Assembly: GCA_038746285.1 (NCBI GenBank) | Contig: JBCDKT010000003.1 | Coordinates: 80,003-144,002, forward strand | Source: Bacteroidota bacterium | GTDB taxonomy: Bacteria > Bacteroidota > Rhodothermia > Rhodothermales > JANQRZ01 | DNA length: 64,000 bases | Direction: 5' to 3' | Shown here: positions 1 through 64,000 of the stretch, piece after piece | Layout: the number at the start of each line of letters is the position of its first letter | How positions within the stretch are numbered: the first letter of the stretch is position 1 | The notes under the pieces: model-generated | What the model was told of the DNA's origin: nothing | Databases searched by the model: none | The model's input: only the letters and a program-made list of their open reading frames with translations | Program-made: the position numbers and the translations under genes

Positions 1-777
1 CTGCTGTCGCCCGAGTTGAGCGCCTTGTAGCCGCCGTTCGAGGTCGGCTGCTTCTGCTTCAGGATGTCGGCTTCGAGCGTCGCGCCGATGTGGTTGGCCT
101 GCCCGGTGAGGTCGGCGCTGTTCTCGTGGTTGGTGCCGTCGACGGTGAAGCCCTCGTTGCGGAGGTAGCACCACAGGACAGTCGCCATGCCGAGTTCGTG
201 GGCGCGGGCGAAGGCCTCGGAGACCTCCACGATCTGCCGGTTCGAGCCGTCGCTGCCGAAGTAGATCGTCGCCCCGACCGCGACGCAGCCCATCTCGTAC
301 GCCTGCTCCACTTGGGCAAACATGATCTGGTCGTACGTGTTGGGGTAGGTCAACAGCTCGTTGTGGTTGAGCTTGAGCAGCATCGGGATTTTGTGGGCGT
401 ATTTCCGCGCGACGGCTCCGAGCGCGCCGTAGGTCGTCGCGACGGCATTGCAGCCGCCCTCGATGGCGAGTTCGACGATCTTGGCCGGGTCGAAGTAGTC
501 CGGGTTCTTGGCGAAGCTCGCGCCGCCGGCGTGCTCGATGCCCTGGTCGACGGGGAGGATCGAGAGGTAGCCCGTCCCGCCGAGGCGGCCGTGGTCGTAC
601 ATCGCCTGGAGCGAGCGCAGCACCGGGATCGAGCGGTCAGACTCGCGCCAGACACGGTCCACGAAGTCGGGGCCGGGAAGGTAGAGCCGGTCCTTCGAGA
701 TGGCCGGGGTCGAAAAGCCGAGGAGGTCGTCGGCTTCGTCGCCGAGGAGGTCTTCGAGGTGCGCGGTGTCAGCCATG
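1..777 (-). CDS. fbaB: Class I fructose-bisphosphate aldolase (FbaB/DhnA family); C-terminal end lies beyond the window edge
   Basis: Own minus-strand translation from ATG (revcomp of cat 775-777): [97 protein letters not shown]...[11 protein letters not shown]. Missing from the ORF track only because no stop lies inside the window. ORFs 90..911(+) and 350..865(-) are shadow frames. Confidence 0.85.
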
Positions 778-840
778 ATAAATCGGGGGTGAGAAGCAGC
801 GGTGCGAGAGCGCATAAAGTACGCATTGGCCTATTCGGCG

Positions 841-899
841 GGTTAGCGCGGCGGCTGAACTTCAAGCGGAATCCGTGTGGGGGCTGTCCGAGTCGAGGG
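841..899. repeat. Diverged duplicate (relic) of the 3' end of the FAD-oxidoreductase gene; left flank of the ATPase/TOPRIM cassette
   Basis: Hand alignment of 842-892 to 2812-2860 gives about 37 of 51 columns identical with one 2-nt gap. Core is GGAATCCG(T/C)GTGGGG(G/T)CTG..CGAG. The complement of a stop codon (tta 843-845 vs cta 2813-2815) sits at the same aligned position. Confidence 0.55.
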
Positions 900-940
900 C
901 GCTATATTTAGCCGAGCGACGCACCGCACTGCCCTTAGCC

Positions 941-2113
941 ATGTCCGACTTGCTGCTCGACAGCCTGCTCATCGAGAACTTCCGTGCCTTCAAGCGGCTG
1001 GAGGTGAAGGAGCTTGGCCGGGTCAACCTGATCGTCGGGAAGAACAACGTCGGGAAGACGGCCCTGCTCGAAGCACTCTGGTTGTATGCTGCGCGAGGGG
1101 CGCAGCACGTTCTGGCTGAGGTTGTTCGGCGGCGAGACGAAGTAGCTTTTTTATCTGCGCGGCTTCGTCCTGAGGAGCCTTTTGATTGGACGCAGGCCAT
1201 TTCAAGTCTGCGTTATGGAAGGCCTTCTCCTGCTGAACTACCTGATGTCGGGCAGAACCACGATGCTTACAGCTCGATCGATGAGAGGCAACTTTTCTCC
1301 GTAGGCTCTGCCTATGCTACCTCGACTGCCGTGCATTTCACACTCGAGATGCCCAGGGTAGGATTGAGTATTCACGATCCCGCTTATCAAAAAGAGATGT
1401 GGTTCGGGGCAGTAAATCCCGAATGGTTGGCTGGTCAGAATGAGCGTTACCCTCTCGCGGGAAGCCTAGCGAAAGCACTAGGAGCGCGTCCGCCGCATTC
1501 AATGGTCCCTCACTATTTTGTGCCGTCATCAGGGCTGAGTCTCTCTAAACTGAGTCTCGCCTGGAAGGAGGTTGTGCTAGCAGGCAGAAAGGATGTGGCT
1601 CGGAGGGCAATTCGCAAGATCGACGGTAGTATAAAAGATATAGACTTTGTATCGGCTGCTGACGTATTCGATAGGGAAAGCGATAGAGATATAGAGTTGT
1701 CTCTCATTCCGATATGCCAGCGCGAGAACGAGGTCGTGCCAGTTCCGCTGAGGAGCATGGGAGAGGGTATGGATCGCCTGCTTGGACTGGGTCTTGCTAT
1801 CGTAGTAGCAGATGGAAGAAACGGGGGGATACTGCTGGTAGATGAGATCGAGAACGGACTTCACTACTCGGTGCAGCCGGACATGTGGCGGCTGGTCTTT
1901 GAGACGGCGGCAAAGCTCAACGTGCAGGTTTTCGCCACAACGCACAGCCTCGACTGCATCCGGGCGTTCCAGGCGGTGGCCGAGGAGCACCCGGAGGAGG
2001 GGCGGCTGATCAGCCTGCGGCGGAAGCAGGACGCGCCGGATGAGATCGTAGCCATCGAGTTCGACGAGCAGGGCATGGAATCCATTGTGCGCTCCCACAT
2101 CGAAGTCCGCTGA
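941..2113 (+). CDS. ABC/AAA_21-type ATPase (OLD / AbiLi / AriA-like), 390 aa
   Basis: ORF track 875..2113; preferred start is ATG 941 (MSDLLLDSLLIENFRAFKRLEV...). Walker A GKNNVGKT, signature-like SMGEGMDRLL, Walker B ILLVDEIENGLH, H-loop ATTHS. The central part is visibly less GC-rich than the flanks. Confidence 0.75.
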   Translation: MSDLLLDSLLIENFRAFKRLEVKELGRVNLIVGKNNVGKTALLEALWLYAARGAQHVLAEVVRRRDEVAFLSARLRPEEPFDWTQAISSLRYGRPSPAELPDVGQNHDAYSSIDERQLFSVGSAYATSTAVHFTLEMPRVGLSIHDPAYQKEMWFGAVNPEWLAGQNERYPLAGSLAKALGARPPHSMVPHYFVPSSGLSLSKLSLAWKEVVLAGRKDVARRAIRKIDGSIKDIDFVSAADVFDRESDRDIELSLIPICQRENEVVPVPLRSMGEGMDRLLGLGLAIVVADGRNGGILLVDEIENGLHYSVQPDMWRLVFETAAKLNVQVFATTHSLDCIRAFQAVAEEHPEEGRLISLRRKQDAPDEIVAIEFDEQGMESIVRSHIEVR

Positions 2114-2117
2114 GACG

Positions 2118-2816
2118 ATGGCGCATCGGTTCCGTCTGCTCGTGGAAGGCCAAGACGACTGGCACGTCCTGAGTAACTTGCTGAACGAGCACGGGGTCGA
2201 GGCATGGCGTGTCAGGCCGAGTAGCCGGGAAGACATCGGCGACAAGATCGCGGTCGAGGCAGCGGGAGGGGAAGAAGACGCCAAGAAGGGTGGGGTTGAT
2301 AGGCTGCTTAAGGACCTGGCATTCCAACTCCAGCAGAGCGACCAGGAGCGGGTCGGGATCGTCGTCGATGCTGACGAGAACCTTGCAGCACGGTGGCAAG
2401 CGGTATGCACTCGAATCGGACGTGCAGGCAATGTGGACCTACCGGGGGCACCCGATCCAGCCGGTACGGTCGTCACGCTGGAGCAGCCGGACCGAACGCT
2501 GGTGGTCGGCGTCTGGCTGATGCCGGACAACACAGATGACGGCATGATCGAGGACTTTCTGCGCTTCCTGGTCCCGGAAGGTGACGCTCTGCTGCCTCGT
2601 GCCGAACGCTGCCTTGAAGCCATCCCAGAGAACGAGCGACTCTTCGCGCAGGGAGACGCAGACCACACCTCGAAGGCGCTCATGCATACGTGGCTAGCGT
2701 GGCAAGACGAGCCGGGGCGACCGCTCGGGCAAGCCGTTACGCATCGCTACCTCGATGCTCAAGCGCCCCGTGCGCTGGCTTTCGTCGAGTGGGCGAAGCG
2801 CCTGTTCGGCCGCTAA
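2118..2816 (+). CDS. TOPRIM-like partner protein (DUF3226 / DUF4435 / RloB-like), 232 aa
   Basis: In-frame ATG 2118 within ORF 2085..2816, 4 nt after the ATPase stop. N-terminal FRLLVEGQDD supplies the TOPRIM Glu and GIVVDADEN the DxD motif. The exact Pfam family cannot be assigned without an HMM search. Confidence 0.6.
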   Translation: MAHRFRLLVEGQDDWHVLSNLLNEHGVEAWRVRPSSREDIGDKIAVEAAGGEEDAKKGGVDRLLKDLAFQLQQSDQERVGIVVDADENLAARWQAVCTRIGRAGNVDLPGAPDPAGTVVTLEQPDRTLVVGVWLMPDNTDDGMIEDFLRFLVPEGDALLPRAERCLEAIPENERLFAQGDADHTSKALMHTWLAWQDEPGRPLGQAVTHRYLDAQAPRALAFVEWAKRLFGR

Positions 2817-2870
2817 CGCGGCACTCGAACCTCTGGTGGAATCCGCGTGGGGTCTGCGAGGTAGTCGGGG
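2811..2870. repeat. Right-flank copy of the duplicated segment (the functional 3' end of the FAD-oxidoreductase gene)
   Basis: Partner of 841-899. It encodes the last ~17 codons (DYLADPTRIPPEVRVPR*) of the minus-strand gene 2813..3877. Confidence 0.55.
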
Positions 2871-3877
2871 AGGTGCCGAACGAGGAGGGGAACCGTGAGC
2901 AAGCCCTTCGACCCGAGTCCGCTGAACACCCACACGCGCCGATGGCCCAGCGGCCCGAGGAGCGGGAGCCGGCGCGGCGAGTGGGTGCGCGGAACGGTCA
3001 CCCGGACGCCCGCCCGTGCGCCGAGAATCGCGGCGTCGGCGAGGGCCGGGAGCATCTGCGCTGCCTTCGCCCGCAGCGCTTCGGACTGTGCCCGGTGCGG
3101 CTCAACGTCGTCGAAGGTGTGCTCGTACGAACTGCCGACGATGAGCGCGCTCCCATCCGGCACGACGTAGCCGAAGCCGGAGAGTGCGGGGAGGTCGACG
3201 AGGCCGTCGGGCCGGGCGAGGCGGATCGTCTGGCCTTTGATGCGGTGGAGCGGAAGCGCGCTGAGCGGGGAGAAATGCCGGAACCCGTCGCCCAGAGCAA
3301 GCATGAGGTGGTGAGCGTCGATCCGCTCGCCGGTGACCATCGTCACTGAGACGGCGCGCTCGGTCTCGGTCCAGCCCGTCACGCGCATGCCGGTGCGGAC
3401 CGCCGCCCCGCGCGCCTCGGCCGCCCGGAGCAGCACCGTCACCATCTCGGCGAGATCGACGGACCCACCGCCGGGAACCCACAGCGCACCGTGCGGAGCA
3501 GCGACGTCGGGGTACTTGGCGGCGAGCGTGTCGGGCGAGTGCCAGGCGGCGTGCTCCGGCAGCGCCTCGGCGCGGGTGCGGAAGTGGTGCGCCTGCGCTT
3601 CGTCGCGGGCGGGACGGAGCACGCCGGTGGCGCGGAACAGGTCGGTAGCGCCCGCGAGGGCGAGCGTCTCGTGGAGGGCAGCCAGCGCCTCCTCGAAGCG
3701 CCACGCCGGGTTCGCCCGCTGGCCCATCATCGGGTTGACGAGACCTGCCGCCGCGCCGGATGCGCCCGCCGCCGGTCGCTCGGCTTCGAGGACGGTCACC
3801 GCACCGCCGTGCTCGGCGAGCCACAGCGCCGCCGACGCCCCAGCGAGTCCTGCTCCGACGATCACGGTGCGCAGCAT
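2813..3877 (-). CDS. FAD-dependent oxidoreductase (DAO superfamily)
   Basis: ORF track 354 aa. N-terminal Rossmann dinucleotide motif VIVGAGLAGASAALWLAE. Its stop overlaps the convergent TOPRIM gene stop by 4 nt. Confidence 0.8.
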   Translation of the reverse strand: MLRTVIVGAGLAGASAALWLAEHGGAVTVLEAERPAAGASGAAAGLVNPMMGQRANPAWRFEEALAALHETLALAGATDLFRATGVLRPARDEAQAHHFRTRAEALPEHAAWHSPDTLAAKYPDVAAPHGALWVPGGGSVDLAEMVTVLLRAAEARGAAVRTGMRVTGWTETERAVSVTMVTGERIDAHHLMLALGDGFRHFSPLSALPLHRIKGQTIRLARPDGLVDLPALSGFGYVVPDGSALIVGSSYEHTFDDVEPHRAQSEALRAKAAQMLPALADAAILGARAGVRVTVPRTHSPRRLPLLGPLGHRRVWVFSGLGSKGLLTVPLLVRHLPDYLADPTRIPPEVRVPR

Positions 3878-3935
3878 ACGGCCTTTGTCAGTTGTTCGTG
3901 GATACGGTCGGCGGCAGCGGGGTACAACCGAACCT

Positions 3936-5120
3936 ATGACTGCTACCCCTCCACCTTCAACCGAGGTCGCCGTCGTCGGCGGCGGCGTGGTCGGCCTCGC
4001 CCTCGCGTGGCGGCTCGCCGAGCGGGGCCGCCGCGTGACGGTGCTGGAGCGCGAGGCTGTCGGGCGCGGGGCCTCCTACGCGGCGGCCGGGATGCTTGCG
4101 CCCGCCGCCGAGATTCAGTTCGAGGAAGCCGACCTCTACCGGCTCGGTCGGGAGAGCCTGCGCCGCTGGCCCGCCTTCGCCCGCGACCTCGAAGCCGCGA
4201 GCGGGATCGGCGTGGACTACCGCGGTGAGGGCACCCTCGTCGTCGCCGACGACCGCGACGCGGCCGAGGCGCTGCGGCGGCTCTACCGGTTCCAGCAGGA
4301 CCACGGCGTGCCCGTCGAGTGGCTGACTGGGGCCGAGGCGCGCGAAATCGAACCCATGCTCTCGCCTCGTCTCGCAGCCGCCGTCCACTCGCCCGAGGAC
4401 CACCAGGTGGACAACCGGCGGGTGCTGGAGGCCCTGCGCGTCGCCGCCGAACGCGCCGGCGTGACGGTCCGGGAGCAGACACCGGTGCGGGCCGTCGAGC
4501 CCAACGCAACGCGTCCCGCTGTCGTTACCGGCGAGGGCGAGCGCATCGAGGCGTCGGCCGTGGTGCTCGCCGCCGGGGCGTGGGTGCGCAGCATCGACGG
4601 CATCGAGCCGGCACCGCCGGTGCGCCCGGTGAAAGGGCAGATGCTGTCGCTGCAGATGGAGCGTCCGTTCGAGTTGCGCCACGTCGTGCGCGGGCCGGAC
4701 GCCTACCTCGTCCCGAAGTCCGACGGCCGCCTCGTCGTCGGCGCGACGAGCGAGGAGCAGGGGTTCGACACGGCGCTGACGGCGGGGGGGCTGTACCGCC
4801 TGCTCGAAGCGGCCGTCGAGGTCGTTCCTGGGATCGAAGAACTGAAGGTGACCGAGACGTGGGCGGGGCTGCGGCCCGCGAGCCGGGACCACGCGCCGCT
4901 GATCGGGACGGCCGCGCCGGGCGTTGTCCTCGCTGCCGGGCACTACCGGCACGGCGTCCTCCTCACGCCCGTCACAGCCGCCGAGCTCGCGCTCGACATA
5001 GACAGCGCCCTCGCGGAAACCACAGAACGCGGAGCATCCGGGTACTCTGTGCCCGAAACCTCCGAATGGCTCGCCCCGTTTGCCCCGGCCCGCTTCGACC
5101 CCGCTTTCCCCGACTCCTGA
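3936..5120 (+). CDS. thiO: Glycine oxidase ThiO
   Basis: In-frame ATG 3936 inside ORF 3333..5120. MTATPPPSTEVAVVGGGVVGLALAWRLAERGRRVTVLE..., DAO fold. First gene of a thiS-thiG-thiE-thiD operon. The upstream 200 codons of the track ORF overlap the minus-strand gene and are rejected. Confidence 0.85.
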   Translation: MTATPPPSTEVAVVGGGVVGLALAWRLAERGRRVTVLEREAVGRGASYAAAGMLAPAAEIQFEEADLYRLGRESLRRWPAFARDLEAASGIGVDYRGEGTLVVADDRDAAEALRRLYRFQQDHGVPVEWLTGAEAREIEPMLSPRLAAAVHSPEDHQVDNRRVLEALRVAAERAGVTVREQTPVRAVEPNATRPAVVTGEGERIEASAVVLAAGAWVRSIDGIEPAPPVRPVKGQMLSLQMERPFELRHVVRGPDAYLVPKSDGRLVVGATSEEQGFDTALTAGGLYRLLEAAVEVVPGIEELKVTETWAGLRPASRDHAPLIGTAAPGVVLAAGHYRHGVLLTPVTAAELALDIDSALAETTERGASGYSVPETSEWLAPFAPARFDPAFPDS

Positions 5121-5344
5121 TGTCCACTGACACCCTCATCCCGATCACCGTCAACGGCGAGGCGCGCGACGTGCCCGCCGGGCTCGCGCTGCCGGACCTG
5201 CTGCGCCACCTCGACCTCGACCCGGAGCAGCCGGGCATCGCCGTCGCCGTCGGCCAGACCGTCGTCCGCCGCGCCGTGTGGCCGGAGACGCCGGTCGAAG
5301 CCGGCGACGAAGTCGAGATCATCACCGCCACACAAGGAGGCTAG
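5120..5344 (+). CDS. thiS: Sulfur carrier protein ThiS (74 aa)
   Basis: ATG overlaps the thiO stop (TGATG). MSTDTLIPITVNGEARDVPAGLALPDLL...EIITATQGG with C-terminal GG. It is the tail of track ORF 4319..5344. Confidence 0.85.
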   Translation: MSTDTLIPITVNGEARDVPAGLALPDLLRHLDLDPEQPGIAVAVGQTVVRRAVWPETPVEAGDEVEIITATQGG

Positions 5345-5347
5345 GGC

Positions 5348-6208
5348 GTGACGAGCGACGAACGACAAGCGACGAATGGGCGTCATCCCGTAGGGGCGCG
5401 GCATGCCGCGCCCGCTGTCGCCGAGCCGGCCGAGGACCTGCTCAAGATCGGACCCCTTGCGCTGCGCTCCCGCGTGCTGGTCGGGACGAGCCGGTACCCG
5501 AGCCCGCAGGTCATGCTCGGCGCCCTCGAGGCGTCCGGCACGGAGCTCGTCACGGTCTCGATCCGCCGCGTGAACCTCGCCGACACCGACGGCGAGAGCC
5601 TCCTCGGGCTGCTCCGCGCGCGCGGCTACCACCTCCTCCCGAACACGGCGGGTTGCTACACCGCCCGCGAGGCCGTCCTCACCGCCGGGCTCGCCCGCGA
5701 GGCGCTGGAGACGGACCTCGTCAAGCTCGAAGTCATCGGCGACGACGAGACCCTCTACCCGGACGTGGAGCAGCTTCTGAAAGCGGCGAAGCAGCTCGTA
5801 GACGACGGCTTCCACGTCCTCGCCTACGCGGGCGACGACCCCATCACCTGCCGCAAGCTGGCCGACCTCGGCTGCGCCGCCGTGATGCCGCTCGCCGCGC
5901 CCATCGGCAGCGGGATGGGCCTCGTCAACCCGTACGCACTCCGCATCATCCGCGAGCTGCTGCCCGACGTGCCGCTCCTCGTCGACGCCGGGATCGGGAC
6001 GGCGAGCGATGCGGCGCGGGCGATGGAACTCGGCTACGACGGCGTCCTCCTCAACACGGCGATCTCGGGGGCCGAGCGGCCTGCGCTGATGGCTGCCGCC
6101 ATTCGCCACGCGGTCGAGGCCGGGCGGCTCGCGCACCTCGCCGGGCGGATCCCGCACCGCCTCTACGCGAAGGCTTCGTCGCCCGCCGACGGGCGGATCG
6201 GCGTGTGA
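5348..6208 (+). CDS. thiG: Thiazole synthase ThiG
   Basis: ORF track 286 aa. Conserved core ...[21 protein letters not shown]...DDETLYPD...[14 protein letters not shown] start 8 nt after AAGGAGG. About 30 N-terminal codons are atypical and contain a palindromic repeat. Confidence 0.88.
5390..5415. repeat. GTAGGGGCG-type palindromic element lying inside the thiG 5' coding region
   Basis: GTAGGGGCGCGGCATGCCGCGCCC. Positions 5394-5413 form a perfect 20-nt palindrome GGGCGCGGCA|TGCCGCGCCC. It shares the GTAGGGGCG head with 37590 and 41229. Confidence 0.7.
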
Positions 6209-6855
6209 CAGCGGGCAGCGGACAGAGGACCGCCGACGGCGAGCGTCGCGCCCTGCCGCGCCTCGTGCTGATCGCCGACGGGTTTACGAGCGAGGCGGTG
6301 CAGCGGCAGGTCCTCGAAGCCGTGCAGGCGGGGCGGCTGTGGCTGCACCTGCGCGACCACGCAGCGTCCGACGAGGCGTTCGCCCAGGCAGCCCACGCGC
6401 TGGCAGCGCAGGTGCGAGCTGTTCGGCCTGGGACGCTCGTCTCCGTCAACACCCGCACCGAAGTAGCTCGGCCGCTTGGGGTCGGGCTCCACGTCGGCAC
6501 GCGCGGGCCGTCGGTCGCCGAGGCGCGACGTCGGCACCCCGGTGCGCTGCTGAGCTACGCTGCCCACACGCCCAGCGAGGCGCGAGCCGCCGCCGAGCAG
6601 GGTGCCGACGCCGTGCTCTTCAGCCCGATCTTTCCGACGACGAGCAAGCCCGGCCACCTCGGCATCGGCCTCGAAGCCCTGGCGGCGTGCTGCGCGGCGG
6701 TGCCGGACACGCCCGTCTTCGCGCTCGGCGGGATCACCCCGGCGCGTGCCGCGTCGTGTCTCAGCGCCGGGGCCTACGGCGTCGCCGTGCTCTCCGGCAT
6801 CCTTCGCGCACCTGACCCCGCTGCTGCTACCGCCCTCTACCTCGACGCGCTATGA
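6205..6855 (+). CDS. thiE: Thiamine-phosphate synthase ThiE
   Basis: Frame of track ORF 5278..6855. GTG 6205 overlaps the thiG stop (GTGTGA). ...LVLIADGF...LWLHLRDH...GVGLHVG...[18 protein letters not shown]...FALGGI. Confidence 0.8.
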
Positions 6856-7682
6856 CTCCCGAACCTCACCCCAAACCGCTCGCCCTCACCATTGCCGGCA
6901 GCGACTCCGGCGGCGGGGCCGGTATCCAGGCCGACATCAAGGCGATGGAGGCCAACGGCGTCTTCGCCGCGAGCGTGATCGCCGCCGTCACCGCGCAAAA
7001 CACGAAGGCCGTCACCGCCGCCTTCGACCTCCCGCTCGGCATCATCGAAGCCCAGCTCGACGCCGTCGCCGACGACTTCGACTTCGGCGCGGTCAAGACG
7101 GGCATGCTCTCCTCGGCGGCGATCATCGACCTCGTGGCGCGGAAGGTTCAGGAGTACGGCTCCGGGACGCGTCCCCTCGGCCCGCTCGTCGTGGACCCGG
7201 TGATGATCTCGAAGAGCGGCTTCGCCCTGCTGAAGCCCGACGCCGTCGAGGCGATGAAGCACCGCCTGATCCCGCTCGCCGCGCTCGTCACCCCGAACAC
7301 GCACGAGGCCGAGCGCCTGGCCGACACGGAAATCCGCACCCTCGACGACGCTGAGGCGGCCGCGCGGTCCATCGCCGCGCTCGGGGCCGGTGCCGTCCTC
7401 GTCAAAGGCGGCCACCTCGACGGTGAGGCGGACGCGGTCGACGTGCTCTTCGACGGCGCGGAGATGCACCACCTCCGCGCCGAGCGGATCGACACGCCGC
7501 ACACGCACGGGACGGGCTGCACCTACGCTTCGGCGATTGCCGCACACCTGGCGCGCGGCGCGGCGCTGACCGAGGCCGTAGAGCGGGCGAAGGCCTATGT
7601 CACCGAGGCGATCCGCCACGGCCTCCCCATCGGCGGCGGCCACGGCCCGACGAACCACTTCTTCGCCCTCGCCGAAGCCTGA
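6852..7682 (+). CDS. thiD: Hydroxymethylpyrimidine / phosphomethylpyrimidine kinase ThiD
   Basis: ORF track 276 aa. ATG overlaps the thiE stop (ATGA). [19 protein letters not shown]...TPNTHEAE...VKGGHL...HTHGTGCT. Confidence 0.9.
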
Positions 7683-7683
7683 C

Positions 7684-9528
7684 CTACTCCGGGAGGTCCA
7701 GGACGCTCCCGACCGAGTGGATCACGCCGTTCGTCGCAAACTGGTTGGCAGTGACTCCCAGTGTGCAGTCCACTAGGTTAATGCCTATTTCCTCGCCAGT
7801 GTCCGGGTCAAAGATCGGAACCTCTGTGCAGTTGAGACGGACTATGCCAGCACCGGGATAAACGCGGAGGTCCGGCCCCCCCAGCGTAGGCAGGCGGAAG
7901 AACAGAGAGTCGGGTATGGTAGGCGTGACGGTCGAGTCGATCAAGTCACGGATCTCGTAGAGGCCCGGGACGATGTGGTACTCCATGGTGCGACGCCGCG
8001 TCGAGGAGGGGAGGATCACCCCGTTGAAGGCTACGTCGGTGGGGGCAAACACGGTATAGGGACCCTCGCCGCGCGGGTCTTCGCCGCGCAGTAGGGGTGT
8101 CAGCCCCGCGCTACGCATCGTGTTGAGGAAGCTGTAGAGTGCGCCGAAGACCGCCCGCTCTTCAAGGTCGAGATCAGGGGGAAGAATGAACGGGGAGATC
8201 GAGTAGATCAGCCCGTTGCGGGTCTCGATGGGAGGGATCGTGACCTCGCCGCGCCCGCCGACGAAGACGCGCGTGCCCCCCACGTCGTCGAGGGTCTGGA
8301 CCTGGAGGCTGTAGTCGCCCAGCGTGGTGAGCGGGGTCGAGCGCATCATCAGGTCGTCGGGCTCTAGGCGGCCCGGGACGACGTGGTACTGCGCCGTGCG
8401 AAGCTGCAGGTCGGCGCGGAGTTGGAGTTCGTCTATGAACGGCTCGCCGAGCGGTTCGAGCGCGGGGTCGGTGGGGACGAAGAGGGTGAACGTCTCGTCG
8501 CTGCCGAGCGTGCCGAGCAGGCCGGCGTTGCCGAAGACGTCGTAGAAGTCCATCAGCTGGGGCTCGATCTGCAGCCGCTCGGCGAGGCTGAGGTGGCTCA
8601 GCACGACCGTGTCGAGGAGGTAGATCAGCCCGTCGATGGCCTCGACCGCCTCGATGATGACGCGCGCCTCGCCGACGAACGTCAGTCCGCCCTCGGCCCG
8701 GACCGGGAGCGGCTCCCCGTCGAGCGGTTCGAGCACGACGCCGTCTTCGAGGTCGTCTGCTTGGAGTCGGCCCGGCAGGACGTGGTGGCGGAGGATCGTG
8801 CCGAGGACGCTTCGGTTGCCGAAGCGCTCGAGCGTCTGGAGTCGCGCCGGGCCGAGGGCGTCGAAGGCGCTGTTGATCGGGACGAGGAGCGTGCGCGGCT
8901 CGCCGGAGGCCACGAGGCCGTTCAGGTCGGCCACGTCCAGGAAGTCCGCGAAGTCGCTCAGCAGGGGCGTCACGCGCAGGCGCTCGGCGAGCGTCAGGTG
9001 GTCGCGCACGAGGTCGCCCAGCAGGTGCACCACCCCGTTGCCGGCCTCGACGCTGGTCTCGGCGACGAGGCCGCCGCCGACGGTGACCGTCCGGTCCTCG
9101 TCGTCGTCTCCGTCTTCGACGCGCACCTCCAGCGGGGGGCCATCGAGCGGTTCGAGCACCTGGCCGTCCTGGAGGTCGGCCAGCAGGATCCGCCCGGGGA
9201 CGAGGTGGCGCCGCAGCAGCTTGGTCAGCACGTCCTGGTTGACGGTGCGGCCGAGGAGTCCGATCATGTCCTCGCCCAGGCCGTTCAGGGCCTCGTTGGT
9301 CGGCGCGAAGAACGTCAGGTCACCGCTGCCGGTGCGGAGCGTCGAGGCGAGGTCGAGGTCGTCGATGAGGTCTTCGAGCACCTCCAGGTCTTCCGAGACG
9401 GCCACGACCGCGAAGAGGTTGTCGCCGAGTGCTTCTGAATCCGCGTTGTCGCAGCCGGCGACGAAGAGGAGGCCCGCCGCGGCAGTGGCCAACAGGCAGA
9501 CGAGGAGCAGGCGCGAGACGGCAAACAT
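7684..9528 (-). CDS. Lipoprotein with four fasciclin (FAS1) domains
   Basis: ORF track 614 aa. Lipobox LFVAGC. Four repeats of the FAS1 pattern (TLFAPTNEAF...L..HV.PG...DG..L..L.G..L.V). Confidence 0.85.
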   Translation of the reverse strand: MFAVSRLLLVCLLATAAAGLLFVAGCDNADSEALGDNLFAVVAVSEDLEVLEDLIDDLDLASTLRTGSGDLTFFAPTNEALNGLGEDMIGLLGRTVNQDVLTKLLRRHLVPGRILLADLQDGQVLEPLDGPPLEVRVEDGDDDEDRTVTVGGGLVAETSVEAGNGVVHLLGDLVRDHLTLAERLRVTPLLSDFADFLDVADLNGLVASGEPRTLLVPINSAFDALGPARLQTLERFGNRSVLGTILRHHVLPGRLQADDLEDGVVLEPLDGEPLPVRAEGGLTFVGEARVIIEAVEAIDGLIYLLDTVVLSHLSLAERLQIEPQLMDFYDVFGNAGLLGTLGSDETFTLFVPTDPALEPLGEPFIDELQLRADLQLRTAQYHVVPGRLEPDDLMMRSTPLTTLGDYSLQVQTLDDVGGTRVFVGGRGEVTIPPIETRNGLIYSISPFILPPDLDLEERAVFGALYSFLNTMRSAGLTPLLRGEDPRGEGPYTVFAPTDVAFNGVILPSSTRRRTMEYHIVPGLYEIRDLIDSTVTPTIPDSLFFRLPTLGGPDLRVYPGAGIVRLNCTEVPIFDPDTGEEIGINLVDCTLGVTANQFATNGVIHSVGSVLDLPE

Positions 9529-9714
9529 GACGAGGTCGGAAAGCGGATTCTCAGGGGCGGGTCAACCGCCGGGAGGTTACCGCTTCTGAGTGTAAGATGA
9601 AAGGGCGGAATTAGTGGCCCGCCAAATGCCTCGCCTGGCAGCCGTGTCCGGTGTAGATTCCGGCCCCGCGATGTGCGGGCGTCCCACCTTGTGCCTCCCG
9701 ACCCCCGGCTTGCC

Positions 9715-11976
9715 ATGCCTTACCTCCGTGCTCTGCTGCTGGCGCTCTGCCTCGCCGCGGCAAGCAGCCCTGCGGCGGCGCAGTCGGCCGCGCTGCGCGG
9801 CTTCGTGAGCGACGCCGATGACGGGCAGGCGCTGCCGGGCGTGAACGTGGTGCTGGTGGACGCGGCGGGCGAAGTGCGCGGAGCGGCGAGCGACGTGAAC
9901 GGGTTCTACATCATCCCGTCGCTCGGCGCGGGAGCCTACCAGCTCCGCGCCTCCTACCTCGGCTACGCGCTCTACCAGGACTCGCTCGCCCTCGACCCCG
10001 GCGAGGTGCGCCAACTCGACATCGAGATGCGCGTCGGAGATACCGAACTCGACGCCGTGACGGTCGAGTCCGAGCGCACCTCGGGAGCGGCCAACGTGAC
10101 GGCCGGCCTGCAGCGCATCGGGGTCCGCGACATCGAGCTCGTCCCGACGCCCGACGTCTCGGGCGACCTCGCGAGCTACCTCACGACGGTCCCCGGCGTC
10201 GTCACGACCGGCGACCGGGGCGGCCAACTCTTCATCCGGGGCGGCGAGCCAACGCAGAACCAGGTCTTCATCGACGGCATCGCGCTCTACCAGCCGTTCC
10301 ACGTCCTCGGCTTCTACTCAGCCTTCCCGTCCGACATCCTCACCCGCGCCGACCTCTACGCCGGCGGCTACAGCGCCCAGTTCGGCGGCCAGCTCTCGTC
10401 GGTGCTCGACGTGGCGACGCGCAGCGGTAACAAGCGCGCCTTCAACGCCTCAGCGGCCGTCGCCCCGTTCGTCAGCGCCGCCACGATCGAGGGGCCGCTC
10501 GCTCCGGGGCGCGCCTCGTTCCTCGGGTCGGCGCGGCTTTCGGTCATCGAGCAGGGGGCTTCGCGGATCGTGGACCAGGAGCTGCCTTACAACTTCGGCG
10601 ACGTGTTCGGGAAGCTGCACGTCGACATCGGCCAGAGCGGCCAGCTTTCGGTGACGGGGCTCCATACCTGGGACCGGGGCAGCGTCGGCAACCTCGACGC
10701 GCCGCAGCCGGACGAGGTCCGCTGGCAGAACACGGCCTTCGGCGGGCGCTACGTCTTCGTGCCGTCCAAGCTGCCGATCCTCGCCGAAGTCCTCGTCACG
10801 TCCTCCGGTTTCCAGACGGAACTCGGGCCGCGCGACCCCGCGCCCGGCTCCGCGCCGGACCGGCTCTCCGAGATCAGCCAGTACGGGGCCGAGGTCAACA
10901 TGACCCAGTACCTCCCCCTGGCTGACATCCACGTCGGGGCGTTTGTGCGGACGACGCGGGTCGAGAGCCGCCTCGGCGGCGCGTTCCAGAACGTATCGAC
11001 CGACCGCGACTTCGTGACCGAGGCCGGGGCCTACCTCGGGCCGGAGCTGCGCCTCGGCGGCCTCAAGGTCCGACCGGGCCTGCGCTTCACGACGCTCCCC
11101 AACCAGAACCAGACCTTCCTCGAACCGCGCCTCCGGGCCGAGTGGCAGATCGGCACGCACCAGCTCAGCGGCGCGGCCGGGCTCTACAACCAGCCCGTGG
11201 TCGGCCTCGCCGACCGGCGCGACGCGACGAGCATCTTCACCGCGTGGACGATCGCGCCGCAGGGCCAGACGCCGCAGGCGTTCCACGCGATCACCGGCTA
11301 CCGGGTCACGCCGACGCCCTGGCTCGACCTCGCAACGGAGGTCTACTACAAGTCGCTCACCGACCTCTCAGTCAGCGAGTTCACGGCGTTCCCCCGGCTG
11401 ACGACGCGCCTCCAGCCGGCCGAGGGCGAGGTGCTCGGGGCCGACGCCCGCGTCGAGGTCCGCGCAGGGCCCGTCTACGGGTTCGTCAACTACAGCCTCT
11501 CCTCGGTCGAGTACACCAGCTCCAGCGAGCGCTACGAGATCTGGTTCGGCGAGGAGACGATCGACTACCGCCCCGGCCACGACCGGCGTCACCAGGTCAA
11601 CGCCCTCCTCCGCGTGACTGTCGCGGGGTTCGACGTGAGCACCCGCTGGCAGTTCGGCAGCGGCCTCCCATTCAGCAGCCCGCTCGGCTTCGACTCGTTC
11701 ATCCTGCTCGACGGCGCGTTCGACCCCTACGGGGAGGGGGGGGCGACGCGCGTGGTCTACGACCGCCCGTTCAACGCCGAACTCCCGACCTACCACCGGC
11801 TCGACGTGTCGGTGGAGCGCACGTTCGAGCTCGGGCTGCTGAGCCTGACGGCGCAGGTGGGGGCGATCAACGGCTACGACCGGCGCAACCTCTTCGCCTA
11901 CGACGTCTTCACGCTCCAGCGCGTGGACCAGCTTCCCATCGTGCCCACGTTCGGGATCAAAGCAGCGTTCGACTGA
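9715..11976 (+). CDS. TonB-dependent receptor with N-terminal carboxypeptidase-regulatory-like domain
   Basis: In-frame ATG 9715 of ORF 9673..11976 gives a signal peptide (MPYLRALLLALCLAAASSPAAAQ). GFVSDADDGQALPGVNVVL, plug motif LFIRGGEPTQNQVFIDGIALYQP, and a long beta-barrel-like C-terminal part. Confidence 0.8.
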   Translation: MPYLRALLLALCLAAASSPAAAQSAALRGFVSDADDGQALPGVNVVLVDAAGEVRGAASDVNGFYIIPSLGAGAYQLRASYLGYALYQDSLALDPGEVRQLDIEMRVGDTELDAVTVESERTSGAANVTAGLQRIGVRDIELVPTPDVSGDLASYLTTVPGVVTTGDRGGQLFIRGGEPTQNQVFIDGIALYQPFHVLGFYSAFPSDILTRADLYAGGYSAQFGGQLSSVLDVATRSGNKRAFNASAAVAPFVSAATIEGPLAPGRASFLGSARLSVIEQGASRIVDQELPYNFGDVFGKLHVDIGQSGQLSVTGLHTWDRGSVGNLDAPQPDEVRWQNTAFGGRYVFVPSKLPILAEVLVTSSGFQTELGPRDPAPGSAPDRLSEISQYGAEVNMTQYLPLADIHVGAFVRTTRVESRLGGAFQNVSTDRDFVTEAGAYLGPELRLGGLKVRPGLRFTTLPNQNQTFLEPRLRAEWQIGTHQLSGAAGLYNQPVVGLADRRDATSIFTAWTIAPQGQTPQAFHAITGYRVTPTPWLDLATEVYYKSLTDLSVSEFTAFPRLTTRLQPAEGEVLGADARVEVRAGPVYGFVNYSLSSVEYTSSSERYEIWFGEETIDYRPGHDRRHQVNALLRVTVAGFDVSTRWQFGSGLPFSSPLGFDSFILLDGAFDPYGEGGATRVVYDRPFNAELPTYHRLDVSVERTFELGLLSLTAQVGAINGYDRRNLFAYDVFTLQRVDQLPIVPTFGIKAAFD

Positions 11977-12848
11977 TGCCTCGCGCCCTCGCTCCGTCCC
12001 TAGTCCTCCTCGCCGCCCTCGCGCTGTCCGGGTGCGCCGACTCCGTCGAGCCGACAACCGACGCGGGACGGCCCTACACGGTCTACGGCGTGCTCGACCC
12101 GACAACGGAGACGCAGGCCCTGCGGGTGATCGCCTTCGCGCCCGACCTCAACCCGCAGGCCCCCGGCCCACTCGGGGCTGAGGTGGTCTCGACCAACCTC
12201 CAGACCGGCGAGCAGAGGGTCTGGTCCGACTCGGTCGTCACCTTCGAGGGCGGGGGCTCCGGCAACGTCTACAACTCAGGTGCTTTCCGGCCGCTCTACG
12301 GCGACAGCTACCGCGTCGAGGCCCGCCGCGACGACGGAGCCGTGACGAGCGCTGTGGTGACGATCCCGCCCTTCGTCGAGCCGCTCCCGTTCGCGCCCGA
12401 GAGGACGGTATCGCAGGTCGTCCTGTCGGCGCTCTGGCCGGCGGCCCCCCGCGTGAACGAGGCCCAGGCCGTGTTCGTGATGGACGACGACGACTGCAAC
12501 CGGATCGTCCAGGCCGTGCCGACCAGCCTGCCGGCGACGCCCTTCGAGTTCGGCTGGACCGTCTCGACGGACTTCCTGACCGACGCCCCGCTCGTGAAGG
12601 ACCTTTTGGGTCCACGCAACAACGTCGCCCTCGTCTCGGTGCTGCTGCGCGCCGTCGTAGCCAGCGAGGACTGGGTCCCGCTCGGCGGCGCGTTCGACCC
12701 CGAAGTGCTCGTGGACCCCAACGCGCTGACAAACGTTGAGGGCGGCTTCGGGTTCGTCGGCGGCGGCTACGTGGCCGAGGCCGAGGTCACGCCCGACGTG
12801 ACGACCATCATCCAGGCAGGGTACCGGCCGGGCGGCTCGTGCCCTTAG
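11976..12848 (+). CDS. Lipoprotein, DUF4249-like partner of the TonB-dependent receptor
   Basis: ATG overlaps the receptor stop (TGATG). Lipobox LALSGC. The family call rests on position, size and overall sequence character only. Confidence 0.5.
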   Translation: MPRALAPSLVLLAALALSGCADSVEPTTDAGRPYTVYGVLDPTTETQALRVIAFAPDLNPQAPGPLGAEVVSTNLQTGEQRVWSDSVVTFEGGGSGNVYNSGAFRPLYGDSYRVEARRDDGAVTSAVVTIPPFVEPLPFAPERTVSQVVLSALWPAAPRVNEAQAVFVMDDDDCNRIVQAVPTSLPATPFEFGWTVSTDFLTDAPLVKDLLGPRNNVALVSVLLRAVVASEDWVPLGGAFDPEVLVDPNALTNVEGGFGFVGGGYVAEAEVTPDVTTIIQAGYRPGGSCP

Positions 12849-12923
12849 GGCGACGGTGCGGCGAGACCTACGCGTTCTTCACGCGCTGGCGGGGCGAGGG
12901 GCGGTATCTTGATCGCCTGCCAC

Positions 12924-12997
12924 GCGCCGGTAGCTCAGCTGGATAGAGCGTCGCACTACGGATGCGAAGGTCGGGGGTTCGAATCCTCCCCGGCGCG
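12924..12997 (+). tRNA. tRNA-Arg (anticodon ACG)
   Basis: GCGCCGGTAGCTCAGCTGGATAGAGCGTCGCACTACGGATGCGAAGGTCGGGGGTTCGAATCCTCCCCGGCGCG. 7-bp acceptor stem, D-loop AGCTCAGCTGGATAGAGC, anticodon loop CTACGGA, T-loop GGTTCGAATCC. CCA is not encoded. Confidence 0.92.
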
Positions 12998-13004
12998 CAG
13001 CGCA

Positions 13005-13043
13005 AGCCCCGACTTGACTTCCGTCAAGTTGGGGCTTCTCGTT
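13005..13043 (+). terminator. Rho-independent terminator after tRNA-Arg
   Basis: AGCCCCGACTTGAC-TTCC-GTCAAGTTGGGGCT (14-bp stem with one G.U pair) followed by TCTCGTTT. Confidence 0.75.
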
Positions 13044-13125
13044 TGGCGCCGCCGCCTGCTCGCCTGCGGCACGGTATCTTCCCTGTCCCTCCTGTCCCGC
13101 TCCGCTCACCCAGTTTTCGCTCTCC

Positions 13126-14529
13126 ATGACCCCCATTAAATTTGGCACCGACGGCTGGCGCGCCGTGATCGCGCAAGACTACACCTTCGACAACCTCGAG
13201 CGCGTGGCGCGGGCGACGGGGCAGTGGATGAAGACGATCGCGGACGGTGAGCCGTCGGCCGTCGTCGGGTACGACGCGCGCTTCCAGGGGGCCGCCTTCG
13301 CCGAGCGCACTGCCCAGGTGCTCGCCTCGATGGGCATCCGCGTCCAGCTCGCCGACTCGTTCGTGACGACCCCCGCCGTGAGCTGGGCGACGCGGGAGTA
13401 CGACCACACCGCCGGGATCGTCATCACGGCCAGCCACAACCCGCCGAGCTACAGCGGCTTCAAGATCAAGTCGAACTTCGGTGCCCCGGCCGACTCGGCC
13501 ATGATCGCCGAGGTCGAGGCCGAACTCGACCGCCTCGACGACGGCTTCGAACTCCAGCCCCTCGACGCCCTCGGCGAGCACGTCGAGCGGATCAACCTCC
13601 GCGAGGCGTACCTCCACGTCCTCAAGGACAAGCTCGACATCGAGGGCATCCGAGGCTCCGGCCTCAAGGTCGGCTGCGACCCGATGTTCGGCGCGGGGCA
13701 GGGCACCGTCACCGACCTCCTCGGGCGCGAGAACGTGGTCGAGGTCCACAACGACTTCAACCCCGGCATGCACGGCCAGCCGCCGGAGCCGATGGAGAAA
13801 AACCTCCAGTACCTCTCCCGCGTCATCCGCGAGGAGCGCTGCGACGTGGGCCTCGCCTTCGACGGCGACGCCGACCGGATCGGGATGATGGACGAGGAGG
13901 GGCGCTTCGTGGACTCGCACAAGATCCTCTCGCTCCTCGCCAAGTACCTCTCGCAGGAGAAGGGCATGACGGGCACGATCATCCGCACCTTCTCGACGAC
14001 CGACATGCTCGACCGCCTCGGCGAAGCCTACGGCCTCCCGGTCGAGGTGATGAAGATCGGCTTCAAGTACGTCGCCCCGAAGATCATCGAGGGCGACGTG
14101 CTCGTCGGCGGCGAGGAGTCGGGCGGGATCGCGGTCAAGGGTCACATCCCGGAGCGCGACGGCGTCTTCATCGGGCTGACGGTCGTCGAGATGATGATGG
14201 CGCGCGGGATGACGCTCTCGGAACTCGTCGATGAGATTCAGGACGAGTTCGGGCCGTTCTACTTCTCGCGCAACGACATGCACACGTCGCCGGAGCGCAA
14301 GGAGGCGTTCCTCGACATGCTCGCCAACCGCCGCCCCGACACGATCGCGGGCGAGGCCGTGCAGGAGGTCGAGACGCTCGACGGGTTCAAGTTCCGCCTC
14401 GGCGACGGCTGGCTGATGTTCCGCCCCTCGGGCACCGAGCCGGTCCTGCGGATCTACGCCGAGGCCTCGTCGCAGGAGCGCGCCGACGCGCTCGTCGCGC
14501 AGGGCGTGAAGATGGTGGGCGACGGCTAA
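13126..14529 (+). CDS. Phosphoglucomutase / phosphomannomutase (alpha-D-phosphohexomutase family)
   Basis: ORF track 467 aa. FGTDGWR, active-site TASHNPPSYSGFK, metal loop FDGDADR, GGEESGG. Confidence 0.85.
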   Translation: MTPIKFGTDGWRAVIAQDYTFDNLERVARATGQWMKTIADGEPSAVVGYDARFQGAAFAERTAQVLASMGIRVQLADSFVTTPAVSWATREYDHTAGIVITASHNPPSYSGFKIKSNFGAPADSAMIAEVEAELDRLDDGFELQPLDALGEHVERINLREAYLHVLKDKLDIEGIRGSGLKVGCDPMFGAGQGTVTDLLGRENVVEVHNDFNPGMHGQPPEPMEKNLQYLSRVIREERCDVGLAFDGDADRIGMMDEEGRFVDSHKILSLLAKYLSQEKGMTGTIIRTFSTTDMLDRLGEAYGLPVEVMKIGFKYVAPKIIEGDVLVGGEESGGIAVKGHIPERDGVFIGLTVVEMMMARGMTLSELVDEIQDEFGPFYFSRNDMHTSPERKEAFLDMLANRRPDTIAGEAVQEVETLDGFKFRLGDGWLMFRPSGTEPVLRIYAEASSQERADALVAQGVKMVGDG

Positions 14530-14560
14530 CGTCTTGCTTTGTTGAGAACCTCAGGTTTCA

Positions 14561-14633
14561 GTCATCCCGGACCCCGATCCGGGATCCAGAGGATATGCTG
14601 AGCCTGTGGATCCCCGCCTGCGCGGGGATGACG
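14561..14633. repeat. Composite palindromic intergenic repeat, copy 1 (GTCATCCCGG...GGGGATGACG family)
   Basis: GTCATCCCGGACCCCGATCCGGGATCC...GGATCCCCGCCTGCGCGGGGATGACG. Two hairpins (ATCCCGG/CCGGGAT and ATCCCCGC/GCGGGGAT) plus complementary GTCATCC/GGATGAC ends. Also flanked by the 9-bp inverted repeat GCTTTGTTG (14536) / CAACAAAGC (14656). Lies between convergent genes. Confidence 0.8.
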
Positions 14634-14665
14634 GGTAAATGCGCGCAGAGTTTTCCAACAAAGCA

Positions 14666-15202
14666 CTAACGGCTCAGGCGGTCTGCGTCGGCCACGCCGT
14701 TGAGCAGCGCCGGGTCGAAGTCGGAACCCGGTTCGCCGTGGAGCACCGACACGTCGCCGGTGGCTTCGAAGACGACCGCGTGGACGGCGTCGAGCGTGAG
14801 GACGTTGGCCTCGCGCAGCTTGGCGCGAAGGTCGGCCTCGGAGACGTTCGCCCTGCGGAGGTTGTCGTGCAGGATGTCGCCCCCGGCCATCAGCAGGAGC
14901 GGCTGGTTGTCGACCAGGTCGGCCACCGCCTCCGAGCGGGCTCGCCAGGCCGCGACCCCGATCTGGAGCGCGTAGAGCGTCGCGAGCGCGACGAGTGCTC
15001 GGAGCAGGGGCGGGTCTTTCGTCAGGATCGCGCTCGCCAGCACCGAGCCGATGGCGACGGTCACCGCGAAGTCGAAGCTCGACATCTTCGAAAAGCTCCG
15101 CAGCCCGGCGATGCGGGTCAGCACGACGAGGCCGAGGTACATCCCCGTCGCGCTGAGCACGACGAGGAGGAGCGAGAGAGGAGACGTGGTGATCCAGTCC
15201 AT
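14666..15202 (-). CDS. DUF421 (YetF-like) membrane protein
   Basis: ORF track 178 aa. N-terminal TM helices, then ...LVDNQPLLLMAGGDILHDNLRRANVSEADLRAKLREANV..., typical of DUF421. Confidence 0.78.
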   Translation of the reverse strand: MDWITTSPLSLLLVVLSATGMYLGLVVLTRIAGLRSFSKMSSFDFAVTVAIGSVLASAILTKDPPLLRALVALATLYALQIGVAAWRARSEAVADLVDNQPLLLMAGGDILHDNLRRANVSEADLRAKLREANVLTLDAVHAVVFEATGDVSVLHGEPGSDFDPALLNGVADADRLSR

Positions 15203-15214
15203 GCGTGGCGCAGT

Positions 15215-15802
15215 CTACAAGGCGCTCAGGTTCAGCGTGACGAACACCTCGAAGTCGGGTCCCGTGGCGATGCCGATCCCGCCAAAGTCGTAGGCGGAGG
15301 AGAGCATGTTTGCCCGGTGCCCTGGACTCTCCATCCAGCTCTCGGCGACGAGCGCGGCTAGGTCCTCGGGCGTGTGCCAGAGGTAGACGGTCTGAACGTG
15401 GTCTCCGCGCCGGATTGTGTTGACGGTGTCGTAGAGCCGGCCCCGGAAGAGGTTCTCGCCGAGACGCTGGAAGGCGTAGCGCGCACGGCGGGCGCGGTCT
15501 CCGGCGCGGAGGCCGTCCGGGTCTCGGTGGGCGAAGAAGGCGCGGTCGAGCATGGCCTGGCTGTGCCCGCGCGCAATCGCGGCGAGGCTCGTGTCCGGCT
15601 GGAGCGGGGCGCGCTGGTGCTCGTGGCGTACCCGGTTGACCGCGCGCAGTACTAGCCGCTCCAGCTCCGGCACGTCGAAGCGAGGCACCTCGGCCGACTC
15701 GTCGAGTCGTAGGACCGGCTGCGCCGTAGGCTGCGGTGCCGCCCCGCAGCCGAGGACGAGCAGCGCGCACAGGCTGAACAGCAAGCGGACGGTGGGAAGC
15801 AT
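15215..15802 (-). CDS. CAP/SCP (PR-1-like) domain lipoprotein
   Basis: ORF track 195 aa. Lipobox LVLGC. ...LAAIARGHSQAML...FAHRDPDG...GENL...WMESPGHRANML... Confidence 0.8.
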   Translation of the reverse strand: MLPTVRLLFSLCALLVLGCGAAPQPTAQPVLRLDESAEVPRFDVPELERLVLRAVNRVRHEHQRAPLQPDTSLAAIARGHSQAMLDRAFFAHRDPDGLRAGDRARRARYAFQRLGENLFRGRLYDTVNTIRRGDHVQTVYLWHTPEDLAALVAESWMESPGHRANMLSSAYDFGGIGIATGPDFEVFVTLNLSAL

Positions 15803-15883
15803 CGAGGCATGAAGAGGGCCGGAGAGGTGACCCCCTCCGGCCCGGCGTAGTTCCAGTAGGGTAGTTCCAGTAGGACAGACCGC

Positions 15884-16552
15884 CTAGCCGTCAACCGGCT
15901 CGGTCTCCACATCGACGTCCACCGGCACGCGGATGTTGCCGATAGCCTCGCCGAGGTTGTCGAAGCCTTCGGCGATGCCGCGCTTCATCTCGTTGAACTC
16001 CTCGGCCGTCGCGTCGCCGAGGCGGTCGAGGTCGGCGGCGAGTTCTTCGCGCTGGGCTTCGAGCGCGGCCCGTGCCTCGGCCGCTTCCTCGCTGGCCTCG
16101 TTGCCAAGCGCCTCCATCTCGCGGTCGATCTCTTCGAGCTGGCGGCCAGCCGCCATGCGAAGCTCCTCGGCGTTCTCGGCCATCGCGAGCTGCGCTTGGT
16201 CGATGTCGCGGTCGAGTTCGGCGAGGTTTTCGTCCATCTCCATCTTCATCTCGTTGAACTCCTCGGCCGTCTCAGCCTGCATCGCGTCGATGTTGTTGGC
16301 GATCTCCATGCGCTCTTCGCGGAGGTCAGCGATCATTTCGTTGTACTCCTCTTGCGCCTCTGCGCTCGCGCTGGCTGCTTTGGTTTCGAGTTCGGTAATC
16401 GCCTCATCGAGTTCCGCCGTGCGGACGTCGATGTCGGCGCGGTAGGACTCAATGTCAACGTCGAGTGTGCCGTCGGGCTCTTCGGTGGTCTCCACCTGGC
16501 AGGCTGCGAGGAGGACGAGGGAGCAGAGGGTGAGTAGAGAAAAGCGTGTCAT
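15884..16552 (-). CDS. Acidic coiled-coil lipoprotein, function unknown
   Basis: ORF track 222 aa. Lipobox LLAAC. Strongly acidic heptad-like sequence. TAEEFNEMK occurs twice, encoded by a perfect 28-bp direct repeat. Confidence 0.6.
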   Translation of the reverse strand: MTRFSLLTLCSLVLLAACQVETTEEPDGTLDVDIESYRADIDVRTAELDEAITELETKAASASAEAQEEYNEMIADLREERMEIANNIDAMQAETAEEFNEMKMEMDENLAELDRDIDQAQLAMAENAEELRMAAGRQLEEIDREMEALGNEASEEAAEARAALEAQREELAADLDRLGDATAEEFNEMKRGIAEGFDNLGEAIGNIRVPVDVDVETEPVDG

Positions 16553-16600
16553 GATGGGTAGGGAGATGGGTAGGAGGGGACGAGAGACTAGCTGGACTGG

Positions 16601-16843
16601 TCAGGTCTTGCGTTGAACGAAGCCGACGATGAGAAGCAAGAGAATCGCTCCCACCGTGGCTGTGACGAGGCTCCCGATCAGGCCGCGAGCCGCGAGGCCG
16701 AGCAACCCGAACAGGAAACCTCCGATGAAGGCACCGAGGACGCCGACGATCAGGTTGGCGAGCAGGCCCATCGACGTGTCCGTCACCTTCTCGGCGATGA
16801 ACCCTGCCAGCAGACCGATGAGGAGGAAGAGAAGGATGTTCAC
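16601..16843 (-). CDS. GlsB/YeaQ/YmgE (transglycosylase-associated) family small membrane protein
   Basis: In-frame GTG 16843 within ORF 16601..17197. VNILLFLLIGLLAGFIAEKV...GVLGAFIGGFLFGLLG...VGAILLLLIVGFV. Confidence 0.8.
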   Translation of the reverse strand: MNILLFLLIGLLAGFIAEKVTDTSMGLLANLIVGVLGAFIGGFLFGLLGLAARGLIGSLVTATVGAILLLLIVGFVQRKT

Positions 16844-17078
16844 AGCACGAGTGCGATGAATCGAGGTGTCAGGCTCCGCTGGCGTGCTCGACGACCTGGG
16901 CAAGGCGAAGGGCGTCGCTGAGCGCGGGGAGCAGAAGAGAAGAGATGCGCCGTTCAAACCCGGTGCGTACTGTTTTGTTGCATGTCTGCCCTGTGTGCTG
17001 CGCGGCAAGCCGGGCAGGCAGACGCGACGAAGACCCCAGCGCAAGGAAAAGCGCCAGGGTCTTCGTGTTGCCAATCTG

Positions 17079-17448
17079 TGGAGATGCCGGGGGTCGAACC
17101 CGGGTCCGAAACGAGCTACAGTCCAGGCGTCTACATGCGTAGTCCGCGTATTGAGAGTCTTTGCCCATGTGGCGGTGCCCACGAACAGGGCTTCCACACG
17201 AGCGCAGGCTGGTTGGGTTTCACTGCTTCGGCTCAGCCGGAGCCTACGCAGCTAGCTTATCTAAGTCGATGCCTCAGGAAAGGCCGGTAAGCGAGCCAAT
17301 CGGGAGACAGATGGAGGCTTTAAGCCGCCATCGCGTACGAGTAATCGTTCGCAGTTATCAGGTTTCTCAGCGTGGGTCACGGGCGTACTGAGAACCACCC
17401 GACACGCAGCCTGCCGCACGATCGCTCCGTCGAATCCAAAACATCCCC
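17079..17448 (-). ncRNA. ssrA: tmRNA (ssrA)
   Basis: Minus-strand 5' end GGGGATGTTTTGGATTCGACGG and 3' end GGACCCGGGTTCGACCCCCGGCATCTCCA (T-arm, acceptor with G3.U). Tag ORF GCG AAC GAT TAC TCG TAC GCG ATG GCG GCT TAA gives ANDYSYAMAA (about 17320-17352). Confidence 0.88.
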
Positions 17449-17489
17449 AGTTGTAAAAGAACAGCGTCCCTCTAACCTGACGGCCTGTA

Positions 17490-17990
17490 TCAGGTTCCTT
17501 CGACCTGCTCCTCGTCGCGCTCGCGCGGGGTCCCGATGGGGAGGAAGCCGTGCGCCGCGAGGGCCTCGTTCAAGTCCGGCAGGAGGGCTCGGCGCAGGCC
17601 GCTGCCGAGGTAGGGGAGCTTGGACCGGCCCCCGGTGACGTAGCGCCGGACCGGGTGGAAGAGCACCCGGACGTGCCGGTCGCCAATCGGGACGGCGTCG
17701 AGGGAGACCGTGATGCGCCAGAGACCCCAGTGGTTGACCGTGCGGGACTCCGTCGAGACGACGTTGGGGGCGGAGGGGGTACCTTCGGTCCACCCGGCGT
17801 CGGCGAGCGCGGCCCGGAGCCGGTCGCGCACGTCTTGGGCCCCGGCCTTTTCACCCGGCACCGCTGCGCTGGCAGAGGCGACGGCAGCGGGTTCTACGTC
17901 ATAGTCCCGGTAGAGCGGCGAGAACGACGGGGCGCAGCCTGAAACCAGGAGGCTGAGCAGGAGGAGGGCGGGGAGAGTGCGCTGGTGCAT
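17490..17990 (-). CDS. Hypothetical lipoprotein
   Basis: ORF track 166 aa. Signal peptide plus lipobox LLVSGC. No family recognised. Confidence 0.5.
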   Translation of the reverse strand: MHQRTLPALLLLSLLVSGCAPSFSPLYRDYDVEPAAVASASAAVPGEKAGAQDVRDRLRAALADAGWTEGTPSAPNVVSTESRTVNHWGLWRITVSLDAVPIGDRHVRVLFHPVRRYVTGGRSKLPYLGSGLRRALLPDLNEALAAHGFLPIGTPRERDEEQVEGT

Positions 17991-18471
17991 GGCTCACGCG
18001 GAGGCGGACGGACCCTCGAACATACGGCGTCCGCGGCGGTGCGGCAGGGCAAAAAGAAAGCCGGGCGAACACGCTCACCCAAACGTGTCCGCCCGGCGCG
18101 GAGGCTGGCATCCACGGTGCGTCGTGCACGGGATGCGTCCTCACTCGAGCAAGCTCCGGCGTAAGGAGGCATATCCAGAGCTTCTGCCAATCCATCTAAC
18201 AACGGGTATGCCAAACGGGTGGGCACAACACCAAGCGCGGTTGCGAGCCTCCGGGCAGTGCGGGTGTGTGGTATCCTGCACACGTATTGTACAGATAGGT
18301 GTCAGGCACTCCGGCGTGCCCTGTCGGGGTGAAGAGGGAGTTAATCGGGGCCGTCGGCAGAACCGGCCCGGCGCGCGCTCCGTGGTAAGAACACGCGGCA
18401 CTGCTTGCCCCTGCGGGTCCTGCTGCGTACCTTACCAAGCTCTCTGTTGTACACCTGAACCCCCCGAGTCT

Positions 18472-18567
18472 ATGCCCTGCGGCCGTAAGCGCAAGCGTCA
18501 CAAGATCGCCACTCACAAGCGGAAGAAGCGGCTTCGCAAGAATCGCCACAAGAAGAAGGGGCGGTAG
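18472..18567 (+). CDS. 31-aa highly basic peptide, bS22 / AURKAIP1-COX24-like small ribosomal-protein candidate
   Basis: MPCGRKRKRHKIATHKRKKRLRKNRHKKKGR, the tail of track ORF 17977..18567. It closely resembles the ~30-aa MPSGKKRKRHKMATHKRKKRLRKNRHKKK-type peptides I recall from Bacteroidota. Confidence 0.65.
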   Translation: MPCGRKRKRHKIATHKRKKRLRKNRHKKKGR

Positions 18568-18702
18568 TCTTTCGCGCAGCCTCCTGCGTGGAGAAGCTGC
18601 ACTCGGTGAGCCGGGTGCAGCTTCTTTGCGTTGTCATCGTACCCGGACGCTGGCGTATCTTCGGTGCGCTCCAGTCCTCCGATCCCTCTCCCTTGATCCG
18701 TT

Positions 18703-19017
18703 ATGAGCGCTTCTACTGGCAGTGTCGTCCGCGCCTCCGTGCTGGGAGGGCTCGTCGGCGGCCTCACCGGCTTCGGCCTCGGGCTCATCCTCGCGCCCAA
18801 CGAGGGGCGTACGGCCCGCCGCCGCCTGGCCTACCTGCTCGACCGCTGGTCGCGGCAGGTGGCGAAGCTCGTGGACCAGCTCGGGTCCGAAGAGGTGCAG
18901 AGCGGCGCGCGGGAGAGCGGGGCTGCCCTCATTGCCGACGCGCGCGAGCAAGCCGAGCGCATCCTCCGCGACGCCAACTCGCTCATCAGCGAAGTGCGTC
19001 AGCGGCCTGCCGACTAA
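18703..19017 (+). CDS. YtxH domain-containing protein
   Basis: ORF track 104 aa. N-terminal glycine-rich TM segment (GGLVGGLTGFGLGLILAP) followed by an amphipathic helical region. Confidence 0.7.
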   Translation: MSASTGSVVRASVLGGLVGGLTGFGLGLILAPNEGRTARRRLAYLLDRWSRQVAKLVDQLGSEEVQSGARESGAALIADAREQAERILRDANSLISEVRQRPAD

Positions 19018-19109
19018 TCACATCCCCCTTCTTGCCTTTCCAGGCCGCGTAGGCCGCCGGCCCCGACCGGTTGGGCCGCCGGTCGTTGGGTTTCACCCGA
19101 CCCACCTCT

Positions 19110-20030
19110 ATGGCCGACTTTGCGATTCTGCTGGCGAGCGCCGAGGGCAAGGCCCCCGGCGGCAATCCCCTCGCCCCGGACATGTTCGACTATCGGACTT
19201 CGAACACGTTCAACTACTTCTCCGACCTCAACCCTGAGCGCCGGGGCATCATCAAGGAGCTTCAGTCGGTCATCCAGGACAGCGACGAGAGAGCGCTGGA
19301 GAAACTGTTCGGTGTGAAGGGGGCCACGCTGGAAGAGGCGGTGCGCGTCAACCTTGACGTCTTCGGGAGCCCGCTGCTGGCGGCGGTGGACCGCTACAAC
19401 CCCGGCGTGATGTACGCCTCGATGGAGTTTCCTGAGTTGCCGACCGGGGCGCAGCGACGCCTGCTCGAAAACGGCGTCATCTTCTCCGGCCTCTTCGGCC
19501 TGCTCCGCCCGGACGATCTGATCCCGAACTACCGCCTCAAGATGGACGCCCGGCTACCCGAGGCCGGCAAGCTCTCCGCGTTCTGGAAGCCCATGCTGAG
19601 CCAGGCGCTCAACGACGCGCTCAAGGGCAAGTTCGTGTGGGACCTGCTCCCCGGTGCCCACCGCGACGCGTGGGACGACGACGGCTCCTACCGCGCGCTC
19701 GTCCAGGTTAAGTTCTACGACGAGAACAGCGGCGAGCGCAAGGCGGTCACGCACAACGTGAAGCAGCTTCGCGGGGCCCTCGTCAACTACATCGTCCGCG
19801 ACCCGGCCGAAAGCATCGAAGCGCTCCTCGACTGGGAAGCCCCGGGCGGGTTCGAGCTGGACGAGGACGAGACCACGTTCGACGACGAAACGAAGACGGG
19901 CACGGTGGTGATGGTCTCGCGGCCCGGCTGGGAGAAGCGCCGCGAGCAGCGCCGCGTCCGCCGCGCCGAGGAGGCCGCAGAGAAGGCCGCCGCCAAAGCC
20001 GCCCGCGAAGCCGAAGACGACGAGGAGTAG
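19110..20030 (+). CDS. yaaA: YaaA-family (UPF0246/DUF328) peroxide-stress protein with acidic/lysine-rich C-terminal tail
   Basis: In-frame ATG 19110 of ORF 19071..20030. MADFAILLASAEGK...VDRYNPGVMY...IFSGLFGLLRPDDLIPNYRLKM...AFWKP. Confidence 0.72.
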   Translation: MADFAILLASAEGKAPGGNPLAPDMFDYRTSNTFNYFSDLNPERRGIIKELQSVIQDSDERALEKLFGVKGATLEEAVRVNLDVFGSPLLAAVDRYNPGVMYASMEFPELPTGAQRRLLENGVIFSGLFGLLRPDDLIPNYRLKMDARLPEAGKLSAFWKPMLSQALNDALKGKFVWDLLPGAHRDAWDDDGSYRALVQVKFYDENSGERKAVTHNVKQLRGALVNYIVRDPAESIEALLDWEAPGGFELDEDETTFDDETKTGTVVMVSRPGWEKRREQRRVRRAEEAAEKAAAKAAREAEDDEE

Positions 20031-20093
20031 GAGAGTGGGAGGAGTGGGAGGAGTGGGAGGAGTGGGAGGAGTGGGAGGAGTGGGAGGAGTGGA
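20031..20093. repeat. 9-bp tandem repeat (GGAGTGGGA), about 6.5 copies, intergenic
   Basis: GAGAGTGGGA GGAGTGGGA x5 GGAGTGGAA, directly after the yaaA stop and about 100-160 bp upstream of udk. Confidence 0.9.
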
Positions 20094-20189
20094 AAGAAAA
20101 GCCGAGAAAGCTAACGAGACCCTCGCGCTTCGCGCCAACCGTCTTCTGTCCTCCGCCTCACCGTCCTCCGTCCACTGTCCTCTGAGCCC

Positions 20190-20813
20190 ATGCCGGTCGT
20201 CATCGGAATCGCGGGCGGGTCGGGCTCCGGCAAGACGACGGTGCAGCGGCAGATCATCGAGGTCTTCGGGCCGGACCGGATCGCCCTCCTCGACCACGAC
20301 TCGTACTACGTCGACCTCGCGCACCTCCCTCAGGCCGAGCGCGCCGGGTTCAACTTCGACCACCCCGAGGCGCTCGAAACCGACCTCATGGTCGCCCACC
20401 TCGACCGCCTCCTCGCGGGCGAACCCGTCGAGAAGCCGGCCTACGACTTCACGACCCACAGCCGCCGGGCCGAGACCGAGACGGTCCATCCGCACCCGGT
20501 CCTGATCGTCGAGGGCATTCTCGTGCTCGGCGAGCCGTCGCTCCGCAGGCGGATGGACGTCAAACTCTTCGTCGATGCCCCGGACGACGTCCGCCTGATC
20601 CGCCGCATCCAGCGCGACATGCACGAGCGCGGGCGCGAGATCGAGACGGTCCTCCAGCAGTACCAACTCACCGTCCGCCCGATGCACCTGGAGTTCGTCG
20701 AGCCCTCGAAGCGCCACGCCGACGTCATCATCCCGCACGGCGGGCACAACCGCGTCGCGCTCGACATGGTGCTGGCGCACGTCCAGCGGATGCTGACCCG
20801 AGCCGAGCTGTAG
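20190..20813 (+). CDS. udk: Uridine kinase
   Basis: ORF track 207 aa. VIGIAGGSGSGKTT P-loop, DHDSYY, NFDHPEA, LIVEGIL, RRIQRD. Confidence 0.9.
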   Translation: MPVVIGIAGGSGSGKTTVQRQIIEVFGPDRIALLDHDSYYVDLAHLPQAERAGFNFDHPEALETDLMVAHLDRLLAGEPVEKPAYDFTTHSRRAETETVHPHPVLIVEGILVLGEPSLRRRMDVKLFVDAPDDVRLIRRIQRDMHERGREIETVLQQYQLTVRPMHLEFVEPSKRHADVIIPHGGHNRVALDMVLAHVQRMLTRAEL

Positions 20814-20863
20814 CAGCAGAATTGGGTCCGGCGTAGTTTGCCGCTTCGCCCATCTGCCTGCCG

Positions 20864-22159
20864 ATGCCTCGCCGCGCCGCCCTCTGCCTCTGCCTGCTCC
20901 TCGCCGCCTGCGCCGACGCGCCCGCGCCCGAGACGCTCAGCGTCGAGCCGGACGCTGTCGCGGAGGTGGACGACACCAGCCCAGTGATCTACGAGGTCTT
21001 CGTTCGCAGCTTCACGCCGGAGGGGACGTTCAGGGCGATGATTCCCCGGCTCGATGGGTTGAAACAGCTCGGCGTGGACGTGCTCTGGCTGATGCCGATC
21101 CACCCGGTCGGCGAGGAGCGAAAGAAAGGCACCCTCGGCTCGCCCTATGCTATCCGCGACTACAAAGCCGTCAACCCCCGCTTCGGGACGATGGACGACT
21201 TCCGGGCGCTCGTCGACGCCGTTCACGCCCGCGATATGCGGATCATCATCGACCTCGTCGCCAACCACACGGCGTGGGACCACGCGTGGGTCGCCGAGCA
21301 CCCCGAGTGGTACACCCACGACGCGTCGGGTGCGATCATCCATCCGGCGAACACCGACTGGACCGATGTGGCCGATCTCAACTACGACGACCCCGGCGTG
21401 CGCACGGCGATGCGCGAGGCAATGCGGTTCTGGGTCGAAGAGGTCGGCATCGACGGCTACCGCTGCGACGTGGCCGACTTGGTGCCGATGGACTTCTGGC
21501 GCGAGGCCATCGCCGAACTCGAATCCGTCAAGCCGGTGCTCATGCTCGCCGAGGGGTCGGACCCCGAGTTGCACGACGCAGGTTTCGACCTCAACTACGC
21601 CTGGGACACCTACGCCGCGATGAAAGCCATCTGGCGCGGTGCCCCCGCCGACACGCTCTTCACCGTTCTGGAGGCCGAGCGCGAGCGCTACGGCGCCAGC
21701 GCCCGGATGCGCTTCACCACCAACCACGACGAGACCGCGTGGGACGACACCCCGCTCGCCCTCTTCGGCGGGACCGAAGGCGCGCAGGCGGCCGCCGTCG
21801 TCGCGGCGACGCTGCCGGGCGCGTTCCTCGTCTACAACGGGCAGGAAGTCGGCGACCCGCAGCGCATCCCGCTCTTCGAGAAAACCACCGTTGCGTGGGG
21901 CACCGACCCGGCGATGCGCGCCTTCTACGCCGACCTGCTGGCACAGCGCGACCAGTTTGATTCAGGCATCTTGGAAATGCTCGAACACGACGCAGCGGCT
22001 GATGTGCTCGCTTACGAACGCTACGAGTCCGCTGATGCAGGCGTAGGTCAACGCATCACGGTAAACGTCCGCAACCAAACTGTCACGTTCTCACCGCGAT
22101 GGTCTGCCGATCCTGTGGAGCTAGCACCCTACGAATGGCGCATAGACCTTACACACTAA
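20864..22159 (+). CDS. Alpha-amylase family (GH13) glycoside hydrolase, lipoprotein
   Basis: ORF track 431 aa. Lipobox LLAAC. GVDVLWLMPIH, DLVANHTA, GYRCDVA, MLAEG, FTTNHDE (GH13 conserved regions). Confidence 0.85.
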   Translation: MPRRAALCLCLLLAACADAPAPETLSVEPDAVAEVDDTSPVIYEVFVRSFTPEGTFRAMIPRLDGLKQLGVDVLWLMPIHPVGEERKKGTLGSPYAIRDYKAVNPRFGTMDDFRALVDAVHARDMRIIIDLVANHTAWDHAWVAEHPEWYTHDASGAIIHPANTDWTDVADLNYDDPGVRTAMREAMRFWVEEVGIDGYRCDVADLVPMDFWREAIAELESVKPVLMLAEGSDPELHDAGFDLNYAWDTYAAMKAIWRGAPADTLFTVLEAERERYGASARMRFTTNHDETAWDDTPLALFGGTEGAQAAAVVAATLPGAFLVYNGQEVGDPQRIPLFEKTTVAWGTDPAMRAFYADLLAQRDQFDSGILEMLEHDAAADVLAYERYESADAGVGQRITVNVRNQTVTFSPRWSADPVELAPYEWRIDLTH

Positions 22160-22920
22160 GGGTTGAGACCGAGCAGCACGCGGACGCCGCGCAGGACGAG
22201 GTGTGACTCGGTGTGATCGATCCGGCTGATGTGCTCGGCGAGCAGACCGCCCCACCCGCCGGTGGCGATGACGAGCGGCTCGGCGTCGAGTTCGCCAGCG
22301 ACGCGGGCGAGGAGGCCGCGCACGCCGTCGAGGAAGGGCAGCATGGTGCCTGCGTGCACTCCCTCTTCGGTCGAGCGGCCGACGGCCCGTTTCGGGATCT
22401 CGGCTTCGACTTCGGGAAGCTGGCCGGTGCCCCGGGCCAGGGCGCGGCGCACGAGGTCCGGCCCCGCGCCAATCGCCCCGCCGAGAAATACACCGTCCGC
22501 ACTCACCACCTCGACGGTCACCGCTGTCCCGGCATCGACGACCACGAGCGGTCGGTCGGGCGCGTCCGTGCGGTACCGGTTCCACGCTCCGGCAGCAGCA
22601 GCGAGTCGGTCGGCCCCCAGCGTTTCCGGTGTCCGGTAGCCCATCTCGAACGGGAGCGCGAGCGACGGACGGACGAGCACCGGCACCCGCAGCGTCTCGG
22701 CGCGCACGGCTTCGGTCACCCGCTCCGCCACGCCCGGCACAACGGACGCGATCCCGATGCGCTCGACCTCAGCACCGTCGAGATGCCGTCGCAGCGTATG
22801 CCTGTAGGTGGGGACGGACGCGGCCGGGTCGGTAGCAAGGCGGAATGTGCGCGCGAGGTGCGCCCCGTCGAACAGGCCGCCTTTGACGGCCGTGTTGCCG
22901 ATATCGAGGGCGAGGATCAC
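22156..22920 (-). CDS. coaX: Type III pantothenate kinase
   Basis: In-frame GTG 22920 of ORF 22156..23739, directly abutting the birA stop. VILALDIGNTAVKGGLF...VVVDAGTAVT...GGAIGAGP...VIATGG. Confidence 0.85.
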   Translation of the reverse strand: MILALDIGNTAVKGGLFDGAHLARTFRLATDPAASVPTYRHTLRRHLDGAEVERIGIASVVPGVAERVTEAVRAETLRVPVLVRPSLALPFEMGYRTPETLGADRLAAAAGAWNRYRTDAPDRPLVVVDAGTAVTVEVVSADGVFLGGAIGAGPDLVRRALARGTGQLPEVEAEIPKRAVGRSTEEGVHAGTMLPFLDGVRGLLARVAGELDAEPLVIATGGWGGLLAEHISRIDHTESHLVLRGVRVLLGLNP

Positions 22921-23747
22921 GAAGCCGAGGCGTGTGCGTGACCGGACTGAAACGTTACGTCGCCCGCGTGCAGGACTCTGGTCCCGGTCTCGGTGCGGAG
23001 GCAAAGCGCGCCGGCGGCGTCGATGCCTTCGACGACGCCGCGCGCGGCGCGGCCGTCCTGCGTGAGACGGACCGAGACCGCCGTTCCCCGTCCGGTCATG
23101 CGCTCGGTAAAGGCTTCGCGAACGGCCGCGTCGTTGCCCGCAGCGAGTTGACCGGCCCAGTATTCCAGCCTCTCCAGCAGCCGGGCGAGCAGGGCCGCGC
23201 GCGGAATGAGGCGACCCGTCTCCAGGCGAAGCGACGTGGCCCGGTCGGCCAGCGCGTCGGGAAACGCGTCCTGGTTGACGTTGAGCCCGATGCCGAGTAC
23301 GACGAAGCGGGGGGCGTCGAGGCTCGACTCCAGCAGCATCCCGCAGCACTTCCGGCCGCCGAGCAGCACGTCGTTCGGCCACTTGATGCGCGGCTCGGCG
23401 GGGTCGGTCCATGCCTCCACGGCCTCGGCCACGGCGACGCCGCCGGCGAGCGTGACCAGGCTGAGGCGTTCCGGCGGGAGTGCCGGCCGCAGCACGACCG
23501 AAAAGAGGAGGCCCTGCCCGGACCTGTCGGTCCATGAGCGCCCGAGCCGGCCGCGCCCCGCCGTCTGGTGCTCGGCCACGACGATGGCACCTTCCGGCGC
23601 GCCAGCCCGCGCCCACTGCACCGCCTCGGTGTTCGTCGAGCCGACCGTCTCGAAGCCTCGCTGCACGCGCCCGAAGCGGTCGGTGCGGAGCAGCGGGGCG
23701 AGGTCGCGGAGGAGAGAGAGAGGGGCCGGCATGGTGCAAGGTAGCAC
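22917..23747 (-). CDS. birA: Biotin--[acetyl-CoA-carboxylase] ligase
   Basis: ORF track 276 aa. VAEHQTAGRGRLGRSW, LLFSVVLRP, IKWPNDVL. The start could instead be the internal ATG at 23732. Confidence 0.85.
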   Translation of the reverse strand: MLPCTMPAPLSLLRDLAPLLRTDRFGRVQRGFETVGSTNTEAVQWARAGAPEGAIVVAEHQTAGRGRLGRSWTDRSGQGLLFSVVLRPALPPERLSLVTLAGGVAVAEAVEAWTDPAEPRIKWPNDVLLGGRKCCGMLLESSLDAPRFVVLGIGLNVNQDAFPDALADRATSLRLETGRLIPRAALLARLLERLEYWAGQLAAGNDAAVREAFTERMTGRGTAVSVRLTQDGRAARGVVEGIDAAGALCLRTETGTRVLHAGDVTFQSGHAHASAS

Positions 23748-23791
23748 GCCGAATAGCAGCGGGGTGCGCTACCGTCAGCGGCGCGCTCTGC

Positions 23792-24547
23792 TCAGTACGC
23801 GTAGCGGCGTGTGAGGCGAAGGCGTCGGGGCGTCGCCAGCGGTGCGCCGAGCATCGTCTCGACGTGCGTCCTGTAGGGTCGCCAGCCGTCCGGTCCAGGA
23901 TGGAGCAGTACCGACGACGCGGTCGTCTCCCCGAAGAGCACGGCGTCCATCACGCGCCGCAGCCGGAACCCGACCAGCGCCTCGGTCTCGGGGTCGAGGT
24001 AGAGGCGGGCGCTGCGCAGCGGCTGGCCGTCGCCCTCGCCGGGACGGGCCTCGACGGTCAGCACCCGCACCGGTCGGTCGCCGAGGAGCGTGTCCGGTGC
24101 CGTGCCGAAGCGGAACGCCTCGCGCCCGCGCGCGTCAAGCCACGGGGCGTCTGCGGGAAGGCGCGGCGCGACCGGGGGCTCGTCAAGGGCAGCGCGCCAC
24201 ACGGCCTCACCGCCGAAGGCACCGAACGCAAAAGCCCCGGCGGAATCGGTCGAAACCATGGTGACGCCGTCTGCCGTGTGCTGCGTCGTGCGTGTCCGCG
24301 AAGCCAGGAGCGTGCCGTCTGCGCCGAGCTGCTCGACCTGCGTCTCCAGAACGTGCGGGGCCGCGCCGAGCCGCGCGAAGGCCCGGGTGAGGTCGTCCGG
24401 GTCGAGAGCGCCGAGAAGCGCGAGGATGGAATCGCGCTCAGCCGCCTCGGTGGCCGAGAGCGGAGTGGGAGGCGGCTCGGCACAGGCCGCGAGGAGGAGG
24501 AACAGAAGCGGGACGAAGCGCACGGGCGAAGCGGGGCAGAAAACCAA
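23792..24547 (-). CDS. Hypothetical lipoprotein
   Basis: ORF track 251 aa. Lipobox LLAAC. No family recognised. Confidence 0.5.
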   Translation of the reverse strand: MVFCPASPVRFVPLLFLLLAACAEPPPTPLSATEAAERDSILALLGALDPDDLTRAFARLGAAPHVLETQVEQLGADGTLLASRTRTTQHTADGVTMVSTDSAGAFAFGAFGGEAVWRAALDEPPVAPRLPADAPWLDARGREAFRFGTAPDTLLGDRPVRVLTVEARPGEGDGQPLRSARLYLDPETEALVGFRLRRVMDAVLFGETTASSVLLHPGPDGWRPYRTHVETMLGAPLATPRRLRLTRRYAY

Positions 24548-24612
24548 ATCGTGAACCGGGAACCGCCAGGGGCGACCGCCGGTGGTTGCGGCCTCTCCAA
24601 CGCCTCTCCCGT

Positions 24613-25461
24613 ATGCCTGCTCCCGACTACCAACAGGAACTCGACGCCGCCGTCGCGGCGGCTCGGCAGGCCGGGGCTCTCGTCCGCGCGCGCATCGGGC
24701 AGGCCGGGGCGGTTCAGGAAAAAGGCCTCCACGACCTCGTCACGGAGACCGACGAAGCCTCGCAGCGCCTGATCCTCAACGTGCTGGCCAACGCGTGCCC
24801 CGGCATCGAGGCGCTCGCCGAGGAGGGCGCGTCGGAGGAAGAGCTTCGGGGCGGCTATGGCCGGCCCCGCTGGATCATCGATCCCATCGACGGAACGACC
24901 AATTTTACGCACGGTGTGTCTCCGTTTTGCATCTCGATCGCTCTCCACGACGGCGCCGACCTCGTGCTCGGCGTCGTCTACGAGGTCACGGCCGACGAAC
25001 TCTTTGCCGCCGTGCGGGGCCGGGGGCTGACGCTTAACGGCGTGCCCGCCAGCGTGAGCGGCACCGAGGAGTTAGAGCACAGCCTCATCACCACCGGCTT
25101 CCCGTTCCGCCTGTTCTGGTACCTCGACGCCTACCTCGACGTGCTACGCCAGCTCATGCTTTCCACGCGCGGGCTCCGCCGTCCCGGCGCGGCGGCGGCC
25201 GACCTGGCCTACGTAGCCTGCGGCCGCTTCGACGGGTACTTCGAGGCCGGGATCGCGCCGTGGGATGTGGCGGCTGGGATCGTGCTCGTCCGCGAAGGCG
25301 GGGGGCGCGTGACGACGCTCGGCGGGGCGGAGCAGGGCATGCTCTTTGGTGGCCAGATTCTTGCTACCAACGGCCACCTCCACCAGCCGATGCAAACGAT
25401 CACCGCACCGCTCGGTAAAGCTTACGCCGCGGGGCTGAGTCCGTCCGATCGGACACGCTAG
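24613..25461 (+). CDS. Inositol monophosphatase family protein
   Basis: In-frame ATG 24613 of ORF 24586..25461. DLVTETD, WIIDPIDGTTNF, AAADLAYVACGRFDGYFE. Confidence 0.85.
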   Translation: MPAPDYQQELDAAVAAARQAGALVRARIGQAGAVQEKGLHDLVTETDEASQRLILNVLANACPGIEALAEEGASEEELRGGYGRPRWIIDPIDGTTNFTHGVSPFCISIALHDGADLVLGVVYEVTADELFAAVRGRGLTLNGVPASVSGTEELEHSLITTGFPFRLFWYLDAYLDVLRQLMLSTRGLRRPGAAAADLAYVACGRFDGYFEAGIAPWDVAAGIVLVREGGGRVTTLGGAEQGMLFGGQILATNGHLHQPMQTITAPLGKAYAAGLSPSDRTR

Positions 25462-25640
25462 CGTGACGCGGCCGGATAAGTGAAGCGGCACGCGCGATCT
25501 AGTTAGGCTTTTTCTCCTTAACATGGCCCTGCCGAGGACGATATCAGGCTCAGGTTCACAGACGGCGCACCCCGTGGCTCCCGGGTGTGGTCCGAGTCCC
25601 CGCTGAGTTTCGTCCCCTCTCCCCCTCCGCGCTTCAGCCC

Positions 25641-26111
25641 ATGAGTCTCCAGCCCTCTACGTCCGCGAAGCCCGCCACTCCAGAGACCCCTGCGCGTCCG
25701 GTTGTCCTCGTCGTAGACGACTACGCCGAGACCCGGCGCCTGATCTACTTCTACCTCCGCGACGAGTACGAGGTCGTAGAGGTGGACTCGGCCGAGAAGG
25801 CGGTGGCCTACCTCGCTGAAGGCAACCCGGCCCACCTCGTGGTAATGGACATCAACTTCCAGGACGGGATGAACGGGATGACGGCCACCGAGCAGATCCG
25901 CTCCAACCCGGCCCTCAAGAACCTGCCGATTCTCGCCACCTCGGCCTACGCCTACCCCGACGACCGCACGCGCTTCCTCGAGACCGGCTTCGACGACTAC
26001 ATCGCCAAGCCGCTGTTCAAGGAGCGGACGCTCAAGAAGGTTCGCAGCATGCTCGGCGGCAACGGACAGGGCGTGTGGGTGACGAAGAAGCAGGAGAACG
26101 GCGAGGCGTAG
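25641..26111 (+). CDS. Single-domain response regulator (receiver)
   Basis: In-frame ATG 25641 of ORF 25587..26111. VVLVVDDYAETRR..., VVMDINFQDGMNG, ILATSAY, DDYIAKP. Confidence 0.8.
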   Translation: MSLQPSTSAKPATPETPARPVVLVVDDYAETRRLIYFYLRDEYEVVEVDSAEKAVAYLAEGNPAHLVVMDINFQDGMNGMTATEQIRSNPALKNLPILATSAYAYPDDRTRFLETGFDDYIAKPLFKERTLKKVRSMLGGNGQGVWVTKKQENGEA

Positions 26112-26177
26112 GGCCGGACCGAACGGCACCCGGCCGGAAGAAGATGCCGGAACGGCTTGCCGCAATTTCTCGAAATC

Positions 26178-26218
26178 GGAAGGGGCGGGCTGCCTAGTTT
26201 GGGCGGCCCGCCCCTTCC
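26178..26218 (+). terminator. Strong GC hairpin after the response-regulator gene (terminator-like, no T-run)
   Basis: GGAAGGGGCGGGC (26178-26190) pairs perfectly with GCCCGCCCCTTCC (26206-26218). 13-bp stem. Confidence 0.5.
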
Positions 26219-26236
26219 GGTTCAACCCCGCCTCTC

Positions 26237-27091
26237 ATGTCTACGTCTCACGGCCTCCTCAGCGCCAAGCACGGCGTCATCTTCGGCGCGCTTGACGAGC
26301 GCAGCCTCGCCTGGAAAATCGCCGATGCCTGCCGCCGCGAGGGGGCGACGTTCGTCCTCTCCAACGCACCGGTCACCAAGCGCTTCGGGAGCCTCGACGC
26401 GCTCGCCGAGCAGACTGGCAGCCCGGTCGTCTACGCCGACGCCCAGAAAGACGAGGACCTCGAGGCGCTCTTCGACCAGGTCAAGAGCGAGCACGGGCCG
26501 GTCGACTTCGTCGTGCACTCCATCGGGATGGGCGTCAACGTGCGCAAGAACAAGCCCTACGAAGCGCTCAACCACGACTGGTACCTCAAGACGCTCGACA
26601 TCTCGGCGGCGTCCCTCCACCGGGTCGTGCAGGCCGGGCTGAAGCAGGAGGCCCTTGCCGATGGCGGCTCGATCGTCGCGCTCTCCTACATCGGCGCGCA
26701 GCGGGTCTTCTCGAAGTACTCCGAGATGGGTGACGCGAAAGCGCTGCTGGAGAGCATCGTCCGCTCCTTCGGCTACCGGCTCGGCAAGCGTGGCATCCGC
26801 ATCAACTCCGTCAGCCAGAGCCCGACGCGCACCACGGCCGGCGGCGGCATCAACGGCTTCGACGCCATGTTCGACTTCGCCGACCAACTCTCCCCGCTCG
26901 GCAACGCCGACGCCGAGAGCTGCGCCGACTACGTCGTCACGCTCCTGAGCGACTACGCGCGGATGGTGACGATGCAGAACCTCTTCCACGACGGCGGCTT
27001 CTCCTCGATGGGCATCTCGGACCGGACCGTCGAGTTGCTCGCCGACGTGCTCGGCGGGGAAAAGGATGGGCGTGGAGAGCAGGGAGAGTGA
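26237..27091 (+). CDS. fabI: Enoyl-[acyl-carrier-protein] reductase, Bacteroidetes-type FabI
   Basis: ORF track 284 aa. GVIFGALDERSLAWKIA, VVHSIGMG, ALSYIGAQRV, AKALLES, MQNLFHDGGFSSMG. Confidence 0.82.
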   Translation: MSTSHGLLSAKHGVIFGALDERSLAWKIADACRREGATFVLSNAPVTKRFGSLDALAEQTGSPVVYADAQKDEDLEALFDQVKSEHGPVDFVVHSIGMGVNVRKNKPYEALNHDWYLKTLDISAASLHRVVQAGLKQEALADGGSIVALSYIGAQRVFSKYSEMGDAKALLESIVRSFGYRLGKRGIRINSVSQSPTRTTAGGGINGFDAMFDFADQLSPLGNADAESCADYVVTLLSDYARMVTMQNLFHDGGFSSMGISDRTVELLADVLGGEKDGRGEQGE

Positions 27092-27163
27092 GGAGGGATC
27101 TCCGACTCTGACCTGGGCGCTTCTTTCCATTCCCTCCCTGCCCTCCACGTCCGACTAGCTTCC

Positions 27164-27922
27164 ATGATTCGCCTCTTCCTCGCCGACATCGACGGCTGCC
27201 TCGCGGCCCCCTACGAAGCGTACGACCTCGCCGGCTTCCGGCAGTTCGCCGAGGCGGGCCGCCGCGCCGAGACCGACCCGGTCTACCCGCGCGTCGGCAT
27301 CTGCTCCGGGCGGTCCTACGCCTACGTCGAGGCCGTCGCGCAGGCGCTCGACCTGCGCGGCCCGGCCCTGTTCGAGAGCGGCGGCGGCCGCTTCGACCTT
27401 CAGACGGCGAGCATTCGGTGGAGCCCGCTGCTGACGCCCGAGGTCGAGGACGCCCTCGGCGCGGTGCGCAGCTACTTCCACCGCGACCTCCTCCCCGGCT
27501 CTAGGCTGTCGTTCGACTACGGCAAGCGCGCCCAGGTCGGCGTCATCGGGACCGACCAGGACGAGATCGAGCGCTGCTTCGCCGAGGTGGACCGCTTCGT
27601 GTCGGCGCACCACCCGAGCCTGATCGTCCACCCGACGCACGTCTCCATCGATGTCCTTCCGCGCGCGCTCACGAAGCGCGTTGCGGTCGAGACCGTCGCA
27701 GAAGAGGAGGGACTATCCATCGGCGAGGTGGCCTTCATCGGCGACACCCAGGGCGACATCGGGGCGCTGCAGGCCGTCGGGTTCTCGTTTGCGCCGCAGA
27801 ACGCCACGCCCGCGACGAAGGCGGCAGCGCGGGTCGTAACGGAGGGCGCGGTGCTCGACGGGACGCTCGAAGCCTACCGCTGGTGCCTCCGTCACAATGA
27901 GGCGCAGGCCGACGCGGCTTAA
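27164..27922 (+). CDS. HAD-superfamily (IIB-like) hydrolase
   Basis: ORF track 252 aa. Motif I FLADIDGCL, C-terminal FIGDTQGD. Confidence 0.7.
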   Translation: MIRLFLADIDGCLAAPYEAYDLAGFRQFAEAGRRAETDPVYPRVGICSGRSYAYVEAVAQALDLRGPALFESGGGRFDLQTASIRWSPLLTPEVEDALGAVRSYFHRDLLPGSRLSFDYGKRAQVGVIGTDQDEIERCFAEVDRFVSAHHPSLIVHPTHVSIDVLPRALTKRVAVETVAEEEGLSIGEVAFIGDTQGDIGALQAVGFSFAPQNATPATKAAARVVTEGAVLDGTLEAYRWCLRHNEAQADAA

Positions 27923-28052
27923 CGGTCGGTACGTGGTGGACGAGGTTCAGGTATGCCCAGAACGGGCGACCTGCCACACCTTCTCTCACCCGCTTCAGCC
28001 TCTCCGCTCGTCCGCTCTTTATATTCGGCCTCCGCCACGCGCCGCCCGCCCG

Positions 28053-28847
28053 ATGTTGCGTTCGCTTGTCTTCCTCTTCTGCTGCTTCGCGGAAAGCGCC
28101 CACGCGCAGCCGTCGGACGCGGTCGCACCCGAGCCCGTGGCGACGGCACCGAGCAGTGCCTCGCCGGACCGCGCGGTGCCCGCCGATGAGGCACCGATAT
28201 TCTACGTCGTCCGCGAGCGCCCGCGCGTGTTCAGCGCGCCCGACTCGTCCCGCGCCTTCGCCCGGCTCGACTTCCGCGAGGGCGTCCGCGTGATCGAGCA
28301 GCGCGGCGCGTGGAGCCGCATCGTCGGCGAGGAGACGGTCGGATGGGTGGCGTCCGCCGCGCTCTCCAACGTCTGGGTGATGGTCGACAAAGCCAGCCGC
28401 AACCTCTACGTCTACCGCGGTGCCGAGGTCGTGCGCCGCCTCCCGGCCGACGTGTCGCAGAACCCCGACGACGACAAGGTCCGCCGGGCCGACCTCGGCG
28501 AGCGCGACCACTACCGCATTCCCGAGGGCTCGTTCTTCATCACCTCGAAGAATCTCAACAGCCAGTACTACCGCTCGCTCATGCTGAGCTACCCCAACGC
28601 CGAGGACGCCGCGCGCGGGCTGGAGGCCGAGCTGATCTCCGAGCGCGAGCATGACCGGATCGTGGAGGCCGCCGAGGACTTCCGCACGCCGCCAATGGGG
28701 ACCAAGCTCGGCGGGGCGATTGCGATTCACGGCCAGGGGTCCGGGCGGCAGCGGGCGTGGACGCGCGGCTGCGTCGCCCTGCGCGACGTGCACCTCGACG
28801 CGATCTGGGACCTCGTCGAGGTTGGCACACCGGTCCTGATCCAGTGA
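28053..28847 (+). CDS. L,D-transpeptidase (YkuD) with N-terminal SH3-like domain
   Basis: In-frame ATG 28053 of ORF 27897..28847 gives a signal peptide. SH3-like VRVIEQRGAWSRIVGEETVGWV. Catalytic IHGQGSG...TRGCVALRD. Confidence 0.78.
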   Translation: MLRSLVFLFCCFAESAHAQPSDAVAPEPVATAPSSASPDRAVPADEAPIFYVVRERPRVFSAPDSSRAFARLDFREGVRVIEQRGAWSRIVGEETVGWVASAALSNVWVMVDKASRNLYVYRGAEVVRRLPADVSQNPDDDKVRRADLGERDHYRIPEGSFFITSKNLNSQYYRSLMLSYPNAEDAARGLEAELISEREHDRIVEAAEDFRTPPMGTKLGGAIAIHGQGSGRQRAWTRGCVALRDVHLDAIWDLVEVGTPVLIQ

Positions 28848-28910
28848 GAAGGCGCTGAATCTTACAGCGCGCGGATCGCGTACAGGAGCCCCATCCTGTC
28901 CTGCAACGCC

Positions 28911-30293
28911 ATGATCCGTCTGATCTGCTTTCTCACGCTCGCTTTGACTGCTGCTCCTGCTGTAGTGGCACAGGGCGCGCCCGCGGGCGACGAACGCATC
29001 GCTGCCGTCGCCGACTCGCTCGGGACGGGCGACGTGTTCGTCGTCCCGGTCCAGGGGATGATTGACGCGGCGCTCGCCAACTACATCGACCGGGCGCTTG
29101 AAGACGCGGCCGAAGCTGAGGCCGCGCTCGTGCTCTTCGACATCGACACGTTTGGGGGGCTTGTCGATGCCGCCGACCAGATCCGCTCGGCGATCCTCCA
29201 CAGCGAGATCCCGACGGTCGCCTTCATCGACCCGAACGCGGCCAGCGTGGGGGCGCTGATCTCGTACGCCAACGACGTGATCGTGATGGCCCCCGGCGCG
29301 TCGATGGGCGCGGCGACGGTCGTGGACGGGGCGGGGACGAAGGCGTCGGAGAAGATGCAGAGCTACATGCGCGGGCTGATGCGCGCCACGGCCGAGGCGG
29401 GCGGGCGCGACCCCGAGATCGCCGAGGCGATGGTGGACGAGACGCTGGAAGTCGACGGCGTGGTCGAGGAGGGCACGCTCCTCACGCTCTCGGCGAGCGA
29501 GGCCGAGCGCCTCGGCGTCGCCGACGCCGTCCTCGGCACGAAGGACGACGTCCTGGCGGCCCTGGGCGCAGCCGACCGGCCCCGCGTCGAGCACCAGGCC
29601 TCGACGGCCGAGCGGGTGCTCCGCTTCCTCGGAGCCCCGGTCATGGCCTCGATCCTGATGATGATGATGCTAGGCGGGCTGTACTTCGAACTCCAGACGC
29701 CGGGCGTCGGGTTCGCCGGGGCGATGTCGGCCGTCGGGGCAGCGCTGTTCTTCGCGCCGCACTACATGCTCGGCCTCGTGCAGAGCTGGGAGATCGCGCT
29801 CTTCGGCCTCGGGGTGCTGCTGCTTTTGATCGAAGTGTTCGTCATCCCCGGCTTCGGCGTGGCCGGTATCATGGGTCTCCTGCTAACTCTCTTCTCACTT
29901 GGCGCAGCGCTCATCGGCAACGTCGGCCTCCAGTTCCCCTCCGGCGGAGCGATCACCCAGGCCATCCTGACGCTCGCTGGGACGCTCATTCTCGTGATGA
30001 TCTTCGGCTACTCCGTCGGGCGCTACCTGCCGAAGTCGGAGCGGTTCGGGCACCTCGTCCTCGCGCCCGAACTCGGCAGCGCGGCTGGCTACATCGCGGC
30101 CGACTCGGACGACACGCTCCTCGGCCAGGTCGGCGTGGCGCTGACGACGCTGCGCCCGGCCGGCATGGCCGAGATCGACGGGCGGCGCGTAGACGTGGTC
30201 TCGCAGAGCACGTTCGTGCCGCAGGGGGAGCACGTCGAGGTCGTCAGCGTGCGCGGGAGCCGGGTCGAGGTGCGCCCGGCGCGCGCGTCGTAG
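28911..30293 (+). CDS. NfeD-family membrane-bound ClpP-class serine protease (long form)
   Basis: ORF track 460 aa. Signal peptide, ClpP-like VVPVQGMIDAALANYIDRAL...TFGGLVDAA...AASVGALI, 4-5 TM helices, C-terminal OB domain (LRPAGMAEIDGRRVDVVSQ). Confidence 0.8.
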   Translation: MIRLICFLTLALTAAPAVVAQGAPAGDERIAAVADSLGTGDVFVVPVQGMIDAALANYIDRALEDAAEAEAALVLFDIDTFGGLVDAADQIRSAILHSEIPTVAFIDPNAASVGALISYANDVIVMAPGASMGAATVVDGAGTKASEKMQSYMRGLMRATAEAGGRDPEIAEAMVDETLEVDGVVEEGTLLTLSASEAERLGVADAVLGTKDDVLAALGAADRPRVEHQASTAERVLRFLGAPVMASILMMMMLGGLYFELQTPGVGFAGAMSAVGAALFFAPHYMLGLVQSWEIALFGLGVLLLLIEVFVIPGFGVAGIMGLLLTLFSLGAALIGNVGLQFPSGGAITQAILTLAGTLILVMIFGYSVGRYLPKSERFGHLVLAPELGSAAGYIAADSDDTLLGQVGVALTTLRPAGMAEIDGRRVDVVSQSTFVPQGEHVEVVSVRGSRVEVRPARAS

Positions 30294-30336
30294 CTCGGCC
30301 GACTTCCATTCCAACGACTAACGCGCGGCCTTCCCG

Positions 30337-30843
30337 GTGGAATTTCTGATCCCGCTCCTCCTCGTGCTCGTCGGCCTCGGCCTGATCGCGGTCGAGGTCT
30401 ACGTCGTGCCGGGGTTTGGCGCGGTCGGCATCGGGGGCGGGCTGGCGATCGTCGCGGGCGTGGTCTACGCCTTCGTGACGCTGGGGCCGGCGGGCGGCGT
30501 GCTCGCCGCGCTGGGCTCGGTCGGGGCCGGGGCCGGGCTGTTCTACTTCTTCTGGCAGACCGGCGCGTGGGACCGCTTCGTCCTCGCCGCCGACCTGCGG
30601 CGCGACAAAGACGCCGACGCGCGCGAGCACGATACCCGCTCGCGCTACCTCGGCCGCGACGCGGTCGCGGTGACGCCGCTGCGGCCGGGCGGGATCGTCG
30701 AGATCGACGGCGAGCGCGTCGAGGTGCAGACCGAGGGCGAGTTCATCGCCTCGGGCAGCACCGTCCGCGTCGTGGCGATGGACCGGCGGCGCTTCTTCGT
30801 CCGCCTCGCCGACGCCCTGCCTGAGGCTGGGGCGGACCGGTAG
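30337..30843 (+). CDS. NfeD-family protein (short form: membrane + OB domain)
   Basis: ORF track 168 aa (GTG start). TM helices, then TPLRPGGIVEIDGERVEVQTEGEFIASGSTVRVVAMD. Confidence 0.7.
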   Translation: MEFLIPLLLVLVGLGLIAVEVYVVPGFGAVGIGGGLAIVAGVVYAFVTLGPAGGVLAALGSVGAGAGLFYFFWQTGAWDRFVLAADLRRDKDADAREHDTRSRYLGRDAVAVTPLRPGGIVEIDGERVEVQTEGEFIASGSTVRVVAMDRRRFFVRLADALPEAGADR

Positions 30844-30896
30844 GTCTGAAGCGAGGCGTATTTTGCGCGTGTCCTCACCCACGTAACCGCGCCGCC

Positions 30897-31547
30897 ATGT
30901 TCCGCCTCGCCCTCCTCGTTCTCGCCCTCGCCTTCTTCACCGGCTGCGGCGGCAGCGAACCGGTAGACCTCGGGCCGCCGCCCGGCTGGAACGCCGACGG
31001 GATGCGCTGGTGGCAGGACGGCGTGGACACGACCGTCGCCTTCCGCGACCTCGAAACCTTCGAGGCGATGGCCCTCAGCGAGCGGCCCGACGGCAAGCGC
31101 ACCGAGAGCCCGACGCACCGCAACGTGCAGCAGAAGTTCATCGCGCTCTACCGCAACGCGCCCGAGTTCGTGGACTCGCTCTTCACCGAGATCGCCGTGC
31201 CGCTGATCGACGCGCGGGGGCAGGACGAAAACCGCGACGCCCTCGAGCGCGACATCAACCGGGAGTTGGGCAAGGTCTTCTTCTTCCCCCGGCCCGCGCC
31301 GAGCGACGTGGCGATCACCTACCCCGACAGCCTCCGGCAGGCCGGCATCGGTGGGGCCGTGAAGATGCAGGTCTACCTCAGCGAAGACGGCGCACCGCTA
31401 GCCATCAAGCTCGTCGACCCGGTCCACCCAACGCTCGACGCGGTGGCAATGCGGGCGACGGCGCAGAAGACCTGGCAGCCCGCCGCGAGCCGGGGCGAGA
31501 CGATGCGCTCCTACGTCCGCAGCGTGCTCAACTTCACCACGGGTTAG
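30897..31547 (+). CDS. Lipoprotein with TonB C-terminal-like domain
   Basis: ORF track 216 aa. Lipobox FFTGC. C-terminal YPDSLRQAGIGGAVKMQVYLSEDGAPLAIKLV... Confidence 0.55.
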   Translation: MFRLALLVLALAFFTGCGGSEPVDLGPPPGWNADGMRWWQDGVDTTVAFRDLETFEAMALSERPDGKRTESPTHRNVQQKFIALYRNAPEFVDSLFTEIAVPLIDARGQDENRDALERDINRELGKVFFFPRPAPSDVAITYPDSLRQAGIGGAVKMQVYLSEDGAPLAIKLVDPVHPTLDAVAMRATAQKTWQPAASRGETMRSYVRSVLNFTTG

Positions 31548-31554
31548 GTCCGCA

Positions 31555-32838
31555 ATGGAGCGAGCTGATGTAGTCGTCGTCGGGGCTGGGGCGGCGGGGC
31601 TGATGGCGGGCATTTTCGCCGGGCGCTCCGGCGCGGGGCGCGTCGTGCTCCTCGACGGGGCGCGGAAGCTCGGGGCGAAGATCCTTGTCGCGGGCGGCGG
31701 GCGCTGCAACGTGACCCACCACGCCGTCAATGCCCGCGCCTACGCAGGCTCCACTCGGGGTGCGATCAAAAAGGTGCTCCGCCGGTTCGACGTGCCCGCG
31801 ACGGTTGACTTCTTCGCCGACCTCGGCGTGGACCTCAAGCGCGAGGAGACCGGCAAGCTCTTCCCGACGACCGACAGCGCGAAGACCGTCCTGGGCGCGC
31901 TCCTGCGGGCGAACCACGAGGCGGGCGTCGAGGTCCGGCACCCGCGCCGCGTCGAGACGGTCGAACCGGCTGGCGACGGGTTCCGGGTGATGGGGGAGTG
32001 GGGTGAGATTGAGGCCGCGCGCGTCGTCCTCGCCACCGGCGGCAAGAGCCTCCCCAAGAGCGGGTCCGACGGGCACGGCTACCGCATCGCCGAGACGCTC
32101 GGGCACACCGTCACGCGGCGCGTCTTCCCGGCCCTCGTCCCGCTCACCCTACCCGCCGGCCACCCGCTCTGCGCGCTCAGCGGCGTCACCGTCCCCGCCA
32201 CGATCCAGCTCCGCAGCGCGACCGGCAAGAAAGGCAAGGCGTTCACCGACTCGACCCTCCTCACCCACTTCGGGCTGAGCGGCCCGTCCGTCCTCGACCT
32301 GAGCCGCTACTGGCTCGACGCCCGCGAGGACGACGAGGGCGCGCACGTCACCGTCGACTGGCTCCCCGGCACCGCGCCGGCCGCGCTCGACGCGGACTTC
32401 CAGGCGCTCGGCACGACGGTCCTCCGCTTTCTCCGCGAGCGCCTCCCCGAGCGCCTTGCCCGCGCGCTCCTCGACGAAGCCGGCGTCGGTCCCGAAACGA
32501 CCGGCGACACCCTCACCCGCGCCGACCGGCGGGCGCTCGTCGAGGCCGTGACCGCGCTCCGCCTCCCGCTCACCGGCGACCGGGGCTACCGCTACGCCGA
32601 GGTCACCGCCGGGGGCGTCCCGCTCGCCGAACTGGACCTCGGCACGATGGCTTCGCGCTGCACGCCGGGGCTTTACCTCTGCGGCGAGGTCTGCGACGTG
32701 GACGGCCGCATCGGCGGGTTCAACTTCCAGTGGGCCTGGGCGAGCGGCCATGTCGCCGGAACCGCACTGGGCCAGACGCTGAGCGCTCGCCGTGCCCACG
32801 TCAACTCTCAGCGAAGCCCTGCTCAGGCCCTCTCCTAG
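31555..32838 (+). CDS. NAD(P)/FAD-dependent oxidoreductase, HI0933/BaiN family
   Basis: ORF track 427 aa. DVVVVGAGAAGLMAG, KILVAGGGRCNVTH, C-terminal LYLCGEVCDVDGRIGGFNFQWAWASG. Confidence 0.85.
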   Translation: MERADVVVVGAGAAGLMAGIFAGRSGAGRVVLLDGARKLGAKILVAGGGRCNVTHHAVNARAYAGSTRGAIKKVLRRFDVPATVDFFADLGVDLKREETGKLFPTTDSAKTVLGALLRANHEAGVEVRHPRRVETVEPAGDGFRVMGEWGEIEAARVVLATGGKSLPKSGSDGHGYRIAETLGHTVTRRVFPALVPLTLPAGHPLCALSGVTVPATIQLRSATGKKGKAFTDSTLLTHFGLSGPSVLDLSRYWLDAREDDEGAHVTVDWLPGTAPAALDADFQALGTTVLRFLRERLPERLARALLDEAGVGPETTGDTLTRADRRALVEAVTALRLPLTGDRGYRYAEVTAGGVPLAELDLGTMASRCTPGLYLCGEVCDVDGRIGGFNFQWAWASGHVAGTALGQTLSARRAHVNSQRSPAQALS

Positions 32839-32887
32839 CACACTTGCTATAGGGGAAACCCCGTTGTATTTTGTAGGGCCTGGGGAA

Positions 32888-32921
32888 ACGGCTTAGTGCC
32901 CTCCCGGAAGGGCCGTTTTTT
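32888..32921 (+). terminator. Putative intrinsic terminator
   Basis: ACGG...CCCT-CCCGGA-AGGG-CCGT followed by TTTTTT. An interrupted 8-bp stem. Confidence 0.45.
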
Positions 32922-32947
32922 CCGTACTACAAACTTGGGTGAGACGC

Positions 32948-33136
32948 ATGGGCAAGCAGCGCATGGAGCAAAACTGGGAGCGTGTCCGCACGCAGATCTT
33001 CGCCGTATGGGGCGAGATCGACGACAAGGAGCTGAAAAAGGCGCGCGGCAACCTCAACAAGATGGTCAACCTCATCCACGAGAAGACCGGCGAGGACCGC
33101 ACCCTCATCATGCAGAAGATGAGCGCCGTCATCTGA
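32948..33136 (+). CDS. CsbD-family general stress protein
   Basis: Track ORF 32939..33136; the ATG at 32948 or 32963 is more likely. NWERVRTQIFAVWGEIDDKELKKARGNLNKMVNLIHEKTG matches the CsbD pattern. Confidence 0.7.
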   Translation: MGKQRMEQNWERVRTQIFAVWGEIDDKELKKARGNLNKMVNLIHEKTGEDRTLIMQKMSAVI

Positions 33137-33158
33137 CGCTGCCTCCCGCTCGATACCG

Positions 33159-33191
33159 GGTCCGGCCTCCCCAGGCTGGACCTTTTCTTTT
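33159..33191 (+). terminator. Rho-independent terminator after csbD-like gene
   Basis: GGTCCGGCC-TCCCCA-GGCTGGACC (9-bp stem, one G.U pair) followed by TTTTCTTTT. Confidence 0.7.
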
Positions 33192-33263
33192 GGCCCCGGG
33201 ATCGCTACTTTCGGCCCACTCCTTTCGGTTCAGCCGCTCCCTTCTCCGAACGCTCCGCACCCT

Positions 33264-34949
33264 ATGCCCGACGTCGTCTCCACTCTCGGCACTCCAGCGT
33301 CCGATCACGCGAAGTTCGACGCGCGCGCGGAGCACGCCCGCGCCCTGCTCGGCGAGCTGGAAGCGCACGCCAGCCAGGTCCGGCTCGGCGGCGGGCAGAA
33401 GCGGATCGACCGCGAGCACAGCCGGGGCAAGCTGACCGCCCGCGAGCGCATCGCCGCGCTCGTCGACGAGGGCACCGATTTTATGGAACTCGGCCTCTTC
33501 ACCGGGTGGGGGATGTACGAGGCCGAGGGCGGCTGCCCGTCCGGCGGGACGGTGATGGGGCTGGGGCGCGTCCACGGCCGCCTCTGCGTCCTCGTCGCGA
33601 ATGACGCCACCGTCAAGGCCGGGGCGTGGTTTCCGATCACGGCCAAGAAGAACCTCCGCGCCCAGGAGATCGCCATCGAGAACCGCCTGCCGATCGTCTA
33701 CCTCGTGGACTCGGCCGGCGTCTACCTCCCGATGCAGGACCAGATCTTCCCCGACAAGGAACACTTCGGGCGCATCTTCCGCAACAACGCCCGGATGTCC
33801 TCGATGGGCATCCCGCAGATCGCGGCGATCATGGGGAGCTGCGTCGCGGGCGGGGCCTACCTCCCGATCATGTCTGACGAGGCCCTCATCGTCGACGGCA
33901 CCGGGTCGGTCTTCCTCGCCGGGCCGTTCCTCGTCAAGGCCGCCATCGGCGAGACGACCGACAACGAGACGCTCGGCGGGGCGGCGACGCATTCCGAGAT
34001 CTCGGGCGTCACCGACTACAAGATGCCCGACGACGAGACCTGCCTTGCGACGATCCGCGACCTCGTCTCCCACCTCGGGGCGCGCGCCCGCGCCGGGTTC
34101 GACCGCGCCGAGGCTGTGCCGCCGGCCTTCGCCCCGGCGGAACTCTACGGCGTGATGCCCGAGAGCCGCCAGGTTCCCTACGACGTGCGCGACGTCCTCG
34201 CCCGGATCATCGACGCCGGCAGTTGGACCGAATACAAAGAGCAGTACGGCCAGACGCTCCTCTGCGGCTACGCCCGGATCGACGGGTGGAGCGTCGGCAT
34301 CGTCGCCAGCCAGCGCCTTGTGGTGATGGCGAAGCAGGGCAAGAAGGCGCACACGAACGAGATGCAGGCGGGCGGTGTGATCTACTCCGACTCCGCCGAC
34401 AAGGCCGCGCGGTTCATCATGAACTGCAACCAGAAGAAGATCCCGCTCGTGTTCCTCCAGGACGTGACCGGCTTCATGGTCGGCAACCGGAGCGAGCATG
34501 GGGGCATCATCAAGGACGGCGCGAAGATGGTCAACGCCGTCGCCAACTCCGTCGTCCCGAAGTTCACCGTCATCATCGGCAACTCGTACGGCGCGGGCAA
34601 CTACGCGCTCTGCGGCAAGGCCTACGACCCACGCCTGATCCTGGCGTGGCCGACGGCGCAGATCGCGGTGATGGGCGGCAAGCAGGCGGCGAAGACGCTG
34701 CTCCAGATCGAGATCGGCACGCGCAAGCGGAAGGGGGAGACGGTGTCTGAAGAGGAGCAGGCAGCCCTGCTCGAGGAGATGACGGCGCGCTACGAGGCCC
34801 AGACCTCGCCCTACTACGCCGCGGCCCGGCTGTGGGTGGACGAGATCATCGATCCGGCTGCGACCCGGCAGTGGCTCGCCACCGGCATCGAGATGGCCGA
34901 CCACAACCCGCACGTCCCCCGCTTCAACCCCGGCGTGCTTCAGACGTGA
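33264..34949 (+). CDS. Acyl-CoA carboxylase carboxyltransferase subunit (methylcrotonyl-/propionyl-CoA carboxylase beta-like)
   Basis: ORF track 561 aa. GGGQKRIDREHSRGKLTARERI, ANDATVKAGAW, VYLVDSAG, MGSCVAGGAY, FLQDVTGFMVG. Confidence 0.9.
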   Translation: MPDVVSTLGTPASDHAKFDARAEHARALLGELEAHASQVRLGGGQKRIDREHSRGKLTARERIAALVDEGTDFMELGLFTGWGMYEAEGGCPSGGTVMGLGRVHGRLCVLVANDATVKAGAWFPITAKKNLRAQEIAIENRLPIVYLVDSAGVYLPMQDQIFPDKEHFGRIFRNNARMSSMGIPQIAAIMGSCVAGGAYLPIMSDEALIVDGTGSVFLAGPFLVKAAIGETTDNETLGGAATHSEISGVTDYKMPDDETCLATIRDLVSHLGARARAGFDRAEAVPPAFAPAELYGVMPESRQVPYDVRDVLARIIDAGSWTEYKEQYGQTLLCGYARIDGWSVGIVASQRLVVMAKQGKKAHTNEMQAGGVIYSDSADKAARFIMNCNQKKIPLVFLQDVTGFMVGNRSEHGGIIKDGAKMVNAVANSVVPKFTVIIGNSYGAGNYALCGKAYDPRLILAWPTAQIAVMGGKQAAKTLLQIEIGTRKRKGETVSEEEQAALLEEMTARYEAQTSPYYAAARLWVDEIIDPAATRQWLATGIEMADHNPHVPRFNPGVLQT

Positions 34950-34951
34950 GG
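34873..34951 (+). repeat. 79-bp direct repeat, copy A (functional 3' end of the carboxyltransferase gene)
   Basis: GGCTCGCCACCGGCATCGAGATGGCCGACCACAACCCGCACG...CGCTTCAACCCCGGCGTGCT(T/C)CAGACGTGAGG. 73 of 79 identical to 35516-35594 by hand count. Confidence 0.85.
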
Positions 34952-35017
34952 CTGGTAGACCGAAACTAGTACGCGCCCCGGTCGGTAACCCTGGCAAGAA
35001 CTCAGACGGACCAGATT

Positions 35018-35290
35018 ATGGAGACGCAGTACGTCCTCACGCAGTACCTCGACGCGGCGATGGCAGGAGCCGAGTACGACAAGCTGGACGAAGGCTCTTT
35101 CGGCGGGCGGATCCCGGAATGCCAGGGTGTCGTGGCCTTCGGTGAGACCTTGCGCGTGTGCCAGGAAGAGCTACGCTCGACGCTCGAAGACTGGCTCCTG
35201 GTTGGGCTGAAGCTCGGCCATGCGCTGCCCATCGTCGGCGGCATCGACCTCAACGCGGACCCGACGCATGAGCAGGTGAACCCCGTGTAA
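35018..35290 (+). CDS. hicB: HicB-family (UPF0150-like) antitoxin
   Basis: ORF track 90 aa. ...EYDKLDEGSFGGRIPECQGVVAFGETLRVCQEELRSTLEDWLLVGLKLGHALP matches the HicB N-terminal domain pattern. Confidence 0.68.
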   Translation: METQYVLTQYLDAAMAGAEYDKLDEGSFGGRIPECQGVVAFGETLRVCQEELRSTLEDWLLVGLKLGHALPIVGGIDLNADPTHEQVNPV

Positions 35291-35501
35291 GCGCCGCGTC
35301 TTCGTCAAACGGCTCCGGCGGCTCGGGTTTGAGGGGCCGTTCTCGGGGACCAGGCACCAGTTCATGGTCTACGACCGGCACCGGCTCGCCATCCCGTCGA
35401 ACCAGGAGTATTCCGTTCCGCAGCTTCGGATGATGCTCCGCGAGGTAGAGACGCTGCTTGGGCGGAGGGTGCAAGCGGCAGAGTGGAACAGCCTCGCATA
35501 A
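35280..35501 (+). pseudogene. hicA: HicA/YcfA-like toxin reading frame without a canonical start codon
   Basis: Own translation of the open frame: TPCKRRVFVKRLRRLGFEGPFSGTRHQFMVYDRHRLAIPSNQEYSVPQLRMMLREVETLLGRRVQAAEWNSLA*. There is no ATG/GTG/TTG/CTG before ATG 35364, which would delete the first helix and strand. An upstream TGA sits at 35277-35279. Confidence 0.45.
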
Positions 35502-35515
35502 CCCGGTCCAACGAG

Positions 35516-35594
35516 GGCTCGCCACCGGCATCGAGATGGCCGACCACAACCCGCACGCGGAGCGCTTCAACCCCGGCGTGCTCCAGACGTGAGG
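35516..35594 (+). repeat. 79-bp direct repeat, copy B (orphan copy of the carboxyltransferase 3' end)
   Basis: Encodes ...LATGIEMADHNPHAERFNPGVLQT* in the carboxyltransferase frame, versus ...LATGIEMADHNPHVPRFNPGVLQT* in the intact gene. Confidence 0.85.
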
Positions 35595-35627
35595 AACGGC
35601 TAGGCTCCCGGTGCCGTTCGAGGCAGC

Positions 35628-35945
35628 ATGGATACGTCTGTTGCCTACCCGCACATCGAGGTCGACGAAGCCGGCATCGCGCGCGTCGGAGCAACCCGGC
35701 TAAAGGTGCTCCACCTCGTAGCCGCGCAGCGGGCCTACGGGTGGAGTCCGGCCGAACTGCACTTCCAGTACCCGTCGCTCTCGATGGCGCAGGTGCACGC
35801 GGCGCTCGGCTACTACTGGGACCACCGCGAAGCCCTAGACGCAGCGCTCGATGCAGCGCTGGAGTCGGCAGAACGGGCCCGGCCCGGCCTTAAAGAGCCA
35901 GAAGGGCTCCGCGCCCGGCTGCGTTCGCTCCGAGACGCTTCGTGA
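35628..35945 (+). CDS. DUF433 domain-containing protein (antitoxin-like)
   Basis: ORF track 105 aa. ...GIARVGATRLKVLHLVAAQRAYGWSPAELHFQYPSLSMAQVHAALGYYWDH matches the DUF433 pattern. Confidence 0.72.
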   Translation: MDTSVAYPHIEVDEAGIARVGATRLKVLHLVAAQRAYGWSPAELHFQYPSLSMAQVHAALGYYWDHREALDAALDAALESAERARPGLKEPEGLRARLRSLRDAS

Positions 35946-36200
35946 GTGTCGGGCTGCTCACCGATCACCACGTCCCACGGGCCATCGTAAACGGCCTCCG
36001 GCTTCGCGGGGTGGACGCCGGTCTCCTCCGAGAAGCGGCAGGACGTCAGCGCGCCGGACAGTCGTTCGGTGGTGTGATCTACGCATAACCCACTGCGCGT
36101 TCTCATCGGTGCGTGCGGGGCCGACTTCACGTCGGTCGCGGAGGCGACGATACCAGGGGCGCTGGACGACACCGATCTGTTCCTGCCGCTCTCGCGTTCA
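35942..36200 (+). pseudogene. DUF5615 (PIN-like) toxin remnant, frameshifted and truncated
   Basis: GTG overlaps the DUF433 stop (GTGA). The first frame gives VSVGLLTDHHVPRAIVNGLRLRGVDAGLLREAAGRQ..., ending at TAA 36086-36088 after 48 codons. A second frame continues with ...LRVLIGACGADF.... Full-length family members run about 110 aa. Confidence 0.4.
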
Positions 36201-36332
36201 CCAGCCACCTACATCCTCAGGCGCCCGTCCCGGAACGGTTTAGGCTTCCGAGTCCGTCTGACAGGGCACGACGGAGGCGGCGGGGACGTTGGTATATTTC
36301 GCGCTCTCCCCCCGACGGCATCCTCGACTCTC

Positions 36333-37565
36333 ATGGCTAGCACTACCCCGGCCGCGCGCGGCCCGCGTCTCAACCTCCCGATCTTCCTGCTCGCGCTCGT
36401 GGGCCTGATGATCGTCGTCCACCTCTGGGTCCAGAGCCAGGCGAACTTCGCCTTCGGCTGCACCGGCGCGGGCGACACCCAGAGCGGCAGCGGCTGCGCC
36501 GACGTCACCTCGAGCGCCTACAGCACCTTCCTCGGCGTCGACGTGCTCGTCTGGGGCGGGCTGTTCTACCTCACCGTGGCCGCGCTCCGCTTCGGCGCGG
36601 CCCTCCTGAAGGCGCCGACGAGTGAGACGCTGCGCAAGGCCAGCTTCTGGGCGGTCAGCGCCGGGTTCGCGTTCGCGCTCTACCTCGTCAGCGTGCAGAC
36701 TTTCCTGCTGACGCAGTTCTGCGCGCTCTGCCTCTTCTCCTCGCTCACGACGGCGACCCTCTTCGCGCTCCACCTCGTCGAGCGGGCGAAGGGGCCAGGG
36801 CGGGACGTGGTGGTGAGCACGGCGCTGCGGCCCTACGCGCTCGGCCTCGTCGCGCTCGTCGTGCTCGCCGGGGCCGACGTGGCGCTCGCGCCGGAGCCCG
36901 AGGCGGCGGCCTCGACGTTCACGCCGGGCGTGCAGCGCGTCTCGGCCGAGACCGCCGAGTGCCACTACGACTACGAAACGCCGCGCTTCCCCGTCTTCGA
37001 CCAGTTGATCTCGATGGACACGCCCTACGAGGGCAGCGCCGACGCGCCGGTCCGCATCATGAAGATCTTCGACCCCAACTGCCCGCACTGCAAGACGCTC
37101 CACGACGCGCTCGAAACCATCCTCCCGCAGATCGAGGACCAGGCGAAGGTCTACTACAAGCCCTACGCCATCTGGGACTACTCCGTCCCGCAGTCGCAGG
37201 CGCTTTACCTCGCCGCTGAGGAGGACAAGTTCGCCGAGATGCTGAACCTCCAGTTCGAGAACCAGCGGCCCGGCATCGGGCTCTCGGTGAGCCAACTCGC
37301 GGACGCCTCCCGGCGGATCGGGCTCGACTCCGACCGGGTCCGGCAAGAGCTGAACAACCGGAAGTACGTGGGCCTGATCCAGGAGGAGAACCAGATCATC
37401 TCGCAGGGCGGCATCCGCAGCGTGCCGAAGCTCGTGATCGAGGGCCGGGTGCTGGCCAACACGCGCACGACCTGGACGGCGGACTGCATCGGCCGGCTCG
37501 TGGAGCACGCGGCCCAGGAGAAACGGCAGGCGGCGGAGACGGCGTCCGCGTCCGTACCCGAATAG
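36333..37565 (+). CDS. Vitamin K epoxide reductase (VKOR) domain fused to a DsbA-like thioredoxin domain
   Basis: ORF track 410 aa. VKOR TM region with CTGAGDTQSGSGC and CALC. C-terminal thioredoxin fold with CPHC. Confidence 0.8.
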   Translation: MASTTPAARGPRLNLPIFLLALVGLMIVVHLWVQSQANFAFGCTGAGDTQSGSGCADVTSSAYSTFLGVDVLVWGGLFYLTVAALRFGAALLKAPTSETLRKASFWAVSAGFAFALYLVSVQTFLLTQFCALCLFSSLTTATLFALHLVERAKGPGRDVVVSTALRPYALGLVALVVLAGADVALAPEPEAAASTFTPGVQRVSAETAECHYDYETPRFPVFDQLISMDTPYEGSADAPVRIMKIFDPNCPHCKTLHDALETILPQIEDQAKVYYKPYAIWDYSVPQSQALYLAAEEDKFAEMLNLQFENQRPGIGLSVSQLADASRRIGLDSDRVRQELNNRKYVGLIQEENQIISQGGIRSVPKLVIEGRVLANTRTTWTADCIGRLVEHAAQEKRQAAETASASVPE

Positions 37566-37589
37566 CTCCTCCCCACACCGCCGGTACCT

Positions 37590-37617
37590 GTAGGGGCGTA
37601 TTGCGATACGCCCCTAC
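37590..37617. repeat. GTAGGGGCG-type palindromic element (terminator-like hairpin)
   Basis: GTAGGGGCGTAT-TGCG-ATACGCCCCTAC, a perfect 12-bp stem between two plus-strand genes. Confidence 0.75.
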
Positions 37618-37634
37618 GTATTTCTCCGACCTCC

Positions 37635-40163
37635 ATGCGTTTCTGCCTCGCCCTGCTGCTCCTCGTGCCCGGTGCCTTCGCGCAGCCGATGCCGCTCGCG
37701 ACCGACTTCACCGCCCCGGGCACGACCGGTTACAATCCGGCGATCCCGACGCCCGAAGAGGTTATCGGCCACGTCATCGGGACGCGCCACACGCGGCCGG
37801 AGCAGGTAGTCCGGTACCTGGAGGCCGTCGCCAAGGCCAGCCCGCGCGTCACGGTCGGCGAGCACGGGCGGACGTGGGAGGGACGCCCCCTCGTCCATGC
37901 GGTCGTCGCTGCCGAGGGAACCGACCTGGAGGCCCTGCGCGAGGCTAACCTTCGGCTGAGCGATGCGCCGGACGCGGTGAGCGACGCCGCGCTCGGGGCG
38001 ATGCCGGCCGTGGCCTACATGGGCTACGGCGTACACGGCAACGAGGCGAGCGCGACCGAGGCAGCCCTCCTGCTCCTCTACCACCTCGCCGCCGGACAGG
38101 GACCGGCCGTCGACGCCGTCCTCCAGAACACCGTCGTCCTCATCGACCCGCTCCTCAACCCCGACGGGCGCGACCGCTTCGTCGACTGGGTCAACGGCAA
38201 CCGGGGCGGGACCGACGGCGTGCCTTCGCTCGACGGGCAGGACCGCGAGCACAACGCGCCGTGGCCCGGCGGCCGGACCAACCACTACCTCTTCGACCTC
38301 AACCGCGACTGGCTCCCGCTCGTCCACCCGGAGTCGCGCGGCCGGATGGAACTGTGGCACAGCTGGCGGCCCCAGCTCTCGACCGACTTCCACGAGATGG
38401 GCGGCGACGCGACCTACTTCTTCCAGCCCGGCGTCCCGAGCCGCAACAACCCCAACACGCCGGAGCGGACGTTCGACCTCACGGCCGAGATCGCGACCTA
38501 TCACGCGGCAGCGCTCGACCGGATCGGGCAGCTCTACTACTCCGGCGAGACGTTCGACGACTTCTACTACGGCAAAGGCTCGACCTACCCTGACGTGAAC
38601 GGGGCCGTTGGGATTCTCTTCGAGCAGGCCAGCAGCCGCGCCCTCGCCTCGGAGACCGTCAACGGCGTGCTCGACTACGCGGTGACCGTCCGCAACCAGG
38701 TCGCGACCAGCCTCTCCTCGCTCGAGGCCGCCGCCGCGATGCGGACCGACCTCCTCCGGCACCAGCGCGACTTCTACGCCTCGGCCTCGGACGTGGCCCA
38801 GGAGTCCGACGTGCAGGGCTATGTCGTCGGGGCCGAAGACCGGGCCCGAGCGGCCCACTTCGCGGACGTGTTGGAGCGGCACCGGATCGAGTCGTACCTC
38901 CTGAGCGAACCTATCGAGGCCAGCGGTGAGCGGTTCGAGGCGCGGGAGGCGTTCGTCGTCCCGATGGATCAGCCGCAGGCGCGGCTCGTCAAGGCCGCCT
39001 TCGAGCGGGTGACGAGCTTCGAGGACTCGCTCTTCTACGACGTCTCGACGTGGACGCTGCCGCTGGCTTACGGGCTGCGCTACGCTGAGCTAGACCGGCT
39101 GCCCGGTTCAGACGGGGCGCTCGCGTCATCCCTCGGCCAGTCGAATCCACCCACGCTCGGCAGGGCCGAGGTCGCGTATGTCATTCCATGGGAAATGACG
39201 CTCGCACCGCGCGTGCTCGCACGGCTGCAGGAGGTTAGAATCCGCGTCCGTATGGCCGTGGAGCCGCTCGGGCTCGGGCAGGCGTACGGTTTCGGCCGGG
39301 GAGCGCTCGTGATACCGGTAGAGCAGGCCGATGTCGACCCAGAGACCGTGCACCAGACCCTGCAGGATATGGCGGTCTATCACGGAGTCGACGTGACACT
39401 ACTCGGCAGCGGGCTGACGCCGGACGGGCCAGACCTCGGGAGCCGGTCGATGTCGGTGCTGGAGATGCCGCGCGTGGCGCTGCTCTCGGGCGAGGGTACG
39501 GACGTGTACAACGTCGGTCAGGTGTGGCACCTGCTTTCTCAGCGCGCCGGGCTGCCTGTCTCGCTTCTCGACCGAGACGAGGTCAGTGGGGCGGACCTCA
39601 GCCGGTACAACGTCATCATCGCTACGGGCTTTTTCCGAGGGCTGGACGGAGCCGCTGAGGAAAGCCTGAAGTCGTGGGTGCAGCGCGGCGGCACCCTGGT
39701 CGCCACCGAGCAGGCTGCGGCCTGGGCTGCGCGCAACGGACTCGGAGCATGGACCCGGCGCGAGGCGTCCGAGGACAGCGTGGTCCGCCCCTACGCCGAG
39801 GTGGACGCGGCGCGCGGTGCGCAGGTCGTCGGTGGGGCGATTGTCGAGGTCGCGCTCGACGAGACGCACCCGCTCGCGTTCGGGCACCCGGAGCGCGTGG
39901 CGGTCTTCAAGAACAACGCGCTCGCCTTCGACCTGCCGGACGCGCCCGGGTCGAGCGTCGCGGCCTACACGGCCGGTCCGCTCGTGAGCGGCTACGTCTC
40001 GGACGAGAACCTGGCGCGGTTCGCGGGCGGCTCGGCGATCACGGCGCAGCGCCTCGGCCGGGGCCGCGTCGTCCTCTTCGACTTCGACCCGGCGTTCCGC
40101 GGGTTCTGGTGGGGGACGCAGGGGCTCCTCCTCAACGCCGTCTTCTTCGGCGGCGCGTTCTGA
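37635..40163 (+). CDS. M14-family zinc carboxypeptidase-like protein (large, secreted)
   Basis: ORF track 842 aa. Signal peptide. YMGYGVHGNEASATEAAL (HxxE zinc motif), IDPLLNPDGRDRF, DFHEMG. Confidence 0.82.
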   Translation: MRFCLALLLLVPGAFAQPMPLATDFTAPGTTGYNPAIPTPEEVIGHVIGTRHTRPEQVVRYLEAVAKASPRVTVGEHGRTWEGRPLVHAVVAAEGTDLEALREANLRLSDAPDAVSDAALGAMPAVAYMGYGVHGNEASATEAALLLLYHLAAGQGPAVDAVLQNTVVLIDPLLNPDGRDRFVDWVNGNRGGTDGVPSLDGQDREHNAPWPGGRTNHYLFDLNRDWLPLVHPESRGRMELWHSWRPQLSTDFHEMGGDATYFFQPGVPSRNNPNTPERTFDLTAEIATYHAAALDRIGQLYYSGETFDDFYYGKGSTYPDVNGAVGILFEQASSRALASETVNGVLDYAVTVRNQVATSLSSLEAAAAMRTDLLRHQRDFYASASDVAQESDVQGYVVGAEDRARAAHFADVLERHRIESYLLSEPIEASGERFEAREAFVVPMDQPQARLVKAAFERVTSFEDSLFYDVSTWTLPLAYGLRYAELDRLPGSDGALASSLGQSNPPTLGRAEVAYVIPWEMTLAPRVLARLQEVRIRVRMAVEPLGLGQAYGFGRGALVIPVEQADVDPETVHQTLQDMAVYHGVDVTLLGSGLTPDGPDLGSRSMSVLEMPRVALLSGEGTDVYNVGQVWHLLSQRAGLPVSLLDRDEVSGADLSRYNVIIATGFFRGLDGAAEESLKSWVQRGGTLVATEQAAAWAARNGLGAWTRREASEDSVVRPYAEVDAARGAQVVGGAIVEVALDETHPLAFGHPERVAVFKNNALAFDLPDAPGSSVAAYTAGPLVSGYVSDENLARFAGGSAITAQRLGRGRVVLFDFDPAFRGFWWGTQGLLLNAVFFGGAF

Positions 40164-40217
40164 GCGGGTGGGTGCGGTCTGGCGTAGATTGAGGCCGTCG
40201 CCCGCTTCCCTGTCTCG

Positions 40218-41231
40218 ATGAGTCCCGTCACCGACGCCGTTTCGAGGTTCTACGCCTGGCTCCTGGAGTTCACCACCCTGAGCGGGGCCATGCTGAACGA
40301 TGTCCTCGGCACGCTCGCGGTCATCCTCGTGCTGTGGGCGCTGCGCCTCGTCGTGCTGCGCCTCGTCAACCGGCGGGCGACCGACGCGCGCACGAAGTAC
40401 CAGTGGCGCAAGACGACGGCCTACACCGCCTTCGTGCTCGGCCTCCTCGTCGTCGTGAACATCTGGCTCGACGAGTTCGGCGAGGTCGGGACGTTTCTCG
40501 GGCTCGTCTCGGCCGGCGTGGCGATCGCGCTCAAGGACCCGCTGACGAACATCGCCGGGTGGAGCTTCATTGTCTGGCGCAAGCCCTTCGGGCCGGGCGA
40601 CCGAATTGAGATTCTCGGGATCGCGGGCGACGTGATCGACCAGCGGCTGTTCCGGTTCACGCTCCTCGAAGTCGGGACCTCGACCGGGGCGGCGCAGTCG
40701 ACGGGCCGGATCGTCCACGTCCCCAACGGCAAGGTCTTCACCGAGCCGGTGACGAACTACACGCGCGGCTTCCCCTACATCTGGAACGAGATCGCGGTCG
40801 TGGTGACGTTCGAGAGCGCGTGGCGCGACGCCAAGGAGATCCTCTTCGGAATCGCCCACGACAAGGTCGAGGAGCTGAGCCCCGACGCCGAGCGCAAGGT
40901 CCGGCAGGCGGCGCAGGAGTACCTCATTTTCTACTCCAAGCTCACCCCGACGGTCTACACGAGCGTGGTCGACGTGGGCGTGCAGTTCGTCGTCCGCTAC
41001 CTCGTCGAGCCCCGCCGCCGGCGCGGGAGCGAGGAGCTGCTCTGGGAGACCATCCTCGACGCCTTCGACGCGCGCGACGACATCGACCTGGCCTACCCGA
41101 CGGTCCGCTACTTCCACAACGTCACCGAGGGCAAGCCGGGTGCCCGAGCGACGCCGCCGGCGTTTGGCGGCAACGGCAGTGGGCAGAAGACGGAGGACAG
41201 CGGACCGAAGACGGGCAACGAGGCCCTGTAG
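40218..41231 (+). CDS. Mechanosensitive ion channel (MscS family)
   Basis: ORF track 337 aa. TM helices, then GVAIALKDPLTNIAGW...PGDRIEI...GDVIDQRLFRFTLLE...VHVPNGKVF. Confidence 0.85.
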   Translation: MSPVTDAVSRFYAWLLEFTTLSGAMLNDVLGTLAVILVLWALRLVVLRLVNRRATDARTKYQWRKTTAYTAFVLGLLVVVNIWLDEFGEVGTFLGLVSAGVAIALKDPLTNIAGWSFIVWRKPFGPGDRIEILGIAGDVIDQRLFRFTLLEVGTSTGAAQSTGRIVHVPNGKVFTEPVTNYTRGFPYIWNEIAVVVTFESAWRDAKEILFGIAHDKVEELSPDAERKVRQAAQEYLIFYSKLTPTVYTSVVDVGVQFVVRYLVEPRRRRGSEELLWETILDAFDARDDIDLAYPTVRYFHNVTEGKPGARATPPAFGGNGSGQKTEDSGPKTGNEAL

Positions 41232-41256
41232 GGGCGACCCCACGTGGTCGCCCTAG
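41229..41256. repeat. GTAGGGGCG-type palindromic element (imperfect)
   Basis: TAGGGGCGACC-CCACGT-GGTCGCCCTA overlapping the mscS-like stop codon. Lies between convergent genes. Confidence 0.6.
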
Positions 41257-41350
41257 TCACCCGCAGCGGTGCTGCGCTGAGGACGAGGTCCCCTTTGGGT
41301 GCGGCACCGCCGCGCCTCTACGTCGGGGAGGCGAGCCGTACGGGAGAGGT

Positions 41351-41821
41351 CTAGCGCGCCTCCTGAACCGACAGCCGCCCGAGGCGGACGCCGTCGCCGT
41401 CGGCGGAGCGCACCTGGAGCGTCGGGCCCTCGATCTCGAACCGAGTGGCTTGGGAGAGTTCCTGGAGCAGGATGCCGCCCAGCCGCCGGCTCTCCTCCGA
41501 CTCGCTGATCAGGGTCGAAACGAAGCGGTCACTGACGGCGAGGCTCCCGTCTTCGGAGGCCGTGTACTCTCCGGTGTAGGCGTTGGGCGGGATGCGTCCG
41601 CTGAGCATCCCGTCGGCGGAGAAGTAGACCGGAAAAGCGCCGGACGGGAACTGGATGGCCTCGCCGCCGGAGACGGCCGCGACGACGATCCACCCGTCGG
41701 CTGACTGGAGCACCGCGAGGTCGGCCGTGGCGTTCGGGAGGGCGGGGAGCGCGTCGGACGGGCTGAACGAGTCACAGCCCGCGAGGAGGCACGCAGCGAG
41801 GCAGAGCAGGAGAGCACGCAT
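41351..41821 (-). CDS. META-domain (HslJ-like) lipoprotein
   Basis: ORF track 156 aa. Lipobox LLAGC. The pattern [19 protein letters not shown]...STLISESE...[15 protein letters not shown] resembles the META domain. Confidence 0.55.
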
Positions 41822-41950
41822 GGCAGCAAGGAAACAGTGGACCTCAACATAGCCGGCGGCTCGGTGCCACGCAATCCGAATCGCCGTGCCCTGGGAACCG
41901 GAACGCAGGCCGGGACGCGCCGTACCGCCGGTTCACCTCGCCCGACCGCC

Positions 41951-44086
41951 ATGCCCAACCGCCTCGCCGACGCGCTCAGCCCGTACCTCCTCCAGCACGC
42001 CGACAACCCCGTCGACTGGTATCCGTGGGGCGACGAGGCGTTCGAGAAGGCCGAGCGCGAGGACAAGCCCGTCTTCCTGTCGGTCGGCTACGCGACGTGC
42101 CACTGGTGCCACGTGATGGAGCACGAGTCGTTCGAGGACCCGGACGTGGCGCGTCTCCTCAACGAGCACTTCGTCCCGGTCAAGGTCGACCGCGAGGAGC
42201 GGCCTGACGTGGACGCGCTCTATATGTCGGTCACGCAGGCGCTGACCGGCCACGGCGGCTGGCCGATGACGGTCCTCCTGACGCCCAGCAAGAAACCGTT
42301 CTACGCCGGGACCTACTTCCCGAAGCACGGCCGCGCCGGCCGGCCCGGGATGATGGAGCTTCTACCGAGCGTCGCGGCGCAGTGGCGCGCCAACCGCGAC
42401 AAGGTGGCCGGCTCCGCCGAGCGCATCACCGAGGCCGTCCGCGACGGGCTGGCCCAGGAGTCGGCCCCCGGCGGCACGCTCGACGCCCACACCCTCGCTC
42501 TCGCCTACAACCAACTTGCCGGGCGCTTCGACGAGGAGGCGGGCGGGTTCGGCGGGGCACCGAAGTTCCCGACCCCGCACCACCTCCTCTTCCTCCTCCG
42601 CGAGGCGCAGCGGGCCGGGACCGAGACGGTCGTCGGGCGGCGGGCGCTGCGGATGGTCGAGGAGACGCTCGGCGCGATGCGGCGCGGCGGGTTGTGGGAT
42701 CACCTCGGCTTCGGCTTCCACAGGTATTCCACCGACCGCGTGTGGAAGCTGCCGCACTTCGAGAAGATGCTCTACGACCAGGCGCTCCTGGCGATGGCGT
42801 ACACCGAGGCGTTCGCGCTCACCCGCAACGAGGCCTACCGCCGCACGGCCGAGGACGTTTTCGCCTACGTCGCGCGCGACCTGACCAGCCCGGACGGCGC
42901 GTTCTTCTCCGCCGAGGACGCGGACTCGCTCAACCCCGAGGACGAGAAGGAGGAGGGCGCGTTCTACGTCTGGACCTGGGACGAGGTGATCGAGACGCTC
43001 GGCCCGCAGGACGGCGCGTTCGCCGCGGCGCTCTTCAACCTGGAGCGCGAGGGCAACGTCCGGGACGAGGCGACGCGTGAGCTGACCGGCCAGAACGTCC
43101 TCTTCCGCACGGCGGACGACGCCGAAGCCGCCGACCGCCTCGGCGTGCCCGAGGCCGACCTCCGCGACCGGATCGGCGGGATCCGGCAGCGCCTCCTCAG
43201 CGCCCGCGCCGGGCGCCCGCGTCCGCTCCTCGACGACAAGGTCCTCACCGACTGGAACGGGCTGATGATCGCGGCCCTCGCCCGCGCCGCGTGGACCTTC
43301 GACGCGCCCGAGTACGCCGGGCGCGCGGCCCGCGCAGCGGATTTTCTCCTCTCGACGATGCAGACCAAGCCTGTCCCCGCGCAGGCGGGGAACGGCCGCC
43401 TGCTCCACCGCTACCGAAAAGGCGAGGCCGGCATCCCGGCACTCCTCGACGACTACGCCTTCCTCGTCTGGGGCCTCGTCGAACTCTACCAGGCGACGTT
43501 CGAGCCCCGGTGGCTCCGCGCCGCGCTCGACCTCCACCGGACCATGCACCGGCACTTCGGCGACGACGCGCGCGGCGGCCTCTTCCTCTCGCCCGACGAC
43601 GGCGAGGTACTTCTCGTCCGGCAGAAGGCGTACTACGACGGCGCGATCCCGTCGGGCAACGCGGTCGCCGCGCTGAACGGGCTACGGCTCGGACGGCTGA
43701 CGGGCGAGACGGCGCTCGAAGACGAGGCTGGGCGCGTCCTCCAGTCGGCCGCCTCCGCTGCCGAGCAGCCGATGGGCCACACGATGGGGATGGTCGCCCT
43801 CGCCTTCGCGACGGGTCCGAGCCAGGAAATCACGGTCGCCGGCGAGCCGGGCGCGGCCGACACCGACGCGCTCCTCGGTGCGCTCCGCACGCGCTACCTC
43901 CCGAACGCCGTCGTCCACCTCCGCCCGCCCGACGCCGACACCCTCGCCGACCTCGCACCCTACACCGAGGCGCAGGCGGTGCAGGGCGGGGCGGCGACGG
44001 CCTACGTCTGCGAGGACTTCGCCTGCCAGCAGCCGACGACCGATCCCGCCGACCTCGCGCGCCAACTCGACGCCGCCACAGGCTGA
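41951..44086 (+). CDS. Thioredoxin-domain protein of the DUF255/YyaL family
   Basis: In-frame ATG 41951 of ORF 41837..44086. [52 protein letters not shown], followed by a six-hairpin-glycosidase-like region. Confidence 0.85.
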
Positions 44087-45154
44087 CTACTCCAGCCGCG
44101 CCGACTCGTCGCCGAGGATGCGGTGCCAGAGGACGGGGAAGGCGGCGGGGTCGACCGACGGCCGGCCCTGTTGGAACGAGACGGCTCCGCCGGGCTCGCG
44201 GACGAGGCGGAACGGGAAGATGTAGCCGCCCTCGCGGTCGCTCAGCCACCCGTCGGTGCGGCCGAAGCGGATGTCGTTCAGGACGAGGCCGACCGGCTCG
44301 GCATCGGTGGCGGTGTGGCCGGGATCGGGGCGCATGACGTAGAAGCCCTGCGAGAACCACAGCAACGCCTCGCCCGCCCGCGTCTCGCGGTACGGGTCGA
44401 AGAGTGCGCTCTCCTGCGGGACGCGCCGGAACGAGATCGCCCGGTCGCGGTCGAGCAGGCCGTAGCTGCCGACGAGGAAGGCGTCGTCCACGTCGACCGT
44501 CACGTTCCACAGCACGGTCTGGAGCGGGGCCGGTACGGTCAGCACCGCCTCAGCCTCGATGCCCTGCGCCCGAAGGGTCTCCGCCACCACGCGCCCGACG
44601 TGGGCCTTCACCCCAAGCGCCCACCCGACGTAGAGCGTGCTCAGCCCCAGTCCGACCCATGCCAGCCGGTGCCGCCGCTCGGGGGCTTTCAGGAAGAGGC
44701 CACCCACGACCGCCACGACGAGGGGGAGCGAGTAGAGCGGGTCGATGATGAAGAGCGCCGGGACCGCCACCGGGAGATCCGAGAACGGACGGAAGAGTTG
44801 CGTGCCGTAGACCGTGAGCGCGTCGAGGAGCGGGTGCGTGAAGAGGCACCAGAAGAAGAGGGCCGCCCAGCCGCGCCACCCGGCCTCGGCAGCGGGCGCG
44901 CCGCGGGCGCGGTAGCGCCGCCACACGAGCCAGCCGAAGAGCGGTGCGGCGACCGGGGCGAACAGCAGCGCGTGCGTTGGCCCTCGGTGGAAGACGAGCT
45001 CGCCGACCGGGTCGAGGAAGGGATAGGCGAGGATGTCGAGGTCGGGGAGGGTGCCGGCGAGCGCGCCCCAGCCCAGCGCCTTGCGACCGACTTTCTTTCC
45101 TAGCGTCGCCTCGCCGACGGCTGCACCGAGGAGGGCCTGCGTCAGCGAGTCCAC
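44087..45154 (-). CDS. Membrane-bound metal-dependent hydrolase (DUF457/YdjM family)
   Basis: ORF track 355 aa. MDSLTQALLGAAVGEA...GALAGTLPDLD...HRGPTHALLF. Confidence 0.75.
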   Translation of the reverse strand: MDSLTQALLGAAVGEATLGKKVGRKALGWGALAGTLPDLDILAYPFLDPVGELVFHRGPTHALLFAPVAAPLFGWLVWRRYRARGAPAAEAGWRGWAALFFWCLFTHPLLDALTVYGTQLFRPFSDLPVAVPALFIIDPLYSLPLVVAVVGGLFLKAPERRHRLAWVGLGLSTLYVGWALGVKAHVGRVVAETLRAQGIEAEAVLTVPAPLQTVLWNVTVDVDDAFLVGSYGLLDRDRAISFRRVPQESALFDPYRETRAGEALLWFSQGFYVMRPDPGHTATDAEPVGLVLNDIRFGRTDGWLSDREGGYIFPFRLVREPGGAVSFQQGRPSVDPAAFPVLWHRILGDESARLE

Positions 45155-45166
45155 GGTGCCGCCTCC

Positions 45167-45943
45167 CTACCCGAGCGGCTGTGGCACCGACGCGTGGGCG
45201 GCGGCGGCGAGGTCCGCGATGTAGGCCGCGTCGCCGTTCTTCTCGATCGCGTTGCCGATCACGACGAACCGCGCCCCGGCAGCGACCTTGCGCGCCACCT
45301 CCCGCGGCGTCGTCAGCCCGCCGCCGACGACGAGCGGGACCGAGCATGTCTGCGTGACGGCGGCTATGATCTCCTCGGACACCGGGTGCTCAGCCCCCGA
45401 GCCGCCGTCGGTGAAGAGGAGGCGCATCCCCATCATCTCGGCTGCGAGCGCTGTCGCCGCTGCGATGTCCGGCTTGTGGCGCGGCAGCGGGGCCGAGCCG
45501 CTCATGTACTGCGCCGTCGTCAGGCGTCCGCTCTCGACGAGCATGTAGGCCGTCGGGATCGGCTCCAGGCCGAGCCGCCGGATGAGCGGGGCCGCGTGGA
45601 CGTGCTGCCCGATGAGGTGCTCCGGGTTGCGCCCGCTCACGACCGAGAGGTAGAGCACCGCGTCGAGCGCGCCCGAGATCTGGTGTAGCGTGCCCGGAAA
45701 CCCGACGACCGGCAGGTCGGTCGCGGCCTTGACGCCGTGCACGTAGCCGTCGAGCTCCGTCGCGTGCATCAGGCTCCCGCCGACGAAGAGCGCGTCCACG
45801 CCCGCCTCGGCGCACCGGCCGGCGAAGGCGGGAAGGTGCTCCTCCGGCAGCTTGTCGGGGTCGATCAGGACGACGAAGCCCGCGCCCTGCGTGTGGGCGG
45901 CGGCCAGGAGGCGGTCGTAGGTGGAGGAACCGTTGAGAGACAC
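45167..45943 (-). CDS. Geranylgeranylglyceryl/heptaprenylglyceryl phosphate synthase family protein (PcrB/GGGPS)
   Basis: ORF track 258 aa. VLIDPDK, DALFVGGS, GFPG, YLSVVSGRNPE, LLFTDGGSGA, PLVVGGGL, FVVIGNA. Confidence 0.8.
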   Translation of the reverse strand: MSLNGSSTYDRLLAAAHTQGAGFVVLIDPDKLPEEHLPAFAGRCAEAGVDALFVGGSLMHATELDGYVHGVKAATDLPVVGFPGTLHQISGALDAVLYLSVVSGRNPEHLIGQHVHAAPLIRRLGLEPIPTAYMLVESGRLTTAQYMSGSAPLPRHKPDIAAATALAAEMMGMRLLFTDGGSGAEHPVSEEIIAAVTQTCSVPLVVGGGLTTPREVARKVAAGARFVVIGNAIEKNGDAAYIADLAAAAHASVPQPLG

Positions 45944-46009
45944 GGGCGGGGAAGCAAGAGGGACGCAGCGCGCTAAGGTAGCCCGCCCGGGCTGTGTTTG
46001 GCAAGCTAT

Positions 46010-46903
46010 TCAGCGGATGCCGAGGTGCCGGAGGATGCGGTCGGCAGTGGGCCTGCGTGCGCCCACCATGTCGAAGTCCGGGTCCTCGCTCTCGACCAGA
46101 AGCGCGAAGAAATACGCGTCGTCGGCGCGCTCTAGCCAGCCGACCCACCAGCCGAGGTTTAGGCTGTCGCTGCGTGCCCAGCCCGTCTTGCCGCGCAGCA
46201 CGGCTTCGCCCGTCGTGTCCACGACCATGATCCGGCTGACGATGGCCTCGGCCCGGTCCGAGAATCCGGTCTCGCCTGCGCGGAGCCGCCGGAGGAAGTC
46301 GATCTGCTCGTTCGGGGCGATGCGGAGCGAGCCGTCGAGCCAGAAGAGATCGGCTTGGTCGCCTATCGTGGCGTTGCCGTAGCCTTCGCGGTCGAGGGCG
46401 GCCTGGAGCGTGCCGCGCCCGGCGCGGCGCGCGAGGTCGCGGTAGACCCACACCGACGAGCGGGCGAACGCCGTCTCGAGGTCCTGGCTCGCGTTCCAGC
46501 CAGGGACCGCCCGTTCCGCGCCGTCCCACGCGACGACCTCGTGCTCGTCGGCCACAGCCCCGGCGTCGAGGACGACGAGCGAGTTGAAGATTTTGAACGT
46601 CGAAGCGGGGATGACGCGCTCAGCGGCGCGCTCCGGGTTGTGGCGCGTCGTCACCCCGCCCTGGGCGTCGTAGAGCACGAACGTGCCCTCGGTGCCCTCG
46701 GGGAAAAACGACGATAGGTCGGCCGCGGAGTCTGCCGGTGCGCCGACCGGCTCGGGTGGGGCCGTGGCCTCGTCGGGCAACTCGGTGCAGCCGAGGAGGA
46801 AGAGAAGCGGGAAGAGACCGCGCACGAGATGAGAGACAGGCAGGAAGAGACCGGGCGTAAAACTACCGGCTCCTCCCTCACGGTGAGAGAGGAGCCGGTG
46901 CAA
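46010..46903 (-). CDS. Class D (OXA-like) beta-lactamase, probable lipoprotein
   Basis: ORF track 297 aa. Class D motifs STFK, SSV (SxV), KTG, WWVGW. Lipobox-like FLLGC. The true start is probably internal (GTG near VRGLFPLLFLLGC). Confidence 0.78.
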   Translation of the reverse strand: MHRLLSHREGGAGSFTPGLFLPVSHLVRGLFPLLFLLGCTELPDEATAPPEPVGAPADSAADLSSFFPEGTEGTFVLYDAQGGVTTRHNPERAAERVIPASTFKIFNSLVVLDAGAVADEHEVVAWDGAERAVPGWNASQDLETAFARSSVWVYRDLARRAGRGTLQAALDREGYGNATIGDQADLFWLDGSLRIAPNEQIDFLRRLRAGETGFSDRAEAIVSRIMVVDTTGEAVLRGKTGWARSDSLNLGWWVGWLERADDAYFFALLVESEDPDFDMVGARRPTADRILRHLGIR

Positions 46904-46921
46904 TCGGCGAGGCCGGGCAGG

Positions 46922-48895
46922 CTAGCGGACGAGCATCACCGAGCGCGTGGCCGAGGCCGTCTCGCCCTCGGCGCGGACGACGTAGGCCCCGCTCGGGAGT
47001 GAGCCCGCGTCCACGACGATGCGCCGGTCCCGGCCGGCGGCTACCGAGCCGTCGTAGAGCACCCGCACCTGGCGGCCGAGCACGTCGTAGAGCACCACCC
47101 GGACCCGCTGCGCCTGATCGGCCTGGAGGGTGAGCGCGGCGGCGCGGGAGGCGCTGAACGGGTTCGGGTAGGCGGCGGTGAGCGTGAACGAGGCGTCCGG
47201 TGCCGACGCTTCGCTCGCCACGGGTAGGGTTACGTTGTAGTTCTGCGCGTTGAATTCCCGGACCATCACGTCGATCTCCTCGGCCGTGTAGCCCAGGTTC
47301 GCGGCCGCCTGGAGCACGGCCTGCGCGGCGACGGGCTGCGTGGTGCTCCCGCTCGTCATCGCGATGCCCTCGATCACGGCGACGTCGGTGCGCTCGCGCC
47401 CGATCTGGTCGTAGACCCGCATGAGCGAGGTCGACCAGTGCTGCCCGCGCCCGTGGGGCACGAAGCCGGAGGGGTAGACCCCGGCGACATTCGTGACGCG
47501 GCCGGGCCAGAACTGGTTGTGGCCGTCCCACTTGAAGACCCAGTTGTACTCCGGGTCGCTGGGGTCGAGGAGGCCGAGGCTGCGCGTGTACGAGACGGCG
47601 AAGTAGTCGCCGAGGCCTTCGCTGAGGCCGTCGCCGTTGGAGAGGCCCCCGACCGTCAGCCAGTCGTGGAGGCCGTGGCCGAGTTCGTGGATGATCACGT
47701 CGGCGTCCTCGGCGTCGTCCACGCCGCCCTCGCCGAACTGGAGGCGCGCGGTGCCGGTGCTGTAGGACGAGTTGTCGGCCCCGTTGAAGCCGTGGGGGTC
47801 GAACCGGACGCCGGTCGCGTACTGGTACGGGCGCACCTCGATCTCCAGCGTCTCGTTGATGTAGCGCATGTAGTTGTCGATGTGCCAGTAGACGGTGACG
47901 GCCTCGAAGGCGTCGTCGTCGCGCGTGACGCTCCAGTCGGGCTCGTCCCGCTCGAACTCGCCCTTGAACGGGCCAGCCCAGTCGTCGATGTCGGCGTACT
48001 CGCTCTCGAGGCGGTACGTGCTGCCGTTCTGCGTCACCTCGAAGGTCTTCGGGATGCGCGTGGCCTCGAGCTGCGGCGTGTTGGCGTCGCCGCCGTCGAC
48101 GAAGCCGGTGTCGCCGTACTGCGCGCCGGCGACGGTCAGCGGGTCGGTGTCGTAGACCTGGCCGGTGGCCTCGACGATGGAGCGCACCGGGGTGGCGGGC
48201 GTGGGCTCCTCGTCCGAGCCGTGGTGGAAGACCGTGCGGCGGGCGACGCGGAGCAGCTCGCCCGTCGAGGCGTCGACGAACGACTCCCAGTCGCCCATCG
48301 GCGCGTCCGCCGTCACGCGCACGCGCCACGCGAGGCGGCCGCCGTCCGCGGTCGGGTAGACCACGAGGCTCGTCTCGTCGCCGAGCAGCGCGCCCGACAC
48401 GTCGAGGTGCTCGTGGGCCGCGCTGCGGGCCGCGTCCGCCGACATCGACGGGGTCGCGCGCGGCACCGCGAGGCTAGGCTGATAGTCGCTCAGCACGAGC
48501 TGCACCCGGTTCCGGGGGTCGATGTTGACGACGACTTCGGAGCCGTGGACCGGGGCGCCGTCGAGCATCTGCGTGAAGCGGACGTTGTGCCCGGCGCGGC
48601 TCGACCGGACGTGGCGCAGTGCAAGCGCGTCGGCGTCGATGCGAAGCGCGTCCGCCTGCTCAGCGAGGTACTGCCGGGCCATCGTCTCGGGGTCGGCGGC
48701 GTCCACGGCGTAGTTCTGCCGGTAGAGGGCGCGCGGCGTGCCGTCGGCGGCGCGGAGGCCGTCGGCGTCCGCCACCGTTTCGGACACGGCGTCGGTGCCG
48801 ATTTCGAGGGCCGAGCGGGGCTCGGGCTTCTGCGCGAGTGCGGCCGACGAGAAGACAAGCGCGGCCAGCACGAGCGCGGTGTAGCGACGAGGCAT
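46922..48895 (-). CDS. Secreted zinc metalloprotease (FTP + PepSY propeptide, M36/fungalysin-like HExxH domain) with T9SS C-terminal sorting domain
   Basis: In-frame ATG 48895 of ORF 46922..48967 gives a signal peptide. Zinc motif IIHELGHGLHDWL. C-terminal ~80 aa (...AAYPNPFSASRAAALTLQ...VLYDVLGRQV...LPSGAYVVRAEGE...) fits a T9SS CTD. Confidence 0.68.
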   Translation of the reverse strand: MPRRYTALVLAALVFSSAALAQKPEPRSALEIGTDAVSETVADADGLRAADGTPRALYRQNYAVDAADPETMARQYLAEQADALRIDADALALRHVRSSRAGHNVRFTQMLDGAPVHGSEVVVNIDPRNRVQLVLSDYQPSLAVPRATPSMSADAARSAAHEHLDVSGALLGDETSLVVYPTADGGRLAWRVRVTADAPMGDWESFVDASTGELLRVARRTVFHHGSDEEPTPATPVRSIVEATGQVYDTDPLTVAGAQYGDTGFVDGGDANTPQLEATRIPKTFEVTQNGSTYRLESEYADIDDWAGPFKGEFERDEPDWSVTRDDDAFEAVTVYWHIDNYMRYINETLEIEVRPYQYATGVRFDPHGFNGADNSSYSTGTARLQFGEGGVDDAEDADVIIHELGHGLHDWLTVGGLSNGDGLSEGLGDYFAVSYTRSLGLLDPSDPEYNWVFKWDGHNQFWPGRVTNVAGVYPSGFVPHGRGQHWSTSLMRVYDQIGRERTDVAVIEGIAMTSGSTTQPVAAQAVLQAAANLGYTAEEIDVMVREFNAQNYNVTLPVASEASAPDASFTLTAAYPNPFSASRAAALTLQADQAQRVRVVLYDVLGRQVRVLYDGSVAAGRDRRIVVDAGSLPSGAYVVRAEGETASATRSVMLVR

Positions 48896-48994
48896 GGGAG
48901 TATGCAGTTGGGTTGCCAGAGGGTAACAGGACGCAGCGATACTAGGCACAGACCGTGCCGGTGTCAAACTAGCAAACGGCGAACGCGGCGCGCG

Positions 48995-50839
<1,845 letters not shown>

Positions 50840-50927
50840 GAAGTGGGAGGGGTGGCGAAGCGAGGTGTGGATGCTGTAGAGGCCGCCGGGCCCGCCAGGG
50901 GCGAACAGCACCGCGCACGCTAGGCCG

Positions 50928-53819
50928 TTACAGCATCTCCCGCAGCGTCTCGGCAGCGGCAGCGAGGGCGTCGGACAGGTGCTCGGGCTGGCGGCCGCCG
51001 GCCGTGGCGAGCGTCGGCCGTCCGCCGCCGCCGCCGCCGACGCGCCTGGCGAGCGCCCCGACGAGCGTACCGGCCTGGACGCCGCGCTCGACTACGTCAT
51101 CGGCGACACTGGCCGCGAGGTAAACCTTGCCGCCTTCGGGGTCTACCGCGCCCAGGACAGCGACGGCCCCGGCCCCGAGCGTGTCGCGGAACTGCGTCGC
51201 CGTCTCGCGGAGCGTCTCCATGTCGGCAGCCCCGAGTTCGCCGGTGACGAGGCGGATGCCGTCTACGTCCTCGGCCTGGTCGACGAGGCTGGCGAGGCCT
51301 GAGGCGGCGTCGGCTTGCTTGAGGGCGGCGATTTCCTTTTCGAGAGCCTTGACCTCGGCGAGCACGTCGGCGACGGCCTCGTCGACGGGCTGCTGGAGCG
51401 AGCGGAACGGAGCGCGGACAGCCTCCAGCGTGGCGCGCTCCTGCTCGATCACGTCGAGTGCGGCCTCGCCTGCGACAGCCTCGATCCGCCGGACGCCCGA
51501 GGCGACCGAGCCTTCGCTCACGATGCGGAAGACGCCGATCTCGCCGGTTGCCGCGACGTGGGTCCCGCCGCAGAGCTCGACCGACTCCGGCCCGAAGGTG
51601 ACGACGCGGACCGTCTCGCCGTACTTCTCGCCGAAGAGCGCCATCGCGCCCCGCGCCTTCGCCTCGGCAATCGGCACGGCGGTCTCGATGTCGGCGCGGA
51701 TGTTTTGCTGGACGAGCGTGTTGACGCGGCGCTGCTCGTCGTCCGAGACGCGCTCGAAGTGGGAGAAGTCGAACCGCAGCCGGTCGGGGGCGACGAGCGA
51801 GCCTTTCTGCTGGACGTGCTCGCCGAGGGTCTCGCGGAGGGCGGCGTGGAGGAGGTGGGTCGCCGTGTGGTGCTTCCGCGTCTCGCGCCGCCGGCTCGCC
51901 GTGACCGTTGCCGTGACGGGAGCCGTCGGGTCCGACGGTAGGTGGTCGACGGTGTGGACGATGGAGCCGTCGTCGGCTTTCTGGGTGTCGGTCACGGTGA
52001 GCGTGTCGCCGCCGACCGTGAGCGTCCCGGTGTCGCCGATCTGCCCGCCGCTCTCGGCGTAGAACGGCGTCCGGTCGAGGACGAGTTCGTGGGTGGCGTC
52101 GTCGCCCTCGCCGTAGCTCCGCGCCCGGCGAATCGCCGCGCCCTCGACCTCGGTGCGGTCGTAGCCGACGAAGGCCGAGTCGTCGCCCTCGCTCACGGTC
52201 TCCCACACGCCGACCTCGCTGAGGTCCGCCCCGAAAGAGCCGGCGGCTCGGGCCCGCTCGCGCTGTTCGGTCATCAGCTCGTCGAAGCGAGCCTCGTCCA
52301 CCGTCAGCCCCTGCTCGCGCGCCATCAGCGCCGTCAGGTCGCCGGGAAAGCCGTAGGTGTCGTGGAGGAGGAAAGTGATCTCGCCGGGTATAACTCTCTC
52401 AATAGCTTTGTTGCCGAAATCAATATTACTGTCCAACAGCAGTTTGCCGTGATCGCGATATGCTTTCGAGATGATGTCTCCCAGGCCGTCAATGATTTCG
52501 ATTTGGTTGATTTCCTCTTCGCCAAAATCCTCTCCCGACTGTGCCTCCAAATCGATTTGCTGACGAATGCCAAGAACGACGATTTCAAACATCTCGATGC
52601 CTGTCCCAAGCGTCCGCAGGAAGCCTTCCTCCTCGGCGCGGATGGTGCGCTCAATCGTGGCCTGCCGCTCGGCGAGTTCGGGGAACGGGCCACCCATCTT
52701 CGCCTTCAGCGGCTCGACGAGGTTCCACAGGAACGGCTCGCGGAAGCCGAGGGCCTGGTAGCCGAAGCGGACCGCGCGGCGCAGGATGCGGCGGATGACG
52801 TAGCCCCGCCCCGTGTTGCTCGGGCTCGCCCCGTCGGCAATCGCGAAGGCGAGCGTGCGGACGTGGTCGACCACGACGCGCATCGCGATCTGAATCTTCG
52901 CCGCCTCCGGCTCGGGCAGCCCGCCGATGCGGTCGTAGCCGCCGATCTCGACGCGCGGCGAGAGGTCGGCGAGGGCCGCGAAGAGGCCCGCGAAGAGGTC
53001 GGTGTCGTAGGTGCTCGACGTGCCCTGGAGGACGGCGCAGATCCGCTCGAAGCCCATCCCGGTGTCGATGTGCTGCGCCGCGAGCGGCTTCAGCGCGATC
53101 GCCCTTTCGCCCTCTCGCCCTTTCGCCCCCTCCTCCAAAACCGCGTTGTACTGGATGAAGACGAGGTTCCAGATTTCGATGACCTCGGGGTGGTCGGCGT
53201 TGACGAGCGCCTTGCCGTCTTCCTGCTCGCGCTCGGCGTCCGGGCGGAGGTCATAGTGCAGCTCGGAGCACGGGCCGCAGGGGCCGGTGTCGCCCATCAT
53301 CCAGAAGTTGTCCTTCGTCGCGCCGTAGAGGACGTGGTCGTGCGGGATCGTCGTCTCGGACTTCCACAGGTCGGCGGCTTCCTCGTCAGCGCTGAGGCCG
53401 AGGCTCTCGTCGCCCGCGTGGACGGTCGCGTAGAGCCGGTCCGGGCTGAGGCCCCACCGGTCGACCAGCAGCTCCCACGCCCAGGCAATCGCCTCCTGCT
53501 TGAAGTAGTCGCCGAACGACCAGTTGCCGAGCATCTCGAAGAACGTGTGGTGGTACGTGTCCACGCCGACTTCTTCGAGGTCGTTGTGCTTGCCCGAGAC
53601 GCGGAGGCACTTCTGGGTGTCGGCGACGCGGGTATGGGGCCGCGTGCCCTCGCCGAGGAATACGTCTTTGAACGGGACCATCCCGGCGTTGATGAACAGC
53701 AGCGTCGGGTCGTCGTGCGGGACGAGCGGGGCCGAGGGAACGACGGCGTGCTCCTTCTCGCGGAAGAAGTCGAGGAAGCTCTGGCGGATCGCCTCAGAGG
53801 TGGTCGGTCGGTCGGACAT
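50928..53819 (-). CDS. alaS: Alanine--tRNA ligase (with atypical AT-rich in-frame insertion)
   Basis: In-frame ATG 53819 of ORF 50928..53885. [82 protein letters not shown]-terminal DHHA1 region. Confidence 0.95.
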
Positions 53820-53941
53820 CAGGGTGCAGGGCGAGGGAAAAACGGCGAGCGCGGAAGGTACGCAGCCCTGGCGCGTGGTTCCCACCGCACGCCGTTCACG
53901 AACGCCGCCGGCTCTGAGAACCGCTTCCCCTCTAACCGATT

Positions 53942-54013
53942 GTCATCCCGGCCTCCGAGCCGGGACCCACCGGCTGGCTCCGCCTGTGGGTCCCCGCCTG
54001 CGCGGGGATGACG
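53942..54013. repeat. Composite palindromic intergenic repeat, copy 2
   Basis: GTCATCCCGGCCTCCGAGCCGGGACCCACC...GGGTCCCCGCCTGCGCGGGGATGACG, in the alaS / NPP divergent intergenic region. Confidence 0.8.
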
Positions 54014-54065
54014 AGTATCGGGGGTTGGAGCTTGGAATCGCACACACTTATAAAAACCACCCCTT

Positions 54066-54089
54066 GTCAGCGCCTGCGCGGGAACGACG
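54066..54089. repeat. Partial copy (second-hairpin half) of the composite repeat
   Basis: GTCAGCGCCTGCGCGGGAACGACG resembles the ...CCCCGCCTGCGCGGGGATGACG half. Confidence 0.5.
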
Positions 54090-54173
54090 TGCGTAGAGTT
54101 CAGAGCCCAAGAAGCGCTTCAGCGCACGTGCGGCGTGCCTACTTTACCATCTTCCTCACCTCGCCGCCTCGCC

Positions 54174-55487
54174 ATGTCCGCTCGCCATTCGCTCTGGTTC
54201 GCTGTCCTCGCCCTGCTCGCGCTCGCCGGCTGCGCGGGGACCCCGCCGGGTGCGCTGCCGAGTGCGGCCGCCCCCGAGCGCGGCGCGTTCCCCGGCGGCA
54301 GCGGCGGCGTGAACCACCCCGCCCACCGCGACGCGCCGACCGTCGTCCTCGTCTCGTTCGACGGCTTCCGGCCGGACTACCTCGACCGCCACCCGACGCC
54401 GAACTTCGACCGCGTGGCCGCCGCCGGCGTCCGCGCCGACGGCCTCGTCTCGACCTTCCCGACGCTGACCTTTCCCAACCACTACGGCATCGCGACGGGG
54501 CTCTACCCCGGCCGCCACGGCCTCGTCGGGAATACGATGTACGACCCCAGCTTCGACGCCGTCTACTCGATGCGCGACCGCGCCGCGGTGGGCGACGGGC
54601 GCTGGTACGGCGGCGAGCCGATCTGGGTGACGGCCGAGACCCAGGGCATGGTGACGGCGTCGTACTTCTGGGTCGGGACCGAGGCCCCGGTGCAGGGCGT
54701 CCACCCGACGACGTGGAAGCCCTACGACGGCCGCGTCCCCTACGAAGCGCGCGTCGACTCGGCCCTCGCGTGGATGGCGCGGCCCGAGGCGGCGCGGCCC
54801 CGGCTCGTCCTGCTCTACTTCTCGGCCGTCGATAGCCAGGGCCACCGGCACGGGCCGGAGAGCCCCGAGGTCGGTGCGGCCGTCGCGGAAGTGGACGCCG
54901 CGCTCGGCCGCCTCCTCGACGGGATCGACCGGCTCGGTCGGACCGACGTCAACGTCGTCCTCGTCTCCGACCACGGCATGGCGCAGCCCGACACAGCCCG
55001 CTTCGTGGATGTCACCGACTACGTCACCCTTCCCGACGGCGTGCGGTCGATGACCGCCGGCCCGGCGCTGATGCTGTGGCTGGACGAGGCCGACGCCGAC
55101 TCGCTCGACGCCCTCCTCGACGCGTCGCTGCCCGAGGCCATCACCTCCTACACCCGCGACGAGTTGCCCGCCCGGTGGCACTTCGCGGGCAGCCGGCGCA
55201 CGCCGCCGCTCGTGCTCGTCGCCGAGCGACCAGCGCTCGTCGGGCTGCCGCGCCACGCCGGGCGCGACTGGCAGGGTGTCCACGGCTACGCGCCCGAGGA
55301 CCCGACGATGGACGGCATCTTCCTCGCCGCCGGTCCGCACGTCGCCCCCGCCGGCCGCGTCGCCGCGTTCGAGAACGTCCACCTCTACCCGATGCTCGCC
55401 TCGGTCCTCGGCCTCCGTCCAAACCCCGACATCGACGGCGACGCCGCGGTGCTGGCCCCGCTGCTGCGTGCGCCGGGCGGTCGGTGA
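54174..55487 (+). CDS. Ectonucleotide pyrophosphatase/phosphodiesterase (NPP, alkaline-phosphatase superfamily) lipoprotein
   Basis: In-frame ATG 54174 of ORF 54135..55487. Lipobox LALAGC. VVLVSFDGFRPDYL, TFPTLTFPNHYGIATGLYPGRHG, VSDHGM. Confidence 0.85.
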   Translation: MSARHSLWFAVLALLALAGCAGTPPGALPSAAAPERGAFPGGSGGVNHPAHRDAPTVVLVSFDGFRPDYLDRHPTPNFDRVAAAGVRADGLVSTFPTLTFPNHYGIATGLYPGRHGLVGNTMYDPSFDAVYSMRDRAAVGDGRWYGGEPIWVTAETQGMVTASYFWVGTEAPVQGVHPTTWKPYDGRVPYEARVDSALAWMARPEAARPRLVLLYFSAVDSQGHRHGPESPEVGAAVAEVDAALGRLLDGIDRLGRTDVNVVLVSDHGMAQPDTARFVDVTDYVTLPDGVRSMTAGPALMLWLDEADADSLDALLDASLPEAITSYTRDELPARWHFAGSRRTPPLVLVAERPALVGLPRHAGRDWQGVHGYAPEDPTMDGIFLAAGPHVAPAGRVAAFENVHLYPMLASVLGLRPNPDIDGDAAVLAPLLRAPGGR

Positions 55488-55607
55488 GCGCCGCGCGTGT
55501 GCCGCTTTGAAACCTTTCAGGGACAGGTCGGAACGTGTAGCCTCGGCGGCGGCGTAGTAAAGGCCTGCCCCGCGCGTTACTTCCACTGCCGCATCCTCCC
55601 CGCCGCC

Positions 55608-56381
55608 ATGCGCTCTTTCCTCCGCGTGCTTACCGCCCTCCTGCTCGGCCTCGCCGCAGGCCCGGGTGCCTGGGCGCAGACGACCGACTCCGCCGACCTC
55701 GAAGCCCTCTACTGGCAGCGCCAGGCCGAGGCCCGCGCCGACTTCACCGAGGCCGACGTGACGTTCATGGTCGGGATGATCGGGCACCACGCGCAGGCGC
55801 TCGTGATGTCGCGCCTCGCGCCCGAGAATGGGGCGAACCCGGCGGTGCGGACGCTCGCCGCGCGCATCATCAACGCGCAGCAGGACGAGATCGCCACGAT
55901 GCAGCAGTGGCTCCGCGACCGCGAGCAGATCGTCCCCGAGGTCCACATCGACGGCCTCGACCTGACGCTCCGCATCGAGGGCGAGGACAATGCAGCGGAG
56001 CACGGCGCGACGGACCACGGCACGGTGGACCACGGCGGCATGGATCACAGCACGATGGACCACAGCGCGATGGGGCATGGCAGCATGGGCCACGGCCCCG
56101 CGCACGACGCGATGGACCACGCGTCGATGCCGGGCATGCTCTCCCAGGCCCAGCTCGAAGAACTCGCCGCCGCGCGCGGCACCGCCTTCGACCGCCTCTT
56201 CCTGACCTACATGATCCAGCACCACGGCGGGGCGATCGTGATGGTCGACGACCTCTTCGCCGCCGACGGGGCTGGGCAGGACGAGGCCTCGTTCAAGCTC
56301 GCCCGCGACATCCACGCCGACCAGATCACCGAGATCGCCCGCATGCACCAGATGCTGGACGCCCTGCCCGACTCGGAGTAA
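55608..56381 (+). CDS. DUF305 domain protein with His/Met-rich central linker
   Basis: In-frame ATG 55608 of ORF 55497..56381 gives a signal peptide. Two DUF305 halves (FMVGMIGHHAQAL... and FLTYMIQHHGGAI...) separated by HGATDHGTVDHGGMDHSTMDHSAMGHGSMGHGPAHDAMDH. Confidence 0.8.
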   Translation: MRSFLRVLTALLLGLAAGPGAWAQTTDSADLEALYWQRQAEARADFTEADVTFMVGMIGHHAQALVMSRLAPENGANPAVRTLAARIINAQQDEIATMQQWLRDREQIVPEVHIDGLDLTLRIEGEDNAAEHGATDHGTVDHGGMDHSTMDHSAMGHGSMGHGPAHDAMDHASMPGMLSQAQLEELAAARGTAFDRLFLTYMIQHHGGAIVMVDDLFAADGAGQDEASFKLARDIHADQITEIARMHQMLDALPDSE

Positions 56382-56414
56382 AACCGATGTTCCCTTCTCA
56401 CCCCCAGGAGATCA

Positions 56415-56487
56415 GTCATCCCGGCCCCCGAGCCGGGACCCACTGGCTAGCAAATCTTCTGGGTCCTCGCCTGCGCGGGGATTGACG
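56415..56487. repeat. Composite palindromic intergenic repeat, copy 3
   Basis: GTCATCCCGGCCCCCGAGCCGGGACCCACTGG...GGGTCCTCGCCTGCGCGGGGATTGACG, between the DUF305 and LVIVD genes. Confidence 0.8.
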
Positions 56488-56510
56488 AGTACCAAGACCC
56501 GAACGCCGCC

Positions 56511-58484
56511 ATGAAACGCTTGCTTCGCCTCGCCGCACTCCCTGCTCTCTTCGTCGCCCTCCTCAGCCTCGCCGCGTGCTCGTCGTCGCAGCAGACCACC
56601 TCGATGATGGCGATGCTGCCCGGGGCCGGGCCGCCCTCACCGGACCCGCGCGTCGGCCTCGGCGGCGGCCTCTTCGACGCCGAGGAGGCCATCTGGAACC
56701 TCCGCATGCTCTCGACGTCGCCGCCGCCGGAGGCCTTCGTCGGCGTCACCAACTCGGACCTTGCCTTCAAGGACCAGTACGCGATCCAGGGCAACTACAA
56801 CGGCATCCTCGTCTGGGACCTCACCGACCCCGCCGCGCCGGAGCTCGTGACAGAGTACCTCTGCCCGGCCTCGCAGAGCGACGTGTCGGTCTACGAGAAC
56901 CTGATGTTCGTCTCCGGCGAGGGCTTCGGCGGGCGGCTCGACTGCGGGACCGAGGGCGTCGAGGAGCGCGTCAGCGCGGACCGCCTGCGCGGCATCCGCA
57001 TCTTCGACATCTCGGACATCCGCGCCCCGGAGTACGTCGCCAACGTGCAGACGTGCCGCGGCTCGCACACCCACTCCGTCCTCAAAGACCCGGACGACGA
57101 CGAGAACGTCTACGTCTACATCTCCGGCTCCGCCCCGGTCCGGCCCGAGGCCGAACTGCCCGGCTGCTCCGGTGCCGCCCCCGACGAGGACCCCGAGACG
57201 GCCCTCTTCCGCATCGAGGTGATCCAGGTGCCGCTCGCCAACCCCGCGGCCGCCGAGATCGTCAGCTCGCCGCGCATCTTCGACGGCCTCGTCGCCCCGC
57301 CGCGCCACGGCCAGTCGCCGGCCGACATCGCAGCCGTCGAGGAGGCGCGCGCCACGGGCGGGTTCGTGGTCGAGGGGCCGACCAACTCGTTCGTGCTCCC
57401 GGCGCGCTACACCGACTCGCTCCTGAGCGGGATCGTGGCCGAGCGCGGGGGCGAGGGACCGCCGACCGCCGCCGACAGCACGGCGCTCCGCGAGCGCCTC
57501 CCGGCGATGGCCGCGCGGTGGTTCGGCTCGGACGGCGACGACGAGGACGACGGCCCCGACCCCGGCCCGACGCAGTGCCACGACATCACGCTCTACCCCG
57601 AGATCGGCCTCGCCGGCGGCGCGTGCGAGGGCTACGGCCTCCTGCTCGACATCTCCGACCCCGTCGCCCCGCGCCGCCTCGACGCCGTCGCCGACTCGAA
57701 CTTCGCCTACTGGCACTCGGCGACCTTCAACAACGACGGCACCGCCGTACTCTTCACCGACGAGTGGGGCGGCGGCGGCCAGCCCAAGTGCCGCGCCGAC
57801 GACCCCTACGAGTGGGGTGCCAACGCCATCTTCAGCATCAACGGCAGCGAGCTGGACTTCGGGAGCTATTACAAGATGCCCGCCGTCCAGACCTCCCAGG
57901 AGAACTGCGTCGCCCACAACGGCTCGCTTATCCCGATCCCCGGGCGCGACGTGATGGTCCAGGGCTGGTACCAGGGCGGCATCTCCGTCTTCGACTGGAC
58001 CGACCCCGCTAACCCCGTCGAGATCGCCTTCCACGACCGGGGGCCGGTCAACCCCGAGCGGATGGCCAGCGGCGGCTCGTGGTCGGTCTACTGGTACAAC
58101 GGGCTCATCGTGAACTCCGAGATCGCCCGCGGGCTCGACGTGTTCGAACTCGCCCCGAGCGCCTTCGTGAGCCAGAACGAGATCGACGCCGCCAACACCG
58201 TCCAGCTCGACTACCTCAACGCGCAGGGGCAGCCGAAATTCGTCTGGCCCGCCACGTTCTCGCTCGCCCGCGCCTACCTCGACCAGCTCGAACGCGGCGA
58301 GGGGCTTGACCGGGCGCGGGTCGCGGCCACACGCGAAGCGCTCGCCGGTGCCGAAGGTGCCTCGGGCACTGCCCGGAGCGGCGCGCTCGGCGCGCTCGCC
58401 ACCACGCTCGACGAGGAGGCCGGCGCGGCGCGCGACGCGTCGAAGGTGCGGATGCTCGCCGCGACGGTGCGGGACTTGATGTGA
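56511..58484 (+). CDS. LVIVD-repeat beta-propeller lipoprotein
   Basis: ORF track 657 aa. Lipobox LAAC. Recurrent motif of the LVIVD type (GILVWDLTDPAAPELV, GIRIFDISDIRAPEYV, GLLLDISDPVAPRRL, GISVFDWTDPANPVEI, GLDVFEL). Confidence 0.6.
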   Translation: MKRLLRLAALPALFVALLSLAACSSSQQTTSMMAMLPGAGPPSPDPRVGLGGGLFDAEEAIWNLRMLSTSPPPEAFVGVTNSDLAFKDQYAIQGNYNGILVWDLTDPAAPELVTEYLCPASQSDVSVYENLMFVSGEGFGGRLDCGTEGVEERVSADRLRGIRIFDISDIRAPEYVANVQTCRGSHTHSVLKDPDDDENVYVYISGSAPVRPEAELPGCSGAAPDEDPETALFRIEVIQVPLANPAAAEIVSSPRIFDGLVAPPRHGQSPADIAAVEEARATGGFVVEGPTNSFVLPARYTDSLLSGIVAERGGEGPPTAADSTALRERLPAMAARWFGSDGDDEDDGPDPGPTQCHDITLYPEIGLAGGACEGYGLLLDISDPVAPRRLDAVADSNFAYWHSATFNNDGTAVLFTDEWGGGGQPKCRADDPYEWGANAIFSINGSELDFGSYYKMPAVQTSQENCVAHNGSLIPIPGRDVMVQGWYQGGISVFDWTDPANPVEIAFHDRGPVNPERMASGGSWSVYWYNGLIVNSEIARGLDVFELAPSAFVSQNEIDAANTVQLDYLNAQGQPKFVWPATFSLARAYLDQLERGEGLDRARVAATREALAGAEGASGTARSGALGALATTLDEEAGAARDASKVRMLAATVRDLM

Positions 58485-58489
58485 CCTGT

Positions 58490-58538
58490 GACGCGTGAGG
58501 GTGCCAGGCGAAGAGCCGTTCGGGCACCCTCGCGCGTC
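58490..58538. terminator. Bidirectional terminator-like hairpin between convergent genes
   Basis: GACGCGTGAGGGTGCC (58490-58505) pairs with GGCACCCTCGCGCGTC (58523-58538). 16-bp stem with one G.U pair. Confidence 0.6.
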
Positions 58539-59061
58539 AGACGCCTTCGCGCTCGCGCCAGCGCGTGACGTGGGCGGTGTGGTGCCGCCCGTGCCACGCG
58601 TACATCCCCGTCGCGTAGTCGAGCCGCATCGTCTGCTCCGCCGCCGGGTGGTAGAACGCCCGCCCGAAGTCCTGCGGCCCGAGCGAGTGGAGAAGCGCCG
58701 TCCAGCGTGCGTGCAGCGCGTCGAGGAACGCGAGGCTGACCTCGACCGGCAGGCTGTAGTCGCCGAGTTCGGCCCAGGCCCCTTCGTCGTAGGGCCGGAT
58801 CGTCGGCGTCTCTTCGGTGAGGGTGAGCTTGACACGGGCGAGGGCGTTCAGGTGGCTGTCAGCCGTGTGGTGGACGACCTGCCGGATGGTCCAGCCGCCG
58901 GGGCGGTACGGCGTGTCGAGGTCGGTCTCGCTCAGCCCATCCACGGCCGCGCGCATCGCTGCCGGGAGCGACGCGATCTGTCCGATCCAGCGGTCGAGGT
59001 CGGCGTCGGGGATGCTGGCAGGCGGGTCGTATGTGCCGATGGGATAGCGGAGGTCGTTCAT
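58537..59061 (-). CDS. DinB/YfiT-family metal-dependent hydrolase / thiol transferase-like protein
   Basis: ORF track 174 aa. YPIGTY..., GWTIRQVVHHTADSHLNA, MYAWHGRHHTAHV (the His triad typical of YfiT/DinB_2). Confidence 0.8.
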   Translation of the reverse strand: MNDLRYPIGTYDPPASIPDADLDRWIGQIASLPAAMRAAVDGLSETDLDTPYRPGGWTIRQVVHHTADSHLNALARVKLTLTEETPTIRPYDEGAWAELGDYSLPVEVSLAFLDALHARWTALLHSLGPQDFGRAFYHPAAEQTMRLDYATGMYAWHGRHHTAHVTRWREREGV

Positions 59062-59615
59062 GGCTGTGGCGGTGGGCCGGCTAGGTCGTCAAACAGAGAG
59101 ACCGTCTGCATGCCGAGAGCCTCGTCGAACGCGCTGAGCCAGCGGCGAATGTAGGCGGCGTCGAGCGCCGGCTGGCGAACGAGGATGCCGCGCACGTCCT
59201 CGACATCGCGAGGCCGGCCGGCCACGAGCTTGAGGACGATAAGGTCCTCGGCTGAGGCGAAGCGGACCCTCTCGCCGCCGATCTCAGCCGTGTTCGCGCG
59301 CTCGATAGCTTCGCGCTCGTAGCCTCCGAAAGAGAATACAAAGTCCACCTGGCGCTCGCCCTCTACGTCACTGCAGGGAAGTACGAGCGTCTCCGCGACA
59401 AACGCTTGCGGTTCGACGAGCGGTCGCAGAGCCAGCGTTTCGACAACCCGGAGCACGTCGGGAAGCCGGTCGGGGCCGACGCCGAGCGTTACGTCCACGT
59501 CGCGCGTCAGGCGGGGTTCGCCGTAGAGGAGCACGGCCTGCCCGCCGATCACCATGTAGGGCACGCCCGCCGCATCTAGCTCGCGGGCGAGCGCGGCAAG
59601 GAGTTTCTCAAACAT
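59058..59615 (-). CDS. Nucleotidyltransferase-fold protein (minimal NTase, DUF2204/DUF6036-like)
   Basis: In-frame ATG 59615 of ORF 59058..59771 (185 aa). NTase signature VIGGQAVLLYGEPRLTRDVDV. Its stop overlaps the dinB-like start by 4 nt and its start overlaps the upstream small ORF by 8 nt. Confidence 0.6.
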   Translation of the reverse strand: MFEKLLAALARELDAAGVPYMVIGGQAVLLYGEPRLTRDVDVTLGVGPDRLPDVLRVVETLALRPLVEPQAFVAETLVLPCSDVEGERQVDFVFSFGGYEREAIERANTAEIGGERVRFASAEDLIVLKLVAGRPRDVEDVRGILVRQPALDAAYIRRWLSAFDEALGMQTVSLFDDLAGPPPQP

Positions 59616-59832
59616 TCCGAAGCGCAGCGAGCGCGTGCGCCAGCCGGACCTTGACCTCGACCCCGTCGAGCGGGTCCTCGCGCCGCCAGCGGCCCAGCGC
59701 GACGGCTTCGGCGCGGAGCGCCTCCACAATCCGGAGGTTGCGTGCGAAGTCGGGCCGGTCAGCAGCCGCACGGCGGAGCGCGGCGACGCGGTCGAAATCG
59801 GGGCGGCGTCCGATAGGCGAGTTCATGTCCAC
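59608..59832 (-). CDS. Small Arg-rich helical protein (74 aa), possible partner of the NTase
   Basis: ORF track 74 aa. Translationally coupled to the NTase gene. Contains a twice-repeated RPDF motif. No family recognised, and a GC-rich shadow ORF cannot be excluded. Confidence 0.4.
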   Translation of the reverse strand: MDMNSPIGRRPDFDRVAALRRAAADRPDFARNLRIVEALRAEAVALGRWRREDPLDGVEVKVRLAHALAALRNV

Positions 59833-59851
59833 GAAACGCAGCGTCCCTCTC

Positions 59852-60682
59852 TCAGATCCCCGCGCCGCCGGTGACTTCGAGGGTGTGGCCGGTGACGTAG
59901 CCCGCGAGCGGCGAGGCCATCAGCAGGATGCCGCCCGCCGCCTCCTCGTCGGTGCCGGGGCGGCCGAGCGGGTTGTTGGTGAACGCCCGCCCGCGCGCCG
60001 CCTCGGGGATGCCCTGCACAATTTCTTGCCCAGCCACCTCGACCGTCTCGCCGGTCTCCTTCGGGCGTGTCATCCGCGTGTCGATGAACCCGAACGCGAC
60101 CGCGTTGCACCGGACCCCGAAGCGGCCCCACTCCTTCGCCACGGTCTTCGTCAGCCCGACGATCCCCATCTTGGCCGTCGCGTAGTTGACCTGCCCGACG
60201 TTGCCGTGGAGTCCGCTCGTCGACGAGACGTTGACGATCACGCGGTTCTCGGAGAACGGTCGGTCTGCCGCGCGCTCCTGCTTGCCGGGCTCGCGGAGGT
60301 ACGGGGCGGCGGCGCGGATCAGGCGGAACGGCGCGAAGGTGTGGATCTCCATGATGCGGAGCCACTGCTCGTCGGTCATCGTGTGGAGCATCCCGTCCCA
60401 CAGAAACCCAGCGTTGTTGACGAGCACGTTGAGCTTCCCGAACCGCTCAACGGCTCCAGCCAGCAGAGCCTCGGGGAAGCCGTCCTCGGTGACGCTCCCG
60501 GCGACGGCGTGCGCCGTCCCGCCTGCGTCGGTGATCTCCCTCGCGACGGACTCGGCTGGCTCGGCGTCAAGGTCGTTGACGACGACCGACGCGCCGTGGC
60601 GGGCAAAGCGTTTCGCCGCGGCAGCGCCGATCCCACGACCGGCTCCGGTGACGACGACGACGTGGTTTTCGAACAGGGACAT
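59852..60682 (-). CDS. SDR-family oxidoreductase (3-hydroxyacyl-CoA / 3-oxoacyl reductase-like)
   Basis: ORF track 276 aa. VVVVTGAGRGIGAA, NNAG, catalytic YATAK, GHTLEVTGG. Confidence 0.85.
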   Translation of the reverse strand: MSLFENHVVVVTGAGRGIGAAAAKRFARHGASVVVNDLDAEPAESVAREITDAGGTAHAVAGSVTEDGFPEALLAGAVERFGKLNVLVNNAGFLWDGMLHTMTDEQWLRIMEIHTFAPFRLIRAAAPYLREPGKQERAADRPFSENRVIVNVSSTSGLHGNVGQVNYATAKMGIVGLTKTVAKEWGRFGVRCNAVAFGFIDTRMTRPKETGETVEVAGQEIVQGIPEAARGRAFTNNPLGRPGTDEEAAGGILLMASPLAGYVTGHTLEVTGGAGI

Positions 60683-60709
60683 GAGCGAAGAGGCTAGGTA
60701 GGGTGGAGG

Positions 60710-61198
60710 TTAGCGGGTCCGGTAGTCTACGCTCCCGAACGCTCCCGCGTCGTCTACGATGTGGGTCTCCTTGCCGGGGACCACGTCGGTGTTCTGGGCC
60801 GAGGCGCAGCGCCAGCCCGCGTCGGTCCGGTGGAGGACGAACGAGAAGACGGTGGTGCGCGGTCCGGGGTGTTCGACGGTGCCGATGGGCGTCTGGCCCG
60901 TCAGCCGCATCCGGGCGTGGACGACCGCGACATCGTCCCGCAGCCGCTTCACCTCGACCTGCCGAATCGTGAGTTCCGACGCGTTGAAGGTCACGTCGAG
61001 CCCATAGCGGTGAGCTTTGCGGATCGCCTCGCGGTCGTGCCACCAGAGGCCGGTGACGTTGACGAACTCCGCGTCCTCATCGAAGAGCGCGGCGAGGGCG
61101 TCGGCGTCGCGGCGGTTCCAGGCGAGCGCCCAGAGTTCCGGCAGCCGCTCGGGCCGGTCGAACGGTGGGGAGCCCTCAGGCGGGGAAGCGTTGGTCAC
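60710..61198 (-). CDS. SgcJ/EcaC-family (SnoaL-like, DUF4440) protein
   Basis: ORF track 162 aa. WALAWNRRDADALAALFDEDAEFVNVTGLWW...REAI, ...FSFVLHRTDAGWRCASAQNT. Confidence 0.7.
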   Translation of the reverse strand: MTNASPPEGSPPFDRPERLPELWALAWNRRDADALAALFDEDAEFVNVTGLWWHDREAIRKAHRYGLDVTFNASELTIRQVEVKRLRDDVAVVHARMRLTGQTPIGTVEHPGPRTTVFSFVLHRTDAGWRCASAQNTDVVPGKETHIVDDAGAFGSVDYRTR

Positions 61199-61199
61199 G

Positions 61200-61667
61200 T
61201 CAGGTGGGGATCAGCAGGGCGAGGGTCTCGGCGACGAGGGCGGGCGTCTCCTCGCCTTCGATTTCGACTATGTTCTCGGTCTTGAGCAGCAACGGGCCCT
61301 CGGCTTTCGGCGTGACCGACGCGAGCCTCACGCGGGCACGGACGCGCGCGCCCGACGGGACCGGCGCGAGGAAGCGGACCCGGTCGAGGCCGTAGTTCAG
61401 CACGCGCGCCACGCCATCGGGGACGACGCCGACCTCGCGGCGCATCGCGGGGAGGAGCGAGAGCGTGAGGAAGCCGTGCGCGATCGTGGTTCCCGACGGA
61501 CTCTCTCGGGCCGCGCGCTCGGGGTCGGTGTGGATCCACTGGTGGTCCTCGGTGCAGGCCGCGAAGGCGTCGATCCGGGCCTGGTCGACCGTGACCCAGC
61601 CGGAGACGCCGAGGTCGCGTCCGACGAACCGGTCGAGCGTGTCGAGGGCGTAGTCAGGCGGTGGCAT
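61200..61667 (-). CDS. MaoC-family (R)-specific enoyl-CoA hydratase/dehydratase
   Basis: ORF track 155 aa. FAACTEDHQWIHTDPERAARESPSGTTIAHGFLTLSLL hot-dog hydratase motif. Confidence 0.85.
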   Translation of the reverse strand: MPPPDYALDTLDRFVGRDLGVSGWVTVDQARIDAFAACTEDHQWIHTDPERAARESPSGTTIAHGFLTLSLLPAMRREVGVVPDGVARVLNYGLDRVRFLAPVPSGARVRARVRLASVTPKAEGPLLLKTENIVEIEGEETPALVAETLALLIPT

Positions 61668-61790
61668 AGGGCGATGGGCGTCGGCGAAACCGTAGCGAAT
61701 ATCGGAAGGGGAGGGGCAGCAGAGGGAACGAGAGACGCACTTTTACGCTCAACGAAGCGTCGCCCCGCATCACCAACCCCGCCTGCCACG

Positions 61791-62948
61791 ATGCGTCTGC
61801 TCCTCCCGCTCGCTGCCCTGCTCCTCGCGGTCCTTCTCGCCACCGGCTGCCAGGTCGAAGGCCAGCCGGACGAGACCACCTACGACCCCGCCGCCGACAC
61901 GCTCCGGTTCGCGGGCGAGGTCCACCTCCGCAACGTCCGCCAGCTCACCTTCGGCGGCAACAACGCCGAGGCGTACTGGAGCTTCGACGACGAGCGCCTC
62001 ATCTTCCAGAGCGACTGGGACGCGATCAACGACCAGGGGTGCGACCAGCAGTTCATCATGAACGCCGATGGCTCGGCCCTCGCCGACGGCCGGCAGTATG
62101 CCCGCGTCTCGTCGGGCGAGGGGCGGACGACGTGCGGCTACTTCCTCGCCGACGGCCGCGTCGTCTTCGCCTCGACGGCCGGGAGCGGCCCCGCCTGCCC
62201 GACGCCGCCCGAGGCCGCGCCGGGCGTCTACACCTGGGCCATCTACTCCGACTACGACATCTACGTGGCCGACGCCGACGGGCAGAACCGCGAGCTGCTC
62301 ATCGACAGCCCGGGCTACGACGCCGAGCCGACCGTCAGCCCCGACGGGCGCTTCGTCGTCTTCACCTCGACGCGCTCGGGCGACCTCGACCTCTGGCGCT
62401 ACGAGATCGAGACCGGCGAGACGCTCCAGCTCACGAAGACCCTCGGCTACGACGGCGGGGCCTTCTTCTCGCCGGACAGCGAGCGGATCGTGTGGCGCGC
62501 CAGCCGGCCCGAAGGCGCGACCGCCGAGCAGTACCGCAGCCTCCTCGACGACGGCCGCGTCCAGCCCTCCGCGCTCGACCTCTACGTGGCCGACGCCGAC
62601 GGGCAGAACGCAGTCCGCGTCACGAATCTCGACGGTGCCAACTGGGCCCCGTTCTTCCACCCCTCCGGCGAGCGGATCCTCTTCGCCTCGAACCACCACA
62701 CCGAAAGCGGGCGGCTCTTCGACCTCTTCCTCGTGGACCTCGACGGGAGCGGGCTGACCCAGGTCACCCACTCCGGCACGTTCGACGCCTTCCCGATGTT
62801 CAGCTTCTCCGGCGACCGCCTCGTCTTCGCCTCCAACCGCCGCGCCGACCGCCAGCCGAGCCGCGACACCAACGTCTTCGTCGCCGACTGGGTCGAGACG
62901 CCTGAGGCCGTCGACTCGACGTTCCAGACCGTCGCCGTGGGGCCGTAG
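61791..62948 (+). CDS. TolB-like beta-propeller (PD40/WD40-like repeat) lipoprotein
   Basis: In-frame ATG 61791 of ORF 61017..62948. Lipobox LLATGC. Repeats of the type DAEPTVSPDGRFVVFTSTRSGDLDLW, FFSPDSERIVW, PFFHPSGERILFASN, PMFSFSGDRLVFASNR. Confidence 0.75.
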   Translation: MRLLLPLAALLLAVLLATGCQVEGQPDETTYDPAADTLRFAGEVHLRNVRQLTFGGNNAEAYWSFDDERLIFQSDWDAINDQGCDQQFIMNADGSALADGRQYARVSSGEGRTTCGYFLADGRVVFASTAGSGPACPTPPEAAPGVYTWAIYSDYDIYVADADGQNRELLIDSPGYDAEPTVSPDGRFVVFTSTRSGDLDLWRYEIETGETLQLTKTLGYDGGAFFSPDSERIVWRASRPEGATAEQYRSLLDDGRVQPSALDLYVADADGQNAVRVTNLDGANWAPFFHPSGERILFASNHHTESGRLFDLFLVDLDGSGLTQVTHSGTFDAFPMFSFSGDRLVFASNRRADRQPSRDTNVFVADWVETPEAVDSTFQTVAVGP

Positions 62949-62954
62949 GCCGGC

Positions 62955-63374
62955 GTGGCCTCGCCGCCAACCGGTCGTATCATAGGGACCGTGCTACCCC
63001 GCTTGGTCTATATCGCTCGAATCGCGCTCGTGCTCGCCGTCGTGGGGAGCACGCAGGGACTCCTGCTCGTGCAGGGCACGTTCCTGCTGCGGCAGGACTT
63101 CGTGATCGAAAACCTGTGCGTCAACCGCAGCCTGCCGGAGCTGGACTGCGAGGGCACGTGCTTTCTCACGAAGCAACTCCACGAGCAGCGCCAGCGCGAG
63201 AAAGAAGAGCAGCAGGCGACGATGCAGATCGCCCTCGCCGTCGCTGGCGTGCTCGCCGGCGGCGAGCCGCTCCCCGACCGCCCCGTGCTCCAGACCGCGT
63301 GGGCTCCTGTTTCTGTCTACGACACCGGCACCGATCCTGCCGGTCGGGTCTTCCACCCGCCGCGCGCCGTCTAG
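62955..63374 (+). CDS. Hypothetical membrane protein with CxN...C.G.C motif
   Basis: ORF track 139 aa (GTG start; the GTG at 62991 is an alternative). One TM helix, then NLCVNRSLPELDCEGTCFLTKQL and a charged helix. Confidence 0.4.
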   Translation: MASPPTGRIIGTVLPRLVYIARIALVLAVVGSTQGLLLVQGTFLLRQDFVIENLCVNRSLPELDCEGTCFLTKQLHEQRQREKEEQQATMQIALAVAGVLAGGEPLPDRPVLQTAWAPVSVYDTGTDPAGRVFHPPRAV

Positions 63375-63590
63375 CGCGCCGCCAGCCGCACCGGCCCTAG
63401 TGCCCGTGCCGCGTCCGCCTCGGCCCGTCGGCTGAGGGCGTGCCCGCCTGCGACGGGGGCACCGCGCGCTTTTTGGTCATTGCCTCGCCCCCGTCCTGGC
63501 GAGGCCCTCTACCGTCTCTGGCCGTGCGAGCCAGGGCTGCCGGTGCCTAGCGCCGGTGTGTCTCCGTATTACGAACCGACTGCCAACCCC

Positions 63591-64000
63591 ATGACCTACG
63601 CCATCCGAACCCTCCTCACGCGCGGTCCGCGCCTCGCCGCGCTCGCGCTCGCCGGGGCCTTCGTCCTCGCCGGCTGCGAGGCCAACGACCCGACCGAAGA
63701 CTTCGCCCAAGTCCGCCTCGACCTCGAACCCCTCTTCGACGGAGCCGCGCTCCAGGGCGGCGAGGCCTTGCAGATTCAGGGCCGTACGGGCGTGCTCGAA
63801 ACGGCGCGCCTCTACCTGTCCGACCTCACCCTGATCCAGGATGACGGCACCGAGGTGCTGATCGACGGCGAGTCCATCACGGTCCGCGCCCGCGACGAGG
63901 ACGACGCCGAGGTCCAGCACACCATCACCGAGCGCTACGTCTACGCCGCCAGCGACCGGGGCCGCACCGAGACGATGCTCGGCGAGGTGCCGGCCGGGTC
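63591..64000 (+). CDS. Hypothetical lipoprotein (possibly MbnP-like), 3' end beyond window
   Basis: Own translation from ATG 63591: MTYAIRTLLTRGPRLAALALAGAFVLAGCEANDPTEDFAQVRLDLEPLFDGAALQGGEALQIQGRTGVLETARLYLSDLTLIQDDGTEVL... Not in the track because no stop lies inside the window. The family call is tentative. Confidence 0.45.
   Translation, partial: MTYAIRTLLTRGPRLAALALAGAFVLAGCEANDPTEDFAQVRLDLEPLFDGAALQGGEALQIQGRTGVLETARLYLSDLTLIQDDGTEVLIDGESITVRARDEDDAEVQHTITERYVYAASDRGRTETMLGEVPAG

Follow-up and report, generated by a model that had tools for sequence, protein, structure and literature searches.

Temperate phages and ICEs integrate into the 3′ ends of genes or tRNAs, where a surrogate end encoded at attP takes the place of the original one. 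Restriction-modification units are reportedly able to enter genomes by 'insertion with long target duplication', as described by Nobusato et al. in 2000. In the later criteria of Furuta et al. (2010), the insert is shorter than 20 kb and free of other mobile-element genes, the repeat exceeds 30 bp and the empty genome contains a single copy of it (PMC2853133). CIMEs, in turn, retain attL and attR without integration and transfer genes, and have been described as decay products of ICEs and IMEs that are mobilised by a related resident ICE (PMC5704250).

The locus described here shares features with all of these. In the window, by which we mean the whole stretch of 64,000 nucleotides that was analysed, a low-GC insert of 1.97 kb with two genes lies between diverged direct repeats at the end of an oxidoreductase gene (Table 1). 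Like CIMEs, including the 3′-end tandem accretions of the ICESt1/ICESt3 family (PMC5704250), it keeps attL/attR-like repeats, has no integrase, integration or transfer genes and carries a putative defence or addiction module, and tandem arrays split by gene-end copies are also found here, at a carboxyltransferase gene; unlike CIMEs, the present cassettes have no known parent element or integrase, are minimal units (0.6–2 kb) that reappear, equally clean, in genomes that diverged deeply, and use at least five target genes in one bacterial order. With long target duplications it has in common a candidate defence unit below 20 kb without mobility genes, direct repeats longer than 30 bp (about 65–73 nt) that are single copy at empty sites, and a position at a gene 3′ end, which some of those repeats also overlap (PMC2853133). 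Those repeats, however, are near-identical and are read as a duplication of the target itself, whereas in the window only the distal copy is native, the gene-proximal one belonging to a foreign allele type; moreover, the cargo is PDC-M38 or toxin-antitoxin rather than restriction-modification. Phage and ICE integration at 3′ ends is matched by reciprocal attL/attR chimeras, an intact target and a short identical core, but the window element has no identified integrase, excisionase or arm-type structure, and amounts to 2 kb with two cargo genes only. On balance we consider it probable, at roughly 65%, that positions 902–2799 together with one repeat copy represent a small integrase-less cassette that integrated through its own spare gene end by a single crossover.

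Table 1. Positions of the features at the two gene-end sites, in window coordinates.
Feature	Position	Strand	Basis
fbaB, class I aldolase, DeoC/LacD family, 5′ part; gene runs off window start	1..776	-	Pfam DeoC E=4.5e-47
Gene-distal copy, attL-like, displaced native oxidoreductase 3′ end	829..901	-	Alignment statistics; empty-site ends L006, L008, L001
Octamer GGAATCCG, presumed crossover region	868..875	.	Longest identical run in both copies
Cassette left end: box GCGCTATATTTAG and ATPase 5′ leader	899..940	+	Cross-genome conservation
ABC-type ATPase, AAA_15/AAA_21, PDC-M38A type, 390 aa	941..2113	+	Pfam; PADLOC PDC-M38A E=1.4e-85
DUF3226 protein, PDC-M38B type, 232 aa	2118..2816	+	Pfam DUF3226 E=1e-60; PADLOC PDC-M38B E=1.9e-48
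Gene-proximal copy, attR-like	2800..2872	-	Homologous to surrogate ends of L003 and L096 cassettes
FAD-dependent oxidoreductase, DAO family, 354 aa, target gene	2813..3877	-	Pfam DAO E=1.3e-51
Copy 1, 3′ end of acyl-CoA carboxyltransferase gene (33264–34949), contiguous with gene	34873..34951	+	
hicB (UPF0150-like, 35018–35290) and hicA-like gene (35289–35501), between copies 1 and 2	35018..35501	+	Pfam UPF0150 E=3.4e-26
Copy 2 of carboxyltransferase 3′ end	35516..35594	+	92% identical to copy 1
Older cassette: DUF433 antitoxin-like (35628–35945) and DUF5615/PIN-like (35942–36088)	35628..36088	+	Pfam DUF433; alignment to L095

The repeats align as 829–901 against 2800–2872, with 49 of 65 columns identical (75%) between 829–892 and 2800–2860 and weaker similarity up to about 901/2872. 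The original prediction had recognised this pair by a hand count of about 37 identical columns in 51 for 842–892 against 2812–2860, close to the 39 of 52 given by the alignment; the pair itself stands, its length having been understated, and the stop-codon complements that were placed at equivalent positions are present in the sequence (tta at 843–845, cta at 2813–2815). A comparison with shuffled sequence, which had been proposed as a check, left the local alignment score of 43 unmatched in 2,000 shuffles (mean 16.3, sd 2.4, maximum 34). The core pattern GGAATCCGYGTGGGGKCTG occurs only at 868–886 and 2838–2856 in the 64-kb window, even with up to three mismatches (0.17 chance matches expected), and a separate repeat search of the window also picked up the pair (family D7). 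When both ends of 52 window genes were scanned, the oxidoreductase gene end (z = 6.9) stood out more than any other except the hicBA site (z = 40). Exact runs between the focal copies reach only 8–9 nt, the longest common to both being the octamer GGAATCCG (partner at 2838–2845); CGGATTCC is found in the window, L003 and L096, in each case in both copies, as well as in the empty sites of L006 and L008. Beyond the stop, the repeat extends into the last DUF3226 codons. Since L002, an independent Logan assembly, is 100% identical over window positions 594–5683 with both repeats included, the structure is no assembly artefact; exact-protein look-ups returned L002 as the sole other contig of the same organism, so that there is no within-species empty site for comparison.

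Five related Rhodothermales (L001, L006, L008, L097 and L103) are free of the cassette, and in each the oxidoreductase stop is followed by fbaB after 58–145 nt, which is the empty site that had been predicted. A 3′ end unrelated to 841–899 in such relatives would have spoken against the insertion; the ends of the closest ones resemble 829–892 instead. fbaB is the downstream neighbour of the oxidoreductase gene in every relative, with 97% amino-acid identity between the window and L006 and 84–91% nucleotide identity among the compared genomes; orthologues of the oxidoreductase, whose gene is divergent from a thiO-thiS-thiG operon, are 70–78% identical in L001, L003, L006, L008 and L096. Two further genomes, L003 and L096, which belong to other species, carry a diverged cassette of the same type at exactly the same site, flanked in each by a repeat pair of its own. 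The junctions have the same order throughout the three filled genomes, with an att half, GCGCTATATT and the ATPase gene on one side and the DUF3226 stop overlapping the oxidoreductase stop on the other, and this architecture is kept though the DUF3226 proteins are only 39–81% identical (ATPase 62–66%; third positions 37–72%). The ends of the ATPase gene are 82–93% nucleotide-identical among the three cassettes, its middle and the DUF3226 gene being swapped. Synonymous and third positions are saturated between the cassettes, as they are between the hosts, so that divergence cannot date the insertions. When a tree is computed without the tail, each filled genome falls among empty ones, which implies either three gains or one gain with at least five losses. 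The insert is compositionally foreign, given a GC content of 0.51–0.63 versus 0.70–0.75 in the flanks and a GC3 of 0.63–0.74 for cassette genes versus 0.84–0.93 for host genes, the latter difference being true of all three filled genomes.

The origin of the two copies can be read from their halves. On the minus strand, the downstream half of the distal copy is in frame and ends in TRIPLEVQPPR followed by a stop, while its upstream half (about 876–901) contains frame-breaking indels and is of the cassette type. Conversely, the proximal copy has an upstream half of host type, matching L006, and a downstream half providing the surrogate end, PTRIPPEVRVPR and a stop, that terminates the current oxidoreductase. 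The tail in current use, EVRVPR, belongs to the type of more distant clades, and its stop overlaps that of DUF3226 tail-to-tail by 4 nt; the distal-copy tail, EVQPPR, is typical of the closest cassette-free relatives and of the window's own clade, and matches P0002, P0004, P0005 and P0008. The 15-mer GAAGTTCAGCCGCCG of the distal copy is identical in L001 and L008, and its downstream half is identical to L006 at 20 of 25 positions and to L008 at 19 of 25. Only 16 of 25 positions of the proximal downstream half agree with L006, and this half clusters with the L096 and L003 surrogate ends and with the native end in the distant L097. Each of the three filled genomes has a distal copy of exactly conserved length that still stops in frame, and the tails are clade-specific (QPPR or QAPR for the clade of the window, RAAR for that of L003); it is the functional proximal copy that is more divergent. 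The tail type of P0010, EVRVPH, led to the prediction of a cassette there, which was confirmed (L096). Because the empty-site ends of the closest relatives resemble 829–892, the ancestral oxidoreductase ended at about 843 and the current tail was imported; this agrees with the replacement 3′ end of the original prediction, as do the empty-site tails of L001, L008, P0002 and P0004, which resemble the distal copy. By sequence, the two copies read as reciprocal host/element chimeras around the common octamer, as expected from one crossover between the chromosomal site and a cassette-borne gene end. With repeats at both ends, a single copy at five empty sites and reciprocal chimeras, the locus bears out the proposed attL/attR-like insertion of a ~2-kb element into the oxidoreductase end.

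The same bracket surrounds other cassettes. A DUF6036 cassette is bracketed at the fbaB end in L006 by a 105-nt repeat and a ParE cassette at the end of a xer-like gene in L097 by a 73-nt repeat, and four distant DUF3226 cassettes (L035, L060, L019 and L066) have the same signature; in L066, the cassette is accompanied by both flanking fragments, with the target gene absent. Four other cassettes, of 0.6–0.9 kb, are equally clean in content. In the young repeat pair of L006 all five mismatches fall in the first 45 of 105 nt, and that of L060 consists of 55 identical nt adjoining a scrambled block. Such clustering in one half fits an imported homologous segment and not a fresh duplication; together with the foreign proximal and native distal copies of the window, it argues that the 'duplication' is an imported homologous segment. 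The recurrence in related bacteria suggests a general way for small modules to move without a recombinase gene.

We propose that the cassette carries, beside its cargo, a diverged, attP-like version of the final ~75 nt of a DAO-family oxidoreductase gene. A single reciprocal crossover between this copy and the attB-like chromosomal gene end, at or beside the shared octamer, would result in Campbell-type integration, presumably of a circular intermediate; the recombinase may act in trans, or host homologous recombination may serve in younger, more identical cases. After integration the gene body would run into the cassette-borne end, leaving the enzyme intact, and the native end would come to lie beyond the insert, next to the fbaB promoter, as non-coding sequence. 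The cassette itself would be transcribed from its own promoter, antisense to the oxidoreductase.

Several observations sit uneasily with this scheme. With five different target genes, a single dedicated site-specific enzyme becomes less likely; yet identical runs of 8–9 nt are a poor RecA substrate, and no single mechanism fits all cases comfortably. One would not expect from a simple single integration that 829–842 is homologous to the last DUF3226 codons. Loss via recombination between the repeats could also leave empty sites with distal-copy-like tails.

Such losses are central to one alternative, which we regard as unlikely: a single ancient insertion duplicated the host's own gene end, and the copies then diverged under vertical inheritance, with several losses through the repeats. 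Cassette divergence as deep as that of the hosts would fit this history, restriction-modification units furnish documented cases of 'insertion with long target duplication' (PMC2853133), and cassettes could plausibly be lost precisely by deletion between direct repeats. However, the scenario calls for no fewer than five independent precise losses, as against three gains, and after residence predating host divergence the cassette GC3 would not be expected to lie still so far from that of the host in all three genomes. Nor does the scenario sit well with supposedly neutral distal copies that retain exact length, in-frame stop and clade-specific tail, with a functional proximal copy that is the more divergent one, or with young-pair mismatches that are clustered rather than spread.

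It is likewise improbable that the cassette spreads as an allele of the oxidoreductase–fbaB interval by double-crossover homologous recombination (a 'minimal mobile element') with cassette-bearing relatives, for instance through transformation, the repeat being a passenger scar of an old founding event without a role in movement. The flanks, to judge from fbaB, are conserved enough to recombine, and module shuffling is evident from the conserved ends of the ATPase gene and its swapped middle and DUF3226 neighbour; but crossovers would be far likelier in kilobase-long flanking genes than in the repeat, and it is inside the ~75-nt repeat that the switch from native to foreign falls in all three genomes. 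The same bracket at five different genes around unrelated cargo, and the presence of both flanking fragments without the target gene in the L066 cassette, also speak against this alternative. We give rather little credence to a third view, that the insert is the now immobile, decayed stump of a larger integrase-bearing island, or cis-mobilizable element by deletion. The identical, clean two-gene content and junctions of three deeply diverged genomes, and the four just as clean cassettes of 0.6–0.9 kb, are not what random deletion would repeatedly yield, and the ORFs and family matches of the insert include no integrase remnant between the repeats; in favour of decay are the attL/attR-like repeats without recombination genes that define a CIME (PMC5704250), the 3′-end integration with surrogate ends that is typical of tyrosine-integrase elements, and tyrosine recombinase genes within 5 kb in L003 and L097. 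Chance similarity in GC-rich DNA, for all the 75% identity and short exact runs of the repeats, is refuted to near certainty by the shuffles, the L003 and L096 brackets and the in-frame translation of the distal copy into the clade's own tail.

Returning to the single-crossover reading, the cargo of the cassette consists of the only two ORFs of the insert with family matches. Neither is a recombinase and no integrase was found among the ORFs between the repeats, as had been anticipated. The ATPase matches PADLOC PDC-M38A (PDLC04611) with residues 6–390 on profile positions 2–383 of 383; its gene has conserved ends and a hypervariable middle (~1230–1730) of very low GC (GC3 0.44). The adjoining DUF3226 gene, on the same strand, encodes a match to PDC-M38B (PDLC04624). 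E10, D14 and D84 of this protein are invariant in 23 relatives (LLVEGxDD; GIVVDAD) and are placed at strand ends of an AlphaFold2 model, a pattern that fits a TOPRIM Glu and DxD but is unspecific. Pfam DUF4435 is matched weakly by 3 of the 23 relatives (best E=0.0029) and not by the window protein, and a few relatives have weak, sub-threshold matches to OLD-like TOPRIM domains; the fold has no significant match among solved TOPRIM structures, and a profile search of PDB sequences did not return AriB. Of the ATPase/TOPRIM label first given to the pair, the ATPase part is thus upheld by Pfam and PADLOC, and the TOPRIM part is hinted at by the acidic residues and sub-threshold matches of relatives, with no significant fold match; we therefore describe the DUF3226 protein as a putative TOPRIM-like effector, possibly a nuclease. 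By their membership of a candidate PADLOC family, the two genes form a candidate anti-phage module of PDC-M38 type, with a putative role in defence.

PARIS (AriA/AriB), AbiL and OLD-family systems (PMC11464382, PMC9122126, PMC10568477) are similarly two-gene operons in which an AAA_15/AAA_21 ATPase comes first and a small second protein has a conserved acidic E...DxD-like pattern. The window ATPase matches the AbiLi model over residues 208–390 (E=1.8e-49) and AriA models in its C-terminal part only (E=1.9e-25), the latter far more weakly than PDC-M38A or AbiLi. Unlike in those systems, the partner is DUF3226 instead of DUF4435 (AriB) or AbiLii, with no AriB or AbiLii match in PADLOC; the proteins are smaller (43 and 26 kDa), and PDC-M38 is only a PADLOC 'candidate' for which no published description was found, a literature search having returned no papers on DUF3226 or PDC-M38. 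Upstream of the ATPase gene, the box GCGCTATATTTAG (899–911) is likely a Bacteroidota-type −7 element with presumed promoter function. Both GCGCTATATT and GAGCGAC are invariant across the window, L003 and L096, and similar GTATATTT boxes lie upstream of fbaB and of a VKOR-domain gene. Scans of 700–3000 for sigma-70 promoters and terminators gave nothing above shuffles; a 'terminator' at 885–901 was dismissed, as it merely overlaps the conserved TATATTT box.

Searches of viral contigs with the att-like 17-mer GACCCGGCGCGGATTCC (five matches, none extending past ~20 nt, which is chance level) and with the promoter-box pattern (no matches) revealed no parent ICE or IME. Five DUF3226 relatives from viral contigs are only 26–40% identical, nine plasmids carry distant relatives and a cultured-phage collection gave no match. 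The low-GC gaps of the window at 11.9–13.1 kb and 16.5–18.7 kb contain a tRNA and the tmRNA, and no evident integrase. Nothing came up in a literature search combining duplication, direct repeats and toxin-antitoxin.

Turnover of defence and toxin-antitoxin modules is fast, and much of it proceeds by no known vehicle. With five empty and three filled sites, the locus offers a clean sequence-level case of a two-gene module in a housekeeping gene tail, with its own spare tail and no recombinase, and since the same bracket surrounds four other cassette kinds in a few related loci, this may be a common route for small modules in the order. More tentatively, and with doubts prevailing, Rhodothermales and, considering the four distant DUF3226 loci, other phyla might harbour recombinase-less toxin-antitoxin or defence micro-cassettes of 0.6–2 kb, each with a surrogate gene end as a portable integration site. 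If so, these would insert at gene ends without damaging the gene, stack in small arrays and pass between species. The conserved PDC-M38 left end, made up of the att half, the box GCGCTATATT and the ATPase gene's first 50 nt, would then be a functional recombination site for a trans-acting activity. 'Insertion with long target duplication', a puzzle of 25 years' standing at defence genes, would be reframed as integration through an imported homologous gene end. In practice, a diverged second copy of a gene end 0.5–2 kb downstream provides an inexpensive marker for such cassettes and for new defence candidates in metagenome-assembled genomes.

The recurrence originally proposed at the hicBA cassette holds: 34873–34951 and 35516–35594 are 92.4% identical over 79 nt. 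The tail of copy 2, HAERFNPGVLQT and a stop, is identical to that of relative P0243. The hicA-like gene has a below-cut-off match to HicA_toxin (E=0.008) and no canonical start codon was seen. In the end scan of 52 genes, the oxidoreductase and carboxyltransferase sites are the only gene-end duplications of the window; a third candidate, at 20022–20090, was dropped as a low-complexity tandem repeat, and other self-BLAST pairs were dismissed as lying within genes or belonging to a dispersed intergenic repeat. hicBA and DUF433/DUF5615 stand in tandem, separated by copies of the carboxyltransferase end. In this they resemble integron and tycheposon cargo arrays (bioRxiv 10.1101/2020.12.28.424599), where small modules, toxin-antitoxin and defence among them, serially accumulate at one site between recombination sites; in contrast to those, the repeats consist of a protein-coding host gene's end rather than attC or a partial tRNA, no IntI or tycheposon recombinase is seen near the cassettes, and the arrays are so far one or two cassettes long. 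Among relatives, the carboxyltransferase site is empty in L094 and holds a single cassette with a 38-nt second copy in L095. Compared with this intact cassette, the DUF5615/PIN-like gene of the window is degraded by a 32-codon deletion and a premature stop.

The cassette of ATPase and DUF3226 genes inserted between fbaB and the FAD oxidoreductase gene (2813-3877, minus strand) is bracketed by a diverged repeat, with a distal copy (829-901) beside fbaB and a proximal copy (2800-2872) contiguous with the oxidoreductase gene. Segments 829-892 and 2800-2860 align collinearly with 49 of 65 columns identical, the similarity persisting more weakly up to about 901/2872; over 842-892 and 2812-2860, the extent first noted, 39 of 52 columns are identical. 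When the 140-nt neighbourhoods of both copies are aligned locally the score is 43 and, in the comparison with shuffled sequence proposed at the outset, none of 2000 controls reaches this value (mean 16.3, sd 2.4, maximum 34). Moreover, a degenerate 19-mer core occurs just twice in the 64 kb with up to three mismatches allowed (chance expectation, 0.17), both times within the repeat copies. When both ends of 52 window genes were scanned for a duplicate no more than 6 kb away, the oxidoreductase end (z=6.9) and the hicBA site (z=40), which had been thought to carry the same signature, were the sole two clear outliers. Since 594-5683 of the window are reproduced without a difference in L002, an independent Logan assembly, the repeat and insert structure is no assembly artefact.

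Features of the focal cassette and the carboxyltransferase site, oxidoreductase-fbaB sites in relatives, and repeats around distant DUF3226 cassettes
Feature	Position	Remark
ATPase, AAA_15/AAA_21 ABC-type, 390 aa	941-2113	same orientation as DUF3226 gene
DUF3226 protein, 232 aa	2118-2816	same orientation as ATPase gene
Shared octamer GGAATCCG	868-875 and 2838-2845	common to both repeat copies
Carboxyltransferase gene	33264-34949	target of tandem array
L006 (P0002), empty		oxidoreductase 77-78% identity to window
L008 (P0005), empty		oxidoreductase 75% identity to window
L001 (P0008), empty		oxidoreductase 74% identity to window
L103 (P0006), empty		oxidoreductase 73% identity to window
L097 (P0017), empty		oxidoreductase 70% identity to window
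L096 (P0010), filled		oxidoreductase 71-72% identity to window
L003 (P0012), filled		oxidoreductase 70% identity to window
L035 repeat	2498-2598/4623-4720	
L066 repeat	2732-2764/4620-4652	
L019 repeat	2705-2784/4622-4701	
L060 repeat	2669-2750/4799-4882	

The window stems from a MAG of Rhodothermales-type Bacteroidota. The empty site foreseen from it, an oxidoreductase stop followed directly by the fbaB upstream region, is found in the five loci listed as empty, where 58-145 nt separate the stop from fbaB. In the two filled relatives an ATPase/DUF3226 cassette occupies the exact same position, each locus having its own repeat pair; the L096 cassette was predicted from an imported-looking oxidoreductase tail (EVRVPH) and the locus was then found filled. 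Within the window, homology runs beyond the oxidoreductase pseudo-stop (829-842 versus 2800-2812), and 10 of 11 nt resemble the last DUF3226 codons; the empty sites hold no counterpart of this DUF3226-like end, which may stem from gene conversion between the copies or be a relic of an earlier cassette. Some 5 kb from the cassette in L003, the gene after thiD (11994-12708) encodes a tyrosine recombinase with Phage_integrase and SAM-like N-terminal domains; other genes occupy that position in the window and L006.

In the reading direction of the oxidoreductase, the distal copy ends in TRIPLEVQPPR with a stop at 843-845, and the tails of the nearest relatives are EVQPPR (P0004), DVQPPR (P0002), EVQPPV (P0005) and EVQPPG (P0008); the 15-mer GAAGTTCAGCCGCCG recurs unchanged in L001 and L008. 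The tail now in use, EVRVPR, is of a type seen in more distant clades (P0006, P0017 and P0028). The distal tail is thus that of the closest relatives, in agreement with the proposal that the ancestral gene ended at about 843 and had its 3' end replaced. Of the 25 nt that precede the stop, the distal copy shares 20 with L006 and 19 with L008, and the proximal copy shares just 16 with L006; in this stretch the proximal copy groups instead with its counterparts in L096 and L003 and with the L097 native end. In the upstream halves, the proximal copy is host-like and the distal copy carries frame-breaking indels; in L003 and L096 this distal half is conserved, cassette-borne sequence, identical at 27 of 30 positions between the two, whose DUF3226 proteins share just 39% identity. 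Because native and foreign halves are reversed between them, the two copies are reciprocal chimeras around the shared octamer, as expected if the end of the chromosomal gene had undergone a single crossover with a copy of it carried by the cassette. In all three filled genomes the surrogate end and the DUF3226 stop share a tail-to-tail overlap, of 4, 4 and 11 nt.

The best-supported mechanism is Campbell-type integration of a cassette carrying a surrogate gene end, which would bracket the insert with attL/attR-like repeats and keep the target gene intact; the repeat first noted is confirmed, and the original reading of an insertion into the gene tail that brought a replacement 3' end is supported. 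Just two genes and, as had been noted, no recombinase lie between the repeats, and the focal locus is an integrative cassette that lacks an integrase and brings a surrogate gene end.

The bracket pattern is general, recurring at the carboxyltransferase gene, in L006 and L097, and around four distant DUF3226 cassettes. At the carboxyltransferase gene, the window holds (34873-36330) a first gene end, hicBA, a second gene end, and an intact DUF433 gene with a DUF5615 (PIN-like) toxin pseudogene, degraded by a 32-codon deletion and a premature stop. The corresponding site is empty in L094, and in L095 an intact DUF433/DUF5615 cassette stands alone, followed by a 38-nt second gene-end copy and then native downstream sequence; the site in the window is a tandem array whose older cassette was displaced outwards. 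In L006, a 105-nt direct repeat of the fbaB 3' end (7183-7287/8056-8160; 100/105 identical) surrounds a DUF6036 gene (7545-8048), and the lineage-specific tail NHDVTVA with its stop occurs in both copies. Just downstream of fbaB in L097, a 73-nt direct repeat (92%; 7304-7376/7938-8010), corresponding to the 3' end of a xer-like gene that encodes a 308-aa tyrosine recombinase, surrounds a ParE toxin/antitoxin pair.

Flank-against-flank alignment of the 48 DUF3226 loci that were complete enough (L003, the window and 46 from other metagenomes) revealed four further bracketed cassettes, L035, L060, L019 and L066, scoring 56-162 against cross-locus controls with a mean of 20.9 and a 99th percentile of 33. 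The repeats of these distant DUF3226/ATPase cassettes (38-51% identity), which come from other metagenomes, are ends of adjacent genes: a BatA/VWA gene (3' end), a DUF1156 methylase gene (5' end) and a putative PLD-type helicase gene (5' end), the N-terminus of the last being read from sequence with no Pfam match. L066 has both gene-end fragments but no target gene, from which it follows that the cassette carries the fragments along. All five mismatches of the L006 repeat fall within the first 45 of its 105 nt, and in L060 55 identical nt adjoin a scrambled block; such confinement of mismatches to one half of young pairs fits an imported homologous segment rather than a fresh target duplication.

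That five different targets are used argues against one dedicated site-specific recombinase and for homology-driven integration, which is plausible where identical blocks reach 40-60 nt (hicBA, L006 and L060). Identical runs in the focal pair are of 8-9 nt at most, and would suit a trans-acting site-specific enzyme better than RecA, unless the upstream half of the distal copy decayed after insertion.

The ATPase and DUF3226 proteins match both PADLOC PDC-M38 models end to end (E=1.4e-85 and 1.9e-48), making the cargo a PDC-M38 candidate system; a literature search found no paper on DUF3226 or PDC-M38. The cargo may act in the manner of PARIS, AbiL and OLD-type ATPase-plus-nuclease pairs, and its ATPase gives weaker matches to AbiLi and AriA models, but the cargo fails the partner-protein tests, the DUF3226 protein matching neither the AbiLii nor the AriB model. 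The TOPRIM label first given to the latter is weakly suggested by E10, D14 and D84, which are invariant among 23 relatives and located at strand ends in an AlphaFold2 model (pLDDT 79.5), and by sub-threshold matches of a few relatives to DUF4435 and OLD-like TOPRIM models; Foldseek with the AlphaFold2 model against PDB and BFVD returned nothing significant and a profile search found no solved-structure relative. Nine plasmids (H1-H9), mostly small ones of Acinetobacter, carry DUF3226 relatives (23-37% identity), with an ATP-binding protein gene annotated alongside on at least H3; no such relatives were found in the cultured-phage collection. The ATPase gene is itself a mosaic, its N- and C-terminal thirds being 82-93% identical in nucleotides among the window, L003 and L096 and its middle (window 1230-1730; GC3 0.44) essentially unalignable (8-60%) with the L003 and L096 equivalents, which looks, by sequence, like a swapped specificity or sensor domain. 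Conservation is unusually high at the left end of the cassette, where some 50 nt of the ATPase coding region show identity at third positions.

Synonymous sites are saturated in host and cassette genes alike, so the insertions are not datable by divergence. In a tree built without the tail, every filled genome is nested among empty ones, which calls for either three gains or a single gain with five or more losses. The cassette may descend vertically from a single ancient insertion followed by repeated precise loss, but this requires more events and leaves unexplained, besides the nesting, the foreign composition of the cassette genes in all three hosts, the non-coding distal copies, which keep exact length, an in-frame stop and the tail type of the clade to which each host belongs, and the swapping of modules. 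The insert is the stretch of lowest GC in the window (0.51-0.63 against about 0.72), and GC3 is 0.63-0.72 in the cassette genes against 0.86-0.93 in neighbouring genes. Between cassettes, the DUF3226 gene and the ATPase middle are swapped while the ATPase ends stay 82-93% identical, indicating that cassettes draw on a shared, recombining pool. Repeated acquisition is favoured on all these grounds.

The closest known counterparts are cis-mobilizable elements, with their tandem accretion at gene 3' ends (PMC5704250), and the "insertion with long target duplication" of restriction-modification units (PMC2853133), and the locus falls within the operational definitions of both. Unlike either, the cassette has no known parent element or integrase, recurs in one and the same minimal form across deep divergence and at several targets, and is flanked by one repeat copy that is a foreign allele, so that the focal locus involves no true target duplication. 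The finding would be of greater interest were a dedicated mobilisation mechanism behind the recurrence.

Elsewhere in the window, the tmRNA gene (17076-17448, minus strand) and a tRNA gene (12924-12997, plus strand) lie within low-GC gaps, with no island or integrase seen beside them. An intergenic repeat of about 75 nt, GTCATCCCGG...CCGGGA...CCCCGCCTGCGCGGGGATGAC, matches no Rfam family at gathering score; its three copies (14558-14637, 53942-54017 and 56412-56491; 80-86% identical) are predicted to form three hairpins (RNAalifold, -35.7 kcal/mol) with two compensatory pairs.

Follow-up and report, generated by a model that had tools for sequence, protein, structure and literature searches.

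Systems in which an ABC ATPase is paired with a TOPRIM protein (OLD, Gabija, PARIS, and AbiL) represent a major theme in bacterial immunity, and the effector families involved are still being sorted. A two-gene cassette in the DNA presented above raises the question of whether it belongs among these systems. A preliminary description had linked the cassette to AbiL, PARIS and OLD, had left the family of the second gene undeterminable among DUF3226, DUF4435, RloB, and DUF4276, and had considered that the pair could be a variant without prior description. The analysis reported here addresses how the pair reached its site, the families to which its products belong and the role that may be proposed for them. 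The locus ties the orphan family DUF3226 to the ABC-ATPase plus TOPRIM theme.

Organization and insertion of the cassette

The window, i.e., the whole stretch of 64 kb that was analysed, carries a cassette of about 2 kb consisting of two plus-strand genes with housekeeping genes on either side (Table 1). As the preliminary description had it, the two ORFs are separated by 4 nt (2114–2117), gene 2 shares its last 4 nt with the convergent oxidoreductase ORF and the pair lies between fbaB and the FAD oxidoreductase/thi genes. The last point is supported by NCBIfam matches and by the gene order, in which the cassette is followed by the DAO-family FAD oxidoreductase and then by thiO/S/G/E/D. The start codons of both genes are backed by alignments of homologues. 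Inspection of the window genes revealed no defence island around the cassette, which stands alone amid housekeeping genes.

Table 1. Features of the cassette and its borders (positions in the window).
Feature	Position	Strand	Evidence or remarks
Class I fructose-bisphosphate aldolase (fbaB type)	776 to beyond the left end	minus	NCBIfam, E = 2.5e-134
Left repeat copy, displaced remnant of the FAD-oxidoreductase 3' end	829..892		Repeat alignment
Conserved non-coding motif GCGCTATATT-N5-GAGCGAC	899..920	+	20–40 nt 5' of the gene 1 start
Gene 1, ABC ATPase, 390 aa, PDC-M38A, AbiLi-like	941..2113	+	ATG 941, TGA 2113
Gene 2, DUF3226, 232 aa, PDC-M38B, predicted effector	2118..2816	+	ATG 2118, TAA 2816
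Right repeat copy, oxidoreductase 3' end now in use	2800..2860		Overlaps the gene 2 stop codon
DAO-family FAD-dependent oxidoreductase, outside the system	2813..3877	-	NCBIfam MnmC C-terminal/ThiO-like matches below cut-offs

The composition of the cassette is distinct, as had been claimed. The 1-kb bin at 1001–2000 shows the lowest GC content of the window (55.5%; 63 to 74% in the other bins), and the GC3 values of the cassette genes are 0.63 and 0.72, compared with 0.85–0.97 in typical genes of the window. The target-like duplication that had been noted at the borders is also present; it is longer than first stated, and what it repeats is the 3' end of the oxidoreductase gene. The local alignment of the two direct copies scores 43, whereas 500 shuffles gave no score above 27. 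On the minus strand the left remnant reads ..APTRIPLEVQPPR with its stop at 843–845; beside fbaB it still encodes ..PTRIPLEVQPPR*, while the live oxidoreductase ends in ..PTRIPPEVRVPR*. At the oxidoreductase-fbaB site the cassette is missing from one Rhodothermales relative (L001) and present in two others. In the empty site of L001 the oxidoreductase is followed directly by fbaB with 57 nt between them, and the uninterrupted oxidoreductase end is identical to the distal part of the left remnant (GAAGTTCAGCCGCCG). The flanking repeat was found in locus L002 as well as in the window.

The GC minimum of the window, the duplicated oxidoreductase 3' end and the empty site in L001 together clearly identify the cassette as an insertion, which is of foreign origin and horizontally acquired. 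Both cassette genes are under purifying selection (window versus L002: dN/dS = 0.20 in gene 1, 0.11 in gene 2). The cassette probably entered the chromosome through a Campbell-type crossover for which the oxidoreductase 3' end served as the target; about 45–64 nt of it would thereby have been duplicated, and the oxidoreductase would have received a substitute end. With empty and filled sites and a target duplication, the locus is a clean natural example of gene gain, and it supports the pair as a mobile, self-contained unit. An integrase by the thi operon was considered as the mobiliser of the cassette and rejected, as the integrase occurs at that place in L002 and the window has a fasciclin-domain gene there.

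The non-coding motif 5' of gene 1 is invariant across the window, L002 and L022, in which the gene 1 proteins are only ~62% identical; the L022 effector shows an identity of only 36–41%. The motif is probably the promoter or leader of the cassette and probably coincides with the left border of the insert. A sigma-70 scan 5' of gene 1 gave nothing meaningful and did not call this motif.

The ATPase and the DUF3226 protein

Gene 1 carries the motifs GKNNVGKT, SMGEGMDRLL, ILLVDEIENGLH, and ATTHS, with the Walker A residues G33-K39-T40, the signature S-x-G274-E275-G276, the Walker B residues D301-E302 and the H-loop histidine H335. Across 42 homologues there is no or almost no variation at G33, K39, G274, E275, G276, D301, E302, and H335, and the variable region is the middle of the protein (about residues 95–200). 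Both AAA_15 (6.6e-25, 88.9 bits, cut-off 32.1) and AAA_21 (2.7e-19, 70.8 bits, cut-off 27) are matched in Pfam, which agrees with the full ABC/AAA_21 motif set reported previously; on these matches gene 1 is classified as an ABC ATPase of the AAA_15/AAA_21 group with all motifs intact. Among the PADLOC models it matches PDC-M38A (PDLC04611; 1.4e-85; residues 6–390, model positions 2–383 of 383), AbiLi (1.8e-49) and AriA (1.9e-25), the last over the conserved ATPase core only. The matches to PDB sequences are weak and include the OLD protein of Thermus scotoductus (6p74) and PtuA.

Gene 2, which carries FRLLVEGQDD and GIVVDADEN, matches DUF3226 (PF11536) in Pfam with E = 1e-60 and 205.5 bits (cut-off 27), residues 6–230 aligning with positions 3–207 of the 208 in the model. 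The family that had been thought undeterminable is settled by this HMM search, according to which gene 2 is a full-length DUF3226 protein. The PADLOC model PDC-M38B (PDLC04624) is matched over residues 4–230 (1.9e-48). No match to gene 2 was obtained in Pfam or PADLOC with RloB, AbiLii-named, AriB, DUF4435, DUF4276 or HEC-01 models, and none of 50 homologues matched the AbiLii/RloB, AriB/DUF4435 or DUF4276 models (for AbiLii/RloB, at E-values up to 1 for gene 2 and up to 10 for the homologues). Sequence searches of the PDB with gene 2 or the DUF3226 profile retrieved no DUF3226 relative, the only match being a sub-threshold designed repeat protein, and a search of a literature library found no paper whose main text names DUF3226, PF11536 or PDC-M38.

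The protein is composed of an N-terminal alpha/beta domain (residues 1–140) and a C-terminal helical domain, which in the 50 homologues contains an invariant K186 and the motif HTWLAWQ-EPG; the helix region of this motif is the most strongly conserved part of DUF3226. The TOPRIM core that had been claimed for gene 2 is partly supported by its Glu/DxD motifs, its topology and a profile-profile match, but not by structural comparison. E10, D14, and D84 are invariant in the 50 homologues, and position 86 is D or N. The AlphaFold2 model of gene 2 (pLDDT 93.8; models span pLDDT 89–94) has the topology b1-a1-b2-a2-b3-a3 with the acidic residues at strand ends; of its strands, 5–9 is followed by the Glu of strand 1 and 78–84 by the DxD of strand 3. 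In hhalign, the DUF3226 profile matches an alignment of class 1 OLD TOPRIM domains (36 sequences, from a protein-representatives search) with 81% probability and E = 1.2e-5, whereas the reversed control reached 0.4% and 30 column shuffles ≤2.4%. LLVEGxDD is paired with LLvEGKTE, and IVVDAD with ivDLDf only in a greedier alignment; the stretch aligned confidently to DUF3226 covers residues 2–69. Against single sequences the DUF3226 profile gave 13% for P2 Old and 3% for a DUF4276 protein. Pfam OLD-like_TOPRIM (PF20469) is the second commonest family among the 50 members after DUF3226 itself, matched by 10 of them, always below threshold (best E = 0.008), while the Pfam Toprim families gave no match for the window protein itself. 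A homologue search with the TOPRIM region of P2 Old returned five fragments, and a scan of viral contigs for Old returned close relatives only.

On account of the invariant E10, D14, and D84, the fitting topology and the OLD TOPRIM profile match, gene 2 is read as a strongly diverged TOPRIM-type protein, a reading that is partly supported. Foldseek searches with the full-length model (PDB and BFVD) and with the N-terminal-domain model (PDB) listed no TOPRIM structure among the top 50 matches; they yielded only generic alpha/beta folds, the best being the DUF1537 N-terminal domain (E = 4e-4, TM 0.46–0.50), which has a generic Rossmann-like fold. DUF3226 might accordingly not be a nuclease but contain an N-terminal Rossmann-like domain for ligand binding or regulation, the pair having some other ATP-dependent function. 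The Asn that replaces the second Asp of the DxD in some members and the lack of a counterpart of the highly conserved HTWLAWQ-EPG region in the confidently aligned part of OLD point in the same direction. This alternative is nevertheless considered unlikely: invariant acidic residues at strand ends are hard to account for otherwise, the OLD TOPRIM match far exceeds the shuffle controls, the sub-threshold OLD-like_TOPRIM matches recur, and the partner ATPase comes from a clade that pairs with nucleases (AbiLi, AriA, GajA, PtuA).

Distribution and related systems

In every retrieved locus that shows the upstream gene (12 of 12), an ATPase gene lies directly 5' of the DUF3226 gene, and in 11 of these the two genes overlap by up to 4 nt or lie up to 4 nt apart; the exception, L006, has a truncated ATPase fragment of 105 aa located 45 nt upstream. 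The two genes are thus always adjacent and are probably translationally coupled. A stop codon and separate ORFs are found in the window and in all relatives. An apparent ATPase-DUF3226 fusion (P0148) was rejected as proof of a functional link, since it arose by a deletion that left the ATPase attached to the C-terminal half of DUF3226 only.

The surroundings of the pair are diverse. In L005 and L009 it is embedded in Hma systems, where it lies between the helicase gene and the methylase gene and is accompanied by MazEF, MNT/HEPN, and HEC-01 cassettes; in L007 it adjoins Mrr and in L006 and L008 it is near ParE/Phd. The mobilizable ColE-type plasmid of L011 (6.4 kb) has only a few cargo genes, the pair among them, and other plasmids, including several small ones from Acinetobacter, also carry it; a search for phage or satellite copies of DUF3226 found none. 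The pair therefore moves between genomes, plasmids and defence islands. Strict synteny with housekeeping genes, set beforehand as evidence that would speak against the proposal, was not found, as the L001 site is empty and the contexts elsewhere are unrelated.

By full-length matches to the A and B models and by the adjacency of the genes, the cassette is assigned to the PADLOC candidate PDC-M38, and so it is already catalogued rather than lacking prior description. PDC-M38 is one of 145 "guilt-by-embedding" candidates (Payne, Hughes, Fineran and Jackson, 2024; 10.1101/2024.01.29.577857). Like the window pair it consists of adjacent same-strand genes, and its relatives are embedded in modification-based defence systems, the criterion on which the candidate was originally defined. 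There is no difference in kind; what marks the window copy is its solitary position amid housekeeping genes of a Rhodothermales-like MAG.

The link to AbiL, PARIS and OLD stands as regards the architecture, the related ATPase and the matches to PADLOC defence-candidate models, but does not extend to membership of AbiL or PARIS, from which the pair is set apart by the absence of AbiLii/RloB and AriB/DUF4435 matches to gene 2. AbiL of Lactococcus is likewise encoded by two genes in one operon, the ABC ATPase gene preceding the other, and the AbiLi match of gene 1 is exceeded by that of its L005 orthologue (2.7e-88, full length). The second AbiL gene encodes a predicted TOPRIM/OLD-like nuclease (PMC13064643); AbiLii is, however, RloB-like and belongs to a different family from DUF3226. 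PARIS (AriA/AriB) also combines an ABC ATPase with a separate small TOPRIM effector, but AriA is reported to be a protein of 53–55 kDa, compared with the 390 aa of gene 1, and AriB is a DUF4435 protein. The OLD family (P2 Old in class 1, GajA in class 2) has an ATPase of the same clade as gene 1 and shares with gene 2 the E...ExxxD/E...DxD layout. OLD proteins are single polypeptides, whereas the ATPase and TOPRIM-like domains of the window are encoded by two ORFs, so that the pair is not assigned to the OLD-family nucleases (classes 1–3); the helical C-terminal domain of DUF3226, with a conserved motif of its own, the sub-threshold PF20469 similarity and the Foldseek result are further differences. 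HEC-01 and MADS3-4 (ABC ATPase plus DUF4276 TOPRIM) have the two-gene layout of the window pair but a different effector, with no cross-matches. In L009, where a HEC-01 pair and a DUF3226 pair occur inside one Hma system, the DUF4276 protein matches the HEC-01 models and not PDC-M38B. In the single assay published, the candidate HEC-01 failed to protect.

Predicted function

It is fairly probable that the cassette is a self-contained, horizontally acquired module of the PDC-M38 type in which an ABC ATPase sensor is combined with a nuclease effector, and a role in defence is likely. In favour of this view are the full-length family matches, the TOPRIM-like features of DUF3226, the constant pairing of the genes, their defence and mobile contexts, the foreign origin and the purifying selection; the lack of TOPRIM structures among the top Foldseek matches, the sub-threshold Toprim matches in Pfam, the HEC-01 result and the solitary position of the window cassette count against it. 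The DUF3226 protein would act as a TOPRIM-type metal-dependent phosphodiesterase with a metal site made up of the acidic residues that close strand 1 (E10 and D14) and strand 3 (D84-x-D86); K186 is a possible catalytic lysine. The candidate catalytic set accordingly comprises E10, D14, D84, D86, and K186 in the effector and K39 and E302 in the ATPase. The ATPase would keep the nuclease inactive until an infection cue is sensed, upon which the nuclease would be released or activated. The freed effector would then cleave nucleic acid of the host or of the invader, either tRNA or DNA, and growth arrest would abort the infection, as experiments have demonstrated for PARIS and P2 Old. In the working model proposed on the PARIS precedent an ATPase scaffold sequesters the nuclease, a trigger frees it, tRNA is cut and growth halts (PMC11464382). 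P2 Old acts as a tRNase (10.64898/2026.07.10.737580).

More tentatively, DUF3226 may constitute a separate, undescribed branch of TOPRIM-derived effectors, characterized by K186 and the HTWLAWQ-EPG module and too strongly diverged for structure searches to connect it with any solved TOPRIM. The AbiLi-like ATPase and this effector would then make up an additional class of split OLD-like abortive-infection systems, responding to a trigger of its own and acting on its own substrate. The cassette would be disseminated as a 2-kb unit without an integrase, gene 3' ends being its targets. Should PDC-M38 defend, one more class would be validated and a new TOPRIM-like effector fold would be available for study; should it not, the result would be a useful negative for "guilt-by-embedding".

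The pair could also be a selfish addiction module, similar to toxin-antitoxin (TA) systems, in which the DUF3226 toxin is restrained by the ATPase and loss of the module is harmful, with no net anti-phage benefit. Its carriage by a 6.4-kb mobilizable plasmid that has few other cargo genes and by several small Acinetobacter plasmids, its interleaving with classical TA pairs and its persistence at one chromosomal site in genomes with only 70–90% identity between their flanking proteins are in line with this proposal, and PARIS, too, shows the behaviour of a type II TA system (PMC13064643). We regard it as improbable. The roles are not exclusive, PARIS being TA-like and a real defence system, the empty site in L001 shows that the cassette can be absent from this site, and embedding in Hma operons is the signature behind the 7-of-9 validation rate of Payne et al.

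The defence module is preferred over either alternative discussed above. A role in housekeeping DNA repair, by analogy with RecF (ABC ATPase) and RecR, which is a TOPRIM protein (Aravind et al., 1998, cited in PMC11464382), is disfavoured as highly improbable: the N-terminus of gene 1 weakly matches RecF, RecN, and Rad50 models and a uracil-DNA glycosylase gene lies directly 5' of the pair in two loci, but the recF score (TIGR00611, 39.2 bits) is far under the cut-off of 172 bits and involves only the N-terminal 70 residues (P-loop region), the distribution is patchy and the composition foreign, a close relative lacks the pair at the same site, and the pair is carried by plasmids and embedded in defence systems.

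Family assignment of the ATPase-DUF3226 pair

By profile membership, the two-gene cassette of the window is PDC-M38 and DUF3226, a catalogued phage-defence candidate. Gene 1, the ABC ATPase, exceeds the Pfam cut-offs of both AAA_15 and AAA_21 and matches PDC-M38A of PADLOC-DB over its entire length (1.4e-85), with weaker matches to AbiLi (1.8e-49) and AriA (1.9e-25). Across 42 aligned homologues its Walker A, signature, Walker B and H-loop positions vary little or not at all, and residues ~95-200 form a variable stretch. Gene 2, the predicted effector, is a full-length match to Pfam DUF3226 (E 1e-60), and PDC-M38B is its sole match in PADLOC-DB (1.9e-48).

The preliminary description had left four TOPRIM-associated families as options for gene 2; DUF3226 is retained, the Pfam search giving no match to DUF4435, RloB or DUF4276. 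Nor is the pair an uncatalogued variant: it is the candidate PDC-M38, which is listed in the supplementary cassette table of Payne et al. (2024; 10.1101/2024.01.29.577857); the literature searched makes no mention of DUF3226 (PF11536). The split-OLD/AbiL/PARIS-like module proposed in the preliminary description stands as regards layout (an ATPase with a TOPRIM-like protein) but not membership: the pair has neither the AbiLii partner of AbiL nor the AriB of PARIS, and OLD is a single polypeptide whereas the window carries two genes. The two ORFs, their 4-nt gap, the 4-nt overlap of gene 2 with the stop of the convergent 354-aa ORF and each of the motifs quoted earlier were recovered exactly. 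Longer GTG/TTG ORFs from a mechanical ORF listing were rejected as starts, since in the alignments of both proteins the homologues begin at the same ATG methionines.

Coordinates of the features discussed (positions in the window unless a locus is named; L002 and L022, relatives' loci with the filled site)
Feature	Position	Strand	Remarks
Gene 1, ABC ATPase	941-2113	+	ATG 941 to TGA 2113, 390 aa
Gene 2, DUF3226 protein	2118-2816	+	ATG 2118 to TAA 2816, 232 aa
Gene 2 copy of L002	L002:6001-6708		compared with window copy
Gene 2 copy of L022	L022:3181-3846		compared with window copy
GCGCTATATT-N5-GAGCGAC, non-coding	899-920; L002:4829-4850; L022:1993-2014 (L002 and L022 approximate)		upstream of gene 1
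Class I fructose-bisphosphate aldolase (fbaB)	left of cassette, runs off window	-	NCBIfam E 2.5e-134
DAO-family FAD oxidoreductase, 354 aa	2813-3877	-	right of cassette
Fasciclin-domain protein, 614 aa	7684-9528	-	
tRNA-Arg(ACG) gene	12924-12998	+	
tmRNA gene	17078-17448	-	tag peptide ANDYSYAMAA

The probable TOPRIM-like domain of gene 2

We consider it likely that DUF3226 is a TOPRIM-like domain that has diverged strongly. Among 50 homologues E10, D14 and D84 never vary, and position 86 holds D or N. Both AlphaFold2 models of gene 2, each of high confidence (pLDDT 93.8 for the full-length protein, 89.2 for its residues 1-142), have the order b1(5-9)-a1-b2-a2-b3(78-84)-a3 followed by a hairpin, so that the acidic residues lie where TOPRIM has them, at the C-terminal end of strand 1 and of strand 3. 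Sub-threshold Pfam matches to OLD-like_TOPRIM occur in 10 of 50 DUF3226 members, to OLD-like_TOPRIM_1 in two and to Toprim_4 in one. When the DUF3226 profile was compared by hhalign with an alignment of 36 diverse TOPRIM regions from class 1 OLD proteins, the match reached 81% probability (E 1.2e-5), pairing LLVEGxDD with LLvEGKTE as well as the glycine region of strand 2 and, at a greedier setting, also IVVDAD with ivDLDf; the reversed template gave 0.4%, and none of 30 column-shuffled templates exceeded 2.4%. This first explicit profile-level tie between DUF3226 and the OLD TOPRIM is added here, along with the family assignment of the pair and a clean history of the filled versus empty site.

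No TOPRIM protein occurs in the Foldseek top 50 (PDB and BFVD) for either model, the best matches being N-terminal domains of DUF1537 proteins and further Rossmann-like folds of a generic kind (TM at most 0.50), and no solved structure was found by sequence with the DUF3226 profile. For residues 1-142 the top PDB match is 5dmh_B (E 4e-4, reported probability 1.00, TM 0.46), an N-terminal domain from the DUF1537 family of four-carbon acid sugar kinases; the similarity is probably one common to Rossmann-like folds in general.

Insertion of the cassette and divergence at the shared site

The cassette is an insertion. In L001, a Rhodothermales MAG with the empty site, fbaB lies 57 nt after the oxidoreductase gene with nothing between them (flanking identities: oxidoreductase 74%, aldolase 90%), and in two other MAGs (L002 and L022) the cassette occupies this very site, flanked by repeats arranged as in the window. 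The preliminary description had called for this presence/absence comparison and had noted a distinct composition and a target-like duplication, both borne out here: the GC content of 1001-2000 (55.5%) is the minimum of the 64-kb window (63-74% elsewhere), GC3 is 0.63 in gene 1 and 0.72 in gene 2 versus 0.85-0.97 in the other genes, and an imperfect direct repeat brackets the cassette (829-892 and 2800-2860; alignment score 43, shuffle maximum 27). What is repeated is the 3' end of the oxidoreductase gene, now present twice; the displaced end beside fbaB is still in frame (..PTRIPLEVQPPR*) and the live gene ends in ..PTRIPPEVRVPR*. Since the distal portion of the displaced copy is matched by the gene end of L001, the ancestral end was pushed aside in the window, and the end now used came with the cassette or evolved beside it. 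A circular DNA bearing a short target-like segment and integrating by a single (Campbell-type) crossover would produce this repeat pattern; the 2-kb cassette contains no integrase gene.

Across the four genomes sharing the site, identity is 84-90% for the aldolase and 70-75% for the oxidoreductase. Gene 1 is ~62% identical in all three pairs of filled sites, whereas gene 2 is 80% identical between window and L002 and 36-41% between either and L022, which points to much faster divergence of the effector, or its exchange, in one lineage. Judging by dN/dS between window and L002 (0.20 for gene 1, 0.11 for gene 2; rough values, with dS near saturation), both genes are maintained by selection. The cassette genes have a dS of 1.1-1.3, roughly double the 0.48-0.62 of the housekeeping genes on either side, a difference that weaker codon bias in the cassette, an older split or cassette exchange could explain. 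Although the coding sequences have strongly diverged, the window, L002 and L022 share the conserved motif GCGCTATATT-N5-GAGCGAC upstream of gene 1, which probably acts as a promoter or in regulation.

Ordinary genes adjoin the cassette, with thiO, thiS, thiG, thiE and thiD following rightward beyond the oxidoreductase, and no defence island surrounds it within the window. This solitary copy is consistent with the remark that candidates of the embedded type are often solitary (Payne et al., 2024; 10.1101/2024.01.29.577857). Within the otherwise conserved operon thiE (6235-6852) is unusually divergent, its product being 52% identical between window and L002, with 91% for the adjoining ThiG and 81% for ThiD. 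After thiD, L002 carries a phage-type integrase gene (L002:11994-12708) where the window has the fasciclin-domain gene, so that a different element occupies this position in L002. Just 3' of the tmRNA gene, bin 16001-17000 (63% GC) is the second-lowest 1-kb bin of the window and adjoins a 222-aa ORF (15884-16552) without a Pfam match.

The pair in other genomes and its proposed action

The two genes form a conserved, tightly coupled pair that is transferred together and kept by selection. Each of the 12 fetched loci that show what precedes the DUF3226 gene has an AAA_15/AAA_21 ATPase gene immediately before it, with an overlap or a gap of no more than 4 nt; the exception is L006, which has only a truncated ATPase fragment at a distance of 45 nt. 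The pair turns up in several unrelated settings. Within Hma systems it sits between the SNF2 helicase and DUF1156 methylase genes and adjoins MazEF, MNT/HEPN and an ATPase + DUF4276 pair (PADLOC call, HEC-01); in two Hma-type systems with a DUF499 ATPase (L005:2655-16630 and L009:2896-16627) these small two-gene cassettes, together with UPF0175/DUF3368, crowd between the genes. One pair adjoins an Mrr restriction gene, and ParE/Phd pairs occur nearby at other loci. The pair is also carried by a 6.4-kb mobilizable ColE-type Citrobacter plasmid, several Acinetobacter plasmids and a Plesiomonas megaplasmid; none of the phage records carries it.

The ATPase motifs of the pair are intact and its acidic cluster is conserved. 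In its action the pair would resemble AbiL, PARIS and OLD. The targets differ: DNA is nicked by GajA and by a class 1 OLD of Vibrio, whereas AriB and Old cut tRNA. In PARIS, AriB is held by an AriA hexamer until a phage trigger frees it to cleave tRNA-Lys (PMC11464382), and in P2 Old the TOPRIM site becomes open for tRNA cleavage once the tetramer is destabilised (10.64898/2026.07.10.737580). By analogy with these two systems, the gene 1 ATPase would sense an infection cue and then license the putative DUF3226 nuclease, acting on tRNA or DNA, with growth arrest as the outcome. Rival explanations would make the pair a purely selfish addiction module, give DUF3226 a non-nuclease role, or see in the two proteins a RecF/RecR-like repair pair.

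P0148, a metagenomic protein of 471 aa, was rejected as an ATPase-DUF3226 fusion: only the C-terminal half of DUF3226 is joined and the acidic N-terminal domain is deleted, so that it is probably a decayed copy. At two otherwise different loci the pair is directly preceded by a gene of the uracil-DNA glycosylase family (L008:1889-2593 and L023:5946-6806), an arrangement that may reflect shared ancestry or a functional link.

Follow-up and report, generated by a model that had tools for sequence, protein, structure and literature searches.

The 64,000 nucleotides of Rhodothermales DNA analyzed here (the window) contain a hicB-hicA-like gene pair immediately behind an acyl-CoA carboxylase carboxyltransferase (CT) gene, and the end of this gene is found a second time beyond the pair. 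The question arises how a cassette without a mobility gene reached this position. We give an even chance to the explanation that a compact, recombinase-less hicBA cassette was integrated behind CT by recombination within the gene end. All features discussed are collected in Table 1.

Table 1. Features at the CT locus and at the second cassette of the window; L numbers denote contigs of related organisms.
Feature	Position	Strand	Evidence or remark
CT, target gene, intact	33264..34949	+	Pfam Carboxyl_trans E=3e-151
Repeat copy c1 (attL-like)	34873..34951	+	last ~76 nt of CT including stop codon, plus 2 nt
Cassette leader, non-coding, 66 nt	34952..35017	+	homologous to L083 leader, only 63% identical, with indels
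hicB-like antitoxin gene, 90 aa	35018..35290	+	Pfam UPF0150 PF21748 E=3e-26
hicA-like toxin gene, pseudogene	35268..35501	+	ATG at 35268; 23-nt overlap with hicB
Spacer, 14 nt	35502..35515	+	from hicA stop codon to orphan repeat; 3 nt in L083
Repeat copy c2 (attR-like), orphan CT tail	35516..35594	+	reads ...HAERFNPGVLQT-stop
DUF433 gene, antitoxin-like half of a second TA pair	35628..35945	+	Pfam DUF433 E=1e-7
Remnant of presumed DUF5615-like (PIN-like) partner gene	35942..36240	+	frameshifted, internally deleted; three frames read
VKOR-thioredoxin gene	36333..37565	+	Pfam
Orphan DAO tail and native post-stop sequence (attR-like)	829..886	-	reads ...RIPLEVQPPR-stop, as in closest relatives
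PDC-M38A ATPase (AbiLi-like), first gene of cassette 2	941..2113	+	PADLOC PDLC04611 E=1e-85; Pfam AAA_15, AAA_21
PDC-M38B (DUF3226), second gene of cassette 2	2118..2816	+	PADLOC PDLC04624 E=2e-48; Pfam DUF3226 E=1e-60
Gene-attached DAO tail (attL-like)	2800..2856	-	ends ...EVRVPR-stop, type of more distant relatives
DAO (FAD-dependent oxidoreductase), target gene of cassette 2	2813..3877	-	Pfam DAO E=1e-51

The repeat and the cassette at the CT gene end

A preliminary description of this DNA had reported a 79-bp duplication with 73 of 79 positions identical and an orphan copy still readable in the CT frame. Recomputation gave exactly these coordinates and this identity, and the orphan c2 reads ...LATGIEMADHNPHAERFNPGVLQT up to a stop codon in the CT frame. 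Aligned with each other, c1 and c2 show 42 matches, 5 consecutive mismatches (TCCCC versus CGGAG), 20 matches, 1 mismatch (T/C), and 11 matches; the 43-bp block and 6-nt cluster with five substitutions given earlier are the same pattern with one base counted differently. Five of the six differences lie side by side, which has a P of about 2e-5 if the differences are placed at random; hence, the orphan is not simply a copy that gathered point mutations. A search for a local template of the 5-nt cluster found none. The tail of c1, ...HVPRFNPGVLQT followed by the stop codon, resembles the native tails of relatives, for example HVPTFNPGVLQT in L165, and the orphan c2 has the lineage's own states at four sites (CAC, CTy, ACG).

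Such a pair of sequences could also result from chance similarity, from a segmental duplication that has nothing to do with the cassette, or from an artefact of metagenome assembly. Self-BLAST of the window returned the repeat pair with E=2e-23, and by a binomial estimate ~2e-23 chance pairs of this kind are expected in the window, which argues against chance. A larger segmental duplication, considered already in the preliminary description, is contradicted by the similarity, which ends exactly at both repeat borders; the flanks are not similar. The window stems from a metagenome-assembled genome, and the Logan contig L081, which is from this organism and contains the c2 variant, starts inside c2; both observations would be in line with an artefact. 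However, the Logan assembly graph is built with k=31, and a break is the expected effect of a 42-nt perfect repeat on such a graph. Furthermore, three independent contigs of another lineage (L082-L084) carry the same layout, each within a single contig; the architecture is therefore not an assembly artefact. The empty sites of relatives, with one copy each, likewise speak against artefact and chance. This group of explanations is thus extremely improbable and effectively refuted.

Two further repeats detected in the window were set aside: the one at 30119/30648 represents a pair of NfeD paralogues, and the 77-nt repeats are intergenic palindromic elements. When either repeat copy or the junctions were folded as DNA, the z-scores stayed close to 0, and scans for promoters and terminators revealed nothing relevant.

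Between the copies lie 564 nt (34952-35515), which are occupied solely by the leader, the hicB-like gene, and the hicA-like frame, in agreement with the preliminary description. The HicB-like protein reached 91.4 bits against PF21748 (cut-off 27.3), matched TTHA0281 (PDB 2DSY) with E=6e-13, and has 631 homologues spread widely across phyla. Within its 90 aa, Pfam detected the UPF0150 fold only and neither a second domain nor a DNA-binding domain of the RHH or HTH type.

A nonsense mutation in the hicA-like frame had been overlooked in the preliminary description. The fourth codon is TGA (35277-35279) instead of the TGG (Trp) of relatives, and the frame offers no further start codon ahead of the conserved His. 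The hicBA cassette is now decaying in this genome, with the toxin gene stopped at codon 4 and the antitoxin gene intact. hicA is intact in L083, L084, L167, and L171, and the pairing of hicB with hicA recurs in L083, L167, and L171. Against Pfam HicA_toxin, the HicA-like protein of the window scored 16.5 bits, below the cut-off of 27; all five family members matched only PF07927 HicA_toxin, with a best E=2.4e-5 that is still under the gathering score. A profile search of the family against PDB sequences gave no meaningful match. A single-sequence model of low confidence (pLDDT 64) shows the topology H-E-E-H, as compared to alpha-beta-beta-beta-alpha in the double-stranded-RNA-binding-like fold of HicA toxins; its best Foldseek matches were 1WHZ (prob 0.99, TM 0.64), 6G26_F, 6HPB_A, and 5YRZ_B, all with weak E-values, the first three being HicA structures.

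The cassette thus resembles HicAB type II toxin-antitoxin (TA) systems in the UPF0150 fold of its HicB-like protein, in a small HicA-like partner with a conserved Gly...His motif, and in two overlapping, co-directional genes. It differs in its gene order, hicB preceding hicA, in a HicB of 90 aa that lacks the DNA-binding domain of canonical HicB, and in a HicA-like protein that stays under the Pfam threshold and whose gene is inactivated in this genome.

Empty and occupied CT sites in relatives

The CT protein is 76-88% identical to those of Rhodothermales relatives. In four related Rhodothermales contigs (L001, L085, L165, and L166), CT has a single tail and is directly followed by the VKOR gene; no second copy of the tail was found within 1.5 kb. 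The same single CT tail is present at 76 further loci of relatives without hicBA, and a second copy was not found among 80 genome relatives; a weak tail-like match in L008 failed on nucleotide alignment. The preliminary description had stated that its reading would fall if hicBA-less relatives carried both copies. These relatives carry a single CT tail, and the reading has therefore passed this test.

The expectation that the DUF433 gene follows at empty sites was wrong, as it is the VKOR gene that follows in relatives. The DUF433 gene is absent from all relatives examined (L001, L082-85, L165, and L166), and a look-up of its product retrieved nothing but one short contig of this organism; exact-protein look-ups of HicB and CT from the window gave no matches. 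A 48-aa ORF of the adjoining remnant has no Pfam match, and we take the remnant to belong to the DUF5615-like (PIN-like) family. The DUF433 gene and its decayed partner are a separate further insertion, which is specific to this lineage. Beyond this pair, no third, degenerate copy of the CT tail was detected (local score 11 versus a shuffle mean of 12).

One related lineage is occupied. Its Logan contigs L082-L084 share with the window the left junction and a homologous leader, they contain intact hicBA, and their orphan tail comprises 40 nt with 36/40 identity. Flanking repeats are missing from two other hicBA loci of this family (L167 and L171); hence, the repeat signature is not a property of the hicBA family, and the idea that it is intrinsic to this family was rejected. 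Synonymous distances place the window slightly nearer to L083 than to L165, whereas the states of the CT tail group it with L165. Behind the two occupied lineages may stand either one old insertion or two.

These comparisons bear on the possibility that the cassette was inserted without any recombinase and with a long target duplication. In that case, repair would have copied host sequence over ~79 bp in the window and 40 bp in the L083 lineage, and the orphan would then have acquired one complex and one point mutation. Units with long variable direct duplications and without mobility genes have been described (Furuta et al. 2010; PMC2853133). Within each genome, both tail copies share lineage-specific states; the repeat length differs by lineage, with 79 nt versus 40 nt; and of the two copies in L083, the gene-attached one agrees with the empty site L085 at 40/40 positions, the orphan at 36/40. 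All this would be in keeping with copied host sequence. However, both lineages share one left junction, which is not expected from two independent non-specific events. Furthermore, the second cassette has a foreign tail on its target gene and a native orphan, and its repeat lies partly inside the DUF3226 gene. We therefore regard a target duplication as possible, though not probable.

The second cassette behind the DAO gene

The preliminary description had pointed out the same signature for an ATPase/TOPRIM cassette at 841-2870. Our analysis places cassette 2 at about 887-2799 (~1.9 kb). The ATPase was verified, but the second gene encodes a DUF3226 protein, PDC-M38B; the adjacent A (ATPase) and B (DUF3226) genes both match the PADLOC models of the candidate defence system PDC-M38. 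The duplicated gene end was also recovered: the local alignment of 829-886 with 2800-2856 scored 26, compared to a mean of 9.9 (sd 1.4) and a maximum of 18 for shuffled sequences. The site is empty in L172, L174, and L175. DeoC is located directly after DAO in L172, and the start of a homologous downstream gene, running off the contig, in L174 and L175.

The orphan DAO tail and the sequence downstream of it are co-linear with the native DAO tail, the intergenic region, and the start of the DeoC gene in L175. The closest relatives have a DAO tail of the type LEVQPPR-stop, as has the orphan; the type EVRVPR-stop occurs in more distant relatives. The DAO protein of the window is of the close-relative type until its last 6 codons. 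The gene-attached tail thus appears foreign and the orphan native, which indicates that cassette 2 brought its own gene end. The DUF3226 profile covers residues 6-230 of 232, and the last 17 nt of the gene are within the repeat; hence, this part of the repeat is cassette DNA and not duplicated host DNA. Cassette 2 has a foreign base composition (GC 59% as compared to 69% for the window); its PDC-M38A gene has a GC of 56% and a GC3 of 63%, while GC3 of the neighbouring host genes is 0.87-0.96.

Judged by its sequence, cassette 2 carries an attL/attR-like signature, with the distinction between foreign and native based on ~21 nt and 6 codons. The attL/attR-type reading of the preliminary description is thereby supported, as a foreign tail on the target gene is what such an event predicts. 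For hicBA, the native-looking copy is the gene-attached one. Taken together, the native appearance of c1 and the lineage states of c2 are explained by a true duplication of the host target, or by gene conversion, no less well than by a tail brought by the cassette.

Mode of insertion and comparison with known systems

Neither cassette, nor any of the 24 window ORFs scanned, contains a recombinase domain. As had been noted before, no integrase gene lies next to an att-like site inside the element, and each cassette holds two cargo genes only. An integrase, an attP-bearing element, or a circular form was not found, the recombinase scan covering a subset of the ORFs of the 64 kb. Searches of viral contigs with the CT-tail core, the DAO-tail core, HicB, and DUF3226 yielded nothing useful, and the whole repeat-cassette-repeat segment matched no plasmid or phage record. 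Rfam models detected only a tmRNA and a tRNA in the window.

TA and defence genes are common cargo of genomic islands. Each cassette might be what remains of a larger, decayed integrative element once inserted at the gene end, in which deletions left hicBA or the PDC-M38 pair between attL and attR and the integrase was lost. Decay is indeed visible at the locus, namely, in the hicA nonsense mutation, the DUF5615-like pseudogene, and the shortened orphan of L083, and cis-mobilizable elements (CIMEs) are defined as elements that have lost their integration and transfer genes and have kept attL and attR (PMC5704250). However, both cassettes are extremely compact and without junk DNA, hicBA having a leader of 66 nt and a trailer of 14 nt, and the same compact form exists in the second lineage. 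Two clean reductions to exactly one operon within one window of 64 kb would be a considerable coincidence, and a related integrase-bearing element was not found. This origin is therefore unlikely.

According to the explanation we prefer, recombination within the gene end, a hicB-hicA type II TA cassette of 564 bp would have entered immediately behind CT, the recombination taking place within the last roughly 40-80 bases of the gene. With it would have come a second version of the gene end, which recombined with the chromosomal one; one tail copy would then have stayed on the intact CT gene (attL-like), and the orphan copy would have come to lie beyond the cassette (attR-like). Like cassette 2, the hicBA cassette most likely arrived with its own tail copy. 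With respect to the enzyme acting on the cassettes, we infer that either host recombination used the short homology or an integrase was supplied from another place in the genome. Trans-acting integration and homology-facilitated exchange, as named in the preliminary description, are thus candidate mechanisms only.

Both cassettes might even belong to one class of minimal recombinase-less "gene-tail cassettes", each consisting of a single TA or defence operon and a decoy 3' end of a housekeeping gene. We consider the existence of such a class rather doubtful. If true, gene-tail cassettes would be excised and re-integrated via short homology and thus move between related genomes, driven by a dedicated trans-acting integrase or by host recombination, in an integron-like traffic aimed at gene ends; this would explain why the orphan is unexpectedly well conserved, why two lineages have junctions in common, and why occupied and empty sites are distributed patchily.

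The footprint is real but fairly ordinary: it represents a known type of gene insertion at a gene end and establishes no new mechanism. Many defence and TA genes are located at variable hotspots without a visible mobile element, and the way in which they arrive there is of practical interest. Two such cases, both clean and small, are provided by the window, with defined junctions and matching empty sites in relatives. In one of them, cassette 2, the incoming DNA clearly brought a replacement gene end. If excision or circular forms are real, they would point to an easy way by which single defence operons pass from one related genome to another.

Integrative islands and prophages at the 3' ends of tRNA, tmRNA, and protein genes resemble cassette 2, where an element-borne copy took the place of the gene end and the native end became a displaced orphan; presence/absence polymorphism among relatives is a further common feature. 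In contrast to these elements, no integrase beside the att site and no phage or island genes are present here.

According to Guedon et al. (2017; PMC5704250), CIMEs have no integrase but retain the attL and attR sites of an ICE or IME that is integrated in a gene 3' end. Both cassettes likewise have att-like repeats that include the end of the restored target gene, and both are devoid of integration and transfer genes; the DUF433 pair adjoining the orphan tail may represent tandem accretion. Unlike CIMEs, the cassettes have no known parent ICE/IME or cognate integrase for the CT site, and they are far smaller (0.56 and 1.9 kb), with one operon each.

Insertion with long target duplication was reportedly described for restriction-modification units by Nobusato and colleagues in 2000. 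The small units compiled later have inserts <20 kb, long variable direct target duplications >30 bp, part of which overlap a gene 3' end, and no mobility genes (Furuta et al. 2010; PMC2853133). The inserts analyzed here measure 564 bp and ~1.9 kb, the repeats 79, 58, and 40 nt, and recombinase domains are absent; single-copy empty sites exist for CT (L085, L165, L166, and L001) as well as for DAO (L172, L174, and L175). They differ from the restriction-modification units in their cargo, a TA pair and the PDC-M38 candidate defence pair, in their host, a Rhodothermales bacterium, and in the one repeat copy of foreign type in cassette 2, which is not a plain target duplication. They share with these units the essential architecture, a small selfish or defence unit without transposase or integrase, flanked by long direct repeats that match a single copy in the empty-site genome.

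The duplicated end of the carboxyltransferase gene

The end of the acyl-CoA carboxylase carboxyltransferase (CT) gene recurs as a direct repeat (34873-34951 and 35516-35594) of 79 nt with 73 identical positions (E = 2e-23 upon comparison of the window with itself). The orphan copy is still in frame (...LATGIEMADHNPHAERFNPGVLQT*), and outside both repeat borders no similarity continues. The match pattern consists of 42 matches, 5 consecutive mismatches (TCCCC versus CGGAG), 20 matches, a T/C mismatch and 11 matches; hence, the preliminary description of the repeat was accurate, its hand count being off by one base at most. Chance similarity or an artefact is excluded as explanation of the repeat structure. 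Five consecutive differences have a probability of about 2e-5 as independent point mutations, which are therefore ruled out; only about two events separate both copies. The two orphan-specific changes (35555-35586) are mutually complementary (GGAGC/GCTCC) and would give a 5-bp stem with a fold energy that is not significant; this complementarity may be coincidence or templated mutation.

The copies are separated by 564 nt (34952-35515) carrying a hicBA-like gene pair. The HicB-like protein comprises 90 aa without a DNA-binding domain and matches TTHA0281, a Thermus protein of solved structure (E = 6e-13). Its partner is a divergent HicA. HicA_toxin was the sole Pfam match in all five family members tested, under the curated score (best E = 2.4e-5), and the best fold matches of a low-confidence model (pLDDT 64) were the HicA structures 1WHZ, 6G26_F, 6HPB_A, and 5YRZ_B. 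The hicA gene of the window is disrupted: its fourth codon reads TGA (35277-35279), where TGG (Trp) stands in four relatives, and no start codon occurs between this TGA and the conserved histidine. In hicB, the frame of which overlaps here, the same G-to-A change replaces Asp by Asn. The hicA frame is otherwise intact and conserved (dN/dS about 0.12 versus L083, a contig of a related lineage); therefore, its inactivation is probably recent compared with the age of the gene.

Features at the CT and DAO gene ends
Feature	Position	Strand	Remarks
CT gene	33264-34949		intact; Pfam Carboxyl_trans E = 3e-151; first repeat copy is its end
Leader	first part of 34952-35515		66 nt
hicB-like gene	35018-35290		Pfam UPF0150 E = 3e-26
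hicA-like gene	35268-35501		ATG at 35268; 23-nt overlap with hicB
Trailer	between hicA-like gene and orphan copy		14 nt
DUF433 gene and partner	35628 to about 36240		second toxin-antitoxin pair; DUF433 gene intact, partner frameshifted and internally deleted
DAO gene	2813-3877	minus	FAD-dependent oxidoreductase; target of cassette 2

Empty and occupied sites in relatives

A second CT-tail copy was found in none of the 80 genome relatives; in the closest of these, L001, CT is followed by a VKOR-thioredoxin gene. The closer metagenomic relatives L085, L165, and L166 have clean empty sites with one tail copy and VKOR directly after it, the CT-VKOR gap being 52 nt in L085 and 121 nt in L165 and L166. 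In these four loci, no second tail copy occurs within 1.5 kb; the preliminary description had named both copies in relatives without hicBA as counterevidence, and the empty-site relatives carry a single one. At the empty site of L165, a GC-rich hairpin (GGGGCGACCATCGGTCGCCCC, 1300-1335), probably a terminator, lies 3' of the CT stop codon, with no equivalent after either window tail copy.

One related lineage, represented by three independent Logan contigs (L082-L084), is occupied in the order CT, homologous leader, hicB (87% protein identity), intact hicA (76 aa), orphan tail (40 nt, 36/40 identical), and VKOR.

The DUF433 gene, predicted earlier to follow CT at an empty site, is not its neighbor in the relatives, where VKOR takes this place. 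Together with a decayed partner, which we take to be DUF5615-like, it comes next behind the orphan tail. None of the relatives examined carries the pair, and no additional tail copy flanks it. The pair is a separate, lineage-specific insertion and not an ancestral CT neighbor.

A second cassette at the DAO gene end

The companion claim of a second cassette with the same signature was confirmed: segments 829-886 and 2800-2856 align with a score of 26, as compared to 9.9 +/- 1.4 (maximum 18) for shuffles. Between them lie genes for a PDC-M38A ATPase (PADLOC, E = 1e-85) and PDC-M38B/DUF3226 (E = 2e-48; Pfam E = 1e-60). The source organism is of Rhodothermales type with 69% GC; the base composition of cassette 2 is foreign (GC 59%, GC3 0.63-0.72, host genes 0.87-0.96).

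In the relative L172, DeoC directly follows DAO; in L174 and L175, a homologous downstream gene start does so and runs off the contig. From the orphan of cassette 2 onward, the sequence is co-linear with that of L175 through the native tail, the stretch behind the stop codon, the intergenic region, and the beginning of DeoC. The ending of this orphan, LEVQPPR*, is of the type found in the closest relatives (P0242, P0244, P0245); the copy attached to the gene terminates in EVRVPR*, the type of more distant relatives (P0246, P0250, P0257), and the DAO protein is of close-relative type until its last six codons. The repeat reaches 13-17 nt into the DUF3226 gene, the family profile of which extends to residue 230 of 232, so this stretch is cassette DNA. 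Taken together, the native-type orphan, the foreign-type gene end and the repeat inside DUF3226 show that the incoming DNA brought a replacement gene end and underwent recombination inside the tail. This pattern is that of attL/attR of elements targeting gene 3' ends.

Origin of the cassettes

Neither cassette encodes a recombinase, as had been noted previously, and none was found among 24 scanned window ORFs, including 10 picked as not nameable by reading; the remaining ORFs read as housekeeping genes. Viral contigs as well as plasmid and phage records contained no trace of the tails or cassettes. We favor, at about even confidence, that a small cassette bearing its own tail copy would integrate at a gene end by a trans-acting integrase or host recombination. 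Its outline is visible for cassette 2; for hicBA, we infer it.

The number of hicBA insertions was addressed by comparing lineages. L083 (occupied) and L085 (empty) clearly form a sister pair, with VKOR proteins 84% identical and the CT tail region 91% identical at the nucleotide level; if the repeats had recombined and thereby removed the cassette precisely, the empty site of L085 would be accounted for equally well. By synonymous distances the window is slightly nearer to L083 than to L165 (CT 0.35 vs 0.44, VKOR 0.50 vs 0.62); tail states (CAC, CTC) put it with L165. Cassette divergence (dS 0.53 for hicB, 1.3-1.6 for hicA) is not below that of host genes (0.35-0.71); thus, the data do not support that the cassette was recently acquired from one source in independent events. 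Each orphan copy has the lineage-specific states of its own genome at four sites and is conserved far better than the non-coding leader (63% identical between lineages), which argues against just one old insertion. The options left are gene conversion of one copy by the other, several rounds of excision and re-integration, or insertions that took place independently. A genuine duplication of a long target, as with restriction-modification units, would fit the shared lineage-specific states of the hicBA tails at least as well as cassette-borne integration; overall, we regard it as the less likely explanation. Purifying selection acts on hicA, yet its synonymous sites are far more diverged (pS 0.62-0.66, 35268-35501 versus L083 1196-1426) than those of hicB (0.38) or of host genes (0.28-0.46); the cassette may be mosaic.

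Other repeats and candidate genes occur in the window. Two adjacent NfeD-family genes (28911-30843) have a diverged 79-nt stretch in common (30119-30197/30648-30726, 77% identical), which was rejected as an insertion signature because it represents paralogous domains. Three copies of an intergenic element of ~77 nt (14561-14637, 53942-54017, 56415-56491; 80-86% identical to each other) contain nested palindromes (GTCATCCCGG...CCGGGA...GGGGATGAC), belong to no Rfam family and look like a REP or MITE-type repeat. Another toxin-antitoxin/abortive-infection-type gene encodes a DUF6036/DUF2204 nucleotidyltransferase with a weak AbiEii match (59058-59771, minus strand), adjoining a presumably DinB-like gene. 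tmRNA and tRNA genes are classic integration targets; beside the tmRNA (17076-17448, minus strand) and tRNA-Arg (12924-12998) genes, window self-comparison revealed no island or repeat.

The arrangement of both cassettes works like known gene-end integration and resembles two classes from the literature: insertions with long target duplication (Furuta et al. 2010, PMC2853133) and att-flanked elements lacking an integrase, such as cis-mobilizable elements (CIMEs; Guedon et al. 2017, PMC5704250). Decay of a larger island to a CIME is unlikely, as it needs two clean reductions to one operon, and the same compact form already exists in a second lineage. We also consider it improbable that there is a traffic of minimal cassettes with gene tails that lack a recombinase of their own. 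A classical integrative island differs by its defining integrase beside the att site, which is missing here; restriction-modification insertions differ in their cargo, and in long-target-duplication insertions both copies derive from the host, which is not the case for cassette 2.
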